Source: a virus (Duplodnaviria; Heunggongvirae; Uroviricota; Caudoviricetes). From it: a DNA stretch of 64,000 bases. The DNA lies in IMG/VR virus record IMGVR_UViG_3300012933_000323, positions 62,432 through 126,431 of that record; one strand, 5' to 3'. Numbering within the stretch: the stretch's first letter is position 1; the number at the start of each line of letters is the position of its first letter. Below, one piece after another: positions 1 to 64,000 of this stretch. The notes below the pieces were generated by a model. It searched no databases. It was not told the DNA's origin and saw only the letters and a list, made by a program, of their open reading frames with translations. A program made the position numbers and the translations under genes.

Positions 1-948
1 CTGGATCTCTTCAATGACTTAGAAATTCAGTACCTTGATAGCAATGGTAACACGCGTGCTCGCAACATTCCTGTCAAATACAGTTCAATTGAAAAGCACA
101 AAGAGCTTGACAATTACAGTACAGAGCAATTACTTTCTGGTAATACAAATGTATTACCTAGAGCATCTCTTGCGCTAAGCACAATGATCAAGGCTGAGCA
201 ACGAATTCAGAACAAAAATCTTAAGATAAACAAAGTAAAGAAAGAGAGTGCATTTGAATATATGTACAACTCTGTGCCTTACGAATTTACATTTGAATTA
301 GCTGTGATGTGCCGTGGAATGAACGAGGCAGCAATGGTGATTGAACAGATTGCTCCAAAGTTTAACCCAATTGTCAATATTGATGTATGGGATGCTGAGA
401 ATCTACATGAACCAACTCGTATCCCAGTCAAGTTACTGGACATCGGCATTGAATCAAACGAGTACGATGAACTAAGTTCTAACATCGTAACGGTCAATAT
501 TGGTCTATCAATAATGGGTAACTTATACCCACCAATCAAATCAGTTGAACGTGTTAAAGAATACAAGATCTACATGGCTGACCAAGTTGATGATAAGTTT
601 AAAAGAACAACGGCATTTAACTTTGATATCCAATCTGATGGTTCAACACTATTGACAGAAGATATTCATCTAGCATATCCAAACACGTACGCACCTAATA
701 TTATAGACATTGTTGGTTTCAATGTTAATATTGGCAACAATATCTTAACGGTTATCTTTGATGATAAAGATAACAAAGATGGCGAGTTACGATTTGATTG
801 GATTGTTATAGGCAATGCTTCAATTATACCTACCCGTGAAACTGCTACATTAACCGTACATGCTGCTGGCGATGTAGAAGTACAATGTACAGTGTATGAT
901 TCATTCAATAATTACTCATCGTATTCTAAGGTATTTACTGTGCCGTAA
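1..948 (+). CDS. 5'-truncated virion structural-like protein (tail tube/baseplate gp19-fold-like, tentative); the frame is open from window position 1 into ORF 184..948
   Basis: Frame 1 reads without a stop from nt 1 through the ATG at 184. It carries beta-rich FxFxL motifs loosely reminiscent of gp19/gp48/gp54 tube proteins and is followed by a hairpin terminator. Confidence 0.3.
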   Translation: MDLFNDLEIQYLDSNGNTRARNIPVKYSSIEKHKELDNYSTEQLLSGNTNVLPRASLALSTMIKAEQRIQNKNLKINKVKKESAFEYMYNSVPYEFTFELAVMCRGMNEAAMVIEQIAPKFNPIVNIDVWDAENLHEPTRIPVKLLDIGIESNEYDELSSNIVTVNIGLSIMGNLYPPIKSVERVKEYKIYMADQVDDKFKRTTAFNFDIQSDGSTLLTEDIHLAYPNTYAPNIIDIVGFNVNIGNNILTVIFDDKDNKDGELRFDWIVIGNASIIPTRETATLTVHAAGDVEVQCTVYDSFNNYSSYSKVFTVP

Positions 949-970
949 TTTAAAATACTTGCAGACAACA

Positions 971-998
971 AAGGGAAGCATAAGCTTCCCTTTTTATT
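971..998 (+). terminator. intrinsic terminator (AAGGGAAGC-ATAA-GCTTCCCTT followed by TTTTTATTT)
   Basis: Perfect 9-bp inverted repeat with a 4-nt loop and a T-run, directly after the stop at 948. Confidence 0.5.
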
Positions 999-1011
999 TC
1001 ACTTGAATTTG

Positions 1012-1317
1012 TTAAACTACAATTCGATCAGGATTGTCAAGGATGATACCTGTCGTTGCTTGGATGTACACAGTGTATGCATCTTTAAACTCGTCCAGTG
1101 GTACTGTCCATAGAATGTTCATTGGATGAATTTGGATTGCTCCTGGTGCTGTCGTCATAACATCAACCATGTATGGCATAATGTTACCATTCTTGGCAGT
1201 GAACGGTTTCTTAATTAAGATTTCCGTTACGCCTGATTCTGTTAGAATCGTCTCACATTCGCCAAACACAACTTCGTTGTTGATAAGTTTGAAGAATCTC
1301 TTTCCTACTTCTGCCAT
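1012..1317 (-). CDS. hypothetical protein
   Basis: 101-aa ORF, tightly spaced after ORF 1327..1509. Confidence 0.45.
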   Translation of the reverse strand: MAEVGKRFFKLINNEVVFGECETILTESGVTEILIKKPFTAKNGNIMPYMVDVMTTAPGAIQIHPMNILWTVPLDEFKDAYTVYIQATTGIILDNPDRIVV

Positions 1318-1326
1318 ATAATCCTT

Positions 1327-1509
1327 TTAGTCTTCCCACTTTTCTGATTCGCATTTCTCGCAATTGACCTTTTTATGTGTCTTGCATTTCTTGCCTTTTT
1401 GCGAATGCTTCTCATATCTTTGCACCATATCCAACTTATTATCTACGGATGCAATATCTGCTGATGTGGTTTCTTCAGCTAGATCTTTTAGATATTTCTT
1501 GAACTTCAT
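1327..1509 (-). CDS. small Cys-containing hypothetical protein
   Basis: 60-aa ORF with CKTHKKVNCEKCE; a late promoter lies about 45 nt upstream. Confidence 0.4.
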   Translation of the reverse strand: MKFKKYLKDLAEETTSADIASVDNKLDMVQRYEKHSQKGKKCKTHKKVNCEKCESEKWED

Positions 1510-1555
1510 ATAAATCCTCTGCTTATTACGTTATATCAAGGTTGATTTAAAAAAT

Positions 1556-1563
1556 ATTTATAT
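1556..1563 (-). promoter_or_regulatory. T4-type late promoter box TATAAATA (minus strand)
   Basis: The plus strand reads tatttata, so the minus strand reads TATAAATA about 45 nt upstream of the ATG at 1509. This is the T4 late promoter consensus. Confidence 0.4.
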
Positions 1564-1564
1564 T

Positions 1565-2074
1565 TTATGATAGCTGTTGGCAGAAAATTAGAGAGTAACT
1601 TTCTTTGAGTAAATTCAAATAGTATTTCTCTAATCCAACATTTGTAGGAGTTTCTATAACAAGGTCATTGCCTTTGATGCATGTCGTGGTATGTGTATTT
1701 CGCGGTGCTTGGATTGCGTAGATTTCAACACTCTCTATCATTAGTTCATTCATTGTCCTAATAATTTTGTCATTCGTAGCGTCGGCTCCTAAGCCACGTT
1801 TATATTGACCCATTCTTGAATAAAAGCCACCACCGCCACCAGCTTTTCCGACTTTTAGAATGTCGTCTTTATAAACCATGAAATAGACTACGTCGCCAAG
1901 TGCTAACATTTCTTGGCGATTAATTGCATGATCGAAGTCTATTTTATCGCCATGTAATTTAAATGATCCGAGATAAATTTGTTTTCTAATTGTCTCCAGC
2001 ATCCACCGTTTCCATAAAAGTATATCTTTATTTATCCAAAGATATACACCCACGCCGGAATTCCACCGGCTCAC
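1565..2074 (-). CDS. GIY-YIG-like nuclease (Endo II/DenA-like, tentative)
   Basis: VVYFMVYKDDILKVGKAG...YSRMGQYKRG resembles the GIY...YIG...R block of T4 endonuclease II (VIYAIAINDELVYIGKTKNLRKRINYYR). Confidence 0.3.
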   Translation of the reverse strand: MSRWNSGVGVYLWINKDILLWKRWMLETIRKQIYLGSFKLHGDKIDFDHAINRQEMLALGDVVYFMVYKDDILKVGKAGGGGGFYSRMGQYKRGLGADATNDKIIRTMNELMIESVEIYAIQAPRNTHTTTCIKGNDLVIETPTNVGLEKYYLNLLKESYSLIFCQQLS

Positions 2075-2084
2075 TTAATCTATG

Positions 2085-2621
2085 TTAAGTGTTTAACCAA
2101 TCTGGTTGGTTGCGCTTCGTGTACTTAGATTGATCTTTCTTAGCACCACGATAATAAGCACGATATGCTTGAACAGAATCATCAGTACGGTAAATGTCAG
2201 GCATTGCCTGTGGCATTTTTGTTGTACCAATATCTTTGATATTTCGTGGAGGTTGGCTAAGAATTACTGCAAGCTTAGTGCATGTAGCGTGAACCTTGCC
2301 ATATCTGAACGTGTACTCGTGGCAAAGACTTACGAAAAGGCGATAAAGCCACATGTAATTATCTTTGGATTCACGTGCCCATACGTTAGATGGGTGGTTC
2401 ATATGAGTCGCTTTGTACAAACGTCCTTCCATGAATTCATCATTCATTTTCCAACGTTTGATTTTACGACCAGTGCTTTGATCAATGTACTGCTCACCAT
2501 CAATAACACGATGTGCAGTACTCAACAGCTGAGCTGTCTCGAGAATCATTTTCACGACATGTTTGTCATGGTGATACTCGGCAGCCAGCTGCGGATCCTT
2601 ATCAAGGAAGAAGACGTTCAT
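2085..2621 (-). CDS. conserved hypothetical phage protein (FLDKDPQLAAEYHHDKHVVKMILETAQLL motif)
   Basis: 178-aa ORF with a motif I recognise as conserved in phages but cannot place in a named family. Confidence 0.45.
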   Translation of the reverse strand: MNVFFLDKDPQLAAEYHHDKHVVKMILETAQLLSTAHRVIDGEQYIDQSTGRKIKRWKMNDEFMEGRLYKATHMNHPSNVWARESKDNYMWLYRLFVSLCHEYTFRYGKVHATCTKLAVILSQPPRNIKDIGTTKMPQAMPDIYRTDDSVQAYRAYYRGAKKDQSKYTKRNQPDWLNT

Positions 2622-3031
2622 TATGCTTGCGCTTCTTTAGCAGCTTTAGCGGCAGCACGTGCTTCACGCTTACGAATAGCATCTTTGCTCATTGAGAGTG
2701 ACTTTGTTGGTTTCATATCAGCAGGAATTTCTGCAACAGCTGGAATTGTTTTAGAAACCTTTTCAACTTTAGGCTTCTTAACTTTCTGTGGTTTAACCAA
2801 TGTTGGGTTGTTCACTGCGTTCTTAGATGTACCCATCGCTGTTGCACGAACAGTATCAAAACCGCGTACGCCACAAGTGGTATCTTCATTGAAAAACCAA
2901 CCTTCTTTCAAAGTAACGATGATGCTGTTACCTTGACTACGCTCATCAGAAATATTAGCAACCCAAGAACGAGCAGCGATGAATTCAAAAATTTTGTTTG
3001 CTTTAGACATGATGTTTCCTTTTCGGTACAA
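2621..3031 (-). CDS. basic protein with a Lys/Ala-rich C-terminal tail (DNA/RNA-binding candidate)
   Basis: The C terminus reads KPQKVKKPKVEKVSK...KREARAAAKAAKEAQA and the ORF is driven by an early-type promoter. Confidence 0.4.
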   Translation of the reverse strand: MYRKGNIMSKANKIFEFIAARSWVANISDERSQGNSIIVTLKEGWFFNEDTTCGVRGFDTVRATAMGTSKNAVNNPTLVKPQKVKKPKVEKVSKTIPAVAEIPADMKPTKSLSMSKDAIRKREARAAAKAAKEAQA

Positions 3032-3072
3032 GTTTAAGAAAATCGAATTGCGTTTTGCGATTCGATAAGATT

Positions 3073-3101
3073 ATTATATCATGCATTTCGTACTTGTACA
3101 C
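3073..3101 (-). promoter_or_regulatory. early-type promoter (minus strand) GTGTAC-17-TGATATAAT
   Basis: The reverse complement shows -35 GTGTAC, a 17-nt spacer and an extended -10 TGATATAAT, about 45 nt upstream of the ATG at 3031. Confidence 0.45.
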
Positions 3102-3144
3102 AGAATTTAGAAATTTTTGTGAAAAAACTATAAAAAATCTTAAT

Positions 3145-3164
3145 GTGTATCAAAAATGATACAC
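3145..3164. promoter_or_regulatory. 20-bp perfect palindrome GTGTATCAAAAATGATACAC (candidate operator/UP-associated site)
   Basis: It lies about 75 bp upstream of the -10 at 3076. A second copy sits at 35978..35995 in the same position relative to another early promoter. Confidence 0.4.
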
Positions 3165-3173
3165 TTTTAAGAA

Positions 3174-3401
3174 TTAATCGTAATTGTCGTCTTCATCATT
3201 ATCAAAACTATCACGATCATCAAAATCTTGATAGTCTAATGTATCAGCAACATCAGTGTCAATAGGGAAGTCATTGGAGATCATCATATCTTTAACATCA
3301 GCCTCAGACATATATTCTAGACATGCTTGGATGGCGACATCTTTATCTACTGTGCCATCTTCAACTAATTCTAATAGACGTGTTGTATATTTACGTGACA
3401 T
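3174..3401 (-). CDS. small acidic hypothetical protein
   Basis: 75-aa ORF with a highly acidic C terminus (DFDDRDSFDNDEDDNYD). Confidence 0.4.
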   Translation of the reverse strand: MSRKYTTRLLELVEDGTVDKDVAIQACLEYMSEADVKDMMISNDFPIDTDVADTLDYQDFDDRDSFDNDEDDNYD

Positions 3402-3402
3402 A

Positions 3403-3726
3403 TTAATCCTTTTTCAAATAATTTTTTACGTATCCTTCAAGGACACGTGCTTTACCGTCAGCCTTTGCGATCATTTCATGTAGAATACCAGACGTGTAAC
3501 CGCTGGTGCCTTCTGCATCTTTGTGCACGGTGTATGTACTACCGGAATATCCATAGAAGTGAATAAGATCACCATCTACTTCTACACCAGAAACTCCAGA
3601 GTTTAGACGCCATGAATCGCCTGTAGTATAACCACCTCGCCATGTGCCAAACACCTTAAGAAGTTTCTCTCCGTCTGGTGTATCAATCTCAATAACTTTC
3701 CAACCGTCTGGGTTGTATGTACTCAT
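3403..3726 (-). CDS. hypothetical protein
   Basis: 107-aa ORF whose end overlaps the neighbouring gene by 4 nt. Confidence 0.45.
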   Translation of the reverse strand: MSTYNPDGWKVIEIDTPDGEKLLKVFGTWRGGYTTGDSWRLNSGVSGVEVDGDLIHFYGYSGSTYTVHKDAEGTSGYTSGILHEMIAKADGKARVLEGYVKNYLKKD

Positions 3727-3947
3727 GAATTTACTACCTTTACACTAATCATTTTAAAATAACCTGGAAGCGTTTGGTAGTTTTCAACTACTTGGACATG
3801 ATCAGGATATGATTTACGTAATAGATCTTTATCTTCTGGTGAAGCATAAAAGATAGCATCAAACAATGCCTGTTTGAATGCATCAGCATTTCCATTCATG
3901 TAATCAAAAAATTCAAACTCTACAGGCTCAGCAAAATATTCACTCAT
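3723..3947 (-). CDS. hypothetical protein
   Basis: 74-aa ORF. Confidence 0.4.
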   Translation of the reverse strand: MSEYFAEPVEFEFFDYMNGNADAFKQALFDAIFYASPEDKDLLRKSYPDHVQVVENYQTLPGYFKMISVKVVNS

Positions 3948-3963
3948 TTAGTTACTCCGTTCA

Positions 3964-3971
3964 TATAAATA
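3964..3971 (+). promoter_or_regulatory. T4-type late promoter TATAAATA (plus strand) upstream of terminase
   Basis: TATAAATA sits 37 nt before the ATG at 4008, and a GGAAGG ribosome-binding site is at 3997. Confidence 0.45.
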
Positions 3972-4007
3972 CATTATACCATAAGAAAAATTAAAAATGG
4001 AAGGAAC

Positions 4008-5834
4008 ATGAGTCTACAACAAATAATTGATCAAAAGACCATAGACTATCTTAAAGCTAATAAACAAGACATCACGCTAGATTTGCTTGATGCTTTAAGA
4101 GAACATGGCAATCCTGGCAAGCAAATTGCTTTGGACATTCTTGATCTAGAAAAAGACAACGAACAATATTACTTAGATGCATTCGGAAACAGAATGTCGT
4201 TCAACGGTAACCGTCGTCTTAAAAAAGCATTCTCTAAATTATCAATATCCAAGATCCATGAATTGGAGATGGAGCGATGCGCAAATGACATTCATTACTT
4301 TAAAGACAACTACGTAAGAATTAAGACAAAGTCTGGAGTAAACTTCCCAGATCTTAGAGAATACCAAGACGACTTTATTAACAGTATCAAACCTGATGAG
4401 AACGAAGATAACATTGGATTGATGGGCCGACAATCTGGTAAATCCATTTCAACAGCTATTTATCTATCACATAAGTTCAACTTCAGTAAAGATATTAACA
4501 TCGGCATCGTAGGTAACAAGGGTGCGCAAGCTCGTGAATTCTTAGCAAACACAAAGAACATTTTGATTGAACTTCCGATATGGATGCAACAAGGCGTTAA
4601 CGTGTGGAATAAAGGTTCAATTGAAAATGAATCAAAAATGCGTATCCTTACAGACGTGCCAAACTCTGACGCATTCCGTGGTTACACAATTGCAATTTTA
4701 GTTGTTGACGAATGTGCGTTCATTAAGTCAACAGTTTGGGACGAATTCGCTGATTCCATTTTCCCATCACAATCTGGTCTTGCGTGGAAGAAGAACATCA
4801 TCTTAAGCACCGCTAACGGTATGAACCACTTCTACCAAATGGTTAAGGGTGCACGTGATGAATCAAACGGAATGAATATCTTTGAGGTAAATTGGAAAGA
4901 CGTTCCAAGATACAATCCTGACGGTTCACAAATGAAACCAGAAGAGTTCATGGAAAAGATTGTTAAAAAGCATGGTATCATTTACTTTAACCAAAACTAC
5001 GCAAACGAATTCTTAGGTTCATCATATACGTTGATCTCAGCAGCCAAACTTGGCGAAATGGTGCCAGCGGAGATTCAAAGAATTCGTGACGGTAAGTTAA
5101 ATATCTATCATGAAGCTGAGCCTGGTCATAAATACATTATGTCTGTTGATCCTGCTAAAGATGGCACTGATGCGTTCGCAGTTCAGATTGTTGACATCAC
5201 TGACTTCCACTTTAAGCAAGTGGCAACTGCACAACTGCAGATTGACTATCTATTGATGCCAGAATTTATTGATGAGTGGGGCAGAGAATATAACAATGCT
5301 TACTTAATCATTGAAAACAACGAAGGTGCAGGACAGTCAATTGCAGACCAAATGTTTCAAACTTATGAGTACGAAAACTTACACTTCGACAAAGATGTAG
5401 GTCGTAATAAGAGAAAGAAATACCCAGGCTTTAGAACTACATCTAAATCACGCAAACAAATTCTTCAAACATTGAAGCTGTTTATTGAGAACGACAAATT
5501 AGATGTGAACGACAAAAAGACCATCAATGAATTTTACCAATTCATTTTGATCAATAGTAAGTTCCAAGCTGATGATGGTGCACACGACGATATGATTATG
5601 TCATTAGCATTAATCTTCGTTCCGTTCTGTAATACGAAGAACTTTGAAGATATGAAAGCACTAGTAAAAAATCTATATGACGATGATTTACCAGATGCTG
5701 AAAAGGTTGACTTCGGCGAACTACTTACCATTGGTAGTTTTGACGATGGTGCCGAAGAGGAAGAAGTACAAGTAAGAATGCAAGAACTATGGAATGGTTC
5801 CGTTATTGAAGATGGTGGTTTCTTTACTGACTAA
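4008..5834 (+). CDS. terL: terminase large subunit (T4 gp17 family)
   Basis: Blocks LREYQDDF, Walker A MGRQSGKS, WNKGSIE, Walker B ILVVDECAFI and NGMNHFY, plus a C-terminal nuclease DDGAHDDMIMSLAL, closely match T4 gp17 (LRDYQRDM, SRQLGKT, WNKGSIE, IDECAFI, NGLNHFY). Confidence 0.9.
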   Translation: MSLQQIIDQKTIDYLKANKQDITLDLLDALREHGNPGKQIALDILDLEKDNEQYYLDAFGNRMSFNGNRRLKKAFSKLSISKIHELEMERCANDIHYFKDNYVRIKTKSGVNFPDLREYQDDFINSIKPDENEDNIGLMGRQSGKSISTAIYLSHKFNFSKDINIGIVGNKGAQAREFLANTKNILIELPIWMQQGVNVWNKGSIENESKMRILTDVPNSDAFRGYTIAILVVDECAFIKSTVWDEFADSIFPSQSGLAWKKNIILSTANGMNHFYQMVKGARDESNGMNIFEVNWKDVPRYNPDGSQMKPEEFMEKIVKKHGIIYFNQNYANEFLGSSYTLISAAKLGEMVPAEIQRIRDGKLNIYHEAEPGHKYIMSVDPAKDGTDAFAVQIVDITDFHFKQVATAQLQIDYLLMPEFIDEWGREYNNAYLIIENNEGAGQSIADQMFQTYEYENLHFDKDVGRNKRKKYPGFRTTSKSRKQILQTLKLFIENDKLDVNDKKTINEFYQFILINSKFQADDGAHDDMIMSLALIFVPFCNTKNFEDMKALVKNLYDDDLPDAEKVDFGELLTIGSFDDGAEEEEVQVRMQELWNGSVIEDGGFFTD

Positions 5835-6049
5835 AATCTTTCAGATAGATACTTTAAATAGTAGAAGTTGCGGACTAAGACATCAAGACGATCATCGCTG
5901 ATTTCCTTAATGTCTATTCCGTCTTCTTTGTATTTATTAATGATCTTCCAGCCTTCCCACTTAGGGAATTCTTTTCGATTGATGCCGACATAGTTGTAGT
6001 ACAACCTATCGGTCTTTATCAACACAGCACTAAAGTATTCTTCAAACAA
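5831..6049 (-). CDS. hypothetical protein
   Basis: 72-aa ORF convergent with the terminase gene. Confidence 0.35.
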   Translation of the reverse strand: MFEEYFSAVLIKTDRLYYNYVGINRKEFPKWEGWKIINKYKEDGIDIKEISDDRLDVLVRNFYYLKYLSERF

Positions 6050-6089
6050 AATCTTATCCTATTTTTATTATTATTTATTTGCTTGAGAA

Positions 6090-6686
6090 TTAAGCACCAC
6101 GACGTACTTTTACCATGTGGCGACCTTTCTTAACGGCGGTAGCTCTTGATTTTTGGTAAGATGCTAGTCTCTTCTTGTTAATTCTGTAGAACTTTTTGCG
6201 CTTTGACATGTTCTTACGATTAGCTTTTTTACGAGCAGCTAGACCTTTTCTTAAATCGGCCTTTGTCTTCTTAAAGAATTTGCGCTTCTTACGGTTGAAG
6301 TTCTTGCGCTTCATGACACGACCAACAGCTTCATCCATTTCTTCAGATTCGCCAGACTCGTCATCAAGTTCAATACTATCCCAATCAAAACCATCTTCTT
6401 CTTCGTCAGGCAATAACAAGTCAAGAATATCAACGTAGTATTCAGGACCTAATGTAGCAATCATTTCCTTAACATCGTCAATGTTAAAGTCTTCATAATT
6501 GTCATCTGGATTGTCTTCGTCGTCAAAGAATTCATAATACAATACGTATGCAAAAGCGAAGATTTCATCCTCACTTAGATCGGCTAATTCGCCATTAATT
6601 AGCGCAAGAAGTTGGCTATCTGACAAATAGTCCTCGCCATCTTCTTCCAATAGAAATTGTCTAAACTTACCCATAGTTTTCTCCAA
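6090..6686 (-). CDS. bipartite acidic-N/very-basic-C protein (late gene; virion internal/DNA-binding candidate)
   Basis: The N-terminal half is rich in D/E (DDEDNPDDNYEDF) and the C-terminal 75 aa is about 45% K/R. The track start at 6686 is TTG; an ATG (MGKFRQ) at 6674 is the more likely start, lying 22 nt after the late box. Confidence 0.5.
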   Translation of the reverse strand: MEKTMGKFRQFLLEEDGEDYLSDSQLLALINGELADLSEDEIFAFAYVLYYEFFDDEDNPDDNYEDFNIDDVKEMIATLGPEYYVDILDLLLPDEEEDGFDWDSIELDDESGESEEMDEAVGRVMKRKNFNRKKRKFFKKTKADLRKGLAARKKANRKNMSKRKKFYRINKKRLASYQKSRATAVKKGRHMVKVRRGA

Positions 6687-6696
6687 CGGTTTATTT

Positions 6697-6704
6697 TATT
6701 TATA
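6697..6704 (-). promoter_or_regulatory. T4-type late promoter TATAAATA (minus strand)
   Basis: The reverse complement reads ggTATAAATAaaataaaccgttGGAGaaaactATG. Confidence 0.5.
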
Positions 6705-6705
6705 C

Positions 6706-6738
6706 CGGAAAAGACAAAGGCCACCCGAAGGTGACCTT
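6706..6738 (-). terminator. intrinsic terminator with UUCG tetraloop (minus strand)
   Basis: The RNA AAGGUCACC-UUCG-GGUGGCCUU forms a 9-bp stem (one G.U pair) followed by UGUCUUUUCC, just downstream of the helicase stop at 6825. Confidence 0.55.
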
Positions 6739-6824
6739 GCCCGAGAGGATGATATAGGAATTAGGTAAGGTTTATAAGACCCCTAAGCTATAATGTCTAA
6801 TATAATATGATAACGCCTAAGGAA

Positions 6825-8384
6825 TTAGATACCTAATTCGGCATATAGCTTATCAATATCATTGTCAAAAGGATCCTTCTTCTGAGTATCAGCAGACATT
6901 ATCTTTTGAACGTCCTCTCTAACGATTGCCTTGATTTCGTTTTTCGCGAATTCTTCGGCTGATTTTTGTTTTGTTGAAGTAATGACCCCAAAGTCATCTA
7001 GAATAGACGCCTTAGGCACGGGTGAATCCAATCCAAGAGTCGCTTCGATGTTCAGATCAACCTGTCCTTGGACGAGCATATCATTGAACCGCATGTGTTC
7101 ATAATCAATATTCATTAACCAAGTATCGGTACGACCTGCAAAACGGTTCTTAGTAATCTTACAGACAATTTCCTTTCTTTCCTTCATTTCTTCGTTTTGA
7201 AGTAAGAACATCAAAAAGTCAGCAGTCATTACCGTTCCCATAGAATCGGATACGTTCGAGTTATCCGCTTCATCAATGTTGTTCGTTGCCGAACGGTTCA
7301 ATTGAGAAGCTGAGATAATAGGTACATCCATCTTTTTTGCAGAAGCTCTGGTTTCTTCAGCAATAGATTTGATATAACTATACAGTCCAGCTGATGGGCT
7401 CAGCAGATCTGATTTCATAATGCCAAGATAGTCAACAAAGACTGCGTCAAACTTAATGTTTTTCTCAATCCTAAATGATTCTACCAAGGCTTCCAACATA
7501 AGTGGACTAAATGAGCCTGACGGATAATCCTTAACATAGAACTTGCCACATGTACCAGAAGTTTTCATTTTCTGATATGCGCTAAGAACCATTTCTTTTG
7601 TTACGATTGGTCTATCAAGTTTAGCTAGTTCACCTGCTGTCTTATTCAAATCCAACAAACTATTGATTGGTAAATCCATAGCGTTAGCGTGAACACGTTT
7701 CATGATCTCTTTGTCAGCCATTTCTAAAGAGACCAATAAAATATTTTTGTTATCTTTAATCATACCAGAAATCAAGTCTGTCATCATCAAAGATTTACCT
7801 ACACCGGATGCAGCGAGGATAATTGACAAAGTACCAGGTAAGAAACCTGGGCCAAGTCGTTTGTTCAATTCATTATGCTGTGTGCGAACACCAATCATTC
7901 GTTCGCTATAATATTGAATCATTTGTTCAATATCATCAAAGTCTAAACCAAGATCAGTATCAATACTAATCTTTGCACGCTCATCCATAATCTTTTGAGC
8001 TTTAAGCTTTAGATTATCGTCCTTCTTCATCAGACCATCTGAACCAACTTGGAGAGCTTCCATGTACATTGCATCTTTAACCCAAGACACGGTCTCGTCA
8101 CAGAGAAATTCAATGTTTTGTACTTCTTCTGTCGAACTTACGGTCTGCAAAGACTTGATTACTTCAGCACGAATCTCTGCATTTGAGACGTTCTTAACTT
8201 TGGCTACAAGTTCAGTCAATGATGGGATGTTGCGGTACTCGCCATAGTACTCTTGCACCAAGTTAAATAGTTCTTGGTTACCGATGTCAACAAAATATTT
8301 TTTCTTGAGGATGGGCATAACTTTACCAAAGAACTCGCCGTTATGGGTAAGCTTCTTCAGCAAAATTGGTTCAAATACATTCAT
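6825..8384 (-). CDS. 41: replicative DNA helicase, DnaB family (T4 gp41-like)
   Basis: Walker A AASGVGKSLMMTDL, SLEMADKEIMKRVHANAM (compare DnaB SLEM..QL..R), Walker B VFVDYLG and the arginine-finger region ISASQLNRS are present. Confidence 0.85.
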   Translation of the reverse strand: MNVFEPILLKKLTHNGEFFGKVMPILKKKYFVDIGNQELFNLVQEYYGEYRNIPSLTELVAKVKNVSNAEIRAEVIKSLQTVSSTEEVQNIEFLCDETVSWVKDAMYMEALQVGSDGLMKKDDNLKLKAQKIMDERAKISIDTDLGLDFDDIEQMIQYYSERMIGVRTQHNELNKRLGPGFLPGTLSIILAASGVGKSLMMTDLISGMIKDNKNILLVSLEMADKEIMKRVHANAMDLPINSLLDLNKTAGELAKLDRPIVTKEMVLSAYQKMKTSGTCGKFYVKDYPSGSFSPLMLEALVESFRIEKNIKFDAVFVDYLGIMKSDLLSPSAGLYSYIKSIAEETRASAKKMDVPIISASQLNRSATNNIDEADNSNVSDSMGTVMTADFLMFLLQNEEMKERKEIVCKITKNRFAGRTDTWLMNIDYEHMRFNDMLVQGQVDLNIEATLGLDSPVPKASILDDFGVITSTKQKSAEEFAKNEIKAIVREDVQKIMSADTQKKDPFDNDIDKLYAELGI

Positions 8385-8419
8385 TAATTATTCCTAGCAC
8401 TGTTTACGCGATTTCTATA

Positions 8420-8448
8420 ATTATAACATTGCACCGTTTAAATAAACA
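8420..8448 (-). promoter_or_regulatory. early-type promoter GTTTAT-16-TGTTATAAT (minus strand)
   Basis: The reverse complement shows the T4 early consensus (-35 GTTTAC-like, extended -10), about 36 nt upstream of the helicase ATG. Confidence 0.45.
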
Positions 8449-8671
8449 TTTCAGGATTATCAAGTTTAGCAATTTTTACTTGATCAGTAACAACAAAAAT
8501 ATCTGAACTATGACGGTTACATTCGCTCTTTAGATCTTTACCGTATTTGCATGTTACGCTCTTTGGCATCAGCCTTGTAACTTTGCCAATATGCAGGCCG
8601 GATGAATTTGGTGGATTGAACGCAATCCAATCACCGATCTCAATTTCTTGATACATGCAATCAATTGTCAT
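8438..8671 (-). CDS. small beta-barrel (KOW/SH3-like) protein, paralog of 10686..10913
   Basis: IEIGDWIAFNPPNSSGLHIGKVTRL aligns with VKVGDTIAFPASGTMMKAVVKQI in the second copy. Confidence 0.35.
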   Translation of the reverse strand: MTIDCMYQEIEIGDWIAFNPPNSSGLHIGKVTRLMPKSVTCKYGKDLKSECNRHSSDIFVVTDQVKIAKLDNPEMFI

Positions 8672-8843
8672 ATAAACTCCTCAGGCGCTAAATTTTTGAT
8701 AATTTCTTTGAACTTTTCTTCGTCAATGCCATAATATGTCTGAAGATATGTATTGAATGTTTGTTTGAAATATATTTGCATCTTACATTCAAAGTCACGC
8801 TCTTCTACTAAATGTGCGTTACTCCCGTTCATTGATAATTGAA

Positions 8844-9095
8844 TCATATTCGTCCTTTATTTACTGGTACTTTGAATTTTGATTTAATATCTTTAATACA
8901 AGTATCACAAATATCAAATGACCATGTTTCCCCATCATTTTCAGACCCATAACTGAATTCAATATCAACGGGTGTGATGTCGGTACAGTCAGGGTGCTTT
9001 GCTACTTTACCACAGCAATTACAAATGATCTTTGGGATTAATTTTTCGGGGTGTTTAGTTACGCTCTTTGTTGTTCTCATTACAGATCCGTCCAA
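8844..9095 (-). CDS. zinc-ribbon protein
   Basis: Paired Cys motifs CNCCGK...CTD and CDTC. Confidence 0.4.
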   Translation of the reverse strand: MDGSVMRTTKSVTKHPEKLIPKIICNCCGKVAKHPDCTDITPVDIEFSYGSENDGETWSFDICDTCIKDIKSKFKVPVNKGRI

Positions 9096-10005
9096 TTGCT
9101 TCAGTAACTTTTTTAACTTCAGTCATGATAGCATTAAAATCAACCTGTCCTTGAACTTTATAAGTGAAGGCATGCATATGACCGATGTTCTCGTTACCAG
9201 TCAATTCTAATCTAAGTTTGTTTAATTGTTGCGGTGTAACAGGTGCGTCTTGATTAATACGTACCTTTACGATTCCGTAAGAGTTAACACCAATCACGAA
9301 GTTTTTGCCTTGGCGCATTTCTTTAATCATGATTTGATTAAACCAATCATTCACAAAACAAACTGTTGTATTGCCAGCACGATGAATGAGGTTACGCTTT
9401 TCATAACTTTCCATTGTCTTCATATACTCAATGTGAGTCTTATTTACAATGTCTGTATAGTTTCGTGGTAGTGCGTAATTTCCACGAACAACTTCATCTT
9501 TGAACCATGCGATATCAACTTTCCAGAAGTATTCGTTCAGGTCTTGTGCAGTGTCAAAGTGAGTATTTTTATCTTGCCATAAGTCATACACATCAATTAG
9601 ATATGTCAACTTGTCAAGGTTTTGGTTCTTGCCAGTATTGCCAAGATATTCATTACACAACTTAGTAGCACATTTAGTTTTGTCCCAAACTACTTTCATT
9701 TTTGGAAACTCATCCCAAAAGCCATCAGCATATAAGTGATGGTCAATATGAGTACAGTTTGGAAACGCTTCATAGATTCTACGTAACGATTCTTTGTTAT
9801 CACTAAATGAAACATCGGGCATTACGATATGCGTATTGCCGTTTACTTTTTGGTGTTCAATGATTTGATCTGTTAAGTCAACAATGTTTGCATAATTAGT
9901 ATGGAAGTACTTCTTTTTAACTGTTGGAAACTTAAACTCCAAGTTCAACATGCAGCCTAATGCATCCAAGTCATTGTGGGTAAATACGATTAGTTCATCA
10001 CTCAT
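9055..10005 (-). CDS. DHH-family phosphoesterase
   Basis: Motif I FTHNDLDALG, motif III THIDHH and a GHMHA block are present. Confidence 0.6.
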   Translation of the reverse strand: MSDELIVFTHNDLDALGCMLNLEFKFPTVKKKYFHTNYANIVDLTDQIIEHQKVNGNTHIVMPDVSFSDNKESLRRIYEAFPNCTHIDHHLYADGFWDEFPKMKVVWDKTKCATKLCNEYLGNTGKNQNLDKLTYLIDVYDLWQDKNTHFDTAQDLNEYFWKVDIAWFKDEVVRGNYALPRNYTDIVNKTHIEYMKTMESYEKRNLIHRAGNTTVCFVNDWFNQIMIKEMRQGKNFVIGVNSYGIVKVRINQDAPVTPQQLNKLRLELTGNENIGHMHAFTYKVQGQVDFNAIMTEVKKVTEAIGRICNENNKERN

Positions 10006-10301
10006 TCTTCTACTCTTTCATAAGTCTTTTCAAAAATATCTGGTTTGCAAGCATAGAATTCGCCATGCACACCTTTAATAATCCAGTCACCTTCTGTAGC
10101 AACATGCTTGGCTTCACCACCTTCGCCATCTTCTAGTGTACCAATCCATGCCCAAGCTTTTGCACCCATGTGGCGCTCAGTGCCAAACTTCAATAGTTCG
10201 TCGCCACAAAATGCAATTAATGCTTCTAATCCTGCGACGTTATATTCAAATTTTAATGCTTCAATTACAACAGGTTTCTTTCTAAATCGTAGTACGGCCA
10301 T
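10002..10301 (-). CDS. hypothetical protein
   Basis: 99-aa ORF. Confidence 0.4.
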   Translation of the reverse strand: MAVLRFRKKPVVIEALKFEYNVAGLEALIAFCGDELLKFGTERHMGAKAWAWIGTLEDGEGGEAKHVATEGDWIIKGVHGEFYACKPDIFEKTYERVEE

Positions 10302-10302
10302 A

Positions 10303-10695
10303 TCATCCTTTCTTCTTTAATTCATATTCTGTGTACATATCCACAATGGACTTTAACTCTTCTTTCGATATCAAATCCATATATTCCTTAGCTTTCTCTT
10401 CACTAATGTTAAAGTGCAAAGCAACAAATTCTGCTTTCTTAAACTTATCAACAGTTTCACTCTTAGGATATGGGATGTACTTGATCTTGCCGCCAAATGC
10501 TCTCTTAACCATGTAGTACTGATTTTCAATAGGAATGTCAGTATACAAGTTAATGGCATTTGCAGCAATAATTGCGTGTGGAGAACCACTTAACCAACGA
10601 CAGAAAATATAAGACGGGATCTTTTGGATTTCTTCTGCTGTTGGTGTTTTCTTAGGATCTAAAGCTGATGTTAATGTTTTGAACATTAGATACAA
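10303..10695 (-). CDS. hypothetical protein
   Basis: 130-aa ORF. Confidence 0.4.
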   Translation of the reverse strand: MYLMFKTLTSALDPKKTPTAEEIQKIPSYIFCRWLSGSPHAIIAANAINLYTDIPIENQYYMVKRAFGGKIKYIPYPKSETVDKFKKAEFVALHFNISEEKAKEYMDLISKEELKSIVDMYTEYELKKKG

Positions 10696-10913
10696 TCTTC
10701 CGGGAATAGTTGTTTATATGCACCGTATAATGCGGTTACATTAATGCAGTCACGAGCGTACTTATCGGCTTTATTACCGCTTTCATTTATACACCTAAGA
10801 TAATCTTTTCCGTCAATTTGTTTAACGACGGCCTTCATCATTGTTCCGCTTGCTGGGAATGCAATGGTGTCGCCAACTTTAACTGGTATTTCAAGATAGT
10901 CCAATGCACTCAT
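10686..10913 (-). CDS. small beta-barrel (KOW/SH3-like) protein, paralog of 8438..8671
   Basis: Shares the GDxIAF...G...V motif with the first copy. Confidence 0.35.
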   Translation of the reverse strand: MSALDYLEIPVKVGDTIAFPASGTMMKAVVKQIDGKDYLRCINESGNKADKYARDCINVTALYGAYKQLFPEDCI

Positions 10914-10954
10914 AATTCGTTCCTTCAGATAATTGTAACACCAACTCTATTAAT

Positions 10955-11656
10955 TTATGTTGACTTAAATATAGTTAATACACTGACTTCTGCTGCACCG
11001 TTTGTTAAAAGTACATCTGCTATATTCTTTGCGCTTGTGCCGGTTGTCATAATGTCATCAATCACAACAACTTTCTTACCTTCAAATTTTGCTAAAAGCG
11101 CGGGGTCTGTAATCTCAAACATGTTCTTAATGAACTTGCGGTGCATTGGTGAAAACATCTTAACTGATAAGTGATTCCTACGAATCGCTCGTTCAATTGT
11201 TGTCTCCATGCTTTTGATAATTGCATCGGTAATCTTTGGGTGATTACGGTCAATCTCAACCTTTGAAATATCTGGTTGTTTCTTAAAGGCATCTACATAC
11301 ACATCAACATGTATACGATCTTTGATTCGTTTAACAAACTCTTTAGTCAAATCTGACGATGAAATTGGCGACACAATGATGTCAGCGCCCAAATCACGTA
11401 GAACACGAGCAGCATAAATTGCTGACCTTGTTAAGAATGCATCGCCTTCACCAGTTTTAAAGTTAGCAGTCTTTAGTGCAGCCATCACCTGGTTTGCTTC
11501 ATTACCCTTGGCGCTGTACAAGCTGTAAGAAATTAAATCTTCTTCAATTTCTTTTTTAAATGGCTTTAGGTTTTTACCTTTGCCGAATGTTGTTAGGAAG
11601 TCAGATGCAATGTTCTGATCATGTATAAAATCTTTAAAACTCATTATTAAGCCCAA
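10955..11656 (-). CDS. phosphoribosyltransferase-domain protein (ComFC-like, type I PRTase)
   Basis: A C-terminal PRPP-binding loop KKVVVIDDIMTTGTS is present. Confidence 0.5.
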   Translation of the reverse strand: MGLIMSFKDFIHDQNIASDFLTTFGKGKNLKPFKKEIEEDLISYSLYSAKGNEANQVMAALKTANFKTGEGDAFLTRSAIYAARVLRDLGADIIVSPISSSDLTKEFVKRIKDRIHVDVYVDAFKKQPDISKVEIDRNHPKITDAIIKSMETTIERAIRRNHLSVKMFSPMHRKFIKNMFEITDPALLAKFEGKKVVVIDDIMTTGTSAKNIADVLLTNGAAEVSVLTIFKST

Positions 11657-12014
11657 GCTGTGGTTGAATGTAATTTATCACATAGGTTGGTAAACCAGCC
11701 TTACGAGATATGTTTATCATGTGTTTACTCCCACGAGATATGCCGTCCCAAAAGATTAATGTATCGGTGCCGTACTTGGCCATCTGTTCATTACGAATAA
11801 AGCCAGCACGCTTACCATACAATTTCCAATCAGCTGGAAACTCTTTAACAGGAATGTTATGCTCTTCAGCAAAACGCTTACCTAGCAAATCTGCCCCTCT
11901 TGCCATCCCACACACGACCTCTTCAATACTATTTATCAAGTTGCTATCTTTCAGCACTTTGACCAAATAGTCGTAATCGGTGAATTCTCTAGAGCCAGCA
12001 ATAATAAGTTTCAT
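11634..12014 (-). CDS. DprA/SLOG-like Rossmann-fold protein (DUF2493-like)
   Basis: IIAGSRE, VVCGMARGADLLG and GFIRNEQM follow the DprA/SLOG pattern (GxARGxD...RN). Confidence 0.5.
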   Translation of the reverse strand: MKLIIAGSREFTDYDYLVKVLKDSNLINSIEEVVCGMARGADLLGKRFAEEHNIPVKEFPADWKLYGKRAGFIRNEQMAKYGTDTLIFWDGISRGSKHMINISRKAGLPTYVINYIQPQLGLNNEF

Positions 12015-12035
12015 AAAGAAATTATAACACAGATT

Positions 12036-13160
12036 TTACCAATCATCCAGTTCAGCCGTTTCTTTCCTTAGATCATAATTTAGCGGAGCAACCATTAAAT
12101 CTAAAGGTTTCAAAAATCCTTTTTCAAATTGAGTATCGTAATCAACGCAATTTGCTTTAAGAATTTCCTTTACGAAACCATCGTTGGTATAACCAATGAT
12201 CTCAGTATTGAACACGTTTGGTGTCTGAAGGAAGATTCGTTTACATTTATCTCCAGCCTGGACTGGTGCGTACACGTCTTCTAGATTGTTTTGCTTAATG
12301 TAATGATTATGCATGATGGCAGCACGGGAACCAAACGGCGTACCTTTTTCACCAATCTTATAATCAATGCGAGACACGCCACCTACGCCAGCAATCTGAT
12401 TTAGGTTTACTTTTGTGAACTCATTCTTGATTGATTTAATCCAATCACGTAAATCATTTTCATTCTTGTCAAGAATATGTGGAATTGCTTCTTTTAGATA
12501 TTTCTTAGACCAAGGTGGTGTACTTGACTTAATGATTTCTAAGCCCATGACTTTAATCTTTGGCGCATCATCAGGGTAACGTGTACCTTCTGAATCACGA
12601 ACACGTGCATAGTATTTTTTCTTTGCAGTAAATACAGCCGTGTCAGCAATAATTTCTCGTTCAGCGCCGATCTTATCTTTGTTGTACGCATTCAGTTGAG
12701 CAGCAAACTCTTCAATAGTTTTTTCAATAACTGGTTGAATTACTTTCTTTTCAAACTTGTCTGCGAATTCAACATAGTCATTAATTGGCAAGCCAGGATT
12801 TTGCTGAATGTATTTTTCAATAAACGGTTCAAGATGGTAGTACACAGAGTCGGTATCACCATAAATGATGTACGGTTTTTCTTGTGCCAACAATTTCTGT
12901 AAAGCGTCTTCAATGTTGATAGCCAACTTCTGAATGAAGTATCGACCATTACCAGTAATCGCTGCGGCCATCAACTCATTGAACAGAGGGAACCACTTAT
13001 TAGCCATAGCGCCATAAAGCGAGTTAATCATTGTCTTTTCAACAAGTTGGCGGGTGTTATAAAGTGATTCGCCTTCTTCAGCCTGTGAAAGAAGAATGTT
13101 CAATTCCTCTACAGGCAAAGCGCGTAGTTCATCTTCTGTATATGTAAGTACGTTTTTCAT
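12036..13160 (-). CDS. 43: family-B DNA polymerase, C-terminal fragment (palm motifs B and C, thumb) = gp43B-like
   Basis: Motif B KTMINSLYGAMAN (Kx3NSxYG) and motif C YIIYGDTDSVY. Confidence 0.85.
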   Translation of the reverse strand: MKNVLTYTEDELRALPVEELNILLSQAEEGESLYNTRQLVEKTMINSLYGAMANKWFPLFNELMAAAITGNGRYFIQKLAINIEDALQKLLAQEKPYIIYGDTDSVYYHLEPFIEKYIQQNPGLPINDYVEFADKFEKKVIQPVIEKTIEEFAAQLNAYNKDKIGAEREIIADTAVFTAKKKYYARVRDSEGTRYPDDAPKIKVMGLEIIKSSTPPWSKKYLKEAIPHILDKNENDLRDWIKSIKNEFTKVNLNQIAGVGGVSRIDYKIGEKGTPFGSRAAIMHNHYIKQNNLEDVYAPVQAGDKCKRIFLQTPNVFNTEIIGYTNDGFVKEILKANCVDYDTQFEKGFLKPLDLMVAPLNYDLRKETAELDDW

Positions 13161-13166
13161 GATGTA

Positions 13167-13391
13167 TTATACACCGCTTCTTTTTAAAACACCAAGCACA
13201 ATTTTTGTCACGTCTGCTTCATACTTTTGTTTGGAACACGGCCGACAAAATTTTGATAATTCAGTTGGTTGTTCTTTATCCCAAAATGATGAAAGGCGTT
13301 TCTCACGTTTACAGCATGGGCAAACTTTTGTATTTTCCGTGATGTAACGATGACGCTCCATCGGCCCCATATTTTTGATACTTTTAGCCAT
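13167..13391 (-). CDS. small zinc-ribbon ORF lying in the gap of the split polymerase gene
   Basis: CPCCKREK...CRPCSK motif; the ORF overlaps the stop of the N-terminal polymerase fragment by 8 nt. Confidence 0.35.
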   Translation of the reverse strand: MAKSIKNMGPMERHRYITENTKVCPCCKREKRLSSFWDKEQPTELSKFCRPCSKQKYEADVTKIVLGVLKRSGV

Positions 13392-14985
13392 GTCTTTCCT
13401 TTAGAATTTCTTTGATAAGAATCTTACGTTGTTCAAATTGGAACATCGTCTTTTTTGCGGATTTACGTGAGTCGTAAATTTCTTGAACCATCTCTGGTAC
13501 CATGCCAAGCTTTTCTTTACTAAACACTGCACCGTTGATACCAAGTGTTAGATTATACAACTTAAGTAGATCTGTTGTTGTATCCCAAACTTCGTCAGAT
13601 AGATGTAAACGATTTTCTTCGTTTTGATCATTAAAGTAAGTAAGAACGATATCACGAAGATCTGGTGGTAGCTTACTCTTTGGGATAAACGTTTCAGGAC
13701 TCATGTTGAAACCAACCATACCAAGTAACGGGTACATGGAGTTTACGTCAGCTGATACCACCCATCTATGTTTGCCTGTGTTTGGATCACGAACATAACC
13801 ACCAACGACATGCGGATCAGGAAACTCCTGGCGCATTGGCATAACTTGCATGTTCTTAATAGAACGGTTAGAGATGTACTGTGACCAAGGTTTCACGGTA
13901 CCCATTGAATCGCCGATCTGTACACCCATCTTCTCGGCAATCATACTCATCAATACTGTGAAGTTCTGAGCTTCATCAATACGCTTAATTAGATATGTAT
14001 CGGTTGCGCCGTAGTACACGAATTCCGAATGGGCAAGTTCTTTTACTTCATCCCAGTCACCAGCAATAGCTGCTTTATAGATCAAAGAATTTTTCTGTTC
14101 TTCTGTAGGTTCTTCAGGGATAATGTACTTACCTGTATAGAAGTCGTCAAAGCCAGCGTACTCAGAGTGTTGAACTTTGTTTTCGTTAAGCTCAAACTCT
14201 GCGACGGTGTCCAATGAATATGATGGCATTGGGTGGAATGTGAACTTCTTGTACACATCCATTAAGTCAATCCAAAAGTGACCATCTGCGTTGAACTTAA
14301 ACTCCATCTTGCCTTGGAATTCACCTTCGCTGTATGATACTTTACCGTAGTTTGATAAGCGTGTAGTATCCATGCCTAGGTTCTTTAGGCGGTTATGAAT
14401 GTATGGGAAGTCAAATCCTGAACCGTTCCATGCATACACGATCAATGGATCTAGTTTCTTATAGATGTTTAGGAATGTTTCTAATAGGTGGATTTCATCT
14501 GTACACTTTACATACTTAACTTGATATTTAAATACATAAAGGCTTTGATGTTTCCATTCGCGAAGGCCAAGAATGAACATTGTCTTGACTTCTGAATCAT
14601 AGAACTGCATCAATGAGATGGGTTCTAATGCTTTTTCTGGGACTGGGAAACCAGTACTACATGTACCTACACGTGTTTCAATGTCGAGATACCAGATGCG
14701 TGGAGATGCGTTATAACCACGCTCTTTGCCCCAATAGTTATCGCGGATATTGCGATACATTGGATCCAAGAAACCGTAGTGTTCACGGCCTTGTTTGGCG
14801 TTGCCTTGCTTCTTTTCTAACTTAATTGTTTCATCAAGAATATATGTATAGATACCACGAGATGATGGCTCATACCATTCATACGGTAGATCAATCTGCT
14901 TCTTAACCGAACGATTTAATTGATCATCATACGCTCGTTCATAGAAATTGTAACCATCACGCCAAGTAGCTTCAAATAATTTCAT
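13384..14985 (-). CDS. 43: family-B DNA polymerase, N-terminal fragment (3'-5' exonuclease + motif A) = gp43A-like
   Basis: Exo I WYLDIETR, further exonuclease motifs, and motif A ADVNSMYPLL (DxxSLYPS). Confidence 0.85.
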   Translation of the reverse strand: MKLFEATWRDGYNFYERAYDDQLNRSVKKQIDLPYEWYEPSSRGIYTYILDETIKLEKKQGNAKQGREHYGFLDPMYRNIRDNYWGKERGYNASPRIWYLDIETRVGTCSTGFPVPEKALEPISLMQFYDSEVKTMFILGLREWKHQSLYVFKYQVKYVKCTDEIHLLETFLNIYKKLDPLIVYAWNGSGFDFPYIHNRLKNLGMDTTRLSNYGKVSYSEGEFQGKMEFKFNADGHFWIDLMDVYKKFTFHPMPSYSLDTVAEFELNENKVQHSEYAGFDDFYTGKYIIPEEPTEEQKNSLIYKAAIAGDWDEVKELAHSEFVYYGATDTYLIKRIDEAQNFTVLMSMIAEKMGVQIGDSMGTVKPWSQYISNRSIKNMQVMPMRQEFPDPHVVGGYVRDPNTGKHRWVVSADVNSMYPLLGMVGFNMSPETFIPKSKLPPDLRDIVLTYFNDQNEENRLHLSDEVWDTTTDLLKLYNLTLGINGAVFSKEKLGMVPEMVQEIYDSRKSAKKTMFQFEQRKILIKEILKERHG

Positions 14986-15020
14986 ACATATCCTTCAACA
15001 ATCAATTATTATATCACCCG

Positions 15021-15236
15021 TTAAATTAACAACTCTGGGTGAGATTTCTTCAGTTCATTGATCAATTCTTCATTTCGTCTAAGTCGTTGGTATTCACTAA
15101 TGAACTCCTGTGATTCTTTTTCTGATGCCTTCTCCCAACGGATATCCCAGTCTCCCGGGTATCCTGTTGGGTAGCGATTCTTCTTCATTAAAACCATTCC
15201 TAGGAATGTCTTTTTAAAGTAGAAGTTCATACGCAT
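15021..15236 (-). CDS. hypothetical small protein (occupies the regA-position upstream of the polymerase)
   Basis: 71-aa ORF; the functional assignment rests on position only. Confidence 0.3.
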   Translation of the reverse strand: MRMNFYFKKTFLGMVLMKKNRYPTGYPGDWDIRWEKASEKESQEFISEYQRLRRNEELINELKKSHPELLI

Positions 15237-16417
15237 TATACACCGATTGTCTTAGCACGGCCAGCTTTTAGAACTTTACTAATACCGTCTTCTTTCAAGT
15301 ACGGCATTGTAGCTGTTGTGATGCGTGTGTTCAATCGTTTTGAAATTTCAGAACCAAGTTCAGCTGGAAGAACTTCATGAGCTGTAAAAAGAGCGTTGAA
15401 GTCTTCTTCATTTAGTTCATTATCTTTCCAGATATCTAATGCTTCTTTCTTATCAAGATGTCGTAGTTCAAGAATATCAAATAAGCGACCTTTGCGAAGT
15501 AACGCACTATCAATGTCATCGTATTTCTGGTTAGTAGTAATGATGAATTTTGTTTTGTGCTTCTCAACGCCATCCGTAAAGCTTAAGAACTGATTTAAGA
15601 AATCATTTTTCTTTTGATCTTCAGAAGAAGTTACTTCAGAATCACGTTTAGTCAACATGTAATCCAAGTCATCGATGATACAGAAATCAGCATCATGCTT
15701 TTCGAGTTCACGCCAGAATTTATCATTAACCAACACGTCTGTACTCTTAACATACACTACGGTAATGAATTGATTATCTAATGCAGGATTCTCTTTAAGT
15801 TTATCGTAAGGCAATTTATCAGGATTCTTAAATGCGTGCTTTAGCGCAAGCGTACTCATCTTTGATTTACCAAGGCCAGGTTCGCCAACCAACAAGAGGA
15901 TATTCTCTGAACCAGTGAAGAACTGATCAAACATAATCTGTGTATTGATGTATGGGTAGTACTTATCAGAGATATAGTTCAATTCTTCGAACTTGATTTG
16001 CTTTGTGTTATCATCAAGAATGTTGTTATTGATAAAGTACGAATGCATGAACAAATCAATTGACTCATCGGCATCTTCATATTTGATAACTGCTTGCCAA
16101 ACGGCATTACAAATTTCTTCTGATTGGCAGCACAGGGTGCCGTAAACATCAACAGAATTACCACGAACGTACATACGAATCTTGTCGCCAAGAAGCTTTT
16201 TGTACATACTGTTCTTGTTTCGGCTGTAATCGTATTCCTTAATGGAAGGATCAATTACCATCAAGTCTTTAACAAATAATTTGAATTCGTGAGACTTTTG
16301 AGCAAAATCTTCAATTGGAAATAGAAAGCCTTCCTCAATATCACGCTGATATTGAACTGCTTCGTCAATTGTAATCTCGTCTGTTTGGTGGGTAATCGTT
16401 AGTTGAGGTTTAATCAT
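15236..16417 (-). CDS. AAA-family ATPase (classic AAA clade) with an unknown 170-aa N-terminal domain
   Basis: Walker A LLVGEPGLGKS, Walker B CIIDDLD, and second region of homology FIITTN...ALLRKGRLFD. Confidence 0.65.
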   Translation of the reverse strand: MIKPQLTITHQTDEITIDEAVQYQRDIEEGFLFPIEDFAQKSHEFKLFVKDLMVIDPSIKEYDYSRNKNSMYKKLLGDKIRMYVRGNSVDVYGTLCCQSEEICNAVWQAVIKYEDADESIDLFMHSYFINNNILDDNTKQIKFEELNYISDKYYPYINTQIMFDQFFTGSENILLLVGEPGLGKSKMSTLALKHAFKNPDKLPYDKLKENPALDNQFITVVYVKSTDVLVNDKFWRELEKHDADFCIIDDLDYMLTKRDSEVTSSEDQKKNDFLNQFLSFTDGVEKHKTKFIITTNQKYDDIDSALLRKGRLFDILELRHLDKKEALDIWKDNELNEEDFNALFTAHEVLPAELGSEISKRLNTRITTATMPYLKEDGISKVLKAGRAKTIGV

Positions 16418-16657
16418 TTAGTTTCCTTTTTTCTTTGGCGGTTGAGCCTTTGGTTTTTGTTGTTCTTCTTTATAGGATTCAACGCCAACTTTCACCAACA
16501 GTCCTAAGAGTGTTGCTAGTGAGATTGGCCAAAACAAACTTTGTACTACATCATCCATTGTTGTTTGCTTGCCAAAATAACCAGCAAGCACAGCATTAAC
16601 GATTAGAACGCAAAATGCGACAATAAAATAGAATGTAACCATTGATAAAATTTCCAT
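16418..16657 (-). CDS. small membrane protein
   Basis: 79-aa ORF with two hydrophobic helices and a basic tail. Confidence 0.4.
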   Translation of the reverse strand: MEILSMVTFYFIVAFCVLIVNAVLAGYFGKQTTMDDVVQSLFWPISLATLLGLLVKVGVESYKEEQQKPKAQPPKKKGN

Positions 16658-16668
16658 TTATACTCCTT

Positions 16669-16884
16669 TTAATTTATGCACACGGCATTGACTTTAACTT
16701 TTGGGTAATTGTTGACGAATTTTACAAGTTCATCTGTATCACCATCGGTAAATTTGCATGCAGAAGGTTCATATCGACACTTCTCATAACTATTCCCTTC
16801 ACTATCGGATGCGTAGATAACATCGACATCGCCATGTTTTGCCAACAGCACTTCAAGTTTAGCAATGTACTCTTTCAGTTTCAT
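16669..16884 (-). CDS. small hypothetical protein (sits in the position of the clamp-loader small subunit)
   Basis: 71-aa ORF overlapping the gp44-like stop; no recognisable motif. Confidence 0.3.
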   Translation of the reverse strand: MKLKEYIAKLEVLLAKHGDVDVIYASDSEGNSYEKCRYEPSACKFTDGDTDELVKFVNNYPKVKVNAVCIN

Positions 16885-17813
16885 GATTTCACCTTCATAA
16901 GTTCAGTAAGGCATGCTGCCAAGTTTAAGTTTTTGTCACGAACAGAATCAGACATATGCTGATACTTAGCAATCGTAATCACAACCGTTGGATAATGCTG
17001 TGGTTGGAAATACTTTGCTGCATTGTTGTACAAGAACGTGTACATGTTATCTGGGCCGTTGAGTTTGTTGACCTCGGTGATCATTTCAGTGTATGAATTA
17101 GGATTTACCCATTGCATAACTTTATCGAAAACGTTTACGTCGTCAAGTTCGCTTTCGGAGACTTTAAATTCTCCATCTTTGGAGTACTTTTGCAAAGCGC
17201 CGACCATTGACCGTATGCGAGGATAGTAAGTATTAATAATAGGAACAAGCGCTTTCGGGTCATACTGAACTTTCTCATTTTCTAAAATAAACTTCAACCG
17301 ACCAAAGATCGGCTTGATCATTTCTTCTTTGCTGAATGTGTTAAAGTCATACACTTCAAGGCGATCCAACAACGGTTGAATAATCTTTTCTTTGTAGTTA
17401 CCTGTGAAGATGAATCGGCAATTTGCAGAGAATTCATCAATGAATCCACGGAATGCAGCTTGGCCATCTTTAGAGAAGTGATCAAACTCATCCATAACAA
17501 CAATCTTAATGTTGTCATCAAAGCTTGATTGAGACGCAAACTTACCGACCTTACCACGAAGAACGTCGATACCTTTTTCCATGGATGCGTTAATCCATAG
17601 TGCTTCGCCACCAATTTCTTTAATGATAGCGTGAGCCGTAGATGACTTACCAGTTCCAGGATTAGAACTGAAAAGACCAATGTTAGGGATTTCCTGCGTG
17701 CTTACGTACTTCTGTAGTTTAGATTTGATTTCTTGTGGAATAACAAGATCATCAATACAGCTTGGCTTATAACGCTCGTACCAAACTGATTTTGTGCTGT
17801 CAATAATTTTCAT
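16881..17813 (-). CDS. 44: sliding-clamp loader large subunit (T4 gp44-like, RFC family)
   Basis: YKPSCIDD, P-loop SNPGTGKSSTAHA (T4 SPSPGTGKTT), Walker B VVMDEFDHF and an ANC block are present. Confidence 0.8.
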   Translation of the reverse strand: MKIIDSTKSVWYERYKPSCIDDLVIPQEIKSKLQKYVSTQEIPNIGLFSSNPGTGKSSTAHAIIKEIGGEALWINASMEKGIDVLRGKVGKFASQSSFDDNIKIVVMDEFDHFSKDGQAAFRGFIDEFSANCRFIFTGNYKEKIIQPLLDRLEVYDFNTFSKEEMIKPIFGRLKFILENEKVQYDPKALVPIINTYYPRIRSMVGALQKYSKDGEFKVSESELDDVNVFDKVMQWVNPNSYTEMITEVNKLNGPDNMYTFLYNNAAKYFQPQHYPTVVITIAKYQHMSDSVRDKNLNLAACLTELMKVKS

Positions 17814-17822
17814 TTCTTTCCT

Positions 17823-18038
17823 TTAAACTTCCATTGGTTGCAATGGAACTTCACCACGGTCAAGATATCCACGATCTATCTGACGCTGTAGTTCTTCTTT
17901 ACCTTCATAGATAAACGCATATTTTCCACCGTCAGTTCCATCAAACGCAAGCATGCGTGCTGCACGGTAATCATCGGCCATAATGACTGTGTAACAACCA
18001 ATAAGATTGTTACCATAAGTGATGAAAAAGAATTCCAT
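17823..18038 (-). CDS. hypothetical protein
   Basis: 71-aa ORF with an early-type promoter (TGTTATAAT) at about 18066. Confidence 0.4.
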   Translation of the reverse strand: MEFFFITYGNNLIGCYTVIMADDYRAARMLAFDGTDGGKYAFIYEGKEELQRQIDRGYLDRGEVPLQPMEV

Positions 18039-18086
18039 GTTAACCTTTCAATTTATTTATCTATGTAAATTATAACACACTGCGAT

Positions 18087-18347
18087 TTAACTAAAGTTGT
18101 AGATACCCATTGCATTAATGACACCAAAAATGATATTCATGATTAGCAAGTTCATCTGTTTTGTACGAGCGGCATAGATGATCCACGCTGTAGAACTGGA
18201 GAAGAATAGTAAGTACCCAAAAAGAAAAAGGCCAGCGTTAGAGGCAACCATAAAGGCACCAATAACACCAGCCATAAGTCCTAATGAGCTTAGAACTTTA
18301 TTAAGCATTTTACGCTCGGAATGGAAGTTTAGCCAAGAGGTATGCAC
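18087..18347 (-). CDS. small multi-pass membrane protein
   Basis: 86-aa ORF with three hydrophobic segments. Confidence 0.4.
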   Translation of the reverse strand: MHTSWLNFHSERKMLNKVLSSLGLMAGVIGAFMVASNAGLFLFGYLLFFSSSTAWIIYAARTKQMNLLIMNIIFGVINAMGIYNFS

Positions 18348-18591
18348 CCTTTTCTGTTACTTCATAAGTACTATTGAACTTGTTGTATTTCAAAATACCG
18401 TGATCCATCCAACCACGCATGTAGCAAGAGTAGTATCCACGGAGTGATTGGCGTGAACCAACTTTACCAAGAACTTTAGTAACCAACTCGTACTTTGATA
18501 CTGTACCGTGATCAACGATGTATTTCAACATCTTGTGACCTTTGGAACCTAGCTTAATACGTGAGCCATCTGCATTATACATTGAGTACAT
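18310..18591 (-). CDS. hypothetical protein
   Basis: 93-aa ORF. Confidence 0.4.
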   Translation of the reverse strand: MYSMYNADGSRIKLGSKGHKMLKYIVDHGTVSKYELVTKVLGKVGSRQSLRGYYSCYMRGWMDHGILKYNKFNSTYEVTEKGAYLLAKLPFRA

Positions 18592-18636
18592 CTGTCTTTC
18601 CTTTCAATTTAAAAATTAAATTATAACAAAAGTTAA

Positions 18637-18825
18637 TTAATTTTTCTTGATTCCGATAAAATATTTCAGACGCTTTGAAACTTCCTTAGCAACTTTAAGA
18701 TAACCGTAGGATTGATTGTAAACAAATGGTTTACCATCCTTCAGTCCTTTGACCTGAACGGTCTTTTCATTTGTTTCAACAGATTCAATAACATCAAACA
18801 GATTAACGATATCCAAGTAGTACAT
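18637..18825 (-). CDS. hypothetical protein
   Basis: 62-aa ORF. Confidence 0.35.
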   Translation of the reverse strand: MYYLDIVNLFDVIESVETNEKTVQVKGLKDGKPFVYNQSYGYLKVAKEVSKRLKYFIGIKKN

Positions 18826-18895
18826 GATGGTTCCTTTGTTTTGTTAGATTAATTATAACATAAAAACTTAACATGTACAACTTTTTTTCACTTTT

Positions 18896-19141
18896 TTAGA
18901 AAAATCTTTTCTTGCTGGTAACTTGACCTTCGCCAAGTACCATGCCAATGATCAAGGAACCAATGCCAGTGCCAATCATTTTTAACCACAAGACAAAGGC
19001 TCCCCATGCTGCCATTGCTAGATCTGTATTGAAGGCCCAATCATAAAGACCGGAACCCAGAGCTGTAATGTTTGCTGCAATGATCAAAAAGAAACCGATG
19101 ATTACAAGAATGTACCCGATCATCAATTTTAAATCTCTCAT
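18896..19141 (-). CDS. small membrane protein (holin-like topology)
   Basis: 81-aa ORF with two to three transmembrane segments and a charged C terminus KKRFF. Confidence 0.35.
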   Translation of the reverse strand: MRDLKLMIGYILVIIGFFLIIAANITALGSGLYDWAFNTDLAMAAWGAFVLWLKMIGTGIGSLIIGMVLGEGQVTSKKRFF

Positions 19142-19142
19142 A

Positions 19143-19562
19143 TTAGTCCTTTAAAAAGTTAGATGGCACCAACGTATCCAAAGCATAACGTTCAAAATAT
19201 TGATTGCCTGCATTACCTTGCTTTTGATCGCAGATTGCTTTATCAGCATCATTCAATTTACCGTAACGAACGAAGTCGCCATCTTTATTCAAACCTTTGC
19301 GAAGTTCAATAACATCAAATGCGCCTTTCAAACAATCTTCGGCATTCATGTTTACGGTCTTAGCCAAGTTGATCAATGTTACGACTGTATCACCGATAGC
19401 ATCAGATACTTCAGCCATGTCGTTGTTGTTCATCGCATCATGAATTTCAACAACTTCTTGTAGTACACGTTGGTACTGACGTTGGAACGATGCTCCACCG
19501 ATACCGCGAATTGCACCCCATTGGCGAACCGCTTCAAATTCTTTTAAAACTTTTTCTGTCAT
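19143..19562 (-). CDS. MazG-like all-alpha NTP pyrophosphohydrolase (dCTPase/gp56-analog candidate)
   Basis: EVVEIHDAM...DAIGDTVVTLINLA matches the MazG EExxE...D metal-binding helices. Confidence 0.55.
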   Translation of the reverse strand: MTEKVLKEFEAVRQWGAIRGIGGASFQRQYQRVLQEVVEIHDAMNNNDMAEVSDAIGDTVVTLINLAKTVNMNAEDCLKGAFDVIELRKGLNKDGDFVRYGKLNDADKAICDQKQGNAGNQYFERYALDTLVPSNFLKD

Positions 19563-19601
19563 ATCTTTCCTTTGTAAAAAATAATTTTAATCTGCAATCA
19601 A

Positions 19602-20042
19602 TTAAATATTATGAATGCTTTCTATAGTAAACACATTGGTATCTGTATCATATGAAATGACAATTACCTTTGTGCTAAAAAACCATTGCCTTGTGGCACT
19701 TTTCCTTCTTCGTAATTTAGAGATTTCTCTATCTGTACCAGATTCTGTCATGGTGTGTTTGCGCCATGTCTTTACTTCTGTTCTTGTGCCACCTGGCGAA
19801 ATTAGATCATGCCATTTTGCATCATCATTCGTATAGTTAAATTGTGACATAAGAATGTACTCGCCAATCTTACCTAGCAAAGTATCTTTCCGTATATCAT
19901 CAAATGTACGAGGTCTACCCGATAGTGAATTATTATCTGCATAATCTGATTCATAAATCGAAGTAGCCTCAAGGTCCGCAGCATCTAATACATATTGCGG
20001 AAGTGCATCCCTATCAACAACAAATTGATCACCAATCACCAT
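19602..20042 (-). CDS. hypothetical protein
   Basis: 146-aa ORF. Confidence 0.4.
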   Translation of the reverse strand: MVIGDQFVVDRDALPQYVLDAADLEATSIYESDYADNNSLSGRPRTFDDIRKDTLLGKIGEYILMSQFNYTNDDAKWHDLISPGGTRTEVKTWRKHTMTESGTDREISKLRRRKSATRQWFFSTKVIVISYDTDTNVFTIESIHNI

Positions 20043-21325
20043 TGCTCCGCTTCAGGCATAGACGGTGTATCTAACCTTTGCTTGATGTTATCCTGCATTA
20101 CGAATGGTGTACTAGAAATTTGAAGCTTGCCATTCAAATATTCTTTGATCTGTGATCCGATAAATGTAGCAGTTTTAACTGGTACGTTTTGAGAAATGTG
20201 GTTCCAATTCTTTTTGGCTTCAATCATCTCAAAGTCATGAGGGTGACCCATTAGATGTAACAGTTCACGAATGTTATATCCTCGTTCTTCAGTAGGATGT
20301 AATGATCTATGAATGTTTTTAGAAATAACAGCATTAACATACTGACCATCATTGGCCAAGTATGTTGTGCTATCCCAGTATCCTAGACCTTGTTCACGCT
20401 TCTTCTTACAATGTCTACAAATTCTTGCGGCTCTTAGGTACTTATCTTTATCAGATGTTTCGCCAAGTTCCTTAGCTTTCTTTTCAAACCATTCAATGGC
20501 AGTATCAAAACCAATGTGGTCCGTTAATTGTAAAGCTGTCCATGTATTCTTACCTGGGCCAATCTTTTGCATGGACTTATAGTAATTTGATTCACCTGAA
20601 TATGCTAAGATAAAGTCATAGAATTGATCTTTAGAATCAATAGCAACTTCTTCATCCCAGTGCGGCATACCTTCACCAACAAATGTCAAATATTCCGGCA
20701 ATGGTGTATATGGAACCAATTGGTAGTTAAATAAACCAGGATTACCGTCACGGTAAAAGTTAATAAATGTCCTCTTACGAGATTGCGGGATACCATGTAG
20801 CAATGTATCAGTACGGAATAATTGTGTGGTGTAACCAGCATCTTTAGCGATTGCTTCCAATCTTTCAACGACTGACTTACCAGCTTTCGTGTATGCAGCT
20901 GGCGCATTCTCAAATGCAACCACCTTAGCACTCATTTTAAAACCAAGCTTAGTTAGCCCGTACATATTTTGGTTTTGGTCGTTATCGGCATCACCCCGTG
21001 CTTTTGAACCAGTTGAACATGCGTTCAATTGACTTAGGCCAGCACAAACAGCTACGTGCATTAATACATCAACACCATCTTCAACAATTTTGTTGAAAAG
21101 TGTCTCGTCTTCGTTGGACTTAAATGTAATATAGTCCGTTTCCATATTAATGACAGGAATGTTAAGTTTCTTGATTTCATTCATGTACTTGATGTAATGA
21201 TTGTCATTACCGAACCCAGCGGTGATGATTGCCTTTGGTGGTGTACCAAAAGCATTTTGAAACCCAATCGGCATGCCACCAATTAGTGGCTGTGCCACAA
21301 CCCATTTAATATTTTTACCAGTCAT
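20036..21325 (-). CDS. DNA C5-cytosine methyltransferase-like protein (divergent) with a 250-aa C-terminal extension
   Basis: Motif I LIGGMPIGF, motif IV VAVCAGLS (PCQ-like with Cys), motif VI FENAPAAY (ENV) and motif VIII GIPQSRKRTFI (QxRxR) occur in canonical order and spacing. Confidence 0.5.
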   Translation of the reverse strand: MTGKNIKWVVAQPLIGGMPIGFQNAFGTPPKAIITAGFGNDNHYIKYMNEIKKLNIPVINMETDYITFKSNEDETLFNKIVEDGVDVLMHVAVCAGLSQLNACSTGSKARGDADNDQNQNMYGLTKLGFKMSAKVVAFENAPAAYTKAGKSVVERLEAIAKDAGYTTQLFRTDTLLHGIPQSRKRTFINFYRDGNPGLFNYQLVPYTPLPEYLTFVGEGMPHWDEEVAIDSKDQFYDFILAYSGESNYYKSMQKIGPGKNTWTALQLTDHIGFDTAIEWFEKKAKELGETSDKDKYLRAARICRHCKKKREQGLGYWDSTTYLANDGQYVNAVISKNIHRSLHPTEERGYNIRELLHLMGHPHDFEMIEAKKNWNHISQNVPVKTATFIGSQIKEYLNGKLQISSTPFVMQDNIKQRLDTPSMPEAEQW

Positions 21326-22541
21326 CTAATCCCTCTTCTTTAATAATTTCTTGAATGGAAAATGCATTTCCATTTTTATTTATGGCTGGCATGGCGGCCT
21401 TGATCGTGTTTGACAATGTTTTACCGTTCAAGTCATCTTCTTTGATACATGATAGACATTCAGCTACAATCTTACCGTATAGTTCTGGATCTGCGTTCAG
21501 CTGAGAAATCTTTTCGCCAAGATCAGATGGTTTGGATAAGCGAATAAAGTCAGGGACATTACAGTGTTTTTGTTCATCATATGTTGGATGAAAGAATGGA
21601 ATGATACCGTTAGAAATCATTTCAACCCACTTCGCAGTAACCCAACCTGGTTTGATTGGAATGATCAACGTGTACTTTACGGATGGCAATTCAGTCTGAA
21701 GATCTTCAAACTTTTTAGGCCCTTTGAATCTTTGATCACTGCCAATTGTTGCCTCGTCCCACTTACCATAAATGGCTACATCCTGCATTGAATCAAGAAC
21801 ATATTCTTTAAGCATCGGGTAACGTGACTTAACTCCGTTATTACCTTCGTTAAGAACCATCATAAAACCAATTGTCTTATTCATGGTTGCTGGAATCTTT
21901 TTATCAATCAGAAAGATTTTTTCCATACCTGCATAAACGGCCGGAATTTTGTTCTTGACATAATTCTGATCAACCCAATTATCGAAAGTTTGCATCTCGA
22001 TGGTTTCAGTGTACTGCGAAAGAATCTTCTTTGGTTGATTCATGCAGTCATTGCCTTGGCCGATGTATCTAGGATCATTCGCAATCATAACCCAAGGGAT
22101 GTTGCTTTCATTTAAGTATTGATATACTGGCGCTACATAATTTGTAAATGTTTCCAATGACTTTGCATATTCTTTCTTGCCAACTTTTAAGTCATTTCGT
22201 TTCCATGATTTGTTTGGAATATTACAATTAGCAACAGGTCCACTAAGCATGAAACATCCATCTACTTGGACATCCTTAAGTCGTTGGACGATATAGTTGA
22301 CGTCTTTACGTTGCTCAGAAGTTGCTCCTTCATAAACATCTCGCAAGTTGGTTGGTAAGTTCATCTCTTTGCGATGCTTATCTACATCATTTCGACCGAT
22401 GATGATAAATGTATCATCTGGGTTTAACTCAGCCATTTTGCGAATAAGTTCAGGTGCTTCGTTGTCGCCACCAATAGCGCCCCAAGTACTTGGGTTAAAT
22501 TTTACAGACTTACCAATCTTACCGCACAAATATGTTGCCAT
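21315..22541 (-). CDS. glycosyltransferase resembling T4 DNA beta-glucosyltransferase (Bgt-like, tentative)
   Basis: LNEGNNGVKSRYPMLKEYVLDSMQDVAIYG aligns with Bgt YGGSFRSGQRESKMVEFLFDTGLNIEFFG, and AKWVEMISNGIIPFF with Bgt RVWETMASDAVMLI. Confidence 0.4.
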   Translation of the reverse strand: MATYLCGKIGKSVKFNPSTWGAIGGDNEAPELIRKMAELNPDDTFIIIGRNDVDKHRKEMNLPTNLRDVYEGATSEQRKDVNYIVQRLKDVQVDGCFMLSGPVANCNIPNKSWKRNDLKVGKKEYAKSLETFTNYVAPVYQYLNESNIPWVMIANDPRYIGQGNDCMNQPKKILSQYTETIEMQTFDNWVDQNYVKNKIPAVYAGMEKIFLIDKKIPATMNKTIGFMMVLNEGNNGVKSRYPMLKEYVLDSMQDVAIYGKWDEATIGSDQRFKGPKKFEDLQTELPSVKYTLIIPIKPGWVTAKWVEMISNGIIPFFHPTYDEQKHCNVPDFIRLSKPSDLGEKISQLNADPELYGKIVAECLSCIKEDDLNGKTLSNTIKAAMPAINKNGNAFSIQEIIKEEGLDDW

Positions 22542-22578
22542 TTTCTATCCTTCAATAATATTTTATTGTACATTTAAT

Positions 22579-23979
22579 TCAGTTAAAAATTTTGTCAATT
22601 TGCATCTGAATCATTTCATCCGAGTTTTCAATATACTCATTAATACGAAGATGTTTCTTTAAATCATTTAAGACATTAATTCTTTCATCGTCATGTTCAT
22701 TATAGAAATTGATGCGTTTCTCAATATCTTCTGCACATCTTACAATAAGCTTAGATTGAATTTCTGCTGGAATCTGTAAACAAGCAGGATCGTATTGGTG
22801 ATCTAATAACGGTAAGATATCTCTATATGTGTACAGAACTGGTCTAAAGTTCAATGAATCATTAATTGATACACACCTAAAGACCATGCCGTACTTGTAT
22901 CTTTGCGTTTTTTCATTTAACTCATGTGGTAGTAAAGAACCTTTAAAGTGCGCATGATTTTTAACACTTTCATATAGATCAATGAAGTTCTCGTTCTCTT
23001 TTAATAATGATTCTTGGTACTCAGCTTTTCCGCCATGACTCTTATTAATGCCGTTTCTTCTTAATGGGATATAGTAAGAACACTTTTGTGATTTAACACC
23101 ATTTAAGAATTCGTCCCATATAAATCTACGTGAACCTTTATCCTGGAAAATTGTACCAGCAAAGAACATGTTATGCGACTTTTCAACTAGTGGTTCGTCC
23201 CAATCATCCAACCCAACAGGTTTGAATTTATTGTCGTAGACGATGTGTTGTAATTGCGCAATGTCCAACTGATTAAAATTTCTAGTGCCCCGCTTATCGT
23301 CGGCAAAATAGAAAAATGTTGATTTGACATTATGTTTATCAAAGTAAGGTGTATAGATGGCTGGGTCAATTGAAAAACCAATTACTTTGCCATTTAACTT
23401 ACCACTACGATTAATAAATTCAATTGCGCGCGTAAACAAGTTATAGTCCTGTGTACTAAATGCAAACGGAGAAACATATTTGTCATAATATTTAATGACC
23501 ATATCGTTCACTTCGTCGATGTCTTTTAGTACTTGTTCATCTGATCCAACATAATCAAAGAATTCGTTCTCAAGGTCACTTAGATATGCGTGAGTTTTTC
23601 TTGATGCATAAGCTGTTAACGGAAGTCTAAAGAAGTCGTCTGTGCCAAGTACAATATAATCAATCTGTGGCAAATCTTTAAAGCTTTCAGCTAGCCAACC
23701 GTCCAAGGTAACTTTGTTCTTTTCCCTATAGTCTGGTCCAGCAACTTTTCTCAACAGCTTTGCAGTTGGCTTGCGGTTAATCTCATAGTAATTATCAGTT
23801 AGTCCACAGCCTGAACCCACTGTGATGATATTGAACTTATCTTTAATATGTTCTTTAATAACGCGCGCTGCACCATAGATATGGGTGTACGCACTTTGGT
23901 CACCCTTATCCATAAAAATTACAGTTTTCTTACTATCATCAATAATAAGTTTCCCTCGTAACTCAAAAATCATTTTCAA
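22579..23979 (-). CDS. hypothetical 466-aa protein (second glycosyltransferase candidate)
   Basis: No motif recognised; the call rests on its position inside the modification operon. Confidence 0.35.
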   Translation of the reverse strand: MKMIFELRGKLIIDDSKKTVIFMDKGDQSAYTHIYGAARVIKEHIKDKFNIITVGSGCGLTDNYYEINRKPTAKLLRKVAGPDYREKNKVTLDGWLAESFKDLPQIDYIVLGTDDFFRLPLTAYASRKTHAYLSDLENEFFDYVGSDEQVLKDIDEVNDMVIKYYDKYVSPFAFSTQDYNLFTRAIEFINRSGKLNGKVIGFSIDPAIYTPYFDKHNVKSTFFYFADDKRGTRNFNQLDIAQLQHIVYDNKFKPVGLDDWDEPLVEKSHNMFFAGTIFQDKGSRRFIWDEFLNGVKSQKCSYYIPLRRNGINKSHGGKAEYQESLLKENENFIDLYESVKNHAHFKGSLLPHELNEKTQRYKYGMVFRCVSINDSLNFRPVLYTYRDILPLLDHQYDPACLQIPAEIQSKLIVRCAEDIEKRINFYNEHDDERINVLNDLKKHLRINEYIENSDEMIQMQIDKIFN

Positions 23980-25498
23980 CCTTTAAATAAATTTCTTTAA
24001 AGATGTTATAGTAAATCTCTTGATTATTTTTATTATGTGAGTGCAATGGTATCATGCTTAGGAATAAGCTTGCACAAATCAATAAAATATACTCTTGTTC
24101 ATCCTTTGAGTAGTATTTATTGAACTTATCTTTAAACAGATTTTTGATGCTGTCTTTGCCTTTGTTATAAAGTTGGTATGTACTTCCATCTTTTACATAA
24201 AGTTCAGCGTCAACAAAATCGTAATCAAACATAATTGAATGGCACATTTTTGCTACTTCATAATAGTGATCACCAAATAATTCACCACGTGGGTCAATCA
24301 TTGTAAGGTTACCGTTGAAGTCATAAAGTAGATTACTAAAACAATAATCGCCATGCATCAATGTTGGCCGAGGGCAAATAGAAGCAATTGCACTTTCAAA
24401 GTCTTCAATGAAATCATTTACTAACTTATTTTCAATTGGAATTTCAATATCTTTCACACGAGACTTCGTCTTGTCAATTACGGTTTTCATAAAACTATTA
24501 TGTTGACCATACGTCTGCATAACACGAAGTTGCTCAAACATTGCTTCAAACAACGTATCCCAGGTTTCTTCTGAAGAATCTAAAAACAAGTAAATTTCGC
24601 GAACCGATGGGGCTTTAACTTTTTCCATCTTATACCATGTACGCGCAGCGAATAAATCTTTTGCAAAAATTCTTGGAGTATGAATCGCAATATCATCTGG
24701 TAAATTCATAAACCAGTTGCACTCTTTAATGATCTTTTCGCGCTCTTTCTCGCTTGACTTAGTAATAAATGGTCCGTCAATTTTAATGTCATTAAATGAT
24801 CTAGAAATCTTAACAGATCTATTCTCCAAGTACTCTTCCAATGTCCCGAAGTCAACCATTGAAAGATTGATAGTACTCATGTAATATTCATCAGCCGTCC
24901 ATTGAAGAGTTGTGCTTAACTGGAATTCACCCGCAATTTTGTATGATGCATCACTTAGTTGTTTAGCCAGCATTTTAAACAATGTCTTTGAACTAACAAA
25001 ATGATACACTCCGCTAACAGACAGGTTAGTATTAGGTCTATCCTGTGGCTTATCCAGGAATTGTTTACAGTAACCGTCAGCATCAGTTTCAACCATACAC
25101 CAACGTGAATAGTCAGGTACTTCCTTAACGGAAATAAAATTTGCATAGAACATGTCACTTGGGATATCATCTTGCACAACTAGATCACCCAAGAGAATAA
25201 GCACATTCTCGTTAACGTCAGTTGGATCCTCTGCTGCCAAGACGGCACCAGCTAATCCATTTCGTTCTTCTTGATGGCAAATAGTGACGTTCTTATTGTA
25301 AAACTTTAGAATGTCTTTTACTGTATCTTCTGCATGATTTAGTACTACACGGATTTCTGTACACCCGTGCTTTTCCAACCACTCAATCTGGTGAATAAGA
25401 ATTGGCTTTTCTTTGTACGGTAAGATTGTCTTACTGTAGTGCTTGCCCAATTCTTTAAATCTAACACCGCGACCGGCGGCTGGAATAATACCTAACAT
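23963..25498 (-). CDS. bifunctional sugar-1-phosphate nucleotidyltransferase (N-term) / APH-choline-kinase-like anomeric kinase (C-term)
   Basis: The N terminus reads MLGIIPAAGRGVRF...LILLGD (RmlA/GlmU/LicC fold). The C terminus carries LMHGDYCFSNLL and MIDPRGE (HGDxxxxN...D kinase motifs, as in LicA/NahK/AmgK). Confidence 0.65.
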   Translation of the reverse strand: MLGIIPAAGRGVRFKELGKHYSKTILPYKEKPILIHQIEWLEKHGCTEIRVVLNHAEDTVKDILKFYNKNVTICHQEERNGLAGAVLAAEDPTDVNENVLILLGDLVVQDDIPSDMFYANFISVKEVPDYSRWCMVETDADGYCKQFLDKPQDRPNTNLSVSGVYHFVSSKTLFKMLAKQLSDASYKIAGEFQLSTTLQWTADEYYMSTINLSMVDFGTLEEYLENRSVKISRSFNDIKIDGPFITKSSEKEREKIIKECNWFMNLPDDIAIHTPRIFAKDLFAARTWYKMEKVKAPSVREIYLFLDSSEETWDTLFEAMFEQLRVMQTYGQHNSFMKTVIDKTKSRVKDIEIPIENKLVNDFIEDFESAIASICPRPTLMHGDYCFSNLLYDFNGNLTMIDPRGELFGDHYYEVAKMCHSIMFDYDFVDAELYVKDGSTYQLYNKGKDSIKNLFKDKFNKYYSKDEQEYILLICASLFLSMIPLHSHNKNNQEIYYNIFKEIYLKVENDF

Positions 25499-25845
25499 TA
25501 TAGTCCTTCTAGTAAATGCAGTTCATCAGGTCGAACCGCCTTATCATCAATGTAAATTATACCGAACGGTTTGTTAAAATCCAAGCGATCATACTTCACA
25601 TTATATTTATGCAACCACGAATTTATGATAGATCGGTATTTCTTATCAGCATCTTGCCTATTTGACGCTGATACATGACCGCGTGCAGTATAGATGTGAA
25701 TTAGATAACCTCTATTATGTAGTTCATTTAGTTTATTTATGAGTTCAACATTTGGTTTACCATCAGCGATATTTGACTTATCATGCGCTGGGTGTAAGCA
25801 CAGTGTATCATCAAAATCTACGATGACGAGCTTATCATAATTCAT
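25498..25845 (-). CDS. small HAD-superfamily phosphatase
   Basis: Motif I VDFDDTL, motif II IYTAR, motif IV IYIDDK. Confidence 0.55.
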   Translation of the reverse strand: MNYDKLVIVDFDDTLCLHPAHDKSNIADGKPNVELINKLNELHNRGYLIHIYTARGHVSASNRQDADKKYRSIINSWLHKYNVKYDRLDFNKPFGIIYIDDKAVRPDELHLLEGL

Positions 25846-26390
25846 TATACTGTCCTATGTAATGATCCAAACATTAGCGTCAACTCAATTGGTTTGGATC
25901 GCAGGTCTTTCATCAGTTCGTCAGTAATTTCGCTGTAGCCTTTAGCTTCACGCATGCGCTCAAGGTGCACGATCAATTCAGTTGGTAATTCAGTAATAAA
26001 TCTAAGATCTGCTGGCAAAGCACCGTCAATATCTGAACTTCGGAAGTACACATTCAAATAAATTTTATCACGAACCAAGATCTGAATAGTACTGATGCAA
26101 TCTGGTGAAACAGCAACTAAACGACGAGTGTCCAAGATATTTACATTGCTGTAGTATTTGATTTCTTGAAGTTTAGAAAACAACTGATGCTTTAGAAAAT
26201 TATGGAAGTGCAGTTCATTTCCACGACGCTCAATCAGCTTATCATTAATGTATTTACTCCAAAGAATGATTCCGTAATCGCTACAATGAACGAAGTTATC
26301 AAATGTTGCTTTGTATGTAACTGCGCATAATTCGCGAGAATCTAAACTATGATCTAAATTCTCATACATTTCTTCAATGATATTATACAT
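25845..26390 (-). CDS. hypothetical 181-aa protein within the hmC modification operon
   Basis: No motif recognised. Confidence 0.4.
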   Translation of the reverse strand: MYNIIEEMYENLDHSLDSRELCAVTYKATFDNFVHCSDYGIILWSKYINDKLIERRGNELHFHNFLKHQLFSKLQEIKYYSNVNILDTRRLVAVSPDCISTIQILVRDKIYLNVYFRSSDIDGALPADLRFITELPTELIVHLERMREAKGYSEITDELMKDLRSKPIELTLMFGSLHRTV

Positions 26391-27054
26391 TCATGTCCTT
26401 TAACATATCAAAGTGGCGTTCATATACATGCAAGTTGGATGCTGTCCAGATTAGATCACCAACTTCTACATTCAATGATTTAGCAAGTTTAGTTTGGATA
26501 TGACGAGCCCACGCATAATCATTATTATAGCCGAAGACGCTATCGTTACTACGCATGATGTAATGAGAAATTAGTTTACCATTACGAATAAAGAATGAGT
26601 TAGCGAATGTACACATGAAGTCATTCATGCCATCTTTATTGAAGTCCGTATGCATTGATGGTCGATTATAAATCATCGTAGCACGGCGAGAGTCTGGGTT
26701 GTTTTTGAGTTCTTGTAATACATGTGAATATTGATATCCATTTTCTGGAGTGTAAACACACCATCCATAATTGGAATTAATCTTTCCTTCTGTAGATGAA
26801 ACCGCTTCCCAAATAGCAGGAGTTTTACCAGGGATATCTCGAACATATAGACTCATGGATTCATACCATGCTAATTCACGTTCGATGTATTCATATGCAG
26901 GTGTACGAACGATATGATCTTCATCAGCAATGAATGTAGCACCAAGAATTTCGATTGTCTTTGCACCAGTTCGGTCAATAGTAAACTCTTGGCTATCGTA
27001 AGCCTGTTTAAACATCTTACGGATGTCTTGTACTTTTAATCCAGTATTAATCAT
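26383..27054 (-). CDS. 42: dCMP hydroxymethylase (T4 gp42 homolog, thymidylate-synthase fold)
   Basis: Near-identity with T4 gp42 blocks: DRTGAKTIEILGATFIADE, NPDSRRATMIYNRPSMHTDFNKDGMNDFMCT, and MRSNDSVFGYNNDYAW, where Asp occupies the cytosine-specificity position (TS has Asn). Confidence 0.85.
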   Translation of the reverse strand: MINTGLKVQDIRKMFKQAYDSQEFTIDRTGAKTIEILGATFIADEDHIVRTPAYEYIERELAWYESMSLYVRDIPGKTPAIWEAVSSTEGKINSNYGWCVYTPENGYQYSHVLQELKNNPDSRRATMIYNRPSMHTDFNKDGMNDFMCTFANSFFIRNGKLISHYIMRSNDSVFGYNNDYAWARHIQTKLAKSLNVEVGDLIWTASNLHVYERHFDMLKDMNV

Positions 27055-27062
27055 GGTATTCC

Positions 27063-27632
27063 TTAATATGTATGGTTAATAAAATATGTAACACGCTCAG
27101 AAACTTTTTCGGCATCAGAATGAACAATGTTGATCAATAATTTATTCTTAATCAATGACTTATCGTGTGCATTGATAAAATTGTTGATTTCTGTTTTCTT
27201 CTTTTCTTTATCTGTGCTAAAAGACAAGCCATCGTCACGCATAATCAAATTGTCTGGTTGATCAATGAGTGTGATAAGATAAAGATTATCCCAGATAGGA
27301 TGGATGTGTTTGAACTTGCGTTCAACATCAAGAACGTACTCACCTGTATATCCGCGATAAATCGGGCCATACACCATTTCACCCAGATGTGAACGATCAA
27401 AAATCATACCTGATTTATCGTACTTTGAACACTCAAACATGTTTTGGAACATTTCTGTGTACATCTTTGTACTGTATTCAATAGTTTTTGCAGGTGATTC
27501 TTGCTTTACATTTGAATAATGTAATGCGTGTAAAGTAAAGTTGTTGAATTTATTTTTAAGGTTTTGGATCAATGTACTCTTACCTACATTGTCTGGACCT
27601 TCAATGATGATGAATAGATTTCGTTTATTCAT
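27063..27632 (-). CDS. dNMP kinase of the thymidylate-kinase family (hm-dCMP/dTMP kinase candidate)
   Basis: P-loop IIIEGPDNVGKSTL and a thymidylate-kinase-like overall length. Confidence 0.6.
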   Translation of the reverse strand: MNKRNLFIIIEGPDNVGKSTLIQNLKNKFNNFTLHALHYSNVKQESPAKTIEYSTKMYTEMFQNMFECSKYDKSGMIFDRSHLGEMVYGPIYRGYTGEYVLDVERKFKHIHPIWDNLYLITLIDQPDNLIMRDDGLSFSTDKEKKKTEINNFINAHDKSLIKNKLLINIVHSDAEKVSERVTYFINHTY

Positions 27633-27641
27633 TTATATCCT

Positions 27642-27884
27642 TTAAGCACGACGGTTAGATTGCATAGCTCGTTGCATACGCATTTCAGAAAGTAGAAAGC
27701 TATCGTACTTTTTCATACCATGCTCTTCTAACTTCTGTACTTGATATTCGTCTAATTGATAATCAGCAATGATCGGCAAGGATGCTTCTACGGCCTTTTG
27801 GAGCTGTTTGATGTCCCTTGATTTAGCAATCATATCAAAGATTTTGTTGTAACCGTCTTTTTGTTTGTTAGCATCAATTTTCAT
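27642..27884 (-). CDS. hypothetical protein
   Basis: 80-aa ORF. Confidence 0.4.
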   Translation of the reverse strand: MKIDANKQKDGYNKIFDMIAKSRDIKQLQKAVEASLPIIADYQLDEYQVQKLEEHGMKKYDSFLLSEMRMQRAMQSNRRA

Positions 27885-27898
27885 AGCAATCTTTCATT

Positions 27899-27929
27899 AG
27901 AGTTCAAAAAAGGTAGACCGTTTCCGATC
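27899..27929 (-). terminator. intrinsic terminator (imperfect hairpin GGTAGATCGG-AAA-CGGTCTACC followed by UUUUUU on the minus-strand RNA)
   Basis: Inverted repeat with one mismatch flanked by a plus-strand A6 run, just after the stop of ORF 27976..28425. Confidence 0.4.
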
Positions 27930-27975
27930 TACCTTGTAATTATAACCTGAATTTTATTAAAAATCAATCAATGTA

Positions 27976-28425
27976 TTATGACATGTTAAATTTGTAAAGC
28001 TTGGCATCGATAACTTCTTGTAAGTCGGTAATACCGTCTACAATAGATGCCATTCGTGCGTCTGTATTAATTGCTGATGTCACGATAATTCTGAATTCTT
28101 CGAACTTTGAACGTACTTCTGATTCGTCATAATAAGACATTAGTGGAAAACTAATGCTTTCTAACACACCGCCTTGCGCGATAAATTTTTCAGCTAAACC
28201 GTCAACTTCAGATTGAAGTTCTTCATATAGTTCGCCAAGTGCCGTATGCTTCTGGCCGTTTGTGCATAATAGATGCCACACGTGAGCCTGTGCAATAAAT
28301 TGTAATGTGTACGGGATAATGTAACCAATGCCAGTAGAATTAATGCCATCCACAGCTTCCGTTATTTTCTCAGATTGTTCTGGTTGTGGCGGAACTTTCT
28401 TTTCAACAATGTCTCTAAATTTCAT
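27976..28425 (-). CDS. late protein sharing the N-terminus MKFRDI with the adjacent gene (internal-protein-like candidate)
   Basis: MKFRDIVE-K; an I-V-E tripeptide at residues 6-8 fits the T4 prohead-protease L/I-x-E cleavage rule. Confidence 0.4.
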   Translation of the reverse strand: MKFRDIVEKKVPPQPEQSEKITEAVDGINSTGIGYIIPYTLQFIAQAHVWHLLCTNGQKHTALGELYEELQSEVDGLAEKFIAQGGVLESISFPLMSYYDESEVRSKFEEFRIIVTSAINTDARMASIVDGITDLQEVIDAKLYKFNMS

Positions 28426-28427
28426 GA

Positions 28428-28820
28428 TTATTCCTTAGAAGTTTTAACGGCTTTAGCTGCTTTGGCAGATTTAGCATCTTCATCATCAACTTTGATTTCT
28501 GAATCATCACCAGCTTCAGCATCGCCAACATCAGAAATATGTTTTTGAATAAACTGAGCAACTTCACTAGCTAATGCGTCAAGCTTAGACTCTAAATCTT
28601 TAACTTCATTGACCGCCGGATTGTCTGGACTCATTACTGACAACATCTCAATGAATGAGATGCCAGCCAATGTTGTTTGAATTTCTTTAGCCATAGCCAA
28701 AGCTTGGAATTTCATTTCCGATTCTTTGATGGTTGTACAATTACATGGAGTTTGACCACATACTTGACAAACATCTCTAACTTGGCTTGTTTTATCCTGG
28801 ATAATGTCTCTAAATTTCAT
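28428..28820 (-). CDS. late protein with a shared MKFRDI N-terminus and acidic/Lys-Ala-rich tail
   Basis: N terminus MKFRDIIQ; a late promoter lies 25 nt upstream. Confidence 0.4.
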   Translation of the reverse strand: MKFRDIIQDKTSQVRDVCQVCGQTPCNCTTIKESEMKFQALAMAKEIQTTLAGISFIEMLSVMSPDNPAVNEVKDLESKLDALASEVAQFIQKHISDVGDAEAGDDSEIKVDDEDAKSAKAAKAVKTSKE

Positions 28821-28845
28821 AATTGTCCCCGACGTTGTTTATTTT

Positions 28846-28853
28846 TATTTATA
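28846..28853 (-). promoter_or_regulatory. T4-type late promoter TATAAATA (minus strand)
   Basis: The reverse complement reads TATAAATAaaaataaacaacgtcggggacaattATG. Confidence 0.45.
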
Positions 28854-29426
28854 TTAAACAACTTTGTCAATTAAACCTAAGCATTTTGCATCTTCAGCTG
28901 ACATATAAAAGTCACGTTGTGTTTTCATTTTTAATGTTTCTAATGTAGATTTGCCGTTTGTAAAGTTGGCAATATCAATTAGTAAACTATCTTGTAAGAA
29001 CTTTGTTTCTTCATAATCAATTTTCATGTCATGAAATGTACCCATTGTCCCAGAACTAACGGAGTGAATCATAATACGGCAATGCTTCATTGCCCTACGT
29101 TCTCCAGTTCCTGATGCTAACAAGTAAGCACCCATTGACGCACACATACCAACACCAACTGTATTTACTTTGCACGGGATATGATCAATAATATCTTTAA
29201 TGGCCAATCCATCATACACAGAACCACCTGGGCTATTAATGTAAAAATTAATTGGTAACTCAGGATTATCCGCAGCAAGCCAAAGCATCTGCATAATGAT
29301 AATATTTGCGGTATCAGGATTTACATCCTCTCCCAAATATACAATTCGGTCTTGCAGCAATCGACTTGGTAAATCGATTGGTTTTTCTGAGCGACCGGTT
29401 TTTTCAATTACGTTTGGGATTAACAT
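28854..29426 (-). CDS. clpP: ClpP serine protease homolog
   Basis: INSPGGSVYDGLAIKDII...GMCASMGAYLLASG...CRIMIHSV is collinear with E. coli ClpP (INSPGGVITAGMSIYD...GQAASMGAFLL...SRVMIHQP). Confidence 0.85.
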   Translation of the reverse strand: MLIPNVIEKTGRSEKPIDLPSRLLQDRIVYLGEDVNPDTANIIIMQMLWLAADNPELPINFYINSPGGSVYDGLAIKDIIDHIPCKVNTVGVGMCASMGAYLLASGTGERRAMKHCRIMIHSVSSGTMGTFHDMKIDYEETKFLQDSLLIDIANFTNGKSTLETLKMKTQRDFYMSAEDAKCLGLIDKVV

Positions 29427-29629
29427 TCAAGATCCTTCCTATGTTTTTCTTTACGGTTATACTTTTTCTTATTTTGCTCAACTTTAGTTACCAAGCTGAT
29501 TTCACGTGCAAAAGCGGCTACGATCATTGGATTCCTTGGTTTAAATTTTAGTTTCTTAGACATAGCCACTCCTTTATTTATTCTAATATAATAACAGTTA
29601 AAAAAAGGGATGGACATCGTCCATCCCAT
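29420..29629 (-). CDS. small basic protein
   Basis: K/R-rich ORF; the true start is probably the internal MSKKLKF. Confidence 0.3.
   Translation of the reverse strand: MGWTMSIPFFNCYYIRINKGVAMSKKLKFKPRNPMIVAAFAREISLVTKVEQNKKKYNRKEKHRKDLEC
29599..29627 (-). terminator. intrinsic terminator (GGGATGGA-CGATG-TCCATCCC + U-run, minus strand)
   Basis: Perfect 8-bp inverted repeat with a plus-strand A8 run immediately 5' of it (a U-run on the minus-strand RNA), downstream of the stop at 29682. Confidence 0.45.
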
Positions 29630-29681
29630 ATCCTTTCGGATTAAATGTTACCGGGCCGAAACCGTCTGTAACAAAATTTAT

Positions 29682-30074
29682 TTATAATTTGTCCCACTCT
29701 TCAGGATCAATATAGGGTCGTTTCCAGCCTTCAATATAGCCTTCTTTGCCAATCTTAAAGATGATGTAATCACCATATCCTTTGCCAAAAGCTAGAATAT
29801 CATCAGGTACGTAATGATCTTTGTATTTTGCAATGCGTTCGCGGTTAACATCTAGAAGATAATAATCACCAGCATCGCATACTTTATAATGGATATCTGC
29901 CTCAACACCAATTGGCCAATCACATACCCAACCAGTGTGAAAATTAATGATTGGGCACCATTCGTCTTTAACACGTGATGGCATGTTGCCTTCTACATCG
30001 TCTTTTCCGTTTAGTGTAGCATCTTCCCAATATCTTACTTGAGCAAATACACTAATGAACTGTACGTCTTTCAT
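29682..30074 (-). CDS. hypothetical protein
   Basis: 130-aa ORF. Confidence 0.4.
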   Translation of the reverse strand: MKDVQFISVFAQVRYWEDATLNGKDDVEGNMPSRVKDEWCPIINFHTGWVCDWPIGVEADIHYKVCDAGDYYLLDVNRERIAKYKDHYVPDDILAFGKGYGDYIIFKIGKEGYIEGWKRPYIDPEEWDKL

Positions 30075-30457
30075 TTCTGTTCTTTCTGTGGTTCGTAATA
30101 ATCTTTATATGCTTTAACGATGCTCCGCTGTTTAAGAATATAAGCTCTGATTTCTGCCATGTTTAAACTAAGATTTTCATATCCATCGTCAGTTAAACCA
30201 AACAGTACTAAATCATACTTTTTCTTCTCAAGGTCAGCGAACACTTCTTCAGCATTCTCAGGTGTAATTATAAACCATTGAACCTTACGTGGTTCTAGCG
30301 GTGCAGGTTCTTGTACATTTAAATGGACTTTTTCTTGTTGAACCGTCTTGACTTCAATTGGTTTTACCTTTGGTGACCCAAAGAAATCAAATGAAGCACA
30401 TCCACTTAATACGAAACTACTTAGGAGTACTGTTAACCAAATCTTTGCATTCTGCAT
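30071..30457 (-). CDS. outer-membrane lipoprotein, o-spanin candidate (overlaps the i-spanin 3' end)
   Basis: An internal start MQNAKIWLTVLLSSFVLSGC provides a lipobox LSGC. The ORF track extends it to 30514 with an upstream start. Confidence 0.4.
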   Translation of the reverse strand: MQNAKIWLTVLLSSFVLSGCASFDFFGSPKVKPIEVKTVQQEKVHLNVQEPAPLEPRKVQWFIITPENAEEVFADLEKKKYDLVLFGLTDDGYENLSLNMAEIRAYILKQRSIVKAYKDYYEPQKEQK

Positions 30458-30878
30458 TTGATTCTCCTTCTCTAAGTTTAGCGCCAGTTGCAAGTTCAAA
30501 ACATCTATGTACATTCATGGTTGCTTTATCAACCAATTTATTAACGGTTTCTGGCTTTGCAGCTGCAATAGCACCAAAGTCACGTGAATTACCGTTTGCC
30601 TTAACATTGAACTTTTTATCCAAGTCTTTAACTTGCTTATCAAGCTCAGCGTTACGTTTAGCTAAGTCAACATTTGTTGTTTGAACTTGCTCAATCTCTC
30701 GTTCTTGTTTTTCAATCACTTGGCCTTGAAGAATCGATGCTTCTTTCAAGGCTTTCGTGTTAGCTTCAGAAACGGCAAGATCGGCTTTCAGATTCATTAA
30801 ATGATTTGCACCAATCAATGCTGCAACTGCAAGAATGCCGATTACGACGTACTTAACAATTGTATCTGTGCCGAACAT
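30417..30878 (-). CDS. i-spanin candidate (N-terminal TM + coiled coil)
   Basis: The N-terminal TM segment IVKYVVIGILAVAALIGANHL is followed by a long E/K/Q-rich helix. Confidence 0.4.
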   Translation of the reverse strand: MFGTDTIVKYVVIGILAVAALIGANHLMNLKADLAVSEANTKALKEASILQGQVIEKQEREIEQVQTTNVDLAKRNAELDKQVKDLDKKFNVKANGNSRDFGAIAAAKPETVNKLVDKATMNVHRCFELATGAKLREGESNAECKDLVNSTPK

Positions 30879-30879
30879 A

Positions 30880-31122
30880 TTAAGCCTTTGCTTCTTCTGG
30901 CTTTGGCATCTCTGTCATCTTTGGAACTTCTTTATAAAGTTCATCGATCAATTTTGCCTTCGCCAATTTTGCGATAGAAACTTGAAGACCGTAATCTTTG
31001 ATTTTGTCTTCAATGGTTTTCATATCTTTGATGATTGCCCATGCCAATTCTGACACTGTCTTTGCATCATAAAATTTATCGCCAATTTGAACTGTGTCAC
31101 CTGGTTTAATTTCTTCTGTCAT
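30880..31122 (-). CDS. hypothetical protein
   Basis: 80-aa ORF. Confidence 0.4.
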   Translation of the reverse strand: MTEEIKPGDTVQIGDKFYDAKTVSELAWAIIKDMKTIEDKIKDYGLQVSIAKLAKAKLIDELYKEVPKMTEMPKPEEAKA

Positions 31123-31123
31123 T

Positions 31124-31417
31124 TCATTCTCCTAGTAAATTAATTAATGCTGATTTTGTTTGAGCACCTGATACGCGCTTAACTTCTTTACCATCTTCAA
31201 AAACGATAAAGGTTGGAACGCCACGAATGCCATACTTAATTGCTGAATCTTGATCTTCATCAGTATTCACATCAAATACTTGATGTCCTTCTGTTGCCAT
31301 TGCTTCTAATGTTGGTGCAACAGATTGGCAAGGGCCACACCACGGTGCGCCGAACTTAACCAAGATTTTGCCAGAACCATCTAAGGTTTCTTCTGTAAAT
31401 TTTTGTAGATTTGCCAT
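31124..31417 (-). CDS. thioredoxin
   Basis: Active site WCGPCQ, plus the cis-Pro region GVPTFIVF. Confidence 0.8.
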   Translation of the reverse strand: MANLQKFTEETLDGSGKILVKFGAPWCGPCQSVAPTLEAMATEGHQVFDVNTDEDQDSAIKYGIRGVPTFIVFEDGKEVKRVSGAQTKSALINLLGE

Positions 31418-31443
31418 TTTAACTTCCTTCTTATTAATTTATA

Positions 31444-31746
31444 TCAAATGAATTCTTCTGGATTTGCATCCTTTGTAATTTTTAACAGATGCTTTAAACA
31501 TGCTTCAAGCTGTTCAACTTCTATCTCAAATTCACCAATTTTGACGGTGCCATCTTTCAATGTTAGCGCTGGTGTTGGAGATATGTTAACTGTGCTCATT
31601 GCAATGTTTTGGTAAGAACTACCAGTATTTACTGCAATAGAGTTTGTGTTGATATCATATAAAATATCTCCGATAGCGCCACCGTTAATTATGTTTGATA
31701 TACCTGCGATACTGTATTCTTTAATCTCGTCTTTTTCATCATTCAT
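31444..31746 (-). CDS. hypothetical protein
   Basis: 100-aa ORF. Confidence 0.4.
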   Translation of the reverse strand: MNDEKDEIKEYSIAGISNIINGGAIGDILYDINTNSIAVNTGSSYQNIAMSTVNISPTPALTLKDGTVKIGEFEIEVEQLEACLKHLLKITKDANPEEFI

Positions 31747-31754
31747 ATTCTCTC

Positions 31755-32633
31755 CTAAATAAAGTACTCAGCGTACTTTAAACGAACTTCTTGTTTATCT
31801 GTACACTTATATGATGGCATTTTTATTGATCTTAGCAATAAAAATAGATATAGTTCGTCAGACATATCTTTTATTTCTTTATCAAGCAAAGCTGGCAACT
31901 TAGAAAATATATTTAATCTAGTTGGTACATCCTTTGATTGAATGTAGTCATGGACAGCTTGCGCTATTTCAATGAAATCATTTCTGATTGCGTTTTCAAG
32001 TAGTTCTGTACCAGTGATACATGGCTGCGCTTTGTATCCTGTGTCAAAACGTACATCGCAATTATTGATTAAATATCTAATGATCTGCTTATAAGTAACG
32101 TTATCATCATCTTTACAATTCTTTTTGGATTTGTACTTATGATAGCGTTCAAGAACCATGCCATTGATATTTTTCTCGTCAACAGTAATATGTGTTGTGT
32201 AATGTACACTTTTCACAAATTCACCTTGTGATGTATATGCAACTTTACTACAATTAAAATCAAATGTTGACATAACATCATGCACATCTCCGACATGTAA
32301 TTTCACAAATTGTATCTGGCGTCGCAACGGCGATTTTGCTAAAGACGGTACGGTTACAGCATTTGATGTCACATAAGAATTTACAGTACACGTGATAGTG
32401 GTAATATCGCCGTCAACAGTTATTGCTGATTGATTATCTGGTGATAATTTATTTATGACAGCATCGCAATCTTCCTGTGTGTAGAAAAATACATCGATGT
32501 CGTCATAAACACTATTGTCATTAATAACACTATAAACACTACCACCAGCCACGAAGAATGGAACTTGAACTCCAAGCTCTTCCAAATAATCATTGACAGT
32601 TTTAACCAACTTCTCTAACTGGTGGACATACAT
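31755..32633 (-). CDS. nucleotidyltransferase with a CCA-adding/poly(A)-polymerase head-domain signature
   Basis: Motif A GGSVYSVINDNSVYDDIDV (compare GGxVRDxLLGxxxxDxD) and motif-B-like TFDFNCSKVAY (compare RDFTINALAY). The likely start is the ATG at 32633, 1 nt after the upstream stop; the track begins at 32684. Confidence 0.5.
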   Translation of the reverse strand: MYVHQLEKLVKTVNDYLEELGVQVPFFVAGGSVYSVINDNSVYDDIDVFFYTQEDCDAVINKLSPDNQSAITVDGDITTITCTVNSYVTSNAVTVPSLAKSPLRRQIQFVKLHVGDVHDVMSTFDFNCSKVAYTSQGEFVKSVHYTTHITVDEKNINGMVLERYHKYKSKKNCKDDDNVTYKQIIRYLINNCDVRFDTGYKAQPCITGTELLENAIRNDFIEIAQAVHDYIQSKDVPTRLNIFSKLPALLDKEIKDMSDELYLFLLLRSIKMPSYKCTDKQEVRLKYAEYFI

Positions 32634-32634
32634 T

Positions 32635-33738
32635 TTATTCTTTGTCAGCAGCCTGAACAATGCGTTTGAAAAGCTTTTTATCATTTAACATGGTATCTAC
32701 TGCAGCCAGCTTTTTGTACATCTCAGGCTCATCCTTGCGATAACTCTTCAAGAATGCAACACAGATCTCAATTTCAAGACTGTACATATAAACCAAGAAT
32801 GGCAAAATGTCATCCTTCTTCATATGTCGTTGTGCTAACTGACGAGCCATTTCAGTTTTACGAATAGCTTCAGTCTTTGCCATTCGTTCAGAAATTAGTT
32901 CAGCGAGCTCTTCAATTGTTTCTGTAGTATCTTTGTTATCTTCAACGATAGATTCAATGTCTTCTGCTTTAATAACATCAACGTAGTTCTTGAAGAACGA
33001 ATAGAACTGAGACGCAATTTCTGTTCCGACTTTACCTTTCATAACTTGAAAGAGGATGTCTTCTGAAATATCGTTAACACGATCCATGAAGTCGCCAAGC
33101 TTTGCCCATGAACGTGGCGTAGCACCGATGCCACCATCACTAGGTGTCCAATGCAAGCGATCTGGGAATTCACCAATGAAGTCCAACACAATTTGGTTCA
33201 CTTCATTTTTACGACCCCATTTAAGAAACGCTGGTGCATCAGCTTCAACAGAAACATGCAAGAATCGGTCAAGCAATGCAGGGTCAAGTTCGTCAACTTG
33301 GTAATCAGATGCCGGATTAATCGCAGCAACAACCAGTGTACGAACACCATTAACAATAGGCAATGTATGTTCATGGATTTGTCGTTCAAGCACAAGCTGC
33401 AATGCAGATTGACGAACGTCAATTGGTGCGCGGTTCAACTCATCTAGGAATAGAACGCTATGCTTACCTTCGGATGCCGCCTTATGCATACGCTGCAACC
33501 AAATTGGCATTGACCATGTGGTGAGCGTTAAACCATCATGTTCGATGGTGTGTGGAATACCAATAAGATCACCGACTTCTTGGTGTGAAAGGAAAAGTTC
33601 TACAAGGTGATAACCTTGTTCATTGGCAAATTGCTTGACAATGTTTGACTTACCAATGCCGTGTGGGCCTTCCATGATAACAGTATCATCGGCTAACGCA
33701 GCTGCTTTAATGATTTCCTTTGCGGATTGGATGTCCAT
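32635..33738 (-). CDS. MoxR/CobS-like AAA+ ATPase
   Basis: Walker A MEGPHGIGKS, Walker B VLFLDELNRA, and sensor region LLDRF are present. Confidence 0.65.
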   Translation of the reverse strand: MDIQSAKEIIKAAALADDTVIMEGPHGIGKSNIVKQFANEQGYHLVELFLSHQEVGDLIGIPHTIEHDGLTLTTWSMPIWLQRMHKAASEGKHSVLFLDELNRAPIDVRQSALQLVLERQIHEHTLPIVNGVRTLVVAAINPASDYQVDELDPALLDRFLHVSVEADAPAFLKWGRKNEVNQIVLDFIGEFPDRLHWTPSDGGIGATPRSWAKLGDFMDRVNDISEDILFQVMKGKVGTEIASQFYSFFKNYVDVIKAEDIESIVEDNKDTTETIEELAELISERMAKTEAIRKTEMARQLAQRHMKKDDILPFLVYMYSLEIEICVAFLKSYRKDEPEMYKKLAAVDTMLNDKKLFKRIVQAADKE

Positions 33739-33794
33739 CTCTCTGTCTTTCTGTGATGTAAAATTAAATTATATCAACGGTTGGTTTAAAAAAT

Positions 33795-34214
33795 TCAAAT
33801 ATCCATGTCTAACATGAAAGCACACGCTAAAATTTCTTCATAACGATGCGCTTCCTTTTCCCAAGGATGTTCCCAATAGTCAAGGTTCTGTGGATTAATC
33901 GGGCGTGATTTCCAACGAACAGAACCTGATGGCATATCACACATCTCATGTAGCACATATTGTTTTACATGAATCATTTCATGCATCACCGTGACAATGA
34001 AATGATCTATACTAAGGCGTTCATCAATTTCTAACATGTACTTACGCTTTTTCAGCTGTGTACATGAACCATTGACTTCATCTAATTTATCGATGTGTAA
34101 ATCAATGTGAAGCTTTTTAACCTTTGGTAAGAACAAATCAATGTACCAATTGATTGCACTCTTTGCAAGTTTTTGGCGGACCTTTGTAGCGCCGTGCGTA
34201 TGAATACTTTTCAT
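33795..34214 (-). CDS. small HExxH metallopeptidase-like protein (SprT/WLM-like)
   Basis: VMHEMIHVKQ with a downstream EKEAHRYEE. Confidence 0.4.
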   Translation of the reverse strand: MKSIHTHGATKVRQKLAKSAINWYIDLFLPKVKKLHIDLHIDKLDEVNGSCTQLKKRKYMLEIDERLSIDHFIVTVMHEMIHVKQYVLHEMCDMPSGSVRWKSRPINPQNLDYWEHPWEKEAHRYEEILACAFMLDMDI

Positions 34215-34267
34215 ATGAACCTTTGATGTAGGTTAATTATAACACACTTTCGATCCTGCTTGCTAGT

Positions 34268-34525
34268 TTAATGAATAGTTGTACCTTCAGGGATAGTATA
34301 TTCGTTCGTTAAAACATCACCAGACGCTTTGCCAATTAGTACAATAGCGTCTGTCAGCATGTCATCGTCGAACCATCTATCATACATTAAGTACACATCT
34401 GCAATGACTCTCGGCCATTGCACAATATCATTCTCGATATTTTCTGGTCTTTCATTGATTTGATGTACCATAAAGATACATAAATCAACCAAATCCGCGT
34501 AATATTCTTCTTGTGTTTCGTACAT
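34268..34525 (-). CDS. hypothetical protein
   Basis: 85-aa ORF. Confidence 0.4.
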   Translation of the reverse strand: MYETQEEYYADLVDLCIFMVHQINERPENIENDIVQWPRVIADVYLMYDRWFDDDMLTDAIVLIGKASGDVLTNEYTIPEGTTIH

Positions 34526-35067
34526 TATGCCTTTGGCTTATAGTAAATATGTGCACCTATTTGTGCCACTTGTGTAAATGCCTTTCTCCAATATGGCTTA
34601 ATTTTTACTGTGTGATAGTGCGTAGCACCTTCAGTAATTCCACGGTAAGTACGATTATGTACGATGTCCCATGCTAACTGTTTAGCATCGGCCCATGCAG
34701 CTTCTTCATTAATTCGCTTCTTCTTACCATCACAATACCATGAGAACTGGCATTTATTTTTTACTGGATTTCCGTGCTTATCATGTTTTGCTTGCTTTAC
34801 AACACCACAGATGGTCTTTGGGAATTTATCATGATTAACTCTATTCAACGTAACATCTGCTACCGCCGCGCGATCGGCTAATGTTGAACCACGAGCTTCA
34901 TGGTAAATGTTTTGCGCAAGGCAAAATTCCTGTGGATATTCCTTTGCTGTTAGTTCAACTGGTTGCTGAACTACCTGAACATCCTTCTTCTGTAAAATCG
35001 AAAACAATCCGATACATCCAGTCAATAACATCGACACGACGATAATCGCTCTTTTGTTAATTAGCAT
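34525..35067 (-). CDS. SleB/CwlJ-family cell-wall hydrolase with N-terminal signal/SAR anchor (endolysin candidate)
   Basis: CLAQNIYHEARGS...AVADVTLNRV...FPKTICGVVKQ...QFSWYCDG motifs and a hydrophobic N terminus IIVVSMLLTGCIGLFSIL. A strong AAGGAG ribosome-binding site precedes it. Confidence 0.6.
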   Translation of the reverse strand: MLINKRAIIVVSMLLTGCIGLFSILQKKDVQVVQQPVELTAKEYPQEFCLAQNIYHEARGSTLADRAAVADVTLNRVNHDKFPKTICGVVKQAKHDKHGNPVKNKCQFSWYCDGKKKRINEEAAWADAKQLAWDIVHNRTYRGITEGATHYHTVKIKPYWRKAFTQVAQIGAHIYYKPKA

Positions 35068-35149
35068 ATTATGCTCCTTTATTACAAGTTGTAATTTTAC
35101 AACATTTTTATTCGCGCATTTTCTGTCTTAACAACAGATCTTCTAAGAG

Positions 35150-35157
35150 TATTTATA
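35150..35157 (-). promoter_or_regulatory. candidate late promoter TATAAATA (minus strand) upstream of the lysin gene
   Basis: The plus strand reads tatttata, about 85 nt upstream of the ATG at 35067. Confidence 0.3.
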
Positions 35158-35159
35158 AC

Positions 35160-35396
35160 TCAAAGATCTGCAGTAATTACATTGGTGAAATGATTGAATG
35201 AGACGAATACTTTGCCAAGTTCATCCTCTTCTTTGTACAAATTGTACACAACTTTATAACAAAACTGACCACCGTTTGTAATCCCGATAAACTTAGCATC
35301 CGAAATTATTACACCGTATGCGTTAGAAGTAACGAGAGACGTCAGATTTGCTGGACTTAACGTAGTCAGTTCTTGAAGTTTTTCTGCTGTAATCAT
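35160..35396 (-). CDS. hypothetical protein
   Basis: 78-aa ORF. Confidence 0.4.
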   Translation of the reverse strand: MITAEKLQELTTLSPANLTSLVTSNAYGVIISDAKFIGITNGGQFCYKVVYNLYKEEDELGKVFVSFNHFTNVITADL

Positions 35397-35397
35397 A

Positions 35398-35679
35398 TTA
35401 GATTTTTGACAAGAGTGAAGGAGAGCAAGACCACTGTTGGTTAGATGCTGTAATCACTTTAATTGTTTTGTGGTTAATCTTAGTGATTGTGCCTTGTTCA
35501 ACGTAGCCAAACTTTGAATTCCATTGCACTTTATCACCAACACGGAGTGCTACGGCTGCGTTATGTTGACGCATAGACTGAGCATGCTTAAACATACTAG
35601 CTACTTTTTTGTAATCTTCGCCGCTCATTTTCATCATGAGTGAATTGATTGTTTGGAGTTCTTGTGTAGTGAGTGACAT
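35398..35679 (-). CDS. hypothetical protein (KOW-like GDKVQW...G.I motif)
   Basis: 93-aa ORF. Confidence 0.4.
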   Translation of the reverse strand: MSLTTQELQTINSLMMKMSGEDYKKVASMFKHAQSMRQHNAAVALRVGDKVQWNSKFGYVEQGTITKINHKTIKVITASNQQWSCSPSLLSKI

Positions 35680-35702
35680 GATTTTATTCCTTTACGATTG
35701 AA

Positions 35703-35867
35703 TTACTTAACAGATTTCATTGCAGAAATACCTGCAGCCATCAGACCTAAGCCAGCAATTGCGAGTGCAACAAGTGGAAACAATTGCGAATCAGTTGCGT
35801 TATCTAAACCGCCGGCTGCTCCCATAACAAGAATGAGACCGATGAATGTACGAATGGAACCTTGCAT
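35703..35867 (-). CDS. unlisted 54-aa membrane protein (MQGSIRTFIGLILVMGAAGGLDNATDSQLFPLVALAIAGLGLMAAGISAMKSVK)
   Basis: Found by manual translation. It has a GGAGtaaattATG ribosome-binding site, two hydrophobic helices and an early promoter upstream. It is too short for the track, which instead lists a plus-strand shadow ORF 35698..35901. Confidence 0.4.
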   Translation of the reverse strand: MQGSIRTFIGLILVMGAAGGLDNATDSQLFPLVALAIAGLGLMAAGISAMKSVK

Positions 35868-35905
35868 AATTTACTCCGTTTGGTTGTTACGTTGTCGATA
35901 GAGTA

Positions 35906-35934
35906 ATTATAACAAGATTTTTGTACCTGTAAAC
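35906..35934 (-). promoter_or_regulatory. early-type promoter GTTTAC-17-TGTTATAAT (minus strand), perfect T4 early consensus
   Basis: The reverse complement shows -35 GTTTAC, a 17-nt spacer and an extended -10 TGTTATAAT. Confidence 0.55.
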
Positions 35935-35977
35935 AAAAAATGAACTTTCTTCACATTTTTATGAAAAAAGTTCACTT

Positions 35978-35995
35978 TGTATCAAAAATGATACA
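35978..35995. promoter_or_regulatory. second copy of the palindrome (T)GTATCAAAAATGATACAC
   Basis: It lies about 77 bp upstream of the -10 at 35906, the same geometry as the copy at 3145..3164. Confidence 0.4.
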
Positions 35996-36010
35996 CAATT
36001 TAAAGAAAAT

Positions 36011-36421
36011 TTAAACAGATTCTACAAATTGTCCATCTTTAACTCTAAAATGCCGTACATTACCTGACGACCGTGTATATGCACGTCCGCCATCAATCAT
36101 ATTTCCATCAATAAAGATACAATCGTGATGGCTTTGGCTGTACCAAAGTTTGCCATCTTTGTCTTCAATCATGTCAAAGTCAAGTTCTTCAACGTAGTCA
36201 GCACCGGTAATCATAATGTGGCCGTTGATTGGATTGTAAAACATCCCAAAGTAACGATTGCCAAATTGTGGATGCGGTGTACTACGATAAAAGATATCCA
36301 TAGGACGGTCAGAAGCTTTTAGATCACTTGTACAAACATATGTAATTGGTACACCATCTTTTTCTTGATAGTGTTCAATGACAGTTTGTCGATTAAAAAT
36401 ATTTGCGTGGTTGATATCCAT
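36011..36421 (-). CDS. hypothetical protein
   Basis: 136-aa ORF. Confidence 0.45.
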   Translation of the reverse strand: MDINHANIFNRQTVIEHYQEKDGVPITYVCTSDLKASDRPMDIFYRSTPHPQFGNRYFGMFYNPINGHIMITGADYVEELDFDMIEDKDGKLWYSQSHHDCIFIDGNMIDGGRAYTRSSGNVRHFRVKDGQFVESV

Positions 36422-36582
36422 TATTGGACCTCTGGGTAAATCGCGAGAATTGTAAAGTGCGGCATTACTTTACGAAGATGATCACGCACAGCCACTGGAT
36501 TTGGGCCATACGCAGAAATTGTTTTCTTTTGGTTTGTTTTAGTATCAAACCCAAAGACTTCAAAAAGTGTAGTAACGATCAT
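36421..36582 (-). CDS. unlisted 53-aa ORF (MIVTTLFEVFGFDTKTNQKK...), TAATG-coupled to the downstream gene
   Basis: Found by manual translation; it has a GGAGttaatATG ribosome-binding site and its stop overlaps the next ATG. Confidence 0.3.
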   Translation of the reverse strand: MIVTTLFEVFGFDTKTNQKKTISAYGPNPVAVRDHLRKVMPHFTILAIYPEVQ

Positions 36583-36624
36583 ATTAACTCCAAGCATTGA
36601 AAAATTAATTATACACCAACTTAT

Positions 36625-37113
36625 TTAAATATCGCCTTCATAACCAGCAGGTACGATTAAACCACTGTCTAATACGACACCATTGATTGTGTGAGGTTCA
36701 TTTTCATCATAAGTCCAGCCTAAATGTTTCATCATCTTATGTTTAACCAAAAGATTAGGACTACGAAAGACTTCGGTATCATCAAAGCCAAGCATCACGC
36801 CAATTTCGCAAACTGCACCACTACGACATACACCAGCTACGCAATGAACAATCACGTTCATATGATTTTCTTTAGCGTGTTGTAATAGTTCAACCAACTG
36901 CTTTGCTTGGTCATCTGTGACTTTGAATTCTTCACCCCAAGGATCATCCTTCTCTAAGTCTAGAAACTCAAATTGGTGAGTCTCTTTAAATTGATAGAGC
37001 GGTGTTGGGAATTCCATTGCTGGATCAACAATCTGGATCAACATGGCATTAATACCAGGATTGATATGGTGGCCTTTTGTAATATCAGCCAGTGCTACGT
37101 TTTGAATCCACAT
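36625..37113 (-). CDS. protein tyrosine/dual-specificity phosphatase (CX5R)
   Basis: P-loop VHCVAGVCRSG. Confidence 0.6.
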   Translation of the reverse strand: MWIQNVALADITKGHHINPGINAMLIQIVDPAMEFPTPLYQFKETHQFEFLDLEKDDPWGEEFKVTDDQAKQLVELLQHAKENHMNVIVHCVAGVCRSGAVCEIGVMLGFDDTEVFRSPNLLVKHKMMKHLGWTYDENEPHTINGVVLDSGLIVPAGYEGDI

Positions 37114-37121
37114 ATATGTCC

Positions 37122-37565
37122 TTAAGGATTAACCAAGAATGTTGACACGTCGATGTAGCCAACGTTCTCAAAATATCCAGCAGCAGGATTACTTTGAGTT
37201 ACGTATTCGCCACCGTCAACTTCAAATTTAATGCTAAAGTCTGGGTTTGGTTTATCGTTTTCAATTCGCCATTGTTCTTTAGCTTTCATAGCCAAATTAG
37301 CATCTTTGAATACCCAGATGACTTCGCCTTGGCCTCTCGCTGTACCAAAGGTATCACCACTATCGTATGTCATATACAAAACAAATACTGGTTCGCCTGC
37401 TTTGACATCAACTAAACATCCGAGCTTTTCTTCGGTATAATGGTTTTTGCTAGTTAGGCTAACGCCATCTACGCCAAAGTCGTAACTACTACGCCAATCG
37501 CCGTATTGCTCGCCACTATGGTAACTTTCAGTGCAATTTTGATGGTACTGTACAAATAAATCCAT
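37122..37565 (-). CDS. hypothetical protein
   Basis: 147-aa ORF. Confidence 0.4.
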   Translation of the reverse strand: MDLFVQYHQNCTESYHSGEQYGDWRSSYDFGVDGVSLTSKNHYTEEKLGCLVDVKAGEPVFVLYMTYDSGDTFGTARGQGEVIWVFKDANLAMKAKEQWRIENDKPNPDFSIKFEVDGGEYVTQSNPAAGYFENVGYIDVSTFLVNP

Positions 37566-37575
37566 TTTTCTATCC

Positions 37576-37761
37576 TTAGTTATATCGTGTTAGCAACTCT
37601 TGCGCACGTTGGTTGACATCTTTCATATGTACATCCAACTTTTTCTGAGCGGCGTTACGATCTTTCTTTTCTTTCTGCCATTCTTCCCAAAGTTCCAATG
37701 CTTTAGAACCTTTAGCTAAGATGGAACCTTTATATTGAACTTCTTTCATGATGCGTACCAA
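37576..37761 (-). CDS. small hypothetical protein
   Basis: 61-aa ORF. Confidence 0.3.
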   Translation of the reverse strand: MVRIMKEVQYKGSILAKGSKALELWEEWQKEKKDRNAAQKKLDVHMKDVNQRAQELLTRYN

Positions 37762-38219
37762 ATTTCGTCAAAACCTTCTTCCAAGGTAGGGGGATTATCT
37801 CTTAATTGATCTGCCATTGACAGTTGAACACTTCTAGGAATGTTTTTACCAGGGCGGTTAGACAATCGGCGCTGAAGTTCTTCATCGTCTGGTGTTTTGA
37901 AGACAACGGCAATCTTATAGTAATCAGGCAACATATTGAATTTCTTCTTACGAGCCTTTACAGATGTTGATGTCTGATCCCAAATAATATCACATTTGTT
38001 AGCTTTACAAACTAAGACTTGATTTGCCATTAGCTTTACAGCAACAGGCATACGTTCGTCAAAAACTTCGTTATATGTTTTGCCTTGCTGAGTTGCATAT
38101 TCATCAATGTAGAAATCTGTTGAAACAACAGGGATGCCGATTGCCCAATCTTGATTCTTAATCCATGTGGACTTACCAGAACCAGGTACACCGACTAAAA
38201 CATATAACTTGTTTTTCAT
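37746..38219 (-). CDS. P-loop kinase resembling the T4 polynucleotide kinase kinase domain (PNK-like, no phosphatase domain)
   Basis: VLVGVPGSGKSTW matches T4 Pnk TIGCPGSGKSTW. Confidence 0.5.
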   Translation of the reverse strand: MKNKLYVLVGVPGSGKSTWIKNQDWAIGIPVVSTDFYIDEYATQQGKTYNEVFDERMPVAVKLMANQVLVCKANKCDIIWDQTSTSVKARKKKFNMLPDYYKIAVVFKTPDDEELQRRLSNRPGKNIPRSVQLSMADQLRDNPPTLEEGFDEIWYAS

Positions 38220-38629
38220 AACTTACGTTGCCTTTTTGGTTCTTTTGTGAGCTTTTCTTCGGCCTCTTTCACGCCGTCTTCAATGATTCCATCAAGTTTC
38301 TGTTCAATAATTGTTAGAACCTTACCAGACATTTCTTGTACTTTATCATTTTCAGAAACTTTCTGAGCAGCATATGCACCGACCATTGTGTATGCTGTCT
38401 TCTCTGTCGGCAACAGGATCACCACCCAAGCTGCTACAATGGCAACCCAGAAGCCTTTCCACATGCGTGAAATACTTCGCTTGGCAGGTTCGGTGTCACC
38501 AGCACAATAATCAGTATAGTGAATAGCATTGCCAACGACAGTTAGCGTGCCAAGTGCACATAAAAATATGAAGAACTTACTGATGCCGCTTAGCAACGAA
38601 ATTGCGTAAACCAATAATGCGAGATCCAT
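38216..38629 (-). CDS. membrane protein
   Basis: 137-aa ORF with three hydrophobic segments. Confidence 0.4.
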   Translation of the reverse strand: MDLALLVYAISLLSGISKFFIFLCALGTLTVVGNAIHYTDYCAGDTEPAKRSISRMWKGFWVAIVAAWVVILLPTEKTAYTMVGAYAAQKVSENDKVQEMSGKVLTIIEQKLDGIIEDGVKEAEEKLTKEPKRQRKL

Positions 38630-38649
38630 TTTACTTCCTTCTTATTTAA

Positions 38650-39033
38650 TTACATTGATTTGTACATCGCACTGGTCGCGACGAACGATTGTTTCCAAGT
38701 CCATTCATCAAGTACCAATTGATTAAAGATGTGTTCTTCAATCTCAATTGTGTCTTCTACAGATAGTTCAAGCATACGAATTGCTCGATTGTAGTTATCT
38801 GCATAAGCAACTGGTTCTTGCGGAATTCGTTTCATTTTTGCGATTTCTTTAAGATCACCAGTGTTAGCCAACTTCAAATTGGTTTTTGCTAGTTTTGCAA
38901 CAACAACCTTGAAGTCAATGACTGATTCGTCATAATCAATAAGATGCTTTGCAGCATTATCTTTAACGATCTTGAGCAATTCAAGACGATTCATTTTTAC
39001 ACTTTTCATAACATTCCTTTTATTATCTAACAT
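38650..39033 (-). CDS. hypothetical protein
   Basis: 127-aa ORF. Confidence 0.4.
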   Translation of the reverse strand: MLDNKRNVMKSVKMNRLELLKIVKDNAAKHLIDYDESVIDFKVVVAKLAKTNLKLANTGDLKEIAKMKRIPQEPVAYADNYNRAIRMLELSVEDTIEIEEHIFNQLVLDEWTWKQSFVATSAMYKSM

Positions 39034-39039
39034 ATTATA

Positions 39040-39585
39040 TCACCAATCTGAAGATGGACTTGACGAACTATCAGAAGAACTCCAAGAAGATGAACTATCT
39101 GATGAACTTGACGAACTTGAAGAACCCCATGAATAGCTTGGGGATTCATCCCTGTAACTTGGCGACGTATCTTTGTATGGTACATCATCATTACGACTTG
39201 AGCTTCGAGAAGTGTCGCTATGTGAACTCATGATGTTATTAATCACCATTGCGGTTACCACATTATCAACGAAACTGTCATCTTGCTTTGTCACTGTTTG
39301 CGCAGTAGGTTTGTTATCAGCATAAATGTACGTTCTTGGTTGGTTCTTTGCCGCTTTTTCTAACTCAGCTTTGCGATCAGCATCTTGCTTAGCAAGGGCT
39401 GCTCTTGCGTAACGCTTGCTTTCAGCTTCGCGAGCTTCACGCCCACGGCGCATGATTTCTTCATTCAATTCATTGCGCGCTTTTTGTTTAGCACGGCATG
39501 ATTTTACAATACTAACAATCATGTAAATTCCAATGAAAAGGATTAAGGAGGCAAAACCTCCTAAGATTAGGAGGTCTTCCATCAC
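39040..39585 (-). CDS. membrane-anchored protein with charged helix and Ser-rich low-complexity tail
   Basis: N-terminal TM segment, a KQKARNELNEEIMRRGREAREAE helix, and a C-terminal SSSSSSSSDSSSSWSSSDSSSS tail. Confidence 0.4.
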   Translation of the reverse strand: MMEDLLILGGFASLILFIGIYMIVSIVKSCRAKQKARNELNEEIMRRGREAREAESKRYARAALAKQDADRKAELEKAAKNQPRTYIYADNKPTAQTVTKQDDSFVDNVVTAMVINNIMSSHSDTSRSSSRNDDVPYKDTSPSYRDESPSYSWGSSSSSSSSDSSSSWSSSDSSSSPSSDW

Positions 39586-40931
39586 TTGCCTTTCGATGTA
39601 AATTTATCTAGCAGTTGTTTACCGATCTCGCTTTGGGCAAGTCCTTCAAGAGCTGCACCAACATTGCTACCACCTTGTGAAGTAAACAATTCACCTAGTG
39701 AACTAATACCGCCAGTGACGGTACCGCTGTTAGCAATAACCTTGATGTCTGCTTTATCCAATGCGCGAGCTTGTTCAACACCGATTGCCTGGTTAGCTTC
39801 AACTTGACGAATTGTGATAAGGTACTGTTGGTAACTTTGGTTCTCGCCGATTTCTTTAGCAAGGACAATCTGTGCTTCAACTGGAGCAAGTTGTAGTAAC
39901 TTTTCAGCTTCAGCTTTAGCTTGACCGTTAACCAATAGACCTTCAGCTTCTCGTTTCTGAGCTTCAAGAGTACCTTCAGCAATTAGAACCGTTTTCTGCT
40001 TTTGACCTTCGGCACTGATAACATCAGTTTGCTTACGTTCTTCAGCTTGAACAATATTAACGTCTTTAGTAATCTCTGCAGCTTTCACGTTTTCAACACG
40101 TTGAACTTCCATTGATTTTTCAGCAGTTACTTTTTGTTGCTGTTTGATGTCTTGTTGAGCCATCTCATTGGCAATACCAACCGCTTTATCTTTCTCAGCC
40201 GTTTTGATACCAACTTGTTCAGCAGCCAATTGGCGATTAATTTCAACTTCACGTTGAGCATCAATCTCAGCATTTTGAGCAGCTTTCTTGTTAGATGCAA
40301 CGACGATTCGTGATTCTTTTTCGATCTCGGACTTTTTCTTGTCCATGATATTCTGAATTACTTGTGAATCTCGACTGTCTCGAATGTCCATCAGTTCGAT
40401 GTTCTTAACAGTTGTAACACCCCAAGCTTTGAGTTGTTCGTTAACTTCTTTTGTGAAAGCATCACCGAACTCAGAACGACCTTGCATGATTTCTTCAATC
40501 GTTTTGCTTGCAAGAATTGTACGAGCAGCACCTTGAAGAATAGACATCAATTGTGAACTAAGTTCTTGGAAACTAAATACACGTTGAGCCGCAATGTTTG
40601 AATTCTCAATACGGAAGAATGCTTCAAGGTCAAGTACGAATGGCAAGCGACCGTTGTCATATGCTTCATAGTCTTTCAAGCGCAAACTAAACACAGATAC
40701 TGGAAGTTTGATAACTTGAATACCAATTACTGGAATCCAACTTGGCCACTCATAGTAAGTATTACCGTCTGCTTGATCTTTACCGTAAGAAACGGTTTGT
40801 TTTGAACTTTGGATAATGTGTACTTCATTAGTGCTTACAACACGACGAAGACCTAGAATCCAAAATACGATTGTTAATGTAAATGCAATAGCAAGCATTA
40901 GTCCAATTGTGGGGAGGAGTGCGATTTCCAT
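39582..40931 (-). CDS. flotillin-like SPFH/Band-7 membrane protein
   Basis: N-terminal TM segment, an SPFH core, and a long flotillin-type Ala/Glu/Gln-rich coiled coil (AEQVGIKTAEKDKA... EAQK). Confidence 0.6.
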   Translation of the reverse strand: MEIALLPTIGLMLAIAFTLTIVFWILGLRRVVSTNEVHIIQSSKQTVSYGKDQADGNTYYEWPSWIPVIGIQVIKLPVSVFSLRLKDYEAYDNGRLPFVLDLEAFFRIENSNIAAQRVFSFQELSSQLMSILQGAARTILASKTIEEIMQGRSEFGDAFTKEVNEQLKAWGVTTVKNIELMDIRDSRDSQVIQNIMDKKKSEIEKESRIVVASNKKAAQNAEIDAQREVEINRQLAAEQVGIKTAEKDKAVGIANEMAQQDIKQQQKVTAEKSMEVQRVENVKAAEITKDVNIVQAEERKQTDVISAEGQKQKTVLIAEGTLEAQKREAEGLLVNGQAKAEAEKLLQLAPVEAQIVLAKEIGENQSYQQYLITIRQVEANQAIGVEQARALDKADIKVIANSGTVTGGISSLGELFTSQGGSNVGAALEGLAQSEIGKQLLDKFTSKGK

Positions 40932-40942
40932 TTTTGTCTTTC

Positions 40943-41743
40943 TTACTTATTCACAACCACTTGACCTTTGAAGTCACGTGGAACGATGATGGTATTGATA
41001 TGACCAGCCAATGCAGCTTGTGAGTAGTTCAACTCTGCTTGTGCTTGGATGTAAGCAATAGATTGTGCACCTTGGCTTGATAGTGCTTGCATACGCTGAG
41101 CTTCAAGTTTCGCGGTTTCAACCTCTACTTCTTTCTGACGCTTTTCGTTTTTAGAACGAACCAATGAGTTAGCAGACTCAACAACGATGTCGGCTGGAAC
41201 TACACTACGAATAAGAACTTGCGTAATATTGATAGCGCCGTCAAGACCTTCATCATGCAATGTTTTCTGAATTTGCTCTTTAATTGCAATTTCCATAGCT
41301 TGACGGTTATCACCCATGTCAAGAGCTTCGTATTTGCGAGCTTCTTTGTACATTGCATTACGAGCCGCGTTGTAGATGTAGTTAAACATCAAGTAAGTAT
41401 CACCGTCATGACGAACGTGGAATGCTTTAGACTTTGTGTTGTAAAGTTCAGCAACCTGTGACTGGTTCAAACTGTAGATAACAATAGCATCAACATCTTT
41501 CATTGTTGAGTTATCTTTAGCAACCGGTGTCATGTCATCAAGTTTGACGTTGACATCCTTAACTGGAAATGTAAGAACATCGCCAACTAGTGTTTGGTTC
41601 CAAGAACCTGGTACCAACTCTGTCGTGTTGACTTGTTTGTTGATATCAACACGAAGGCCGACCTCACCTGTCTCGATGCGAGTGCACCCAGTGGTAAGGA
41701 CGGCCAGTGCGCCAATAATGGCAAAAGACTTCAAAATTTTCAT
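40943..41743 (-). CDS. SPFH/Band-7 domain lipoprotein (prohibitin/HflC-like)
   Basis: Lipobox LTTGC, an SPFH core, and a C-terminal coiled coil. Confidence 0.5.
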   Translation of the reverse strand: MKILKSFAIIGALAVLTTGCTRIETGEVGLRVDINKQVNTTELVPGSWNQTLVGDVLTFPVKDVNVKLDDMTPVAKDNSTMKDVDAIVIYSLNQSQVAELYNTKSKAFHVRHDGDTYLMFNYIYNAARNAMYKEARKYEALDMGDNRQAMEIAIKEQIQKTLHDEGLDGAINITQVLIRSVVPADIVVESANSLVRSKNEKRQKEVEVETAKLEAQRMQALSSQGAQSIAYIQAQAELNYSQAALAGHINTIIVPRDFKGQVVVNK

Positions 41744-41801
41744 ATCTTTCCTTCTTCAAAAATACACCAAAATTGGTGCGATATGAAAATTATAACATAG
41801 A

Positions 41802-44800
41802 TTAGTTAAAGTATTTCAAGAATTTTTCATATTCCTTAGGATAATTCACTCTAAAATCTCTAACTGATGTAAATGTGTAGTCCATGTTGTTTTCGGTGCC
41901 AGCCACTACAATGGTTGGTCCGTATGCAGATGGTTCTAAAGTAATTTTATCTGATGGAGATTTAAATTCTGTGAAGTCACAAACGTTTTCAGGGTTTGGC
42001 CCATTTGGCAGAATGCCATTAATAAATGTGTATGTTGTGTAGTTCATCTTCTCATCAATCTGTTCTGTTAAATAATCTTTAAATGATTTCTCTGTCACGG
42101 CTTGTTGGTATTTCTTTAATAGATCATTCATATCCGTTGGGCTGATTAGTTCTACTTCATAGGCTTGGTAAATCTTAAACTGTGCATTTGGTGTAAATAC
42201 ACACCATTCTGGCGAACGAATACTATCAGATCCTAAACCAGCAACTTTATAATCAACACCCTTTGTACCAAGCGCTGCGTTCATCTTAAAGATGTAACCC
42301 TTGGTACCGTAGCGACGTGAAAATCCAGTATCACCAACATATTGCTGAGCTTTATCAATAATGTTTGAACCGTAAATACCATCACCAAGCATACGGCCAA
42401 CTACTAAAGAATCACCAGACTTAAGAACTCTAAAGCCATAGCGTAGAATCATTGAAGCACCAATAGAACCAGTTCCATGGAACATTGGGTTAATGATTTC
42501 TTCACCTTCGTGTGAGGCCATCCATGCCTTTTGTTGTTCTTCTTGGATAGGGATAGACACTTTAAATGATTTGATGACTCTTAGTGTAGTATCACCGTGA
42601 CGGCCATTTCGTTTGTTTCTATGTAAGTCAACTGAAATTCTGTCGAGGTCTTCTTGTGAAGCATTAACAACTTCAACCTTTTGACCTTCTAGTTTGCCAT
42701 GACTGTAATCGTTATCCTTAACATCTTTGATGTAAGCATCCATTGTATCAAACGTCTTTGTGAATTTAGCAGGCACTTTCGTTTCGGCGTTAGATACGTT
42801 ATTGTATTTTAGGATTTCTTTGATACGTTTCTTATCTAGTTTTTGGTAAGGTACAATTGGGCTTTCATCATTGTGCAATAGGCCTTCAACAGTTGAAGAG
42901 AACCCAGCTTTCGTTAGGTAACTTTCTGCCATACGAGCACGCATGTTATATGACATTTTGTCATACATTTTTTGAGCACCAGCACGATCTTCATCTACCA
43001 TATTATCAAAGTATTCCTGCACAGCACCAACGTTGTCTTTGAAATAGTTTGATTGTTTCTTAATCCATGTGGCGTCGTCCATAAGATCTAATGTACTATT
43101 AAAGATTGCGTCCTTTTGAACTTTAGAAATATTCTTATAGTCTTTAGTGTTAACATTCTCAAGAATATCGCTAACGCTATGTTGACGATTACTTTGCTTA
43201 ATCATCTGGAATGTTCTTGTTATTGCAGAATCAATGTCATCTTTAAATGCATCAGTGTATTCGTTAATCGCAAGCATATCGTTCAATGTACTAACTTGCG
43301 TAGTATCTATGAAGATACGTTTCTTGTCTGGGTTAGAAAAATATCTCGTGAAAATTGTTGTCTTTTCAGCTTCATCAAAATTACCAACGGTATTTGAAAG
43401 ATTATGATAGCCAATCTTCTGCAATTCTGTATCGGATAACGCGGCAATAAATTCAGAGTCAGTTAAAGCCATAGTGCCAGTCGCATTATGAATAAACATA
43501 TATGCTGGTTTTGTCTTTGCGTTCAAATCTTTATATGTGAATACCTTGCCTATGCCAGCAACACTGTTAAGTATTGATGTAGTATCACTCTTTCTACCAG
43601 ATAGTTCGTTAAGTGTCGATAACTTAAATACAATATCGTTCAATAATGTAGTTTGTTCATCTGATGTCAAAATATCCCAAATGTTATTTCTTTGGGTGAT
43701 ATGAGTATACACTTGATTGCTGTACGTGTCGATATTTCTCATGTCCAACGCAGATTCGTGAATCTTGTCTGCAATGTCTTTACGCAAAGAAGCATTTGCA
43801 CGAACCAATCTAACAAAATGCGAGAACATTGATGTCGTACCAGGTACTGTTCCCATGCTACGAATTCTTCTTAAGATTGTGTTAAGATCAACACCTGCTC
43901 CAATGATGAATGAAATAAGATGAGTATTTAGTTTATCAAGTTTTCTATTTTCAGCTAAAGATAGTGTATATGAGAATACGTTCAGAACATTTTCATGGTC
44001 AGTACTTGACATTCGTTTCTTTACGAACTCATCTAACTTAGCAATTAGTTTATCTGTCAATAATTCGATGTCGTAACCACTTATATAGCTAAGAATGCCA
44101 CGAATGAATATCAACGCTTTAATATCGTCAAACTGATCAATGATTTGAATAAGTTGTTGCTCAATTGATTGTAAAGCTGTAGCACTAAACGGCTTGGCGC
44201 CGTATGTAGTTGTTAGCAAACGATCAAAGTCATATCCATAACCGTAAGTACCGGTTGTTCTAATAGCGTATGCTAAGATGATGTTATCTTTATCTGATTT
44301 GGTTAAATGGTATTCGTTCATGATCGCTTTGATCGTATTGTTATTCCAATCAAATTCAGAATCAGCGTATGATAGAACACTTGTGCCGTTTACGTTTTGT
44401 ACACTTGAACCAAGTGACATGATGAACTCATCAACGGTTTTAAATTTTAAGTAAGAGTTAATAAATTGTATGTTCGGACCACCAGAAATATATCCTGGAC
44501 GAATGCCGTGATCAAGTTTAGAAACAGTTTCTTTTGCTTCTTTAAGATTAGCTGCATTTGGGTTATCAAACAAACTCTTGGCTAAACCACCAAATACATT
44601 TTGCATTGTGTATTTGAACTGAGCATAATCACATGCATTAATAACACCATCAAACAAACCGATATTTTGCGCAATCAGAAGCCTCTTTACCATGTGCGCA
44701 TAATTTTTTGATAAGCGAATAGCACTATCAATAGTACCGGACATAGTACTTAATACATTTTTAGTTTGTACGTTTGCAGTAATGAATTTTGCAAGTTCTT

Positions 44801-45707
44801 TTAATTGCGGTTCTTGTGGTTCATTTGATGTACTCATGATCATCTGCAGAGATGCAATTAATGCACCTTTTCTTTGTTCAGCTGTACTCTTATAAACGTT
44901 ATTGAAGTTATCAAGAGTTCCACCATTTACAAAATATGCAACAACTTGCATATTTCCTGGCCACTCTTGCTTTTCAATTTTTTCAGGCTTCTTTGGTTTC
45001 TCGACTTGCTTTGGTGTGGCAGGCACTTGTACTACAGGTTCCACGGTTGGTGCAATTGCTTTACTAATTCCAGCGATGTTTGCCAATCTATGGTCAATAG
45101 ATTTCTTAGACATCATATCAACGTCCCAAGCAGTTATCTTTGACTTCTCAACGTTCAACCCTCTAAATGCATCAAAGAAATCCTTAGATACATCCGTCTG
45201 AACACGTGCACGAACACGTAAGTTCATAAATGCTTTGTACTGATCTTTGTCAAGAATGAATTCTTCTTTAGTTACCTTTAGGTGTGATCCTAATTTTGAC
45301 CACCATGAATCTTTGATCCCGTTCATCCACTCGATAAGAATGGTTGGATCTACTTCATCAATACCACCTTGCTTTAATTTAACCAAGAATCTTGTGATTT
45401 GTGCAGATGTAGTTGAACTCTTAAAAGCACCCTTGTCATCTAGTAATTTAATGATCAATGACATGTTGTTATTTTCATCTGAAATGTTGTTCAGTTGAAG
45501 TTTTAAGTCATTTTTAAAATATGTATGAGCTCTTTGTTTATCTTTAATAATGTTGTAGCCGATTAGCATACCAACAAAATTAAACATAAAAGCAGACATC
45601 ATGGCCTTTTCATCGGTCACGAATGTCTGCTTTGAAGTTGCGTCTGTATAAAGTGTATTTTCGCGTAGAGCTTCTTGCTGTTTGCGATATTCATTAAAAG
45701 TCGTCAT
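41802..45707 (-). CDS. 1301-aa multidomain protein with a C-terminal PARP-like (H-Y-E) ADP-ribosyltransferase catalytic domain
   Basis: [20 protein letters not shown] aligns with PARP1 [41 protein letters not shown] aligns with [41 protein letters not shown] aligns with [20 protein letters not shown], which holds the catalytic Glu. The catalytic region maps to about nt 42130..42540. Confidence 0.6.
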   Translation of the reverse strand: [1301 protein letters not shown]

Positions 45708-45761
45708 TTTTAAATCCCTAGAAATTACATAGTATATGTTTATTTATAAGGATATCATATG

Positions 45762-46226
45762 TCAAGATTCTGATAGTTCCTGCTTGCGAATTGCTTCTTG
45801 ACGTTCTTTTTCATGTTTATCGCAAAGTGTTCTGACCCATCCACCCGTACGACGAGTGCCAATGTCACCACATGTTTCACATGTTCGACTAGCGATTGAT
45901 TCTGCCATACTGATCATACCTTGGACCTGGGCATCTCCACCTTGGCAGTAAAAGCGCAATCCACCAAATTTTTCTTTGACTTGTTGGACTTTAACTTGTT
46001 TAACATAATCTGGAATCACATTATCGTATTGGTTGTCTTTTAGCAATCGTTCACGGCTCTCATTTACCCAATTAATGTGACTTTGGATGTTAGCACATAA
46101 TGCTTCAATGATATGCCACCAACCTTCGCCAATACAGAACCCGCCGTATGGCTCAGAAAACATTTTAGGGTATGTCTCTTCCATACGTTTTACAAATGCA
46201 TCATATTTTGCCTCTTCAAGACTCAT
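45762..46226 (-). CDS. hypothetical Cys-containing protein (KFGGLRFYCQGG...CETCG)
   Basis: 154-aa ORF. Confidence 0.4.
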   Translation of the reverse strand: MSLEEAKYDAFVKRMEETYPKMFSEPYGGFCIGEGWWHIIEALCANIQSHINWVNESRERLLKDNQYDNVIPDYVKQVKVQQVKEKFGGLRFYCQGGDAQVQGMISMAESIASRTCETCGDIGTRRTGGWVRTLCDKHEKERQEAIRKQELSES

Positions 46227-46235
46227 AATAATCCT

Positions 46236-46412
46236 TTAAAATAAGAAGATGAAAACAGAAAGAATCACCATAGTAATGATAGAAATCAATGATGCGTAAG
46301 ACATAGTCTTGATAACTGACCACCGTTGTGCGCCGCTGAGCGACTGCCAAGCTACAATACTAAAATGTAGAAAGGCAGCGATGATAAAGAATGCTAAAAT
46401 GATTCTTATCAT
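46236..46412 (-). CDS. unlisted ~58-aa membrane protein (MIRIILAFFIIAAFLHFSIVAW...), ATGA-coupled to the upstream gene
   Basis: Found by manual translation; it has two hydrophobic helices. The track ORF 46360..46545 in this region is likely spurious. Confidence 0.3.
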   Translation of the reverse strand: MIRIILAFFIIAAFLHFSIVAWQSLSGAQRWSVIKTMSYASLISIITMVILSVFIFLF

Positions 46413-46783
46413 TTGATTGCTGCAATACGGTTAAGATGCAATGTAACGTGTACTGTGCGTGTTTTGTTTTCAATATGAAGTGTATCTTTAACTTCAGCCC
46501 ACGTACGACTGTCGTACTCCGTCTTCCAATCAAACTCACGACCATCTGGATGGCACCAATGTGAATATTTTTGTTCCATTGCTACTCGGGCACGAAAATT
46601 ACCAGTTGGCTTACTTACGATATAACCAATGTATGTACCCTTATCACAACCAACGTGGTTGCCATAACCAGAACGAACCATCATTACTTGTTCACCTGGT
46701 TGAATCGTAGTACCAATAGCACCAGTGATTGGTTTAACGTGAACCTCAACCGGTACATACTTTTTGTATTTCTTTTCAGTCAT
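46409..46783 (-). CDS. hypothetical protein
   Basis: 124-aa ORF. Confidence 0.4.
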   Translation of the reverse strand: MTEKKYKKYVPVEVHVKPITGAIGTTIQPGEQVMMVRSGYGNHVGCDKGTYIGYIVSKPTGNFRARVAMEQKYSHWCHPDGREFDWKTEYDSRTWAEVKDTLHIENKTRTVHVTLHLNRIAAIK

Positions 46784-47868
46784 TACTTCTCTCCTAGTAG
46801 ATATTTGTTAGAGATTGCCTTGAATGTAAATCCACCGTTGACTTCTTTGAACACTACGCCTTCACGTAGATGGCCAGTGAAACCAATTACAGATTTACCA
46901 TCAGCATAGTCTAACAGTTGCGGGATATCCGTGATATTCAATGAGCCGTGCAAAGTAGCAGATTCTTCAATCACTGGTGCATGCTTCAAACCCATACGAG
47001 CGATGAGGTCGCGGCGCGCCTGTGGCATTAGGTATTCACCGGTCTGAATATTGTAAACATCAAACACTCGGAACTCTGTTTCTGTTAGACCGTAAATGTT
47101 ATCCTGGATGCCTGGACCAACAAGCTCACCTTGAATTGCGAAATCCCAGAACTCATCAACTGCTTTCATCTTAGCTTCGATGTCATCCTTGCGAGCTCTA
47201 TCCCAGAATGAGTTACCTTCTGTTTCTTTTAGGTTCAAGTTACGTGAACATACGCCAAACTCCATTTCATCATCTACCTTCATTCGGTAAACGGTCATAG
47301 AAGAACCTTCGCACTTTTCAGTAATTTCAAATGCTGTATCTGCTTCGTTAGCTTGAGTGATTTCTTTCTTCAAGTTCTGGCATCGCTCTTGATCCGTCTT
47401 AGGAATCTTTGATGGGAAGTTACCTTTGCACGTACCTGCTAGTTGAGCAGGAATTGCCTTTTCCCATTTCTTGATACCAAGATATTCCGTTAGGTCTTCA
47501 CCTTCAGTGACACCAAACTCGTAGCCCATAGAACCTTTAGGGATTTGCGCCAATGGGATTAGCAAACCTTGGGAAATTTGACCACGAAGTTTGATAGTCT
47601 TTAGACGTTCACCTTCTACACCCTCAAATGATTTTGGGTAGTGCCCAGCTTTTGTCAAGAACGGCGCGATGGTGGATGGGATCCAAGAGTCGATTTCAAA
47701 ATATACTGCTAGATCACCAACATTATACAAGCCTTTTTGTGCAACAACTTTCCAACCACCTACTGTGGCAACCTCAATTTTGTCAGCACCTTCGATAGGA
47801 TCCAAAGAATCAATTGTTCGAATTGTAGCTAATTTTCTCATTTTCTTTCCTTCTTTATTCAATAACAC
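46783..47868 (-). CDS. ATP-dependent RNA ligase, DraRnl/TIGR02306-like (N-terminal OB-like domain + nucleotidyltransferase)
   Basis: The N terminus reads MRKLATIRTIDSLDPIEGADKIEVATVGGWKVVAQKG...GDLAVYFEIDSWIP, and motif I is ITEKCEGSS (KxEG). Confidence 0.5.
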   Translation of the reverse strand: MLLNKEGKKMRKLATIRTIDSLDPIEGADKIEVATVGGWKVVAQKGLYNVGDLAVYFEIDSWIPSTIAPFLTKAGHYPKSFEGVEGERLKTIKLRGQISQGLLIPLAQIPKGSMGYEFGVTEGEDLTEYLGIKKWEKAIPAQLAGTCKGNFPSKIPKTDQERCQNLKKEITQANEADTAFEITEKCEGSSMTVYRMKVDDEMEFGVCSRNLNLKETEGNSFWDRARKDDIEAKMKAVDEFWDFAIQGELVGPGIQDNIYGLTETEFRVFDVYNIQTGEYLMPQARRDLIARMGLKHAPVIEESATLHGSLNITDIPQLLDYADGKSVIGFTGHLREGVVFKEVNGGFTFKAISNKYLLGEK

Positions 47869-48133
47869 GAATGATTTTCAACCACATGTTGAATTCTTTT
47901 TGAGACCAAATTCCTTGGCGAATCCAATAGTGAATTTTTTCAATTGGCAAATCTGCAATCTCATCATCAGTCAAAAGACCTTTAATTTTAACGTCAGCGC
48001 CATAAATACCTTTACGCTTAATGCGCATACGCATTTGTTCAAATTGCGTCATGTGAACTTTCATTAAATAGATGTTGCGGCACTGAACCAAACAACTTAT
48101 ACAGAGTGGCACTTGACGTACTAGAGACAGCAA
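47855..48133 (-). CDS. hypothetical protein
   Basis: 92-aa ORF. Confidence 0.3.
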   Translation of the reverse strand: MLSLVRQVPLCISCLVQCRNIYLMKVHMTQFEQMRMRIKRKGIYGADVKIKGLLTDDEIADLPIEKIHYWIRQGIWSQKEFNMWLKIIRVIE

Positions 48134-48395
48134 GTTTCATATTTTTCTGAGCCGCCTGCAGTTTGTAATAATCACGAGCAATTTTATTTCTTCTATTACC
48201 ACGACTATTATTGCAATCAAAGCAAGCAGCAACCAAGTTTGATGATGACTCAATCTTTTTGTTCCGAGGACTTGCCCATTTATCACGTAGATGTTCAATT
48301 GTCGCATGTTGAATTGAGTTCTTAATGCTGTTCATTTCACAATTGCAGTAATAGCACTTGTTATTTTGTTTTGCAACTAAACTTAAAAGAGTCAT
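48039..48395 (-). CDS. HNH endonuclease
   Basis: CYYCNCEM...HATIEHL...NLVAACFDCNNSRGN. Confidence 0.6.
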   Translation of the reverse strand: MTLLSLVAKQNNKCYYCNCEMNSIKNSIQHATIEHLRDKWASPRNKKIESSSNLVAACFDCNNSRGNRRNKIARDYYKLQAAQKNMKLAVSSTSSATLYKLFGSVPQHLFNESSHDAI

Positions 48396-48425
48396 ACACT
48401 GATGTTGTTTGTTTTGATTGATTAA

Positions 48426-48617
48426 TTATAACACCAATTTGTTAAATTTCGCCATTTTGTACCGTTCATGTCCAATGTTTATACACAATTGTCTTAACTT
48501 ATAATTATGATCTTTGATTTCTTTAGAAGCATCTTTACCTTCAGGAATAAACTGTAACCGAATTGATTCAAGTTGCTTTGTGGTACTATCCCAATCTTGT
48601 GTTGTGTTTTTCGTCAT
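48426..48617 (-). CDS. small hypothetical protein
   Basis: 63-aa ORF. Confidence 0.3.
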   Translation of the reverse strand: MTKNTTQDWDSTTKQLESIRLQFIPEGKDASKEIKDHNYKLRQLCINIGHERYKMAKFNKLVL

Positions 48618-48795
48618 ATTCTTTTTGAATTTCTTGTTCAGCTTTGTATGAGATGTACGCCACTAAAAGTTCAGCGTTGGTTTCCTTATCAAAACACTCT
48701 TGTTTATAGTTGGAAATAGTACAACAACGGCAAGTAAGATGCATGTGTTTCTTACCTTTTAGTTTGAACTGGCCAGCATCCCATCTCGTTTTCAT
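48586..48795 (-). CDS. small Cys-containing hypothetical protein
   Basis: 69-aa ORF. Confidence 0.3.
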   Translation of the reverse strand: MKTRWDAGQFKLKGKKHMHLTCRCCTISNYKQECFDKETNAELLVAYISYKAEQEIQKEYDEKHNTRLG

Positions 48796-49205
48796 CGTGG
48801 TACCTCTACCAACATAAAAATTTTCCAGTCTTTATCTGGACTTTGTTCTTTAACGTACTTCAAGAAATTCTCTGCATCTTCCATTGTGCCGGAATGTGTT
48901 TCGGTGTGGTACGCATAACATCCTACGCTGTCTTTATCTTTATCCCAATAATGACCTACTGCGTATGTGAATTTTTTCTTAGGTGGATTCTTGTAATATT
49001 TCCGTACTTTCTTTTGAAGTTCTTTCCAAGCTATTTCTTTATTAGCATGGTCAGATCGTTCCATACCAGCACGAGCAAATACTCCACTAGGGGTATGCTC
49101 AATCTTCACAACACGTGAAGGCGAACCAAATCCACGAGGTACACTCTCAACGCTGATTACAATGTCTTTTGGATCAATTTTCATGTTTAGTCCTAAGCTT
49201 TTCAA
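48792..49205 (-). CDS. hypothetical protein
   Basis: 137-aa ORF. Confidence 0.4.
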   Translation of the reverse strand: MKSLGLNMKIDPKDIVISVESVPRGFGSPSRVVKIEHTPSGVFARAGMERSDHANKEIAWKELQKKVRKYYKNPPKKKFTYAVGHYWDKDKDSVGCYAYHTETHSGTMEDAENFLKYVKEQSPDKDWKIFMLVEVPR

Positions 49206-49407
49206 TTAACTGTTCTGCGGCGAAGTGGTCGTCTAATTCATCCATTAGAAATTTAGCGCATAGATCAATTGTAAGATTATAAAAATCTTCAATCCTGTCA
49301 TCCCAAAGTTCAACACTCTCACGGTATTGAACAGGATTGCTTGCTAAATTATGAGTTGAAATGTGGCCACGAGATTTACGGACCAATTCTTTGATTTTAG
49401 GATTCAT
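49174..49407 (-). CDS. hypothetical protein
   Basis: 77-aa ORF. Confidence 0.35.
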   Translation of the reverse strand: MNPKIKELVRKSRGHISTHNLASNPVQYRESVELWDDRIEDFYNLTIDLCAKFLMDELDDHFAAEQLIEKLRTKHEN

Positions 49408-49429
49408 TTTTTTAAACCTATGTTGATTC

Positions 49430-49795
49430 CTAATTAGTAATTAGTGCTACTAAACCAATGTATGTCAACGCATGTAAAAGTTGGTCAACACCAAGAAGCC
49501 ACCAGAACTCTTCATGAGTATCTGCTTTCCAACCACATTGTTTATTGATGTTCATCTTTGCCCAATCAATATGATAGTGCAAGAACGCATCCATAAATCC
49601 TAAATAGATACAGGCCATTGGCGCATACCACCACAAACATAACATAGTACCCAAGCCGTGTAGGGACGCATGAAGCAGACCACCAGGATGACCATAAGTT
49701 CCCTTGTTCATCCATTGATATGACTTCTGTAATGGGAAGTCAACAATGAAATGTTTCATAAATAGAAACGTGATCAAAAATAAAGTATCGTTCAT
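49430..49795 (-). CDS. membrane protein with His-rich motifs
   Basis: HPGGLLHASLHG and FLHYHIDW motifs. Confidence 0.4.
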   Translation of the reverse strand: MNDTLFLITFLFMKHFIVDFPLQKSYQWMNKGTYGHPGGLLHASLHGLGTMLCLWWYAPMACIYLGFMDAFLHYHIDWAKMNINKQCGWKADTHEEFWWLLGVDQLLHALTYIGLVALITN

Positions 49796-49824
49796 TTTCT
49801 AACTCCACATCAACAAGGTGTACA

Positions 49825-50052
49825 TTACAAATCCTTTAGACCTAATGCATTTAAGACTTCTTCGCGTTTAAAGTCTTTACCAGCATTATAAGCCAATTTC
49901 ATTAAACGTGTAACTTGGAATGCGTTGTACTTACCATCTTCTTGCGGTTGTTCCATAACCTGTGCCCTGCGTGCATCATCGTACCAGCACATGATAATTT
50001 GGCCGCTTGGTTGTTGCGAATAAAAAGAATGATCTTTCATTAAACACCCCAA
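49825..50052 (-). CDS. hypothetical protein
   Basis: 75-aa ORF. Confidence 0.3.
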   Translation of the reverse strand: MGCLMKDHSFYSQQPSGQIIMCWYDDARRAQVMEQPQEDGKYNAFQVTRLMKLAYNAGKDFKREEVLNALGLKDL

Positions 50053-50291
50053 ATAAATAGGAAGATACTTGCGATCAGATTTACAAAACCAACCATGACA
50101 GCCAAGCCACCAATGATTTTAACCCACAATAGAGGTGTACCCATTGGCTTAGTGGCATCTTCAATTACTACGCTCGCAATAAAAATTAACAAACATGTTA
50201 AGAATATTTTAAATGCAATGACTGCCATATTAAGCCTTTGAAGTTTTTGTAGGTGGGGTTGATGGGGTTGATGGGGTTGTGATACGTTCAA
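50040..50291 (-). CDS. small membrane protein
   Basis: 83-aa ORF with two TM segments; its upstream part overlaps the 3' end of the HD-hydrolase gene, so its real start is uncertain. Confidence 0.3.
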   Translation of the reverse strand: MNVSQPHQPHQPHLQKLQRLNMAVIAFKIFLTCLLIFIASVVIEDATKPMGTPLLWVKIIGGLAVMVGFVNLIASIFLFIWGV

Positions 50292-50796
50292 ATGCTTCTA
50301 CGCGACCTTTGATTTCTGTGTAGAACATTTGGTACTTTGCAATGCGAGCGATGTCTTTTTCAGTCACGCCCTTTAGTCGACGAATGTCTGTATTATGGCG
50401 CAAGTCGGCCATCTTTACACGCATAGCATCAATATTACTAAAGACTGCAGTTTTATATTCGTCGTATGTTTGGCCACGCTGTTTAGTCAAGCACTGCAAA
50501 CCTTTAATGACACGTTCAGAAATACCCATTTCACGAAGATCTTGGTACGTAGTGTTTGTATCTTCAATCACGTCGTGACCAAGTGCCATGCACATGAGTT
50601 CTTCATCATCTGACTTTAGATAATGCATAACTTTTAATGGATGCAAGATGTACGGATTTCCGCCTTTATCAAATTGACCGTGATGCGCATTAACAGCAAT
50701 GTTAAGCATCTTATCTAGCATTTCGCCTTTTTTCATTTTATGTTCCAAAGTTATAATCAACGTCATGTCCAGTAGCGACAATATCATAACTGTCAT
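50230..50796 (-). CDS. small alarmone hydrolase, RelA/SpoT-type HD domain (Mesh1-like)
   Basis: AVNAHHGQFDKGGNPYILHPLKV...ALGHDVIEDT matches the (p)ppGpp hydrolase HD_4 signature. Confidence 0.6.
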   Translation of the reverse strand: MTVMILSLLDMTLIITLEHKMKKGEMLDKMLNIAVNAHHGQFDKGGNPYILHPLKVMHYLKSDDEELMCMALGHDVIEDTNTTYQDLREMGISERVIKGLQCLTKQRGQTYDEYKTAVFSNIDAMRVKMADLRHNTDIRRLKGVTEKDIARIAKYQMFYTEIKGRVEAFERITTPSTPSTPPTKTSKA

Positions 50797-51019
50797 TCTT
50801 TACTGAACTGCCGTCTAAATTCCAACAACTTAACCAATCTTCTGTGTGGAATACCGCTGTTTCAGAAGTTGCTTCATTTTCTGGCCTGAACAGTACGCGC
50901 ACAACCATGTCATTGCGAAGACGAACGCGCTGTGGGCCACAAACCTCACACATACGCTTTAAACTAAACGTAAAGTCATTGAAACTATTACGATCAGCAA
51001 ACATTGCATGGTTAATCAT
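50738..51019 (-). CDS. hypothetical protein
   Basis: 93-aa ORF. Confidence 0.35.
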   Translation of the reverse strand: MINHAMFADRNSFNDFTFSLKRMCEVCGPQRVRLRNDMVVRVLFRPENEATSETAVFHTEDWLSCWNLDGSSVKNDSYDIVATGHDVDYNFGT

Positions 51020-51193
51020 TTTAACTCCTAAATCCTTAACAATTTACTTGCAAAATTACAATTTCGCCGTCAATCTCATCATTGAAATAATCGACTTGAT
51101 CAAGATTATGAATCTCTCCACTTCGATTATCGTTTACCTCAACACGTACATGCTGTGGTAACATTTGCAATTCTTTGATAAGTTCTTCTACGG

Positions 51194-51598
51194 TCATTTT
51201 GTATCGAGTGCTTCAAAAAGCAACTTCCATTTTTCAGATGGCGTGATAGTACCTTCAGCCATTTCTTTCAGGACTTCTTCATATCCAGGAGGATACCTGA
51301 AAAAGATGTCTGCATACGTGTTATCAAAATCACCATCAACATCATGTGAGTACAGCGGATGATCTTCTACCCATTCTGGGAAATAATCTTCACGATTACC
51401 GCCACCACAACGAGTGTGTACGACAATGTATCCGTCAGTCACGTATGTAGCACGGAATCGACCAAAGTCACCACGCTCGGCATCAAGCAACTTCAATAGA
51501 AAATCGGTGCAGTCGCCTTCGCCAAATAACATATTATACGAACTCATTTTCCACTCCACATATAGATTGAAACACCAACAATTACCAACAAGAGCCAT
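51194..51598 (-). CDS. hypothetical protein
   Basis: 134-aa ORF. Confidence 0.4.
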   Translation of the reverse strand: MALVGNCWCFNLYVEWKMSSYNMLFGEGDCTDFLLKLLDAERGDFGRFRATYVTDGYIVVHTRCGGGNREDYFPEWVEDHPLYSHDVDGDFDNTYADIFFRYPPGYEEVLKEMAEGTITPSEKWKLLFEALDTK

Positions 51599-51742
51599 GC
51601 ACTAACAACAATTGCTGCAAACTTCAATCCTGATAATAGGAATGTAGGTATTGCGAAAGTAAAAGTTGTAGTTTCAATGAACATCTTGTTTCCTTTGAAG
51701 TATTATAACACCAAAATTGGATAAATTCTTATTGAAAGAAAT

Positions 51743-52300
51743 TTATTCACCCTTTTGGTGATGTTGTCTGATTGTACCAGTTAAAGCTTTTTCTAAGATA
51801 TCATCTAACAAAACGGCTACTTTGCCAGTTGCATCCATGCCGACATCTAATGCGCGTGAACCCTCGAGTCCTGTTTTACCACCATGAACATGGCCATGGA
51901 AGTGTACAGATCCTCGATGCATTTGGTCCCACTCAGCAATAGGATAGTGAAACATAACGATTCGTGTTCCATTATGAGTGATGTGTTTGTAGTGACAAAT
52001 TTCAATGAAACAATCGGCGAACTCTGGACTTTTGATTAACTTTGTATCATGGTTGCCAATGATCAAAGTCTTAGCACCGTTACAACTATTTAGTAATCGC
52101 GCCGCGGTCAAATGACTGCAGAACGCAACATCGCCTAAGATGTACGTATGATCTTCAGGTTGAACGATTTCATTCCATTCAAGAACGATCTTATTGTTCA
52201 TGTATTCAACATCATGGTTGAAACGCGCCCGTGTCTCTGGGCAAAAGTTCATAATGTTCTTATGACCAAAATGGATGTCACTTGTAATAAAGTGTCTCAT
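51743..52300 (-). CDS. calcineurin-like metallophosphoesterase
   Basis: SDIHFGH, GDVAF, GNHD and GHVHG motifs. Confidence 0.6.
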   Translation of the reverse strand: MRHFITSDIHFGHKNIMNFCPETRARFNHDVEYMNNKIVLEWNEIVQPEDHTYILGDVAFCSHLTAARLLNSCNGAKTLIIGNHDTKLIKSPEFADCFIEICHYKHITHNGTRIVMFHYPIAEWDQMHRGSVHFHGHVHGGKTGLEGSRALDVGMDATGKVAVLLDDILEKALTGTIRQHHQKGE

Positions 52301-52485
52301 GGATTTTCCTTATATTCTTTAATTTGTTCTGGTGTCAGTGCCAGAACTTTTGTGATTAGATCTACGTCTGCTTCTTTGGCACCGTCAAAAGTGATTAACC
52401 GATTGGTGCCTTCATATAGAGAAGCACTATCACCCTGAATTACTACAAGGCGGGTGGTGGTTTGTTCGTTTTGTTCTTTTTTCAT
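52297..52485 (-). CDS. small hypothetical protein
   Basis: 62-aa ORF. Confidence 0.3.
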   Translation of the reverse strand: MKKEQNEQTTTRLVVIQGDSASLYEGTNRLITFDGAKEADVDLITKVLALTPEQIKEYKENP

Positions 52486-52497
52486 ATTTGTATTATA

Positions 52498-52719
52498 TCA
52501 CAATTCTAGTCTTGCTTGCACTAATTTTGCAATTATTTGTTGAAGATTCACAATTTCATCTGCGGCTTCATCTAGCAAGTTAGCAATCTTGTCGGGCTTG
52601 CCTTCAACTACTGCTAACCTACCAGGAATCTGTCTACGAATTTCTGCGCGTTTTCTCAAACGAAAGATTAGACTTTGTTCAGAAACAGGTAGGTGGCTTT
52701 CGTCAATCATTTGAGTCAT
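52498..52719 (-). CDS. small hypothetical protein
   Basis: 73-aa ORF. Confidence 0.3.
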   Translation of the reverse strand: MTQMIDESHLPVSEQSLIFRLRKRAEIRRQIPGRLAVVEGKPDKIANLLDEAADEIVNLQQIIAKLVQARLEL

Positions 52720-52976
52720 TTCATTTCCTCTGACTGATAGGTGTACATTTTGAATGCAATTAATTTCATGAAGATGATACCCTTGCAGGTATGGCCATCA
52801 TAGTAAGTATCTTCAATACCAAACCACTTATCAGCAATGCCAAAACCAACAGACCACTCTTCCCAAATGTGCCAAGGTTTATTTTCACAGTGTTTATTCA
52901 ACCAAATGTCGTACTGCATCTTGTATACGAAATACAATTTATTGCAGTACACATAGAATCGTTTAGGCTTTTCCAT
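52716..52976 (-). CDS. small hypothetical protein
   Basis: 86-aa ORF. Confidence 0.3.
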   Translation of the reverse strand: MEKPKRFYVYCNKLYFVYKMQYDIWLNKHCENKPWHIWEEWSVGFGIADKWFGIEDTYYDGHTCKGIIFMKLIAFKMYTYQSEEMK

Positions 52977-53873
52977 TTATTTCTCCAAAAACTTACGTAC
53001 CCATTCCAAACGTTGCTGTTCATCTAGTGCAGTGTACATTTCAATGTTCTGTTGAATAGCATCAATCAAAGGATAGTATTCTTCATCAATTGATTGTTTG
53101 ATATCAGCACGCATTAGTTTATCAGTGCGAGGATTACGAGCAACAAATTTCTTAACCAAGTAGTACGGTGACTTGATCTTTGTTGCAGTACCATTGGCAC
53201 CATAGATAACGAAACCTTCATGCTTAACATGCTTTGCAAGAATCTCAATATATCCCATCGGCGCGTACACATGTGGTACGTGTTCAGCACCGAATTCACA
53301 AGCGTCAAAGTGAGTTACCTTAATTGGTGAACCCAAGTCCTTTAAGCGAGCGCCTAAGAAGTACATGCCTTCTTTTTCAGGAATGATATGTGGATCATTA
53401 CGGTGTACACACTCAAACATAAATGTGTATTTTGAATTATCACTGCAAGTAATTCTATAATGATTGAGGTGTGGTTCTATCAGTTCTTTGGCCATCTTGA
53501 CATAGTCAGAGTCAATAGAACCTGTTGTTGATACGAGAAGATCTCCTTTGTACCATGTCACAGCAACCATAAAGCCATTTACTTTGCGAACAGCATGAAC
53601 CATTTCATCTGGATAAAACGTTGGTGCATTTTTCTCAACACCGTAGTTATAGATCTTTGTAAAAGGATAACTTACGATGTTGAAATCTGCATCAACGATT
53701 AGTCCACGGCATTCTTCCAAATACTCGTTCCAAAGACCATCATAGAATACTTTACGTTTGTATTTAAGAACATGCAAGCCATTACCAGCATCCTTTATTT
53801 GGACTAGGTTTGACGTCTGTGCATATTCTTTTAATTCATCTAATGTCATATTCATCTTTCTATTATTGTGCAA
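52977..53873 (-). CDS. RNA ligase 1-like (T4 Rnl1 family nucleotidyltransferase domain, short form)
   Basis: Motif I RKVNGFMVAV...LLVSTTGSIDSDY (T4 Rnl1 KEDGSLVSTY...LFKSKGSIKSEQ), motif IV EGFVIYGA (EGYVAV) and motif V ATKIKSPYY (HFKIKSDWY). Confidence 0.55.
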   Translation of the reverse strand: MHNNRKMNMTLDELKEYAQTSNLVQIKDAGNGLHVLKYKRKVFYDGLWNEYLEECRGLIVDADFNIVSYPFTKIYNYGVEKNAPTFYPDEMVHAVRKVNGFMVAVTWYKGDLLVSTTGSIDSDYVKMAKELIEPHLNHYRITCSDNSKYTFMFECVHRNDPHIIPEKEGMYFLGARLKDLGSPIKVTHFDACEFGAEHVPHVYAPMGYIEILAKHVKHEGFVIYGANGTATKIKSPYYLVKKFVARNPRTDKLMRADIKQSIDEEYYPLIDAIQQNIEMYTALDEQQRLEWVRKFLEK

Positions 53874-53899
53874 AAAAGCCCTCTTGCGAGGGCTTCTGA

Positions 53900-55330
53900 T
53901 TACTTGTTAGAGTTTGCTCGAACTTCATCAAATGTATATTCACTGATGATTTTTCCATCACGGAATACTGTTTGCATTGCTTCAGTCCAACCACCGAAAC
54001 CCTTATCAGTCCAACCCGTTGGTGGAGTTACACCACTAGCGAATTCACCACCAGAGTTTGTCCATAAGGTAACTCGGCCAGCTTTTGATTTCTTACCAGC
54101 GTCAGTGATAGGATCTTTCTGAACATCAATCCATTTGCCATTGATTTGAGCAGAAGAACACTTCATAGCAAACTTTTGTGTATCACGATTAATGCCTTGT
54201 AGTAAAGCACCACCCATACCGAATGCAATGTTGTCAGCAGAGTAGCCAAGAACGCTAAAGTGGCCAAGGATGTTACGAATCACTCGTTCATTAATACCAT
54301 CACCTTGAATCAAACGAACATTGTTCAATACTTTGAAACCTTTGTCGTTTGTTGTGTATCCAAATTTCTTAGCAAGGATCTGGACCAATCTGACGCATAC
54401 GGCTTCAGGATCACCAGAGTCGGGTCGGATAACCACTGTTGCACCAGAGTCGATAATCTCTGCCTTGAGTTCGTCACCCCAAATATTTTCTGTTGCATTG
54501 AATACGTCATACGAATCGCTTACCACTGCGAAGATGGCCCCTTCACGTCCGAATTGCTGCAGCATATTTCTGTAGGCTGAGGCTTCGTTTTCTCGTCCCC
54601 AACTTGTGATGGTGCTGTGCTCTGCGGCGGGGATGGAGAATCCTGCGATTCCGGCGTTATAGTATTCACGAGCAAAAAGCAGGCCACTAACAGTGTCTGT
54701 ACCCATAAAGTTAACGAGGTGGGCCGCTCCTCCAAGTCCTGCAGACTCGAGACTAGATACACCCCGAGAGCCAAAGTCATGAAGTTTAAAGTTAAGACCA
54801 TTAATGTCTCCTGTTCTATTTAAGAAACCAGCAATCACATTCTTAATTGATTTAGATTGTGTCGCAACGGTTGTGGGATACCATACTGCACGAAGCAATG
54901 CGGTCTCTAAGTATGTAGTCAGCCAGAAACATTCAGGATCCGTGTTTTCAATAGTCGCCAATACGTTTTTAACAGGTACCACTGTGCCTTCAGGAACAGC
55001 GCGGATAACGACAGGAAGGTAACCTCCGTGTACCCGTAGAATGTACTCCCATCCTTGTCGGTTAAAGGGTTCTCCGTGAGCACTGAGAATCTCGTCAGCA
55101 ATATCAATGTCGGCTTGTGTGATTGGCTCAAGTAGGTATTCCTTAATGAAGGCTTGCAAACCGAAGAATACTGTTTCATCGTAAACACCACCACGGGATT
55201 CAATGTAACTATACACGCCGGTTGTGTTAGCTGGGTATTGCTTAAACATTGAAACTTTGTATGAGTCAGTGTTCAAAAGAATGTTTTTAGTTAATTTCAT
55301 GATAAACTCCTTATCGTTTGTTATGTACAA
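53900..55330 (-). CDS. nadV: nicotinamide phosphoribosyltransferase (NadV/NAMPT)
   Basis: Long collinear blocks match NAMPT: FSIPAAEHSTITSWG, VSDSYD, IRPDSGDP, IQGDGI, NIAFGMGGALLQ, and KKSKAGR. Confidence 0.85.
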   Translation of the reverse strand: MYITNDKEFIMKLTKNILLNTDSYKVSMFKQYPANTTGVYSYIESRGGVYDETVFFGLQAFIKEYLLEPITQADIDIADEILSAHGEPFNRQGWEYILRVHGGYLPVVIRAVPEGTVVPVKNVLATIENTDPECFWLTTYLETALLRAVWYPTTVATQSKSIKNVIAGFLNRTGDINGLNFKLHDFGSRGVSSLESAGLGGAAHLVNFMGTDTVSGLLFAREYYNAGIAGFSIPAAEHSTITSWGRENEASAYRNMLQQFGREGAIFAVVSDSYDVFNATENIWGDELKAEIIDSGATVVIRPDSGDPEAVCVRLVQILAKKFGYTTNDKGFKVLNNVRLIQGDGINERVIRNILGHFSVLGYSADNIAFGMGGALLQGINRDTQKFAMKCSSAQINGKWIDVQKDPITDAGKKSKAGRVTLWTNSGGEFASGVTPPTGWTDKGFGGWTEAMQTVFRDGKIISEYTFDEVRANSNK

Positions 55331-55362
55331 ATTATGTACGGTTTTATTATAACACGGTTTTG

Positions 55363-55842
55363 TTAATTTTTATATTTGTTTTTAATAAATTCAGCAACTT
55401 CTTCAAGAGAATTCGCCATCTTCATTCCAGTGTGCTTACACATTATGTCAACATTACCTTTTCGCCAAAATCCGTAAGGACAGCAAACAATAACATCGGT
55501 TAAATGCCGCTGCATTGATGCAACATACCCAAGTTCCATTAATGTGATTGGGCTTTTTGTATTAGGATCAAAATAAAATACAATGGTTTCGGCATAATCT
55601 AATCCATCAAGTTCCCATGTAACTTGTTGATTAAATTCTGGATTATCAATTGATTGTACCCATGATGAATCCCAATCATCACGCCGAGGATTTAATAGAA
55701 TACATTTTATATCGGTTAACATGTTACCGAGACGTTCTTGCCATTGTTCGGCTACTCCCATTTCAATTGATCCTGCCAAGAAAATACTTGGCGAATCAAA
55801 TTCAGGAATAACATTTGGTGCTTTGAGCATTTTCATAGTTGC
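55363..55842 (-). CDS. nucleoside 2-deoxyribosyltransferase/Rcl-like (NDT-fold) protein
   Basis: SIFLAGSIEMG...NP...E...ELGYVAS fits the NDT pattern. The likely start is MATMKML at about 55842; the track start at 55935 overlaps the upstream gene. Confidence 0.4.
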   Translation of the reverse strand, partial: ATMKMLKAPNVIPEFDSPSIFLAGSIEMGVAEQWQERLGNMLTDIKCILLNPRRDDWDSSWVQSIDNPEFNQQVTWELDGLDYAETIVFYFDPNTKSPITLMELGYVASMQRHLTDVIVCCPYGFWRKGNVDIMCKHTGMKMANSLEEVAEFIKNKYKN

Positions 55843-56777
55843 CATTCCTTTGGAGTATGTACTTTTTGAAGTCCACAACCAACTGATGGTTTGACATGTT
55901 CTGGGTGATCTTTCATCCAATCTTGGACATACCACAATTGACCACAGCCTCCACCGATAGTATCTTGACCAGCCGGATCAAATATTCGAACATCGTAGCC
56001 GTTAACAACCAACTTGTTTCCGAACTCAATTGCTAGGTTACGTTGAATCTCATTAGTTGCTTCTGCATGAGCATCCCGTTCACAAATAACTGAAACTGTG
56101 GCATTCCATATAGCAGGATGGAACAATTTCAAAAGACGAGAAACATCTTCATATTTGTCGTTATTTTCATGAGCACAGTAGTTGAAGTACGGCTTGCGAC
56201 CAGTATCCAAGTACCAACGAACACCTACATCTGCAATTTCTTGTAGATTTAGTTTCTTATCAAATGGAATCAACTTATCACGAGCCTCATCAGTTGATTC
56301 GTGAATACTGAATTGCAAACCAACCGTTGGGATTCGCTTACTCATATCGATAATCCATTGATAGGAAACTTTAGGACCTGACGAACTAATTAGCAGTGCA
56401 GCATTTGGGTATTTTTCGTAGAGGATCTCAAATGCTTCTTCTAATGCTTTGTTCAAAGCAGGTTCACCCATTGACATTACCATGATTTGAAGCTTCTTGA
56501 TGTCATTTGGATTTAAACCGTCAATCTGTGTTTCAAGAATGTACTCGGCTTGTCCTACGATTTCATCGGCGGTAAGATTTCTAACAAAATAATCCCCTGT
56601 GCCACAGAAACGGCAACCCATAGGGCAACCGCACATAGTGCTAATACAAAGAACAGTTCGTTCTTCATATGTCGGATAACGGTAAAGAACTGACTCAATT
56701 GCGATGTCGTCTTTTTCAAATACGTATTTTTTAACATGTTCTTTTTCGTCTTCAAAGACATTAATATTTTTCCACAT
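55833..56777 (-). CDS. radical SAM enzyme of the RlmN/Cfr family
   Basis: LCISTMCGCPMGCRFCGTG (RlmN CVSSQVGCALGCTFCSTG), MSMGEPALN (MGMGEPLLN) and a C-terminal GGCGQLW (the second catalytic Cys, GAACGQL). Confidence 0.5.
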   Translation of the reverse strand: MWKNINVFEDEKEHVKKYVFEKDDIAIESVLYRYPTYEERTVLCISTMCGCPMGCRFCGTGDYFVRNLTADEIVGQAEYILETQIDGLNPNDIKKLQIMVMSMGEPALNKALEEAFEILYEKYPNAALLISSSGPKVSYQWIIDMSKRIPTVGLQFSIHESTDEARDKLIPFDKKLNLQEIADVGVRWYLDTGRKPYFNYCAHENNDKYEDVSRLLKLFHPAIWNATVSVICERDAHAEATNEIQRNLAIEFGNKLVVNGYDVRIFDPAGQDTIGGGCGQLWYVQDWMKDHPEHVKPSVGCGLQKVHTPKEWQL

Positions 56778-56787
56778 AGTAAGCTCC

Positions 56788-57774
56788 TTACAGTTTTGCG
56801 AAAGCAGGCATTGGCATTACGCCAGTTACTTTTGAGACGATGTCTTTGTGGTCATCATACATCTCAATATTATTGAGAGCATCAGTGAGTGGCACCCACT
56901 TACACAAAGCAGCATCATCGGCACCATTTGCTCGTGGAAGCGAACCATCTGGGTTAGGACTGATTCGCATATAGACCGCAAGAGTATTGCGTGGAATACC
57001 AAATGAACGACTAGGATCGTCAAACAGTTCAGTCTTTACGATAGAACCACGGAGAACTTTTTCAGGAACTCTTACGTTTGTTTCTTCTTGAAGTTCGCGG
57101 ATGGCGCAGTCAAGAAATGTTTCGCGCTGGTTCCTGAACCCACCAGGTAAAGCCCAAGCTCCTGCCCCTGGCGCATACTTCCGTTGGATAAGAAGGATGT
57201 GGCCTTGGCATTCAAGGATGGCGTCACTACAGTTGAAGTTGAGTGTTTCTGGGAATGGGTAGTTTGCAAAGGTAGCCGCCTCTTTCTTATAGTAATTATA
57301 ATCAGCTTGAACAGATGCTGGCATATCAGGATCATCTGTTTCAAACATACGCTTACGTGTTGCAGATGCATCAATTTTGTACTGAGATTCAATGCTTTTG
57401 AATTTCCAGTCAGGAAACCATGTGAGATAGTCGTTACCATCTTTCATGTGGCCAAACAATGTTGGAACTTCTTCAGTGAAGTGTTCAATTGTTGCTCGTA
57501 CGTCTGCCATCCATTGAGTATCGCTATAACGATAATCATTGATTGGAACAATCTCGTAGTTGTAGATGCGGTGAGCATGCAACTTAGCCATTAACATAGC
57601 TTTACGTTCTTGGAACGTCCATGGATTCTTAATACTACGACACTGATTTGCTGATCCCACAAAGATGTACAGCTGAGCTACTTGGGATGCTGCGATTCCT
57701 AACGCATGTATATGTCCTTGGTGGACTGGTTGGAATCGACCGATGAAGATACCGGCTTTGATTTTTTCTGTCAT
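56788..57774 (-). CDS. natV: bifunctional NMN adenylyltransferase / Nudix hydrolase (NatV-like)
   Basis: The N terminus GIFIGRFQPVHQGH matches the NadM (H/T)xGH motif, and the C-terminal Nudix box reads PGGFRNQRETFLDCAIRELQEETN. Confidence 0.8.
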   Translation of the reverse strand: MTEKIKAGIFIGRFQPVHQGHIHALGIAASQVAQLYIFVGSANQCRSIKNPWTFQERKAMLMAKLHAHRIYNYEIVPINDYRYSDTQWMADVRATIEHFTEEVPTLFGHMKDGNDYLTWFPDWKFKSIESQYKIDASATRKRMFETDDPDMPASVQADYNYYKKEAATFANYPFPETLNFNCSDAILECQGHILLIQRKYAPGAGAWALPGGFRNQRETFLDCAIRELQEETNVRVPEKVLRGSIVKTELFDDPSRSFGIPRNTLAVYMRISPNPDGSLPRANGADDAALCKWVPLTDALNNIEMYDDHKDIVSKVTGVMPMPAFAKL

Positions 57775-57846
57775 TCTAAACTCCTTAGAAATACAACAGT
57801 AGACTGCCTACCGTTGATTTATTTATTATAACACGATTTAGTTAAT

Positions 57847-58176
57847 TTAATACAAGATCATCAAATCTTCTGCATCAACATTAAGATCTCGACCAAATTT
57901 ATGTGCAACTTCAGCTGCTTTTAACAGTTTCTCAATACGATTTGCTCGATATGTATCGCAAAGTTTAACCATGTGGAACCTACTCCAGATGTCAGAGCAC
58001 TCTAAATGAGCCGTAGCCTCGTTACGAGTTTTACCTTTAACCAATCCAAACCACTTTGGTTTCATTTCTTTTTGGATTAGTGGTTCTTGTAGTTTCATGA
58101 TATATGCATAGTGTTTATCTGCCCAGTTGACGCACTTTTCCATTACATCATCTGCTGGTAATGTTACATAGCTCAT
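57847..58176 (-). CDS. hypothetical protein
   Basis: 109-aa ORF. Confidence 0.4.
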   Translation of the reverse strand: MSYVTLPADDVMEKCVNWADKHYAYIMKLQEPLIQKEMKPKWFGLVKGKTRNEATAHLECSDIWSRFHMVKLCDTYRANRIEKLLKAAEVAHKFGRDLNVDAEDLMILY

Positions 58177-58457
58177 TCTTCAACTCCGAAACGATGTTTA
58201 ATGTTGTAACGTATTGCTTCGCAAGTTGCCTCACCCTCTGCGTACATATTCTTGTCGATAAAGACATCAGACGCCAGGCGTTTGCCGAAGTAAACTGCTC
58301 TTCGCTCTTCACAAATGTTCATGCATTCTAGCGCAATCAACTCGGCTAACTTTTCTGTATAACCAGCAGGAATATGTGACGATATTGGAAAATTAGTGTT
58401 GTCCATTGCCCAGAGTTTAGCCTGCTTATCAAGTTCTTTAATTCGTTCGTTCATCAT
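58173..58457 (-). CDS. small protein, paralog of 59832..60086 (MMNERIKEL... family)
   Basis: Shared N terminus MMNERIKELxxQA and C terminus ATCExxxxxIKxxFxVEE. Confidence 0.4.
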   Translation of the reverse strand: MMNERIKELDKQAKLWAMDNTNFPISSHIPAGYTEKLAELIALECMNICEERRAVYFGKRLASDVFIDKNMYAEGEATCEAIRYNIKHRFGVEE

Positions 58458-58684
58458 TTAAAAATTACCTCGAAAGGTGCATACTGACTAAAAAGTACAT
58501 ACCAAAAATAACCAAGTGCGAACGGTGAAACTGCACTGATGGTACGCACATACCATGGCTGCACAGCTCCACCAATTGTGAAAGGACCAGTGCATAACGC
58601 AAACATCGTTAAGCTAATGATGCTAAATTGAATCAGCACCAAACAACATAAAATAAAACCGAGTACCGCCATCATATTTACCAT
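58454..58684 (-). CDS. small membrane protein
   Basis: 76-aa ORF with two TM segments. Confidence 0.35.
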   Translation of the reverse strand: MVNMMAVLGFILCCLVLIQFSIISLTMFALCTGPFTIGGAVQPWYVRTISAVSPFALGYFWYVLFSQYAPFEVIFK

Positions 58685-59007
58685 CCAATCACAATGCCAT
58701 AGTTTTGAATTGTTGGGCCGTTGCCGTTATCGTCTGCTAGACCGCGAGGCACATAAGATTCACCGTCTAGCCTAATCTCAACACGATATCCCAACTCTTT
58801 GAGTCGCCATTCTACTGCTTTTTGCAAAGGTGTAATTGTGCTCTGTAGGTACTCAAACTGTTTCACGCTACCCATGTCAATAAACACTTGGCGCTTGCCA
58901 CCATTTGCAGCATCTTTTACCTTTTGTTCAACACTGTGCTTCAAGTAGTCAGCAACCTCTTGACCACTTTGGTCATAAAGTTCTTTGGCTTCTTTTGCGG
59001 TAATCAT
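58678..59007 (-). CDS. hypothetical protein
   Basis: 109-aa ORF. Confidence 0.4.
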   Translation of the reverse strand: MITAKEAKELYDQSGQEVADYLKHSVEQKVKDAANGGKRQVFIDMGSVKQFEYLQSTITPLQKAVEWRLKELGYRVEIRLDGESYVPRGLADDNGNGPTIQNYGIVIGW

Positions 59008-59354
59008 AATACATCCTATCGTTTGTAATAGCGTTTGTGAGAGTGTATATCACTTCGTATTTGTACAATTGTATTATACCAAGAATGTTTTAAAGAATGA
59101 TAGATGTTGCCAAATAAATTCATTAAAAATAGAATTGGTACTAGGATATACCCTGCATAATACATCAATGATTTAAACATTAATAAACTTCTTTGATGAT
59201 ATCAAAATCAGTCTTAGGAAACTTTTCCTTGAACTCATCTGTCTTCACGTACTCGTTGTAAGACTTAGCATCAAAGAATACTTTCTTCAATACAGAGATG
59301 TGATTGTTTTTAGGACATACTGTCAAATAGATTGATGTTGCTTTGCCGGCCATG

Positions 59355-59819
59355 TTATTCTTCCTGTGATTTGAATTTAATTTTGAAACAAGTTTTATCT
59401 TTAAACTTACGATACAGCAATGTAAGGAACGTTGGTGGTCGTTCTTGTTTACGTTTACCGTACATGACTTTTTGGTATGCTTGCACTCCAGTGGGAATTG
59501 CTTTTTCAGCAATAAACCACATAATAAGCATAATACTAAAAATACCGAATGACGATATATAACACACGTATGCAATTTCTGCAAACACGCTTAATTCAAT
59601 ACCATTGATAAAGAATTCGTAAAGCTCATACAGCATATTGATAGTTAGACCAACACCGATTAGTGCCAATCCATATACAACAATGAATAGTAATAGACCT
59701 TTTAGGAATGCTCGAGTGTAAGAGCAAAAGTCATTATCATCTCGCCATTCTCGAACTCGACGCCAACCAAAGTTAGCCAGCCAAAAGTGCCATGAGTTAG
59801 TTTTTAATTCAAATTCCAT
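59355..59819 (-). CDS. membrane protein
   Basis: 154-aa ORF with two to three TM segments. Track ORF 59180..59584 partly overlaps; a shorter ORF MAGKATSIY (59180..59354) may follow. Confidence 0.4.
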   Translation of the reverse strand: MEFELKTNSWHFWLANFGWRRVREWRDDNDFCSYTRAFLKGLLLFIVVYGLALIGVGLTINMLYELYEFFINGIELSVFAEIAYVCYISSFGIFSIMLIMWFIAEKAIPTGVQAYQKVMYGKRKQERPPTFLTLLYRKFKDKTCFKIKFKSQEE

Positions 59820-59831
59820 TTTCTTTTCCTT

Positions 59832-60086
59832 TCATTCTTCAACTTCGAAATGTTGTTTAATCCCTTTTGCGTAATCTTCGCAAGTGGCGTGGCCACCATC
59901 GTCATCAAATATGTTCTCAACAAAATTAGCACATTCTTTCGCAATCAACTCAGCGAACTTTGCATCACGGTCTTGTTGAAACTTGCGAGGATTTGCAGAA
60001 CGACCATACGAATCTTGTTCTGGATTCATCTTGTAAGCATAATTGTCAGCCTGTTCAGCAAGTTCTTTGATTCGTTCGTTCATCAT
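59832..60086 (-). CDS. small protein, paralog of 58173..58457
   Basis: MMNERIKELAEQA...ATCEDYAKGIKQHFEVEE. Confidence 0.4.
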   Translation of the reverse strand: MMNERIKELAEQADNYAYKMNPEQDSYGRSANPRKFQQDRDAKFAELIAKECANFVENIFDDDGGHATCEDYAKGIKQHFEVEE

Positions 60087-60445
60087 AGAATCACCTTTAT
60101 GATGTGGTCGTGTTTGATGTTCATTTCAAGAAATTTCATTCTAGCTTGTGCTTTGTCAGTTGCATCAACTTCAAAATGCTCGGTGCCAGGTTTTTGATAT
60201 GACTTATACACAACGAAATAATGTTTCATTTTGGTCCTTTTTGTTTCATGGTTTTATTATAACATAGAAACTTGAAGTTTTCAAAAATTACATATCTTTT
60301 ATGCAAGTTTTATTTGCATCAGTGTAAAAGTCGTCATTCCAATGTTGGACGTATACTTTACCGTTTATGCATTTAGAACGTGGTGTACCTTCTTTTTTGC
60401 CACAGGCCGACAATACAAATATCAAAATAACAATACTAATTATTT

Positions 60446-60643
60446 TCATAGTTTTACTATAACTTGGTGACTACACTCAGGACATTCAATGTAATGATAT
60501 ACTTCTCGGCCACCACCGTAGTCAACTTCTACTCGTTCTTTAATGTCGCGAGGTACATATTCTAATGTACACCCGCAATTTTTACAAACGATTTCTTTAA
60601 CGACACTACGATGTGGAGGTTTATTTACAACTGTTACCATCAT
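60446..60643 (-). CDS. zinc-ribbon protein
   Basis: CKNCGC...CPECSH. Confidence 0.4.
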   Translation of the reverse strand: MMVTVVNKPPHRSVVKEIVCKNCGCTLEYVPRDIKERVEVDYGGGREVYHYIECPECSHQVIVKL

Positions 60644-60870
60644 TTAACTCCAAACTTTCTGAACATATCGTCCTCATCGCCTTGAAGTGTACAACTCTTA
60701 CCGCATTCGCGAACAACCAACTTAATCAGCATTTCGATATCTTCAAGATTGCAAACAGCAGCATGGCCATCGTATCCGTCGTATTCCCAAAGAATACTAA
60801 TACCGGACTTTTTGCAAAGTTCTAATGTTTGTTCATTCATTTCATCGCCCAACTGCGTTATAACGAGCAA
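60640..60870 (-). CDS. hypothetical protein
   Basis: 76-aa ORF. Confidence 0.35.
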   Translation of the reverse strand: MLVITQLGDEMNEQTLELCKKSGISILWEYDGYDGHAAVCNLEDIEMLIKLVVRECGKSCTLQGDEDDMFRKFGVK

Positions 60871-61045
60871 TCATATTCGTCAAACTGGTCTTCATATCAG
60901 TCAGTTCAGTTAACGCTTTTGTAAAGTGCCCGTTCTCATGACGATCATGGGACATCTTACGATTGATCACCGTTGCATGTTTAGTAGCTTCGATTGCTGC
61001 GTTGGTAGCATTCAATCGAGCTTCAAGTTTTTCTAAATCATTCAT
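60842..61045 (-). CDS. hypothetical protein
   Basis: 67-aa ORF. Confidence 0.3.
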   Translation of the reverse strand: MNDLEKLEARLNATNAAIEATKHATVINRKMSHDRHENGHFTKALTELTDMKTSLTNMIARYNAVGR

Positions 61046-61281
61046 TCGTTAACTCCTAATAAATCGTTTAGAACTTTGGCGTCTTGTTCACCTCGGCTCT
61101 TAACTCTACAACTAATGCTTTCACCGTAGCATTCATACTTGTCATAAGCAATATAACAGAATCCAGCACCGATGACTGTTCCGCCAATTGCGCGGGCAAC
61201 ATCTGAATGAGTACTTAACTCACTAAAGACAAACGGTAATGCGATTCCACCTAACTCAACGACGATGTATTTTGATTTCAT
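61042..61281 (-). CDS. hypothetical protein
   Basis: 79-aa ORF. Confidence 0.35.
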   Translation of the reverse strand: MKSKYIVVELGGIALPFVFSELSTHSDVARAIGGTVIGAGFCYIAYDKYECYGESISCRVKSRGEQDAKVLNDLLGVNE

Positions 61282-61520
61282 TTCAATAACCCTAAAAGTT
61301 TAAAAATTAAAATATCTTGTTCAGTAGCATCACGAACGTATTCTTCGCTAATACTACCATGACGATGCCAAGGATCATCCTGTTTTAGAACAGTTATACC
61401 CTTCTCTTCACGAAGATATTCACCAGGAGAAATCAATGTTTTCAAGTAACAAATCGTTACCTCTTTCATTTGTTCGTTGTTAAGATTAACAACTTCAGGT
61501 TTATAGATTGTTACTTGCAT
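61278..61520 (-). CDS. hypothetical protein
   Basis: 80-aa ORF. Confidence 0.35.
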   Translation of the reverse strand: MQVTIYKPEVVNLNNEQMKEVTICYLKTLISPGEYLREEKGITVLKQDDPWHRHGSISEEYVRDATEQDILIFKLLGLLK

Positions 61521-61858
61521 TATATACCTTTTCCAGCAAATTTCTTCTTAAGACGTTCATATTCAGCGAGTTCTTTAGCTTCTTTAACAGCTTTTTGTTC
61601 TTTCTCTTTGGCTTTAGCCTTAGCTTCTTCTGCTAAACGTTTGTTGTATTCTCGATCAGTTTCCAAACGACGTTCACGCATAGTCATTTCTTTGCCACCG
61701 TCATAGCCATAACGATTGATATGGAAGTAAAGATCACGTCCTGGATATTCAGCCCTAAAGGCTACCATGTTTTCAATGATTTGTTCTGGTGTCTTATCAT
61801 CAAAATCATCAAAATCACAATAGATATCTGCGTCAACATCTAAAACCTTTTTACTCAT
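61520..61858 (-). CDS. basic coiled-coil protein
   Basis: The C terminus reads KAKAKEKEQKAVKEAKELAEYERLKKK. Confidence 0.35.
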   Translation of the reverse strand: MSKKVLDVDADIYCDFDDFDDKTPEQIIENMVAFRAEYPGRDLYFHINRYGYDGGKEMTMRERRLETDREYNKRLAEEAKAKAKEKEQKAVKEAKELAEYERLKKKFAGKGI

Positions 61859-61859
61859 A

Positions 61860-62120
61860 TCACGTTCCTGAGCAAACTAAACCAGATTCACAGCAAACTT
61901 CAACGTCTTGTAGAATACGTTTGAGTTCGTCAATGTTGAGTTCTAACATCTTACCGACCGTGTATGCTACCATACGCACATGTGCATCTTCCGATTGTCG
62001 ATTCTCGGTTTCACGAGCCAAGTATGCTTCTTTACCAGCAATCGTATTCTTCAAGTTATCACGAACTACAAAAATATTCATTTCAGACATATCAAAACCA
62101 CCCATTTCCAATATAACCAA
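61860..62120 (-). CDS. hypothetical protein
   Basis: 86-aa ORF. Confidence 0.35.
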   Translation of the reverse strand: MVILEMGGFDMSEMNIFVVRDNLKNTIAGKEAYLARETENRQSEDAHVRMVAYTVGKMLELNIDELKRILQDVEVCCESGLVCSGT

Positions 62121-62242
62121 GCTCTTTCATTTTCTTTTCATAATCACGATCAGCTTGGTTCTGTTTATACACAAAGAAATAACCAACAACCCATGCCATG
62201 GCTAGTACAAATAATACCAACAATGGAATTAATAAATTGCAG

Positions 62243-62461
62243 TTACTCATCTTTACTCATTGATTTGAACATTATGTACGCTGAATTAACGTCAATTGCT
62301 ATTACGATAAACAGAATACTTAGAAATTCGCCGACTCTATTCATGATACTAACACCAACCACCCCAAGCATAAATCCAAGCAAAGCGTACAGCAAGATGC
62401 TTAGATAGTTTGTACTCAAATATTGTTTAATCATCTTAACCTCCGAAATAGATTGCGCCAC
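62243..62461 (-). CDS. small membrane protein
   Basis: 72-aa ORF with two TM segments. Confidence 0.35.
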   Translation of the reverse strand: MAQSISEVKMIKQYLSTNYLSILLYALLGFMLGVVGVSIMNRVGEFLSILFIVIAIDVNSAYIMFKSMSKDE

Positions 62462-62684
62462 AGTTGTTACAACCGTATGTCAAATTGTCATCCCATAGAT
62501 CATTAGATCCGCATTTCTTGCAACGACCAGTAAAATGACCAGTTGGTTGATTTTGTGGATTCGTTTCGCTTGGCGGACGATTAGGATATCGGTGACGTTG
62601 TACTTGATCTTGTTTTGTATTCACATTATACTCCAAATTGTTTAGAGACATCTTCAATCTGGATATCTTGTGGGATGTACTCAA
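62436..62684 (-). CDS. zinc-ribbon protein
   Basis: CKKCGS...CNNCG. Confidence 0.35.
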   Translation of the reverse strand: MSTSHKISRLKMSLNNLEYNVNTKQDQVQRHRYPNRPPSETNPQNQPTGHFTGRCKKCGSNDLWDDNLTYGCNNCGAIYFGG

Positions 62685-63051
62685 CGGTAATAGATTCTGC
62701 TACACGTGTCATGTAACCATCGCTATAACCAGTGTAATCACTAAGGATATCCATTGCGATATCTAACACATCATCGCTATCATCACATTCTTCGCCGTGT
62801 TTCTTGAACACCTTGACGAGTGCTTCCTTGAATGCGCTGATTTCTGAATCACGTGGTTCGTACAAATTACCAAACACGGTCTTGTCATTGCAATGGCTAC
62901 TTTCAATAAGTTTCAGCAGGTCAACGTGAAACTTGGCAGTCTTCTCGTCAATGCCATGCGTACAAGTTGTGTTGTAATTGTCAGCATCATTTTCCCATGA
63001 TGTAACAGTGATTCGATAACCCGCTTTAATGGTGTTTACAATTTTATTCAT
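62626..63051 (-). CDS. hypothetical protein
   Basis: 141-aa ORF. Confidence 0.4.
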   Translation of the reverse strand: MNKIVNTIKAGYRITVTSWENDADNYNTTCTHGIDEKTAKFHVDLLKLIESSHCNDKTVFGNLYEPRDSEISAFKEALVKVFKKHGEECDDSDDVLDIAMDILSDYTGYSDGYMTRVAESITVEYIPQDIQIEDVSKQFGV

Positions 63052-63399
63052 TTCGTTTCCTTCGTTTATACAATTACTTTAAATGCAATGAGTGTTAGAA
63101 TGACCGCGCTGAAGAACGGCACAACTTTAAAAACCAATGCGCTCATAATGTTGTTTGTAACTAATACAAACGAAAAGATGACATTGATTGATGCAATGAT
63201 TAATAGAATGATTTCACTTGTACTCATCGGCGTGCCTCTCTTCTTCCTTGTTCAACTAACGTTACTGCGTAAATCTTGTCTTTTTCAGTTTCATCTGCAA
63301 GCATCTTATTGATTGCATCACGAATTTTTCCAGCCGCAGATGGTTTTGATCGTTCATACTTATAACCAATAGTCACATAGTCATTTTCTGCGTGTACCA

Positions 63400-63915
63400 T
63401 TATTTGAACTCCACCAATGTTACTGAACCACCTTTTTCTGCTACACCGTGAGCAAATGCGTCAATCATACCTAAAATTGTTTCCTTGGCGCCCCCGGCAA
63501 GTCCCATACCAATGTAGGGCAAGCCGATGCGCTTGTCACCATACGCATGAATGAGTTTTAGCAAAATCAATTCAAATGCAACATACTCAAACACATCGAA
63601 ACCACGAGACACACTGTACTGTGTGTAAGCGTTGATGATATCAAATGAAACTGTGCCATTTTTTAAAATGACATTTTCTTGTGTCCAGTTACCTAACTTA
63701 TTGTAGTCGCCACGAACAGTTCGACCGTCAACTGCGGCAACATGCGGATAGCGTTCACGGATCTCACGGGCAATACCACCACCCATTGTGTTAAAGCAAT
63801 TACAGCCTTGAACCACAACATCAAACTCGCCAGCTTCTGCTAGATCAAGTAAATTGCCTTGTGTATGTTTAAGTCCCATATGTCCCCCATGATGGCATTT
63901 CAAATTCTTTATCAA
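63400..63915 (-). CDS. macrodomain protein (ADP-ribose binding/hydrolase fold)
   Basis: FDVVVQGCNCFNTMGGGIAREIRERYP matches the macrodomain signature DAIVNAAN...GGGVDGAI. The track start at 63915 is TTG; an ATG (MGLKHT) about 36 nt downstream is the more likely start. Confidence 0.65.
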   Translation of the reverse strand: MIKNLKCHHGGHMGLKHTQGNLLDLAEAGEFDVVVQGCNCFNTMGGGIAREIRERYPHVAAVDGRTVRGDYNKLGNWTQENVILKNGTVSFDIINAYTQYSVSRGFDVFEYVAFELILLKLIHAYGDKRIGLPYIGMGLAGGAKETILGMIDAFAHGVAEKGGSVTLVEFK

Positions 63916-64000
63916 TCATTTTGAGTTTCTTCTCATTTTCCTTAACTTCATCGCTGAAGCCAGGATCTTTTCCGCCACATACGAAACTCCAATATTGTTT

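Follow-up and report, generated by a model that had tools for sequence, protein, structure and literature searches.

Invariant catalytic residues and a rebuilt cofactor pocket in a putative C5-cytosine methyltransferase-fold enzyme of a phage hydroxymethylcytosine-sugar operon

A protein encoded within the hydroxymethylcytosine (hmC)-sugar operon of a T4-like phage is predicted to adopt the two-domain fold of the DNA C5-cytosine methyltransferases and belongs to a large, uncharacterised clade of this fold. As judged from sequence alignments, the enzyme is probably catalytically competent but atypical, and its gene appears to be a fixed accessory of the phage hmC-glycosylation module. Our best guess, with a probability of about 0.35, is that it carries out post-replicative C5 modification of the cytosines that escaped hmC substitution.

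The window, i.e. the whole stretch of 64,000 nucleotides that was analysed, contains the reading frame announced by the original prediction, ATG-initiated and on the minus strand (Table 1). Pfam PF00145 matched it with 43.1 bits (cutoff 22; E 4.8e-11) over aa 15–394, which correspond to profile positions 10–323 of 324, and the motif match to C5 methyltransferases is far beyond chance; the NCBIfam dcm model TIGR00675 gave 20.9 bits (cutoff 100.65). Profile–profile alignment (hhalign) with the M.HhaI family profile covered aa 6–415 with a probability of 97%. The AlphaFold2 (AF2) model has a mean pLDDT of 93.5, and the best 50 matches retrieved from the PDB by Foldseek were all C5 cytosine methyltransferases, each with a probability of 1.00, including DIM2, MET1, ZMET2, HaeIII, DNMT1, CmoX, HhaI and DNMT2. 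The gene is under strong purifying selection (dN/dS of 0.034 against a 96%-identical relative, with similar values for the neighbouring genes). What had been taken for an additional C-terminal region of 250 aa is made up of ordinary methyltransferase parts. Indeed, the approximately 240 residues that follow motif VIII comprise the variable target-recognition domain (approximately aa 195–340), which is all-helical, motif IX (aa 344–364, PTEERGYNIRELLHLMGHPHD), motif X (aa 376–386, HISQNVPVKTA) and a family-specific tail of approximately 40 aa with a conserved KQDN.

Table 1. Features of the modification cluster (positions in the window)
Feature	Position	Strand	Basis or remark
Putative C5-cytosine methyltransferase-fold enzyme	20036..21325	-	429 aa, ATG start
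Codon of Cys94	21044-21046	-	key codon of the methyltransferase
Codon of Glu139	20909-20911	-	key codon of the methyltransferase
Codon of Arg183	20777-20779	-	key codon of the methyltransferase
Codon of Arg185	20771-20773	-	key codon of the methyltransferase
Codon of Gln379	20189-20191	-	key codon of the methyltransferase
p408, putative T4 beta-glucosyltransferase (BGT)-like GT-B DNA glycosyltransferase	21315..22541	-	408 aa; AF2 and Foldseek
p466, function unassigned by searches	22579..23979	-	466 aa; no database match
Sugar-1-phosphate nucleotidyltransferase/APH-type kinase fusion	23963..25498	-	PF00483 E 4e-18, PF01636 E 4.5e-5
Small HAD-type phosphatase, sugar-activation branch	25498..25845	-	115 aa; phrog_1238 E 6e-22
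p181, truncated thymidylate-synthase-fold paralog	25845..26390	-	181 aa; tblastn
T4 gp42-type dCMP hydroxymethylase (5hm-dCMP synthase)	26383..27054	-	PDB 1b49/1b5e E 2.5e-71, full length
dNMP (thymidylate-kinase-like) kinase	27063..27632	-	phrog_761 E 1.3e-16; P-loop kinase Pfam matches
p146	19602..20042	-	146 aa; no database match; 7-nt overlap of its start with the methyltransferase stop
MazG-like all-alpha NTP pyrophosphatase	19143..19562	-	phrog_715 E 1.9e-17; NCBIfam MazG

The four motifs quoted in the original prediction occur in the expected order: LIGGMPIGF (aa 14–22), VCAGLS (aa 93–98), FENA (aa 138–141) and PQSRKRTFI (aa 180–188). The identity of the catalytic Cys depended on the alignment method. 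HMMER pairwise and profile alignments set HhaI Cys81 opposite Gln99, as if the catalytic Cys were lost, and the pairwise ones pair the VCAGLS Cys with HhaI Cys76, a non-catalytic residue. This register was rejected, and the VCAGLS Cys is taken as the equivalent of HhaI Cys81 because hhalign aligns C94 with C81, because it occupies the beta4 position in the model and because relatives carry PPCAGLS or CPCAGLS; its earlier assignment as the motif IV Cys was correct in spite of the HMMER pairing. In the same hhalign alignment, E139 corresponds to E119 and R183/R185 to R163/R165. Conservation was counted over 357 distinct family sequences: C94 is kept in 356 of 356, E139, R183 and R185 in all 357, and Q181 in 354. 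The residue that precedes the catalytic Cys is Val in this phage and Pro in 58% of the family, and motif VI reads ENA, not ENV. That the enzyme retains the catalytic Cys and an ENV-type Glu is thus borne out by hhalign and by family conservation; the loss of either residue, named beforehand as a refutation, is contradicted by the alignment, in which C94 and E139 are both present.

The cofactor pocket, as read from the alignments, appears atypical throughout the family. The stretch proposed as motif I is there, but it is non-canonical: the family has (Q/I)PLIGG in place of FxGxGG. According to hhalign, HhaI F18 is replaced by Q12, G20 by L14 and E40 by G37, with G22/G23 alone being kept; the F18 position is Q, I or V across the family, 99% of the sequences have L14, and motif II has lost its Glu, the E40 position being G, A or P in 81% of the family. 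The family therefore lacks both SAM-binding hallmarks, the FxGxGG of motif I and the acidic residue of motif II. A profile search of the N-terminal part alone against canonical enzymes, intended to settle the SAM motifs, gave nothing significant (E ~0.8). The HhaI Q82 position is Ala or Ser, and of 354 sequences, 350 have Gln and two have Arg in place of N304; in M.HhaI, the Q82A substitution reduces methylation about 16-fold (PMC3526304). Because this remodelling is family-wide, neofunctionalisation is a serious possibility, although the remodelling is no proof of it.

The proposal that the phage makes hm-dCMP pre-replicatively is supported by the gp42-type hydroxymethylase (1b49, E 2.5e-71). 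At the E. coli ThyA positions, this protein has L143 changed to D, C146 and D169 kept, and N177 changed to D, and L143D, D169 and N177D are the criteria for 5hm-dCMP synthases (PMC13326640). Since D169 is kept, this thymidylate synthase (TS) homolog is of the hmC type and not of the 5hoC type. The dNMP kinase would phosphorylate hm-dCMP, and the MazG-like pyrophosphatase, which matches PF03819 just below the cutoff (20.5 vs 22 bits, E 5.8e-4), is a candidate dCTPase. The nucleotidyltransferase/kinase fusion, also matched by NCBIfam nucleotidyltransferase models, would make the NDP-sugar donor, and the DLP3/RB69 arabinose pathway has an analogous fusion (PMC13326640). The match of the HAD phosphatase to PF25109 is likewise below the cutoff (20.1 vs 27.6 bits, E 7e-4); a co-occurring copy is present in 18 of 39 groups. 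p408 had no match in Pfam and PHROG; its AF2 model (pLDDT 92.1) is closest in the PDB to the T4 BGT structures 1nzd, 1bgt, 1qkj, 1c3j and 1j39 (E 2.4e-9 to 2e-7), and some of its homologs carry PF13524.

The placement of the methyltransferase inside this decoration operon also held, as its gene overlaps both neighbours, the end of p408 and the start of the methyltransferase sharing 11 nt; promoter and terminator sites scanned over the cluster were no commoner than in shuffled sequence. As for the other genes of the cluster, aa 98–178 of p181 fall, by tblastn, within the TS homolog gene of Pseudoalteromonas phage XG4, and the protein has a weak TIGR03283 match and an RSSD...P.D motif. Neither p466 nor p146 matched anything in Pfam, PHROG, NCBIfam or PDB sequences. 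A p466 homolog is present in 10 of 39 dereplicated loci, being a cluster member only in the clade of the window and a few others. p146 (dN/dS 0.05) shows, by eye, a possible D...ExK nuclease-like motif. A restriction–modification pair made of the methyltransferase and the overlapping p146 was considered and rejected: the motif is D..ExK-like, but p146 has no database match, and it cannot explain the methyltransferase family because its homologs occur only in close relatives (L001, L013, L087 and L089).

The operon placement had been put forward as a clue to the pathway, and it is no local accident since hundreds of diverged phage contigs show it as well. A BGT-like glycosyltransferase is found at 32 of 39 dereplicated methyltransferase loci, and the methyltransferase at 78 of 80 loci anchored on the BGT-like glycosyltransferase. 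This linkage holds through at least four gene orders and through changes of glycosyltransferase type, of which at least three kinds accompany the family: BGT-like, DNA alpha-glucosyltransferase (annotated in TIM5-like phages, PMC10087341) and a NeuB/CMP-sugar cluster with others. Within the 10-kb flanks over which TS homologs were sought, all those other than canonical ThyA are dCMP-specific (N177D), and all of these except that of S-TIM5 (L143C) have the full hydroxymethylase signature. The families that recur around the 39 dereplicated loci are glycosyltransferases, TS homologs, sugar-activation genes and replication genes. The methyltransferase thus travels almost always with genes that coat DNA with sugar and therefore seems to be part of a DNA-disguise pathway. 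Note that the module also occurs without the methyltransferase gene in Enterococcus Denvervirus phages and at locus L098; since it works there without the gene, the methyltransferase would be an add-on that is unneeded for glycosylation itself.

The family comprises at least 450 clusters at 50% identity, and only six records of sequenced cultured phages contain it (Pseudoalteromonas phage XG4; four TIM5-like cyanophages). A megablast search with the 8.7-kb cluster found no near-identical known phage, and tblastn with the methyltransferase matched only phage XG4 (33% identity) and TIM5-like cyanophages (27%). The loci belong to related T4-like genomes with replication genes downstream. Among bacterial genomes, three family loci were found in 185,579 species, all in metagenome-assembled genomes and at least two with hmC-type neighbours. 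The target-recognition domain is homologous over the whole family, with conserved motifs, and is never swapped; a single target shared by all members is implied. There are descendants in eukaryotes, too: these homologs contain introns, keep all the family motifs and carry fused C2H2-like zinc fingers, a feature that argues for DNA. Relatives bear the public name 'site-specific DNA-cytosine methylase', and literature searches for the family or for the methyltransferase/glycosyltransferase pairing returned no description.

The modification of residual cytosine would proceed as follows. The gp42-type hydroxymethylase, with the dNMP kinase and MazG nearby, would supply hm-dCTP before replication; the HAD phosphatase and the kinase/nucleotidyltransferase fusion would make an NDP-sugar; and the BGT-like glycosyltransferase would add the sugar to 5hmC in DNA. 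After replication, the methyltransferase-fold enzyme would act on phage DNA, at cytosines that retain C5-H because, as we propose, dCTP was incorporated instead of hm-dCTP. In the classical covalent mechanism, Cys94 would attack C6, Glu139 would protonate N3 and Arg183/Arg185 would keep O2 and the phosphate in place; C5, once activated, would then accept a one-carbon group, a methyl from SAM by default, presumably yielding 5mC, so that no unmodified cytosine would remain for host endonucleases. This reading is favoured by the fold and full-length homology to C5 methyltransferases, by the 100% conservation of the four catalytic residues together with the low dN/dS, by the single homologous target-recognition domain and by the linkage to the hmC module (32/39 and 78/80 loci; dCMP-specific TS homologs), as well as by the fact that the module works without the methyltransferase in Enterococcus Denvervirus phages and at L098. 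To our knowledge, every characterised PF00145 enzyme attacks C5-H cytosine. CmoX does so too (PMC12783734), and the eukaryotic homologs presumably work in cells with ordinary C-DNA. What speaks against residual cytosine as the substrate is the family-wide absence of the SAM-binding hallmarks (F18, G20, E40), the changes in the pocket of the transferable group (Q82 to A/S, N304 to Q) and the dcm score, far below its cutoff. The T4-like combination of hydroxymethylase, kinase and MazG may leave little C5-H cytosine in phage DNA; 5mC is no substrate for glycosylation and would be exposed to methyl-directed restriction; and it is not obvious why the gene stays in the sugar cluster through rearrangements of gene order.

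Nearly as likely is a neofunctionalised enzyme of the pathway that would act on 5hmC or transfer a group other than methyl. Such an enzyme would flip out 5hmC or residual C and use Cys94 for covalent chemistry other than SAM methylation: the 5-CH2OH might be activated via an exocyclic methylene, another nucleophile replacing the hydroxyl; a larger or different group might be transferred; or DNA cytosine might be hydroxymethylated directly, thereby feeding the glycosyltransferase. The strict coupling to dCMP-specific TS homologs and to at least three kinds of DNA glycosyltransferase, the cluster membership kept while gene order was shuffled, the strong purifying selection on a gene whose phage should have no C5-H in its DNA and the family-wide remodelling at F18, G20, E40, Q82 and N304 all argue for it. 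However, the glycosylation module occurs without the methyltransferase in Enterococcus phages, eukaryotic homologs exist, and no candidate gene for co-substrate synthesis was identified; DNMT3A uses SAM although its residues at the Q82 and N304 positions are deviant as well, and no enzyme of the methyltransferase fold is known to act on 5hmC in nature. As to chemical feasibility, Q82 and N304 are the exact positions that were opened in engineered M.HhaI to accommodate bulky groups (PMC3526304), C5 methyltransferases can, in vitro, use formaldehyde to hydroxymethylate C and attach thiols to 5hmC (PMC7176277), and CmoX provides a natural case of non-methyl transfer by the same fold (PMC12783734).

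It is unlikely that the enzyme is a weapon or takeover factor modifying host C-DNA, to which the hmC-sugar DNA of the phage would be immune: this would explain why only phages with C replaced carry the family, and it agrees with the universal co-occurrence with dCMP-specific TS homologs and with the intact catalytic residues, but nothing indicates that the enzyme is toxic or directed at the host, its close neighbourhood to the glycosyltransferase is left unexplained, and T4-like phages usually degrade, rather than modify, host DNA. By analogy, T4 Alc and EndoII/IV, which discriminate C-DNA from hmC-DNA, lend it some plausibility. An ordinary sequence-specific anti-restriction m5C methyltransferase, sitting beside the cluster only through inherited T4-like synteny, seems quite unlikely. 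The PF00145 assignment, the public names of the relatives and the origin of the loci from related T4-like genomes with replication genes downstream speak in its favour; yet the linkage persists through at least four gene orders and where the glycosyltransferase is of another type, no swap of the target-recognition domain is seen, the family is nearly missing from bacterial genomes (3 loci in 185,579 species), the cofactor motifs are atypical, and there is no conserved restriction-enzyme partner. Finally, it is very improbable that the protein is catalytically silent and assists the glycosyltransferase by flipping bases or binding DNA, or that it is an m5C methyltransferase of RNA (tRNA). The degenerate SAM motifs and the translational coupling of the methyltransferase gene to the glycosyltransferase gene are compatible with such a role, and DNMT2 is a precedent for the C5-methyltransferase fold acting on tRNA. 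Invariance of Cys94, Glu139, Arg183 and Arg185 over 357 sequences is, however, unexpected for a non-catalytic protein, BGT-type enzymes flip their own target, Enterococcus phages manage without the methyltransferase, and the zinc-finger fusion of the eukaryotic homologs points to DNA rather than RNA.

By hypermodifying their DNA, phages resist restriction and CRISPR, and these modifications have yielded enzymes for biotechnology such as T4 BGT, TET-like oxidases and CmoX. If the enzyme only methylates leftover cytosines, it would represent a fail-safe layer in nucleotide-substitution strategies. If 5hmC is the substrate or another group is transferred, the enzyme would perform a DNA chemistry that is new and might be turned into a tool for the selective labelling of 5hmC; it is conceivable, though doubtful, that the protein is the founding member of a natural class of hypermodification enzymes with the C5-methyltransferase fold that do not simply methylate. 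Members of such a class could act on 5hmC in DNA through a Cys–C6 adduct and an exocyclic methylene, or could transfer a non-methyl one-carbon or larger group, for instance by direct hydroxymethylation of DNA cytosine. Exocyclic-methylene chemistry on 5hmC has so far been seen only in vitro, as an 'atypical' reaction catalysed by M.HhaI and M.SssI. The question lends itself to direct testing in Pseudoalteromonas phage vB_Psh_XG4, a cultured host–phage pair that has the full module, and in the TIM5-like cyanophages.

Compared with enzymes of the Dcm/M.HhaI type (PF00145), the phage family has the same fold, the same order of motifs I to X, the catalytic Cys, the motif VI Glu, the Q-x-R-x-R and a motif IX RE...LMG.P.D. 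It differs in having (Q/I)PLIGG as motif I, no motif II Glu, (P/V)C(A/S)GLS instead of PCQxFS in motif IV, ENA in motif VI, SQNVP instead of GNxVP in motif X, an all-helical recognition domain and the conserved KQDN tail, and in occurring in lytic T4-like phages instead of restriction–modification systems. CmoX (PDB 8YF3; Foldseek E 5.5e-13) is also a phage enzyme with the C5-methyltransferase fold, and the HhaI N304 position is changed in both. It is a DNA cytosine C5-carboxymethyltransferase whose product is a handle for, or part of, a hypermodification; it is recognised by its SPPC motif, by Arg350 and by the Cx-SAM synthase CmoA encoded next to it, and its SAM contacts through Phe, Glu and Asp are the canonical ones (PMC12783734). 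Here, by contrast, the Cys is preceded by VAV (VAVC; PPC or CPC in relatives, never after Ser), the N304 position is Gln, and the Phe and Glu are missing. No CmoA-like gene was found, either as a class-I methyltransferase Pfam among the cluster genes or with a crude motif I regex over the 114 ORFs of the window. A CmoX-type carboxymethyltransferase was ruled out on these grounds (no SPPC, no Arg350, no CmoA-like gene found in the window), and the suggested use of carboxy-SAM is therefore not supported.

In MT-5mYOX(TET)-GT pathways, a C5 methyltransferase gene likewise adjoins DNA glycosyltransferase genes, but 5hmC is made on DNA by the methyltransferase and a TET dioxygenase (PMC8256090; bioRxiv 10.1101/2023.12.21.572611), whereas here it would come from the gp42-type hydroxymethylase, at the nucleotide level. 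A TET/JBP-type 2OG-Fe(II) dioxygenase was found neither by Pfam in the 10 cluster genes nor among the recurrent neighbours of the 39 loci, which ruled out this route. The enzyme set is partly shared with T4 hmC glucosylation (gp42, gp1, gp56, alpha/beta-GT) and the RB69/DLP3 arabinosyl-5hoC clusters, namely the gp42 homolog, nucleotide kinase, MazG-type pyrophosphatase, HAD phosphatase, kinase/nucleotidyltransferase fusion and GT-B glycosyltransferase. These systems are without a C5-methyltransferase homolog, and the word 'methyltransferase' is absent from PMC13326640; a 5-hydroxycytosine pathway of the RB69/DLP3 type was ruled out here, Asp169 being kept in every neighbouring TS homolog. Finally, the engineered enzymes eM.HhaI (Q82A/Y254S/N304A) and eM.SssI, which accept bulky groups and derivatise 5hmC (PMC3526304; PMC7176277), have the pocket residues Q82 and N304 altered, as in the phage family. 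Those enzymes are laboratory mutants derived from canonical methyltransferases, whereas the natural family, known from sequence, carries at the N304 position the longer Gln instead of Ala.

The methyltransferase-fold ORF (MT) matches the Pfam profile PF00145 (C-5 cytosine DNA methylase) with 43.1 bits (cutoff 22, E 4.8e-11), residues 15–394 aligning with profile positions 10–323 of 324; the NCBI dcm model gives 20.9 bits, for a cutoff of 100.65. An AlphaFold2 model built with 50 homologs (mean pLDDT 93.5, pTM 0.91) returned C5 cytosine methyltransferases as all of its top 50 Foldseek matches in the PDB (DIM2, MET1, ZMET2, M.HaeIII, DNMT1, CmoX, M.HhaI and DNMT2 being among the matches), and residues 6–415 were covered by a profile-profile alignment to the M.HhaI family profile (probability 97%). 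The original prediction of a C5-methyltransferase-type enzyme is thus confirmed, while the 250-residue C-terminal region that it had set apart consists of the target-recognition domain (about residues 195–340), motif IX (344–364), motif X (376–386) and a short tail. This family-specific tail contains a conserved F.KQDN.KQ motif (Gln411 in 319 and Asn413 in 347 of 357 family sequences) and has no counterpart in M.HhaI.

In HMMER alignments, the cysteine of the VCAGLS motif of MT faces the non-catalytic Cys76 of M.HhaI (reference sequence 100% identical to protein P0433), a register which, if right, would mean that the catalytic cysteine is lost. It is contradicted by hhalign, which places D86...C94 of MT opposite D73...C81, by the position of strand beta4 in the model (residues 87–90, immediately ahead of the loop) and by the PPCAGLS or CPCAGLS sequence of most relatives. 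We therefore equated Cys94 with Cys81, in the following map (MT/M.HhaI): Q12/F18, L14/G20, G16 and G17/G22 and G23, G37/E40, D64/D60, V93/P80, C94/C81, A95/Q82, E139/E119, R183 and R185/R163 and R165, Q379/N304. Since Cys94, Glu139, Arg183 and Arg185 are invariant in 357 distinct family sequences and dN/dS is 0.034 against a 96%-identical relative (neighbouring genes being similar), MT is, by sequence criteria, under strong purifying selection and equipped with a complete covalent-catalysis apparatus.

The predicted cofactor side is unlike that of every canonical C5 methyltransferase. In M.HhaI, Gln82 and Asn304 line the pocket of the transferable group, and Q82A lowers methylation about 16-fold while helping the transfer of extended groups (PMC3526304). 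Among the same 357 sequences, the Gln82 position is Ala or Ser, never Gln, 81% have Gly, Ala or Pro where M.HhaI has Glu40, and Leu14 and Gln379 are each 99% conserved. These changes should not be over-read, because DNMT3A, which likewise deviates from PCQ and GN, still uses SAM.

The genes from 27632 down to 19143 all lie on the minus strand, overlapping or with tiny gaps (from dNMP kinase to MazG: +8, -8, -1, -1, -17, +37, -11, -7 and +39 nt). The hydroxymethylase has L143D, C146, D169 and N177D (E. coli ThyA numbering), and the gene content of the cluster supports the premise that the phage would make hm-dCMP before replication and decorate it through an operon. The truncated thymidylate-synthase (TS)-fold paralog, kept in the window's clade, has an RSSD...P.D motif and a weak TIGR03283 match; its tblastn match falls within the phage XG4 TS gene. 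The 146-aa ORF, present in close relatives only and with no database matches, contains a possible PD-(D/E)XK-like motif (HDLIS...TEVKTW), and its dN/dS of 0.05 indicates purifying selection. In a 77%-identical relative (L001), the genes for the BGT-like glycosyltransferase (GT) and MT, which overlap in the window, are separated by an insertion, a homing endonuclease gene of the SegE/GIY-YIG-like type placed exactly at their junction. The remaining window is T4-like (gp41-type helicase, split family-B DNA polymerase, clamp loader, terminase, RNA ligases, NAD salvage genes); another close relative, L089, has the same polymerase split, with a 74-aa ORF between both parts.

Coordinates of the cluster genes (ordinals give transcription order) and of other features in the window and in related loci
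Feature	Location	Strand	Details
dNMP kinase (1st)		minus	
T4 gp42-type dCMP hydroxymethylase (2nd)		minus	PDB 1b49, E 2.5e-71
Truncated TS-fold paralog (3rd)	25845-26390	minus	181 aa; directly downstream of hydroxymethylase
HAD phosphatase (4th)		minus	
Nucleotidyltransferase-kinase fusion, NTPk (5th)		minus	
Protein, function unassigned (6th)		minus	466 aa
BGT-like protein, GT (7th)		minus	408 aa; AlphaFold2 pLDDT 92.1; best fold match T4 beta-glucosyltransferase 1nzd, E 2.4e-9
MT (8th)	20036-21325	minus	429 aa, ATG start
MT tail past motif X	20036-20155	minus	aa 391-429
Protein, function unassigned (9th)	19602-20042	minus	146 aa; start overlaps MT stop codon by 7 nt
MazG-type pyrophosphatase (10th)		minus	
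DNA polymerase, exonuclease/N-terminal ORF	13384-14985	minus	533 aa
DNA polymerase, polymerase ORF	12036-13160	minus	374 aa
NAD+ salvage	53900-55330; 56788-57774	minus	Nicotinamide phosphoribosyltransferase; NMN adenylyltransferase/Nudix fusion
Two RNA ligase homologs	46783-47868; 52977-53873		
Homing endonuclease gene	L001 9120-10004		
S-TIM5 annotated ThyA	L004 4751-5587		AEZ65733.1
Enterococcus phage Planchet module	L090, OX422066.1 44265-61410		Kinase, TS/hydroxymethylase, HAD, NTPk, BGT-like GT
MAG contig cluster	L167 3000-16200		JBBACR010000001.1, 425 kb, labelled Pacearchaeota
Eukaryotic family members	L085 104-4492; L086 ~351-2434		

The family is large: a 50%-identity library contains 5195 of its representatives at E <= 1e-3, of which 450 reach E <= 1e-30. 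Only six records of it come from cultured phages, and three loci from the 185,579 species genomes of GTDB. When 79 MT-anchored IMG/VR loci were dereplicated to 39 groups, a BGT-like GT was found in 32 (median offset -1.26 kb, same strand; MT and GT directly adjoin or overlap each other in roughly half the groups), a TS homolog in 22, NTPk in 21 and HAD in 18. Conversely, MT lies within 6 kb in 78 of 80 GT-anchored IMG/VR loci, one of the two others having only 878 bp of downstream sequence. Gene order varies (TS-NTPk-HAD-GT-MT, TS-GT-HAD-NTPk-MT, TS-HAD-...-GT-MT and the window's own), so the linkage is not just frozen synteny. Canonical ThyA proteins aside, every TS homolog beside the family is dCMP-specific (N177D), with the full hydroxymethylase signature except in S-TIM5 (L143C). 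TIM5-like cyanophages, in which a DNA alpha-glucosyltransferase is annotated (PMC10087341), carry MT, and their "ThyA" has N177D; with Asp at N177 and Cys at L143, that of S-TIM5 is probably specific for dCMP rather than a genuine thymidylate synthase. As judged from gene content, MT belongs genetically to hmC-glycosylation modules. It is predicted to be an accessory and not a prerequisite for glycosylation, because the kinase-TS-HAD-NTPk-GT module also occurs, with no MT homolog, in locus L098 and in Enterococcus Denvervirus phages, the latter a natural 'minus-methyltransferase' comparison.

In the MAG contig cluster, MT and a dCMP hydroxymethylase are accompanied by a NeuB-like synthase of nonulosonic acids, a CMP-sugar synthetase-like protein, glycosyltransferases of other kinds (GT2- and GT25-like), a kinase and a HAD phosphatase. 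This is a hint that hmC DNA may bear sugars resembling sialic acid; the archaeal label of the contig may come from the binning of a large virus. The family also has eukaryotic members (P0283, P0287, P0297, P0314, P0399, P0110, L085 and L086) of 567–1462 aa, in which an N-terminal family domain precedes long low-complexity tails that contain zinc-finger motifs of a C2H2-like type. Their marine metagenome contigs each hold one gene and, to judge by length alone, may be transcripts; a GT...AG intron, about 55 nt long (about 644–697), interrupts the genomic copy L086.

The paradox of a C5 methyltransferase in an hmC-making phage is real, and sharpened by the comparative data. We prefer the reading, at a probability of about 0.35, that MT is a post-replicative gap-filler, which after replication would act on phage cytosines missed by hmC substitution. 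To our knowledge, all members of the fold characterised so far attack C5-H; homology of the recognition domain extends over the whole family, implying one common target; glycosylation modules occur without MT; and intron-bearing eukaryotic homologs keep all family motifs. Tentatively, and with almost the same likelihood, MT could be a neofunctionalised enzyme whose substrate is 5hmC or whose transferred group is not methyl, as suggested by the loss of the F18, G20 and E40 equivalents and the replacement of those of Q82 and N304, exactly the two positions at which engineered enzymes were opened to handle bulky groups and derivatise 5hmC (PMC3526304; PMC7176277). The strict cluster association across sugar and glycosyltransferase types points the same way, and the precedent of DNMT3A against it. 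A function directed at host DNA appears improbable, an unrelated, ordinary anti-restriction methyltransferase slightly more so, and an inactive accessory or RNA enzyme very improbable.

We found no description in the literature of the family or of a C5-methyltransferase homolog paired with a gp42-type hydroxymethylase, and a methyltransferase is not mentioned for the related clusters in PMC13326640. From its sequences, this phage-borne family forms a separate clade within the fold, its cofactor pocket rebuilt and its position in hmC-glycosylation operons fixed, and the paradox is open to direct test in the cultured phages vB_Psh_XG4 and S-TIM5. Three known pathways were ruled out. Asp169, which separates hydroxymethylases from 5-hydroxy-dCMP synthases (PMC13326640), is kept in the window's TS homolog, so that the latter type of enzyme is excluded. 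The MT-TET-GT route (PMC8256090) has a TET dioxygenase, whereas no TET/5mYOX dioxygenase was found in the cluster or among the recurrent neighbours of MT-family loci. The suggested use of carboxy-SAM is not supported either: three features define the phage C5-carboxymethyltransferase CmoX (PMC12783734), namely SPPC, Arg350 and a neighbouring CmoA. MT lacks the first two, and no CmoA was found among the cluster genes by Pfam or the window ORFs by motif scan. In CmoX, moreover, the canonical cofactor contacts of Phe, Glu and Asp are retained (PMC12783734), whereas in MT those of Phe and Glu are gone.

Follow-up and report, generated by a model that had tools for sequence, protein, structure and literature searches.

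Which metabolite does a phage activate with a single polypeptide that joins a nucleotidylyltransferase (NTase) to a small-molecule kinase, and on what acceptor is the product placed? The question is raised by a gene cluster in the 64-kb window (the whole stretch of DNA that was analyzed), for which a preliminary description had proposed a 511-aa fusion with an NTase at its N terminus and an APH-fold kinase at its C terminus. The proposed gene is a real open reading frame (ORF) on the minus strand (Table 1), and every motif quoted for it is present: GIIPAAGRGVRF at aa 3–14, LLGD at aa 102–105, HGDYCFSNLL at aa 382–391, and IDPRGE at aa 401–406. The plus-strand frame over the same interval is riddled with stops. 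Since 618 proteins matched the fusion at E ≤ 1e-5, the best 120 of them with a query coverage of at least 88% and lengths of about 445–557 aa, the ORF is a genuine one and not a chance occurrence. Both halves exceeded the Pfam gathering cut-offs, NTP_transferase (PF00483) over aa 3–225 (E 4e-18, 66.3 bits against 21.2) and APH (PF01636) over aa 272–427 (E 4.5e-5, 23.8 bits against 23.2), and the signatures of both were invariant in a 40-sequence alignment of the fusion family. The N-terminal half carries the G-x-G-x-R...K motif, two metal-binding Asp, and the phosphate-binding Lys (A8, G9, G11, R13, K23, D105, K150, and D216 invariant), and the C-terminal half shows a bilobal kinase fold with the HxDxxxxN catalytic loop and the Mg-binding Asp (H382, G383, D384, N389, and D402 invariant). 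By homology, the former is an RmlA/GalU/ST0452-like sugar-1-phosphate nucleotidylyltransferase, and the latter is a small-molecule kinase of the APH fold whose catalytic loop is intact. The closest NTase matches were hexose-1-phosphate enzymes, with the 'DKP' lysine conserved and Gln at the uracil/thymine-reading position. The kinase fold matched aminoglycoside, choline, and sugar kinases equally well, so the fold by itself is no proof of a sugar-phosphate substrate. An assignment of the sugar from the best NTase matches (Glc-1-P, GlcNAc-1-P) or from the kinase matches was dropped, the scores having no discrimination between sugar classes.

Table 1 Features of the gene cluster in the window, in order of position.
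Feature	Position	Strand	Length or basis
MazG-like NTP pyrophosphatase	19143..19562	minus	phrog_715 E 1.9e-17, weak Pfam MazG match
Divergent C5-cytosine-methyltransferase-like protein	20036..21325	minus	429 aa; Pfam DNA_methylase E 4.8e-11
Second GT-B glycosyltransferase, BGT-like	21315..22541	minus	408 aa; family profile
GT-B glycosyltransferase, T4 beta-glucosyltransferase (BGT)-like	22579..23973	minus	464 aa; ATG at 23973
NTase-kinase fusion ORF	23963-25498	minus	511 codons + stop, 511 aa
Fusion C-terminal domain, APH-fold small-molecule kinase, probably sugar-phosphate 1-kinase	23963..24805	minus	aa 232-511
Fusion N-terminal domain, sugar-1-phosphate nucleotidylyltransferase	24815..25498	minus	aa 1-228
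AfhF-like small HAD phosphatase	25498-25845	minus	115 aa; translationally coupled to fusion
Minimal thymidylate-synthase (TS)-like paralog	25845..26390	minus	181 aa; profile of 37 homologs
dCMP hydroxymethylase, T4 gp42 ortholog, makes 5-hydroxymethyl-dCMP	26383..27054	minus	homology; upstream of fusion
dNMP/thymidylate-kinase-like P-loop kinase	27063..27632	minus	189 aa; phrog_761 thymidylate kinase E 1e-16

The fusion had been presented as new among phage DNA-modification components, a view overtaken by the literature. The RB69 fusion was proposed in 2018 to be a UDP-arabinose-forming part of phage DNA modification (PMC6024577), and AfhE was characterized by He et al. (Nat Chem Biol 2026), as related in PMC13326640. 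According to that account, AfhE phosphorylates arabinose-5-phosphate at C1 and then forms UDP-arabinofuranose, and the phosphatase AfhF takes off the 5-phosphate between these two steps. In hhalign, the profile of the fusion family aligned with the joined RB69 gp53:52 at a probability of 99.2% (E 1.5e-19, 393 aligned columns, 3–433 with 3–430). The 561-aa RB69 ORF used in this comparison was rebuilt: removal of the base at 29116, where the frameshift had been published, left an internal stop, and deletion of a neighboring base restored the ORF. The RB69 family phrog_4098 was matched by the fusion at E 5.5e-23 over aa 4–430 and by the two halves of gp53:52 at E 1.6e-118 and 1.8e-169. Because the identity to RB69 gp53:52-type enzymes is about 23%, and pairwise BLAST with the RB69/HY126-type enzyme aligned little outside the catalytic loop, substrate specificity is not transferable from those enzymes to the present one. 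By profile comparison, the fusion is a distant, collinear homolog of RB69 gp53:52, DLP3 gp82, and HY126 AfhE; the NTase–kinase fusion is not new, its type having been described in RB69-like phages between 2018 and 2026, and the present protein is a divergent variant.

Immediately upstream of the fusion lies a HAD protein, as had been noted, and its stop TAA overlaps the ATG of the fusion as TAATG. It is 35% identical to RB69 gp51 (E 7e-16) and matched phrog_1238 (E 6e-22) and TIGR01689 (E 1e-12). Its best PDB matches were 9iqw (E 3.3e-11) and 1xpj; the aligned stretch of 9iqw equals RB69 gp51 except for one conservative substitution (F for L). Of 39 non-redundant fused-type clusters, the set to which all linkage counts refer, 37 carry the HAD gene no more than 500 nt from the fusion. 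The preliminary guess that this phosphatase removes a second phosphate, for example a 5-phosphate, agrees with the biochemistry of the AfhE/AfhF pair as related in PMC13326640, because the protein is a homolog of AfhF, the reported 5-phosphate remover. No arabinose-5-phosphate isomerase was detected with RB69 gp55 as query in the window (phmmer and tblastn, best E 0.28), within 10 kb of the fusion in the 39 relatives (gp55-seeded jackhmmer, 0/39), or through contigs common to fusion and gp55 relatives in IMG/VR; this search spanned the window, 80 viral loci, and the contig overlap from a single seed, which GmhA-type SIS proteins could escape. A search for RB69 gp46:47 homologs in the window and near the 39 relatives was likewise negative.

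The surrounding genes all share one strand, their stops and starts overlapping, and they point to cytosine in DNA. The TS homolog upstream matched T4 deoxycytidylate hydroxymethylase (1b5e) over its full length (phmmer, E 2.5e-71) and keeps both the catalytic Cys, in DFMCT, and the Asp that specifies cytosine, in NNDYAW. Its residue at the position of ThyA 169 is Asp; Asn at this position is the mark of 5-hydroxy-dCMP synthases (PMC13326640). Judged by this match and these residues, it is a T4 gp42-type dCMP hydroxymethylase and not a 5-hydroxy-dCMP synthase. The P-loop kinase, whose dTMP-kinase matches in Pfam and NCBIfam are weak, takes a position likewise filled in Enterococcus phage 9183 and RB69, and it probably acts on hm-dCMP. 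The MazG-like protein is a candidate dCTPase that would remove dCTP, as T4 and RB69 dCTPases suggest by analogy. Downstream, the 464-aa glycosyltransferase (GT) gene begins inside the fusion gene, its ATG overlapping the final 11 nt, and homologs of the protein are also 464 aa long. This protein had no Pfam match, and Foldseek with its AF2 model (pLDDT 92, pTM 0.90) placed T4 BGT at the top of the PDB (1j39, 1qkj, and 1bgt, E 2.7e-9 for 1j39 to 1.6e-8), followed by other GT-B enzymes. The family profile of the 408-aa GT matched T4 BGT (1bgt/1nzd) at E 2e-5 over positions 126–370, and Glyco_trans_1_2 and Glyco_transf_10 were matched by 25/41 and 18/41 family members, respectively. This GT shares 30% identity with the ORF048 product of Enterococcus phage 9183, whose gene likewise lies downstream of its fusion gene, and the two GTs of the window are distant paralogs (hhalign 97.2%). 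Both have a GT-B fold with T4 BGT as the closest solved relative and are BGT-like transferases with DNA as the putative acceptor. In addition, the profile of the 181-aa TS-like protein matched T4 gp42 starting at its catalytic residue, Cys148 (E 0.0023), with Cys98, Arg117-Ser-Ser, Asp128, and His178 invariant in its family. The 429-aa methyltransferase-like protein, a recurring component of such clusters, retains ENA and QSRKR motifs; its gene occurs in 10/39 clusters, eight with a TS-type hydroxymethylase and two in which no acceptor enzyme was detected within 10 kb. Scans for promoters and terminators gave no more than the shuffled expectation, and a search for tRNA genes was negative.

At the DNA level, the 9-kb cluster had no Megablast match among 50,697 phage records, and relatives were found at the protein level only, in Enterococcus phage 9183, Stenotrophomonas DLP_6, Pseudoalteromonas XG4, and Ralstonia RSL1. 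A relative with 84% identity retains the gene order, whereas a jumbo-phage contig with 47% identity and Enterococcus phage 9183 have it in rearranged form. A literature search yielded no paper on phage 9183, and an enterococcal study that it did yield deals with an unmodified phage. Across the relatives, the HAD and fusion pair is accompanied by TS-type hydroxymethylases and BGT-like transferases, or by TET/JBP dioxygenases and TAGT transferases. A TS-type hydroxymethylase lies near the cassette in 13 clusters and TET/JBP in 16, and TET/JBP and TAGT genes are both neighbors in 15, including that of Stenotrophomonas phage DLP_6. The sole known job of TS-type hydroxymethylases and TET/JBP enzymes is to provide a C5 hydroxyl handle on DNA pyrimidines.

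Taken together, our data indicate that the fusion is probably the bifunctional sugar-activating enzyme of a phage DNA-hypermodification cluster, with its donor sugar destined for 5-hydroxymethylcytosine (5hmC). In the order suggested by analogy with AfhE/AfhF as reported, the C-terminal kinase would first phosphorylate the anomeric C1-OH of a sugar already bearing a terminal phosphate, such as pentose-5-P or possibly heptose-7-P or hexose-6-P from host metabolism. The AfhF-like phosphatase would then strip the terminal phosphate from the 1,omega-bisphosphate, and the N-terminal RmlA-like domain would join the sugar-1-P to a pyrimidine NTP, presumably UTP or dTTP, to give the NDP-sugar. The two BGT-like transferases would then decorate 5hmC with this sugar, most likely in the form of a mono- or disaccharide; the 5hmC would enter the DNA via the gp42-type hydroxymethylase, the dNMP kinase, and the MazG-like dCTPase. 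We further suggest, more tentatively, that the cassette may need no isomerase of its own and be fed by host central or envelope metabolism (ribose-5-P, host arabinose-5-P, heptose-7-P, or hexose-6-P) and that the BGT-like pair may build an undescribed 5hmC mono- or disaccharide, for example a true pentofuranosyl-oxymethyl-cytosine, a structure once misassigned to RB69. In this extended form, which we regard as possible, the HAD and the NTase–kinase would be a portable 'bring-your-own-donor' module coupled independently to a TS-type hydroxymethylase, a TET/JBP dioxygenase, or a flavin-dependent TS-like hydroxylase.

The preliminary description had instead envisaged salvage of a free sugar, from X via X-1-P to NDP-X. 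In this scheme, the kinase would act on an unphosphorylated sugar, like AmgK, NahK, or methylthioribose kinase, and the HAD protein would serve elsewhere, for example in proofreading or nucleotide dephosphorylation. However, an AfhF-type HAD gene adjacent in nearly all clusters, and coupled in the window, is hard to explain with a phosphatase outside the pathway, and the homologous AfhE is reported (PMC13326640) to act on arabinose-5-phosphate and not on arabinose. The relatives that had been named for the fusion, AmgK/MurU, NahK, and LicA/LicC, share folds with it, and its profile search revealed no specific sequence relationship: there was no family-level match to curated models or solved members, the likeness to MurU reaching 30 bits against a cut-off of 250, and AmgK/NahK giving no match. 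Salvage from a free sugar is therefore improbable, and the route from sugar-omega-phosphate via sugar-1,omega-bisphosphate and sugar-1-P to NDP-sugar is more likely. Less probable still is an NDP-sugar that serves something besides DNA, for instance the host envelope polysaccharide, glycosylated virion proteins, or superinfection exclusion, with the nucleotide-metabolism neighbors coincidental. Clusters of NDP-sugar and glycosyltransferase genes with a presumed role on surface polysaccharides do exist in phages, large ones especially (PMC7824862), and DNA is a predicted acceptor of both GTs. On the other hand, independent lineages link the cassette to enzymes that make C5 hydroxyl handles and to the DNA-specific BGT-like and TAGT transferase families, and in structural comparison both GTs come closest to T4 BGT, a DNA-modifying enzyme. 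Finally, a LicA/LicC-like system, in which choline, ethanolamine, or a related alcohol would be the kinase substrate and the NTase would make a CDP derivative for DNA or a host or virion glycan, is very hard to reconcile with the hexose-1-P enzymes, 'DKP' lysine, and Gln of the NTase comparison, with GT-B, BGT-like NDP-sugar transferases in place of LicD-type phosphotransferases, and with a conserved HAD partner homologous to a sugar-bisphosphate phosphatase.

Sugar decorations of phage DNA determine which restriction, CRISPR, and type IV defense systems can cut it, and they hamper the sequencing and engineering of therapeutic phages. Our results suggest that the AfhE/AfhF-type cassette extends beyond arabinosyl-5-hydroxycytosine phages. 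With 618 homologs, and with 39 non-redundant viral clusters inspected, the module appears to be widespread, and its clusters appear to act in hydroxymethylcytosine pathways as well, both those of the T4 (hydroxymethylase) type and those of the TET type. Identification of the sugar would probably add at least one new DNA hypermodification and provide a defined three-enzyme NDP-sugar route usable in enzymatic DNA labeling; arabinose or glucose would make it an incremental extension of known biology.

Among known systems, AfhE/AfhF of E. coli phage HY126, RB69 gp53:52 with gp51, and Acinetobacter phage DLP3 gp82 with gp81 supply UDP-arabinofuranose for arabinosyl-5-hydroxycytosine DNA. The present locus shares with them one polypeptide of RmlA-like NTase followed by APH-fold kinase, collinear with RB69 gp53:52, an adjoining small AfhF-type HAD phosphatase, and an NDP-sugar presumably meant for phage cytosine glycosylation. 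In contrast, identity is low, gene order is different, and the cluster showed no phage arabinose-5-phosphate isomerase (SIS domain). Instead of a 5-hydroxy-dCMP synthase (the Asn169 TS homolog) and GT4-type, MshA/PimA-like arabinosyltransferases, it has a gp42 ortholog with 5-hydroxymethyl-dCMP as the acceptor precursor, and BGT-like transferases. Shewanella phage Thanatos encodes TH1_060, a 561-aa homolog of RB69 gp53:52 (53% identity reported) with an N-terminal 'glycosyltransferase-like' and a C-terminal phosphotransferase domain, in a cluster responsible for a pentose modification of cytosine, and inactivation of TH1_060 nearly abolished phage propagation (PMC12838424). TH1_060 belongs to the RB69-type subfamily, known there by homology and inactivation rather than enzyme activity, and the window fusion is much more distant. 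The metagenomic 'contig 53' combines a HAD–APH fusion, an NTase, and a BGT-like GT to produce heptosyl- and di-heptosyl-5hmC in E. coli (bioRxiv 10.1101/2023.12.21.572611). It resembles the present cluster, by description rather than by sequence, in joining an APH-type kinase, a HAD phosphatase, and an NTase with a T4-BGT-like GT, and its products on 5hmC include a disaccharide. The two differ in the fusion partners (HAD–kinase against NTase–kinase), in the NTase (annotated cytidylyltransferase, 'CTP transf.', against RmlA-type NTP_transferase), and in the source of 5hmC (methyltransferase and TET against dCMP hydroxymethylase). AmgK–MurU, NahK–GlmU, and LicA–LicC likewise combine a kinase of the APH fold with a nucleotidylyltransferase for sugar or alcohol phosphates, a likeness confirmed at the fold level, but they use unphosphorylated substrates and have neither a phosphatase step nor a link to DNA modification. 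The bacterial ADP/GDP-heptose pathway (HldE or HddA kinase, GmhB HAD phosphatase, HldE or HddC nucleotidyltransferase) is an analogy of mechanism and not of family membership: its kinases have PfkB or GHMP folds rather than APH, its phosphatase is GmhB whereas the HAD here is of the small AfhF/1xpj type, and NCBIfam HddC scored 36.6 bits against a cut-off of 300. T4, which makes glucosyl-5hmC with gp42 and beta-glucosyltransferase, has an orthologous hydroxymethylase, and its BGT is the best solved relative of both GTs. Whereas T4 draws on host UDP-glucose and has no sugar-activation enzymes, this phage carries its own kinase/phosphatase/NTase cassette, which implies a donor that the host supplies not at all or not reliably.

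The fusion of a nucleotidyltransferase (NTase) with an APH-fold kinase is encoded by a 511-residue open reading frame (ORF) at exactly 23963-25498. The preliminary description had located this ORF to the nucleotide and quoted its motifs correctly (GIIPAAGRGVRF at residues 3-14, LLGD at 102-105, HGDYCFSNLL at 382-391 and IDPRGE at 401-406); the coding strand, however, is the minus strand, and stop codons abound in the plus-strand frame. Pfam assigned residues 3-225 to NTP_transferase (E = 4e-18, well over threshold) and residues 272-427 to APH (E = 4.5e-5, barely over threshold). A cut-off of E <= 1e-5 retrieved 618 homologous proteins, and in all 120 of those listed, from which coverage and length were taken, at least 88% of the query was covered by proteins of about 445-557 residues, indicating that the fusion is a stable architecture. 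In an alignment of 40 homologs with identities down to 37%, A8, G9, G11, R13, K23, D105, K150 and D216 were invariant in the NTase half, as were H382, G383, D384 and N389 of the catalytic loop and the Mg-binding D402 in the kinase half. The basic residues R233, K343, R347, R404 and K417 are invariant too, and are candidates for a phosphate pocket. The AlphaFold model built from this alignment was confident (pLDDT 90.3) and comprised two domains. The N-terminal half resembled ST0452, RmlA, GalU, GlmU and mannose-1-phosphate guanylyltransferase in sequence, in profile comparison (E of about 1e-16) and in Foldseek, and Gln76 was aligned with the Gln by which RmlA-type enzymes read uracil or thymine. 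These results bear out the proposed sugar-1-phosphate NTase, including its NTP-binding signature (A8 to K23), and the proposed APH-fold kinase. Since anomeric hydroxyls are phosphorylated by both methylthioribose kinase and maltokinase, the fold of the kinase half is compatible with an anomeric sugar kinase; the fold alone picks no substrate.

Pairwise BLAST of the fusion against the two halves of its RB69 counterpart, gp53:52, gave weak matches, whereas profile methods were clear. The family defined by the RB69 halves, phrog_4098, matched residues 4-430 of the fusion (E = 5.5e-23). In hhalign, the fusion-family profile and the joined RB69 ORF aligned collinearly along 393 columns with 23% identity (99.2% probability, E = 1.5e-19), and the alignment takes in the RSFN motif where the two domains meet. 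The adjacent HAD phosphatase was 35% identical to RB69 gp51, and its best solved relatives were 9iqw (E = 3.3e-11) and 1xpj; the aligned stretch of 9iqw is that of RB69 gp51 save one conservative substitution (F for L). Judged from these sequence matches, the fusion and the HAD are homologous to the AfhE/AfhF pair of phage HY126. RB69 ORF053c and ORF052c form a single 561-aa gene, which was proposed to aid UDP-arabinose synthesis with an arabinose-5-phosphate isomerase (Thomas et al. 2018, PMC6024577). Lee et al. (2026, PMC13326640) describe DLP3 gp82 and RB69 gp52:53 as an N-terminal NTase with a C-terminal kinase, and credit He et al. (Nat Chem Biol 2026) with the finding that the HAD enzyme AfhF removes a phosphate from the 1,5-bisphosphate. 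The suggestion that the HAD phosphatase of the window removes a second phosphate gains from its homology to AfhF. Inactivation of another family member, TH1_060 of Shewanella phage Thanatos, almost completely inhibited phage propagation (PMC12838424). This fusion type is already known in phage DNA modification, and its presentation as new to that field was out of date, since the RB69 gene (2018) and AfhE/AfhF (2026) precede it.

The window encodes homologs of gp15, terminase, gp41, gp43 and gp44, and its phage is a distant T4-like myovirus. Its nearest cultured relatives by terminase, 191-kb Vibrio phages with 66% identity, are without the fusion. The gp43 homolog, a family-B DNA polymerase, is encoded as two ORFs separated by a 223-nt gap; further genes outside the cassette are listed in the table. 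From 27632 down to 19143, every gene is close-packed on the same strand, and stops and starts often overlap. The thymidylate-synthase (TS) homolog matched T4 gp42 dCMP hydroxymethylase over its full length (E = 2.5e-71), retains both its catalytic Cys and the Asp that specifies cytosine, and is a gp42 ortholog. The 464-aa protein had no match in a Pfam search; its confident model (pLDDT 92) matched T4 beta-glucosyltransferase (BGT) best among solved structures (E = 2.7e-9), with other GT-B enzymes ranking next. T4 BGT was likewise matched by the family profile of the 408-aa protein (E = 2e-5), and many relatives of this protein have weak glycosyltransferase (GT) matches in Pfam. The two transferases are distant paralogs.

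Features of the window: the cassette in transcription order, then other genes
Feature	Position	Strand	Remark
dNMP/thymidylate-kinase-like protein	27063-27632	-	first
TS homolog, gp42 ortholog	26383-27054	-	second
181-aa protein, TS-like paralog	25845-26390	-	third
115-aa HAD	25498-25845	-	fourth
Fusion	23963-25498	-	fifth
464-aa protein, BGT-like GT-B	22579-23973	-	sixth
408-aa protein, BGT-like GT	21315-22541	-	seventh
C5-methyltransferase-like protein	20036-21325	-	eighth
146-aa protein	19602-20042	-	ninth
MazG-like pyrophosphatase	19143-19562	-	tenth
gp43 homolog, N-terminal ORF	13384-14985	-	
gp43 homolog, C-terminal ORF	12036-13160	-	
Phosphoribosyltransferase-like ORF and SLOG/YspA-family ORF	10955-11656, 11634-12014	-	overlapping
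ClpP protease	28854-29426	-	
Dual-specificity/tyrosine-phosphatase-like protein	36625-37113	-	
SPFH/Band-7 proteins (449 and 266 aa) and 1301-aa protein	39582-41743, 41802-45707	-	SPFH/Band-7 genes adjacent; 1301-aa protein beside them, without Pfam match
RNA ligase	46783-47868	-	PHA02142 OB domain
NAD salvage set	53900-55330, 55833-56777, 56788-57774	-	nicotinamide phosphoribosyltransferase and NMN adenylyltransferase-Nudix fusion, radical SAM protein between

An IMG/VR scan with the fusion-family alignment yielded 80 loci. ORFs were called in these and searched both with profiles and iteratively, the seeds being taken from the window, RB69, 9183, DLP_6 and metagenomic contexts; after clustering at 90% identity there were 39 fused-type clusters. 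An AfhF-like HAD gene lay no more than 500 nt from the fusion in 37 of them. Each type of acceptor-forming enzyme went almost strictly with one transferase family: TS homologs, found in 13 clusters, were accompanied by BGT-like GT-B transferases in 12, and TET/JBP dioxygenases, found in 16, by TAGT transferases in 15. Every cluster-associated TS homolog had Asp at positions 169 and 177, as in the dCMP hydroxymethylase type, and Asn169 occurred in RB69 only, among the TS homologs compared. A search seeded with RB69 gp55 detected no isomerase within 10 kb of the fusion in any of the 39 clusters, and no arabinose-5-phosphate isomerase in the 64-kb window. The gene order of the window was preserved in an 84%-identical relative and present in rearranged form on a 297-kb contig (47% identity). 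In about 17 more clusters the kinase domain was unfused to the NTase, and in several of these the NTase ORF abuts the kinase. The AfhE/AfhF-like cassette appears to be a portable module of wide occurrence, which is coupled also to TET/TAGT systems.

Stenotrophomonas phage DLP_6 (KU682439.2; L002 in our set of loci, locus 6730-11020) is of the TET/TAGT type. Two of its genes are wrongly labelled in the public record: a Tet_JBP dioxygenase domain (E = 8e-19) is present in AAY80_030, labelled 'SNF2 DNA repair protein', and AAY80_028, labelled 'hypothetical', is a TET-associated glycosyltransferase (E = 1e-9). In addition, an AfhF-like HAD ORF at locus 7637-7960 is absent from the annotation. Together with the fusion AAY80_029, they form a predicted TET-type hypermodification cluster.

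Two other genes of the window cassette were also followed across the clusters. The minimal TS-like paralog between the dCMP hydroxymethylase and HAD genes has catalytic Cys98, R117-S-S, Asp128 (at the cytosine-specifying position) and His178 invariant among 37 homologs. The match of its family profile to T4 gp42 is confined to the part of gp42 from Cys148 on (E = 0.0023), and 9 of the 39 clusters scored against this profile, outside the window's clade mostly on the full-length TS homolog. Directly after the second glycosyltransferase gene, the divergent C5-cytosine-methyltransferase-like protein retains ENV-like and QxRxR motifs, and its Pro-Cys motif is changed to VCAGLS. Homologs occur in 10 clusters, eight with a TS-type hydroxymethylase and two in which no acceptor enzyme was detected up to 10 kb away. 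For a phage that presumably swaps cytosine for 5hmC, such a gene is puzzling.

The active-site motifs of both catalytic domains are intact, the pair to which the fusion and HAD are related is biochemically characterised, and the linkage to HAD, 5hmC-creating enzymes and DNA-type glycosyltransferases is tight and widespread. In the pathway that we propose, the kinase would add a phosphate at C1 of a sugar already bearing a terminal phosphate, the HAD would strip off that terminal phosphate, the NTase, with Gln76 at the uracil/thymine-reading position, would produce a UDP- or dTDP-sugar, and the two GTs may put one or two sugars onto 5hmC in DNA. The functional reading in the preliminary description largely agrees with this pathway. 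The exception is its salvage route, with the kinase and NTase acting on a free, unphosphorylated sugar: the phosphatase gene is a near-constant neighbour of the fusion (37/39 clusters), and this, like the precedent of AfhE, speaks against such a route. Activation of a phospho-alcohol in the manner of LicA/LicC is likewise disfavoured, as the partner transferases are GT-B enzymes and the NTase shows sugar-1-phosphate features. An NDP-sugar destined for a non-DNA target fits poorly with the finding that linkage of the cassette to a hydroxymethylase or a TET enzyme, and to BGT-like or TAGT transferases, recurs independently. For the proposed DNA glycosylation pathway, no isomerase was detected near the cassette, whether the host of the phage is Gram-negative or Gram-positive, which points to a host-supplied sugar phosphate. 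Given the analogy with AfhE and a HAD of the AfhF/TIGR01689 type, we consider a pentofuranose-5-phosphate somewhat more likely as the substrate than a heptose-7-phosphate or a hexose-6-phosphate.

The novelty lies in the variant, in which an AfhE/AfhF-like cassette is joined by a true dCMP hydroxymethylase and by a pair of BGT-like transferases, and no isomerase was found in the window; the variant would be of greater interest if the sugar proved to be a new DNA adduct. The AfhE/AfhF system has 5-hydroxycytosine as its acceptor, which is produced by a flavin-dependent TS homolog with Asn at ThyA position 169 (He et al., as cited in PMC13326640), whereas the window TS homolog, the gp42 ortholog, has Asp there. 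The transferases of that system are MshA/PimA-like, in contrast to the BGT-like transferases of the window. A related arrangement, in which a HAD-APH fusion is combined with a cytidylyltransferase and a BGT-like GT, was tested in E. coli and yielded heptosyl-5hmC (bioRxiv 10.1101/2023.12.21.572611).

Follow-up and report, generated by a model that had tools for sequence, protein, structure and literature searches.

A T4-like phage locus with two SPFH genes that appears to combine independent modules

The described systems closest to the locus reported here are the HflK/HflC complex that cages the FtsH protease, the bacterial flotillins FloT and YqiK, the stomatin-like protein QmcA of E. coli and the eukaryotic flotillin-1/2 cage. 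The roles of bacterial SPFH and flotillin proteins are still largely unclear (PMC12005517), and for the SPFH open reading frames that were noted in T4-like phages in 2006 the function is likewise still called unclear (PMC1524935, PMC7760394, PMC13239085). Here we describe a minus-strand, co-directional trio of genes from a T4-like phage, encoding an SPFH lipoprotein, a flotillin-like SPFH protein and a membrane protein with a serine-rich tail (Ser-tail protein), within a stretch of 64,000 nucleotides of the IMG/VR record IMGVR_UViG_3300012933_000323 (referred to as the window; Table 1). A first-pass annotation of the window had likened the two SPFH proteins to the HflK/HflC heterocomplex and had suggested that they might dock the large protein encoded next to them. 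The three open reading frames were found where it had placed them, all on the minus strand and immediately downstream of the giant gene. A Megablast search of 50,697 phage records found no match to this region, and PADLOC, which uses protein models of defence systems, gave no meaningful match for any of the four proteins. On balance we lean towards reading the locus as a composite of two independent SPFH modules, presumably homo-oligomeric scaffolds, rather than as one matched pair.

Table 1. Features of the SPFH locus, in coordinates of the window
Feature	Coordinates	Strand	Remarks
SPFH lipoprotein gene	40943..41743	(-)	266 aa; backbone resident of this phage lineage
Flotillin-like SPFH gene	39582..40931	(-)	449 aa; separates the lipoprotein gene from the gene of its usual partner
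Ser-tail membrane protein gene	39040..39582	(-)	180 aa from the ATG at 39582
Hypervariable middle of the Ser-tail gene	39125..39500	(-)	encodes the predicted cytoplasmic linker, TM segment to tail
Promoter-like element and 5' hairpin	41764..41812	(-)	upstream of the lipoprotein gene RBS
Giant PARP-like ORF	41802..45707		1301 aa; SPFH cluster directly downstream

Both SPFH proteins carry the core domain that had been recognised in them, with Band_7 scores of 62.5 bits for the flotillin-like protein and 53.4 bits for the lipoprotein against a Pfam cutoff of 23.6, and the profile search did not assign them to an unrelated coiled-coil family devoid of this core. The flotillin-like protein begins with one hydrophobic (TM) segment (residues ~3-28), followed by Band_7 at residues 31-214 (E=6.9e-17), a helical region of ~200 residues (51% A+E+Q+K over residues 200-400) and a Gly-rich C-terminus. 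Its best sequence matches among solved structures are human flotillin-2 and flotillin-1 (E=5e-10), aligned over the SPFH domain and the coiled coil (query 61-347), so that the flotillin-like architecture ascribed to it earlier holds. The NCBIfam model of FloT (NF058507) matches weakly (E=1.9e-9, 37.1 bits vs a cutoff of 700), BLASTP finds no significant similarity to YqiK (E=0.28), and the HMM of the phage protein's family matches QmcA at E=9e-12. Judged by its sequence, the product is flotillin-like and not an ortholog of FloT or YqiK. In 121 of 121 family members an acidic N-terminus precedes the TM segment and an RR pair follows it (ME-TM-RR in the window protein). Because this arrangement resembles YqiK and QmcA and not HflC, where MRK precedes the TM segment, the SPFH domain is predicted to be cytoplasmic on an N-out anchor; the topology is read only from the charge distribution and the likeness to YqiK and QmcA, and in a control the charge of the C-terminal flank alone did not separate HflK and HflC from the other proteins. 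The AF2 models of both SPFH proteins (monomers, from family alignments) are of low confidence (pLDDT 56 and 51) because these alignments are 69-99% identical, and a fold search with the model of the flotillin-like protein returned no match.

The lipoprotein likewise bears out its earlier description as a lipobox joined to an SPFH core: a signal peptide and the lipobox LTTGC, with the conserved Cys as the first mature residue, are followed by Band_7 (PF01145, E=4.4e-14), and MKILKSFAIIGALAVLTTG together with this Cys fits the PROSITE-style lipobox pattern. Of 120 homologs nearly all have a lipobox, and where the pattern matches, residues +2 to +4 after the Cys read TRI in every case (105/105). 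The mature N-terminus, C-TRIETGEVGLRV, leads directly into the SPFH domain, which is followed by an A/E/Q/K-rich helix (~184-245) and, at the C-terminus, by the conserved IVVPxDFKGQVVV. With lipid modification predicted from these features, the protein must be located in the periplasm. The residue at +2 is a Thr, an observation that bears on sorting to the inner or the outer membrane. We recovered 4,793 homologs at E<=1e-5, almost always without the flotillin-like gene, and tblastn found relatives in 196 phage records, among them Salmonella phages of the Ackermannviridae type and phages of Acinetobacter. The window protein shares with the lipoproteins of known phages its match to phrog_200 ('lipoprotein', 1.4e-30), but differs from the versions in isolated phages to the extent that identity is only 26-44%. 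In a Foldseek search with the lipoprotein model the top 45 PDB matches were all SPFH proteins, HflK/C first; given the low-confidence model and TM-scores of ~0.3, these fold matches are used as family-level support only. Sequence and family-profile searches against PDB sequences gave no match for the lipoprotein.

One reading takes the lipoprotein, by itself or together with the Ser-tail protein, as a lipid-anchored mimic of HflK/C that would enclose or displace an inner-membrane protein exposed to the periplasm (e.g. FtsH) and alter the turnover of host or phage proteins. It draws on the periplasmic location, as in HflK/C, on HflK/C being the best fold matches, and on the geometry of the anchor, as the Cys to be lipidated lies 3 residues before the SPFH start ETGEVGLRV much as in HflC and HflK the TM segment runs directly into EGERGITLRFGK and EAERGVVTRFGK, respectively. 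Genes for Bax1-I (YccA-like) and ClpP also lie 1-6 kb off in some relatives, and YccA is a substrate and modulator of FtsH. Bax1-I, however, is near the lipoprotein gene in some relatives only and not in the window, so that this lead was rejected, and ClpP is a backbone gene whose window copy is about 11 kb away. Together with the low TM-scores and the lack of a PDB sequence match even by family profile, and considering that the mimic would fail if the lipoprotein were sorted to the outer membrane, this makes the reading rather unlikely in our estimation. An 'NfeD-like' candidate in one relative (L112) was discarded as an ordinary full-length ClpP, the backbone gene with its window copy at 28854..29426.

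The proposal of an HflK/HflC-like heterocomplex requires more, namely that both SPFH proteins co-assemble as one alternating ring enclosing and regulating host FtsH. Adjacent SPFH genes retained together in the phage's own lineage, HflK/C-FtsH complexes as top fold matches of the lipoprotein model and the label that JGI gives to the family of the lipoprotein ('regulator of protease activity HflC') would all agree with such a cage. However, the two proteins have no detectable relation to each other by BLASTP (E=0.46) or by hhalign of the family alignments (probability 0.5%), in contrast to E. coli HflK and HflC, which found each other at E=2.5e-9 in a control. A scan of NCBIfam (E<=0.01) returned no HflK or HflC family for either protein, only the weak FloT match for the flotillin-like one and nothing for the lipoprotein. 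Moreover, the two proteins are predicted from their sequences to face opposite sides of the inner membrane, and in nearly all other phages either gene occurs without the other. An HflK/HflC-style matched pair is not supported by these results, and we consider the alternating ring very unlikely.

The distribution of the two genes, with co-occurrence judged within 6-kb flanks, shows how separately they travel. The flotillin-like gene recurs on its own in unrelated phages (85-92% protein identity); at 17 viral loci the DNA resembles the window from one end of this gene to the other and no further, the neighbours being unrelated. The lipoprotein gene is absent at 17/17 of these loci, the flotillin-like gene is absent at 80/80 viral lipoprotein loci, and the sole overlap between the genera of isolated phages carrying the one or the other is Erwinia. 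Chromosomal homologs of the flotillin-like gene in Proteobacteria (54-64% identity) are stand-alone as well; no NfeD partner was found next to them, and no NfeD domain in the genes neighbouring the phage gene. Low-complexity ORFs 3' of the flotillin-like gene in three loci (L004, L005 and L013) were rejected as opposite-strand readings of a small K/A/P-rich gene that is unrelated. Co-occurrence of the SPFH genes is limited to one lineage, where the order of the trio is kept throughout the members seen (window plus 7 loci; lipoprotein identity 84-96%). A syntenic relative, L108, has the order giant-lipoprotein-SerTail-p127-p137-AAA33 and lacks exactly the flotillin-like gene, which also speaks against the heteromeric cage. 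The junction of lipoprotein and Ser-tail genes in L108 reads TAAtATGGAAGACCTCCTA, while in the window the lipoprotein TAA is followed by an 11-nt spacer, the flotillin-like gene and then TGATGGAAGACCTCCTA. The identity matrices of the two SPFH families are incongruent, a comparison that does not strictly decide between insertion of the flotillin-like gene and its loss relative to L108. Both SPFH genes are under strong purifying selection, with dN/dS of 0.03-0.16 for the lipoprotein and 0.03-0.08 for the flotillin-like protein. Since the lineage keeps this order throughout and the Ser-tail start overlaps the stop of the flotillin-like gene, it is conceivable that all three proteins cooperate in function.

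The Ser-tail protein has the N-terminal TM segment, charged helix (50% charged residues) and Ser-rich tail (52% Ser in the last 60 residues) reported before, but its start does not stand: the true start is almost certainly the ATG at 39582 and not the GTG at 39585, as the resulting MEDLL... agrees with the N-termini of homologs and the ATG overlaps the upstream stop by 1 nt (TGATG). We predict an N-out/C-in single-pass TM protein. It matches phrog_10669 (9e-11), contains a conserved segment DDxFxDxVxTAxVxN and a Ser/Trp-rich acidic tail with the invariant end SSPSSDW, and shows no similarity to YbbJ or YqiJ. Pfam gave no match on the window protein, and the SARAF label on some homologs is probably compositional. 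Homologs were recovered via neighbour inspection, HMM and protein database; a peptide-pattern scan of viral contigs found none. In 21 of 22 informative loci, from about 13 lineages including distant T4-like contigs, the Ser-tail gene directly adjoins or follows a Band_7 lipoprotein gene, often overlapping it by one base (stop/start). Lipoprotein and Ser-tail protein are thus the conserved unit of the locus, a pairing that we did not find described in the literature searched. One further protein, in L017, combines a signal peptide, a periplasmic domain and a TM segment with the same tail module, an architecture that places this module in the cytoplasm independently. As it adjoins a flotillin-like gene without the lipoprotein, the arrangement hints that the Ser tail may also bear a relation to the flotillin-like protein.

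Between the TM segment and the tail the gene is hypervariable. Comparing the window with the close relative L105, nucleotide identity of this middle part drops to 37-62% vs 90-98% in the flanking genes, and its dS is 1.37 vs 0.19-0.23 in neighbouring genes, a pattern which shows allele replacement of the Ser-tail gene between near-identical phages. An arms race would predict such replacement, and one could therefore imagine that the lipoprotein and its fast-evolving partner act in superinfection exclusion or envelope gating by blocking genome entry of competing phages, the flotillin-like protein being an unrelated add-on. Known exclusion proteins include the periplasm-facing lipoproteins T5 Llp and TP-J34 Ltp (PMC9586334, PMC3952083), and other phages encode various small proteins, membrane or pilin-like, at the position that follows the lipoprotein gene. 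However, the hypervariable part is predicted to be cytoplasmic rather than periplasmic, the lipoprotein itself is strongly conserved, no sequence relation to known exclusion proteins was seen, and the Ser-tail gene is missing from 75/80 lipoprotein-bearing viral loci. We hold this explanation to be unlikely. The adjacency of a lipoprotein gene and a single-pass membrane-protein gene, with the stop/start overlap seen in relatives, might also bring to mind a spanin-like lysis pair, in which an outer-membrane lipoprotein and an inner-membrane protein fuse the membranes at lysis. Two-component spanins consist of a short Pro-rich outer-membrane lipoprotein and an inner-membrane protein of N-in/C-out orientation whose coiled coil is periplasmic (PMC6139136), whereas the phage lipoprotein has 266 residues and an SPFH domain, and the N-out/C-in orientation would put the long part of the Ser-tail protein into the cytoplasm, unlike an i-spanin. 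The gene order is moreover reversed relative to Rz/Rz1, and the cell-wall hydrolase gene lies about 4 kb away. Predicted topology and size already contradict the spanin reading, to which we give practically no credence.

The giant ORF upstream had been called a PARP-domain protein. Its PARP match stays below the Pfam threshold (E=0.0018, 18.2 bits vs 26.7); one of its phage homologs is annotated as an ADP-ribosyltransferase. The Gad2 label that a neighbour gene bears in relatives did not come up again for the ORF of the window. That the SPFH locus serves as a docking platform for this giant protein would fit their adjacency in the window, L101, L102 and L108. However, the close relatives L105-L107 lack the giant gene and keep the trio, with SPFH genes of 96-99% identity, both SPFH families are widespread without such a neighbour, and between the giant and lipoprotein genes lies a promoter-like element, with ACTTTAAC around -30 and an extended -10 TGTTATAAT at 41797..41789, followed by a 5' hairpin (41779..41764) upstream of the lipoprotein RBS (GAAGGAAAG). 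The element recurs in L101, L102, L105/L107 (with no giant gene upstream) and L108, and we regard it as a putative promoter by consensus match and conservation. A generic promoter scan showed no enrichment relative to shuffled sequences, and the 19-nt spacer of the conserved element caused the scan to miss it. These comparisons show the SPFH locus to be independent of the giant PARP-like gene, and the docking role is highly improbable.

Under the composite reading that we favour, module 1 would be an old two-gene unit of environmental T4-like phages, comprising the lipid-anchored periplasmic SPFH protein and its downstream N-out/C-in partner, hypervariable in its cytoplasmic region and invariant at the end of its acidic Ser/Trp tail. 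Module 2 would be a one-gene flotillin-like cassette, shared with Proteobacteria, exchanged among unrelated phages, maintained by strong purifying selection and, in this lineage, located exactly between the two genes of module 1. Like the SPFH proteins whose structures have been characterised, each of the two may assemble into a homo-oligomeric ring or cage, separate from the other; the oligomeric state is assumed by analogy, both AF2 models being of low confidence. The two assemblies would lie on opposite sides of the inner membrane, that of the lipoprotein towards the periplasm and that of the flotillin-like protein towards the cytoplasm, and each could fence off a membrane patch. The benefit to the phage would likely be generic, by reorganising, stabilising or protecting the host envelope during infection; alternatively, the lipoprotein might regulate access to a conserved membrane protein that is exposed to the periplasm. 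The scaffold formed by the lipoprotein could have the Ser-tail protein as its client or adaptor, with arms-race pressure acting on the variable cytoplasmic region of the latter. Because the L017 tail is fused to another membrane protein beside a flotillin-like gene, the Ser/Trp acidic tail might even be a general SPFH-binding motif, and the trio one trans-membrane structure with a periplasmic lipoprotein ring and a cytoplasmic flotillin ring held in register by the Ser-tail protein. We consider this quite improbable; if true, it would be a phage-made membrane compartment with specificity set by the hypervariable region.

Lytic phages here retain two SPFH genes under strong purifying selection, and the attractive readings as a phage HflK/HflC or as a dock for the giant protein are unsupported. 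Since the flotillin-like cassette moves between unrelated phages, it presumably works without a host-specific partner, and as a single-gene phage cassette it offers a compact system in which the benefit of a flotillin can be measured as burst size, latent period, membrane potential and exclusion.

Compared with the HflK/HflC-FtsH system, the phage locus shares the SPFH fold, the side-by-side position of two SPFH genes and, for the lipoprotein, a periplasmic domain that starts at the anchor and finds its best fold matches there. HflK and HflC, however, are detectable paralogs whose N-in TM segments anchor both on one face, whereas the phage proteins are non-paralogous, one lipid-anchored and the other predicted to be cytoplasmic, in a pairing that is unconserved beyond one lineage and has no HflK/HflC match in NCBIfam. 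The flotillin-like protein is built like FloT and YqiK, with a membrane anchor at the N-terminus (MDD-TM-R..RR in YqiK) ahead of an SPFH domain and a long A/E-rich coiled coil, but it falls far short of the FloT equivalog cutoff and of significance against YqiK, and FloT and YqiK have NfeD partners (YuaF, YqiJ), the like of which is found neither in the phage nor beside the chromosomal homologs. QmcA of E. coli has the N-out anchor and the cytoplasmic SPFH domain that are predicted for the flotillin-like protein, but has 305 aa, a short coiled coil and the NfeD partner YbbJ, as opposed to 449 aa and no NfeD partner in the phage; the SPFH lipoprotein of T4-like phages, for its part, is paired with the fast-evolving Ser-tail protein in place of the usual NfeD partner. 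The eukaryotic flotillin-1/2 cage (PDB 9bq2, 9l3g) provides the best solved-structure sequence match of the flotillin-like protein; it is a heteromer of two paralogs, whereas the phage has a single gene whose product would presumably form a homo-oligomer.

The cluster that the first-pass annotation had described as an SPFH lipoprotein, a flotillin-like SPFH protein and a Ser-rich transmembrane protein is indeed present, as three closely packed minus-strand ORFs downstream of a 1301-aa ORF, and both SPFH proteins match Band_7. The lipoprotein ORF also matches phrog_200 ('lipoprotein') and has Thr as its +2 residue. In the flotillin-like protein, Ala, Glu, Gln and Lys together account for 51% of residues 200-400, and human flotillin-2 and flotillin-1 are the top solved-structure matches, with the alignment covering both the SPFH domain and the coiled coil. 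The true start of the third gene, encoding the Ser-tail protein, is most likely the ATG at 39582 rather than 39585, since the resulting MEDLL N-terminus matches that of the homologs and the start codon overlaps the upstream stop by one base (TGATG).

Features of the SPFH gene cluster and of other genes discussed, in window coordinates
Feature	Position	Strand	Remarks
SPFH lipoprotein	40943..41743	-	266 aa; signal peptide, lipobox LTTGC; Band_7 E=4.4e-14 (passes Pfam threshold)
Flotillin-like protein	39582..40931	-	449 aa; single N-terminal hydrophobic segment; Band_7 E=6.9e-17
Ser-tail protein	39040..39585 (as first called)	-	TM segment, 50%-charged helix, 52%-Ser tail
Hypervariable middle of Ser-tail gene	~39125-39500	-	37-62% nucleotide identity, window vs contig L105
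Promoter-like element and 5' hairpin	41764..41812	-	upstream of lipoprotein gene and its RBS; ACTTTAAC near -30, extended -10 TGTTATAAT, 19-nt spacer
Giant ORF	41802..45707	-	1301 aa
Family-B DNA polymerase, two ORFs	12036..13160 and 13384..14985	-	~220 nt between the ORFs
ClpP	28854..29426
ORF with Gad2-labelled orthologs	31755..32684	-	adjoins AAA_5 ATPase gene
AAA_5 ATPase	32635..33738
Phosphatase-like protein	36625..37113	-	HCVAGVCRSG motif; DSPc E=2e-7, just under threshold

The two SPFH proteins belong to deeply separated subfamilies, one lipid-anchored and the other TM-anchored. The suggestion that they form a pair of the HflK/HflC type, which would act on FtsH, is not supported, in view of the lack of paralogy, their predicted location on opposite membrane faces, their independent distribution and the lack of an HflK- or HflC-named family among the NCBIfam results for either protein. 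A BLASTP comparison of the two gave E=0.46 and a profile-profile comparison of their family alignments a probability of 0.5%, against E=2.5e-9 for E. coli HflK and HflC as a control. While the lipoprotein is predicted to be exported, the SPFH domain of the flotillin-like protein would lie on the opposite face of the membrane: in 121 of 121 family members the N-flank of the TM segment is acidic or neutral and its C-flank basic (ME-TM-RR in the window), a pattern that resembles YqiK (MDD-TM-R..RR) and QmcA and differs from HflC (MRK-TM). YqiK and QmcA have their SPFH domains in the cytoplasm. As a control, C-flank charge alone failed to discriminate HflK/C.

The three-gene order is kept in seven contigs of the window's own lineage (L101-L107). 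Across 17 viral contigs with the flotillin-like gene, none carries the lipoprotein, Ser-tail or giant gene within 6 kb of it, and the 80 best lipoprotein loci all lack the flotillin-like gene. Isolated phages that carry the flotillin-like gene are chiefly those of Vibrio, Xanthomonas and Brevundimonas, and those with the lipoprotein are chiefly phages of Salmonella, Acinetobacter and Escherichia, Erwinia being the only genus common to both lists.

The flotillin-like gene behaves as a mobile cassette. Viral contigs match it at ~80% nucleotide and 85-92% protein identity, with the similarity bounded by the gene borders, and its flanks vary from contig to contig (T4-type clamp and clamp loader, tail fibre, baseplate, RNA ligase or DNA polymerase). 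The identity matrices of the two SPFH proteins are incongruent, as L101 and L102 share 95% of the lipoprotein and 88% of the flotillin-like protein, and the window and L101 share 84% and 93%, respectively. Selection on both SPFH genes is strong; for the flotillin-like gene it is purifying (dN/dS 0.03-0.08, dS near or above 1). Contigs assigned to Arenimonas, Methylophilus and other MAGs carry homologs with 54-64% identity; the two chromosomal ones examined by ORF translation stand alone among housekeeping-type genes, with no NfeD partner beside them in either contig. In five viral contigs (L004, L005, L010, L012, L013) a small convergent gene lies on the opposite strand just downstream of the flotillin-like gene; the N-terminus of its product is a conserved MFGFIKKLFG, and the tail is rich in Lys, Ala and Pro.

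The 191-kb contig L108 reproduces the gene order of the window (p154, giant, lipoprotein, Ser-tail, p127, p137, AAA33) without exactly the flotillin-like gene. In L108, tATGGAAGACCTCCTA follows the stop codon of the lipoprotein gene; the window has an 11-nt spacer between that stop codon and the flotillin-like gene, whose own stop is followed by the start ATGGAAGACCTCCTA, the same as in L108. We read the cassette as a probable insertion into a variable slot, because the Ser-tail gene directly follows the lipoprotein gene in all more distant lineages; loss of the gene in L108 would be a conceivable alternative to such an insertion.

What is conserved as a unit is the lipoprotein together with the Ser-tail protein. 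The lipoprotein family comprises 4,793 homologs and 391 viral-contig relatives, and the backbone genes of the window's lineage co-occur with it in ~29 of 80 loci. In 21 of 22 informative loci, which represent ~13 distinct lineages, a Band_7 lipoprotein gene has a Ser-tail gene downstream of it on the same strand, the two overlapping by 1 nt at the closest and lying up to ~800 nt apart at the widest. Among these loci are distant T4-like contigs whose Ser-tail homolog can be detected only at E ~1e-6 to 1e-8. The dependence is one-way, the Ser-tail gene being absent from most lipoprotein loci, where the downstream slot is taken by different small genes, of the membrane-protein or pilin-like kind, or where the sliding-clamp gene comes next. 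A 148-178-aa membrane protein (MKLFGRSGGYYLFW...) recurs after the lipoprotein gene (L023-L032, L045-L047, L075, L083, L112 and others), so this position varies in which small membrane protein it encodes. In the T4-like contigs L035, L037, L045, L056, L085 and L097, small proteins bearing a prepilin-type N-terminus (MKQRGFTLIEM...) are encoded downstream of the lipoprotein gene, an arrangement that recalls phage 44RR, in which ORF097c (N-methylation motif) and ORF098c (SPFH) are numbered consecutively (PMC1524935). Genes for Bax1-I (YccA-like) and ClpP lie 1-6 kb from the lipoprotein gene in L112 (9187..9882), L023, L024, L026 and L027; the window encodes ClpP and lacks Bax1-I.

Four features of the Ser-tail protein are conserved in alignment A3: a MEDLLILGGF-type N-terminus with the TM segment, a basic charged stretch, a 'DDGFMDxVMTAxVLN' segment and the tail, which has invariant residues and ends in SSPSSDW. 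The window and L105 are 90-98% identical in nucleotide sequence across the block including the flanking genes, and identity drops within the Ser-tail gene before returning to 97% at its tail. This local drop, together with a dS of 1.37 versus 0.19-0.23 in the neighbours, suggests that recombination has replaced the allele. A 310-aa protein of the T4-like contig L017 (5044..5976, plus strand) has the same Ser/Trp tail module (SSSDSSW end), which comes after a signal peptide, TPR-like periplasmic domain and single TM segment, an arrangement that supports a cytoplasmic tail. Immediately downstream of this gene is one for a flotillin-like protein, and the contig has no SPFH lipoprotein; a link between the tail module and the flotillin-like protein is therefore conceivable.

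The giant ORF does lie directly upstream of the cluster. Its PARP match is sub-threshold (18.2 bits versus the Pfam threshold of 26.7); one phage homolog is annotated as an ADP-ribosyltransferase. Aeh1-type Aeromonas phages have homologs of the giant protein, as do phages of Stenotrophomonas, Ralstonia and Pseudomonas. The giant gene is missing from the otherwise syntenic L105-L107, which keep the lipoprotein (96%), the flotillin-like gene (99%) and the downstream genes (88-96%); it is unlinked to the SPFH genes, and the proposal that these dock the giant protein is not supported. The promoter-like element upstream of the lipoprotein gene recurs in relatives with and without the giant gene. 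We take its -30 motif to resemble the MotA box of T4 middle promoters.

The phage itself is a divergent T4-like myovirus, for which no close sequenced isolate was found. Its genes in the window include those for a terminase, DnaB-type helicase, gp44-like clamp loader, family-B DNA polymerase, RNA ligase, NAD-salvage enzymes and cell-wall hydrolase, and relatives carry homologs of T4 gp59, gp32, gp45, gp44 and RegA. The terminase is 66% identical to that of ~191-kb Vibrio phages (pv27, phiKT1024) and related to ~2,600 T4-type records. The polymerase is divided into one ORF with the exonuclease domain and the N-terminal polymerase part and another with the remaining polymerase domain. Orthologs of 31755..32684 in relatives bear a precomputed Pfam Gad2 label (anti-Gabija protein, PF26128); the window ORF has no Pfam match at E<=0.001. 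A Cys-based dual-specificity/tyrosine-phosphatase-like gene lies ~2 kb downstream of a Ser-rich protein, and a similar gene is found near the flotillin-like gene in L016.

Sequence and fold searches with the two SPFH proteins returned the solved HflK/C, prohibitin, stomatin, erlin and flotillin complexes; because these form rings or cages, each SPFH protein may assemble its own homo-oligomeric ring or cage, and the inner membrane would then have one of these on each face. As the flotillin-like cassette works alone in unrelated phages and diverse Proteobacteria, its product probably acts on something universal, for example the membrane as such or a membrane protein that is highly conserved, and we therefore favour a role in envelope stabilisation or compartmentalisation during infection. 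For the lipoprotein we favour a periplasmic scaffold with the Ser-tail protein as its client or adaptor; both FtsH mimicry and superinfection exclusion stay in contention for this module.

Listings of phage SPFH ORFs go back to 2006, and their annotation is routine; their function is called 'poorly understood' or 'unclear' and is tested in none of these reports (PMC1524935, PMC7760394, PMC10892097, PMC13239085, PMC13384950). Within the literature searched, and as far as shown, the lipoprotein-Ser-tail module, its hypervariable segment and the flotillin-like gene as a mobile cassette inside it are new.
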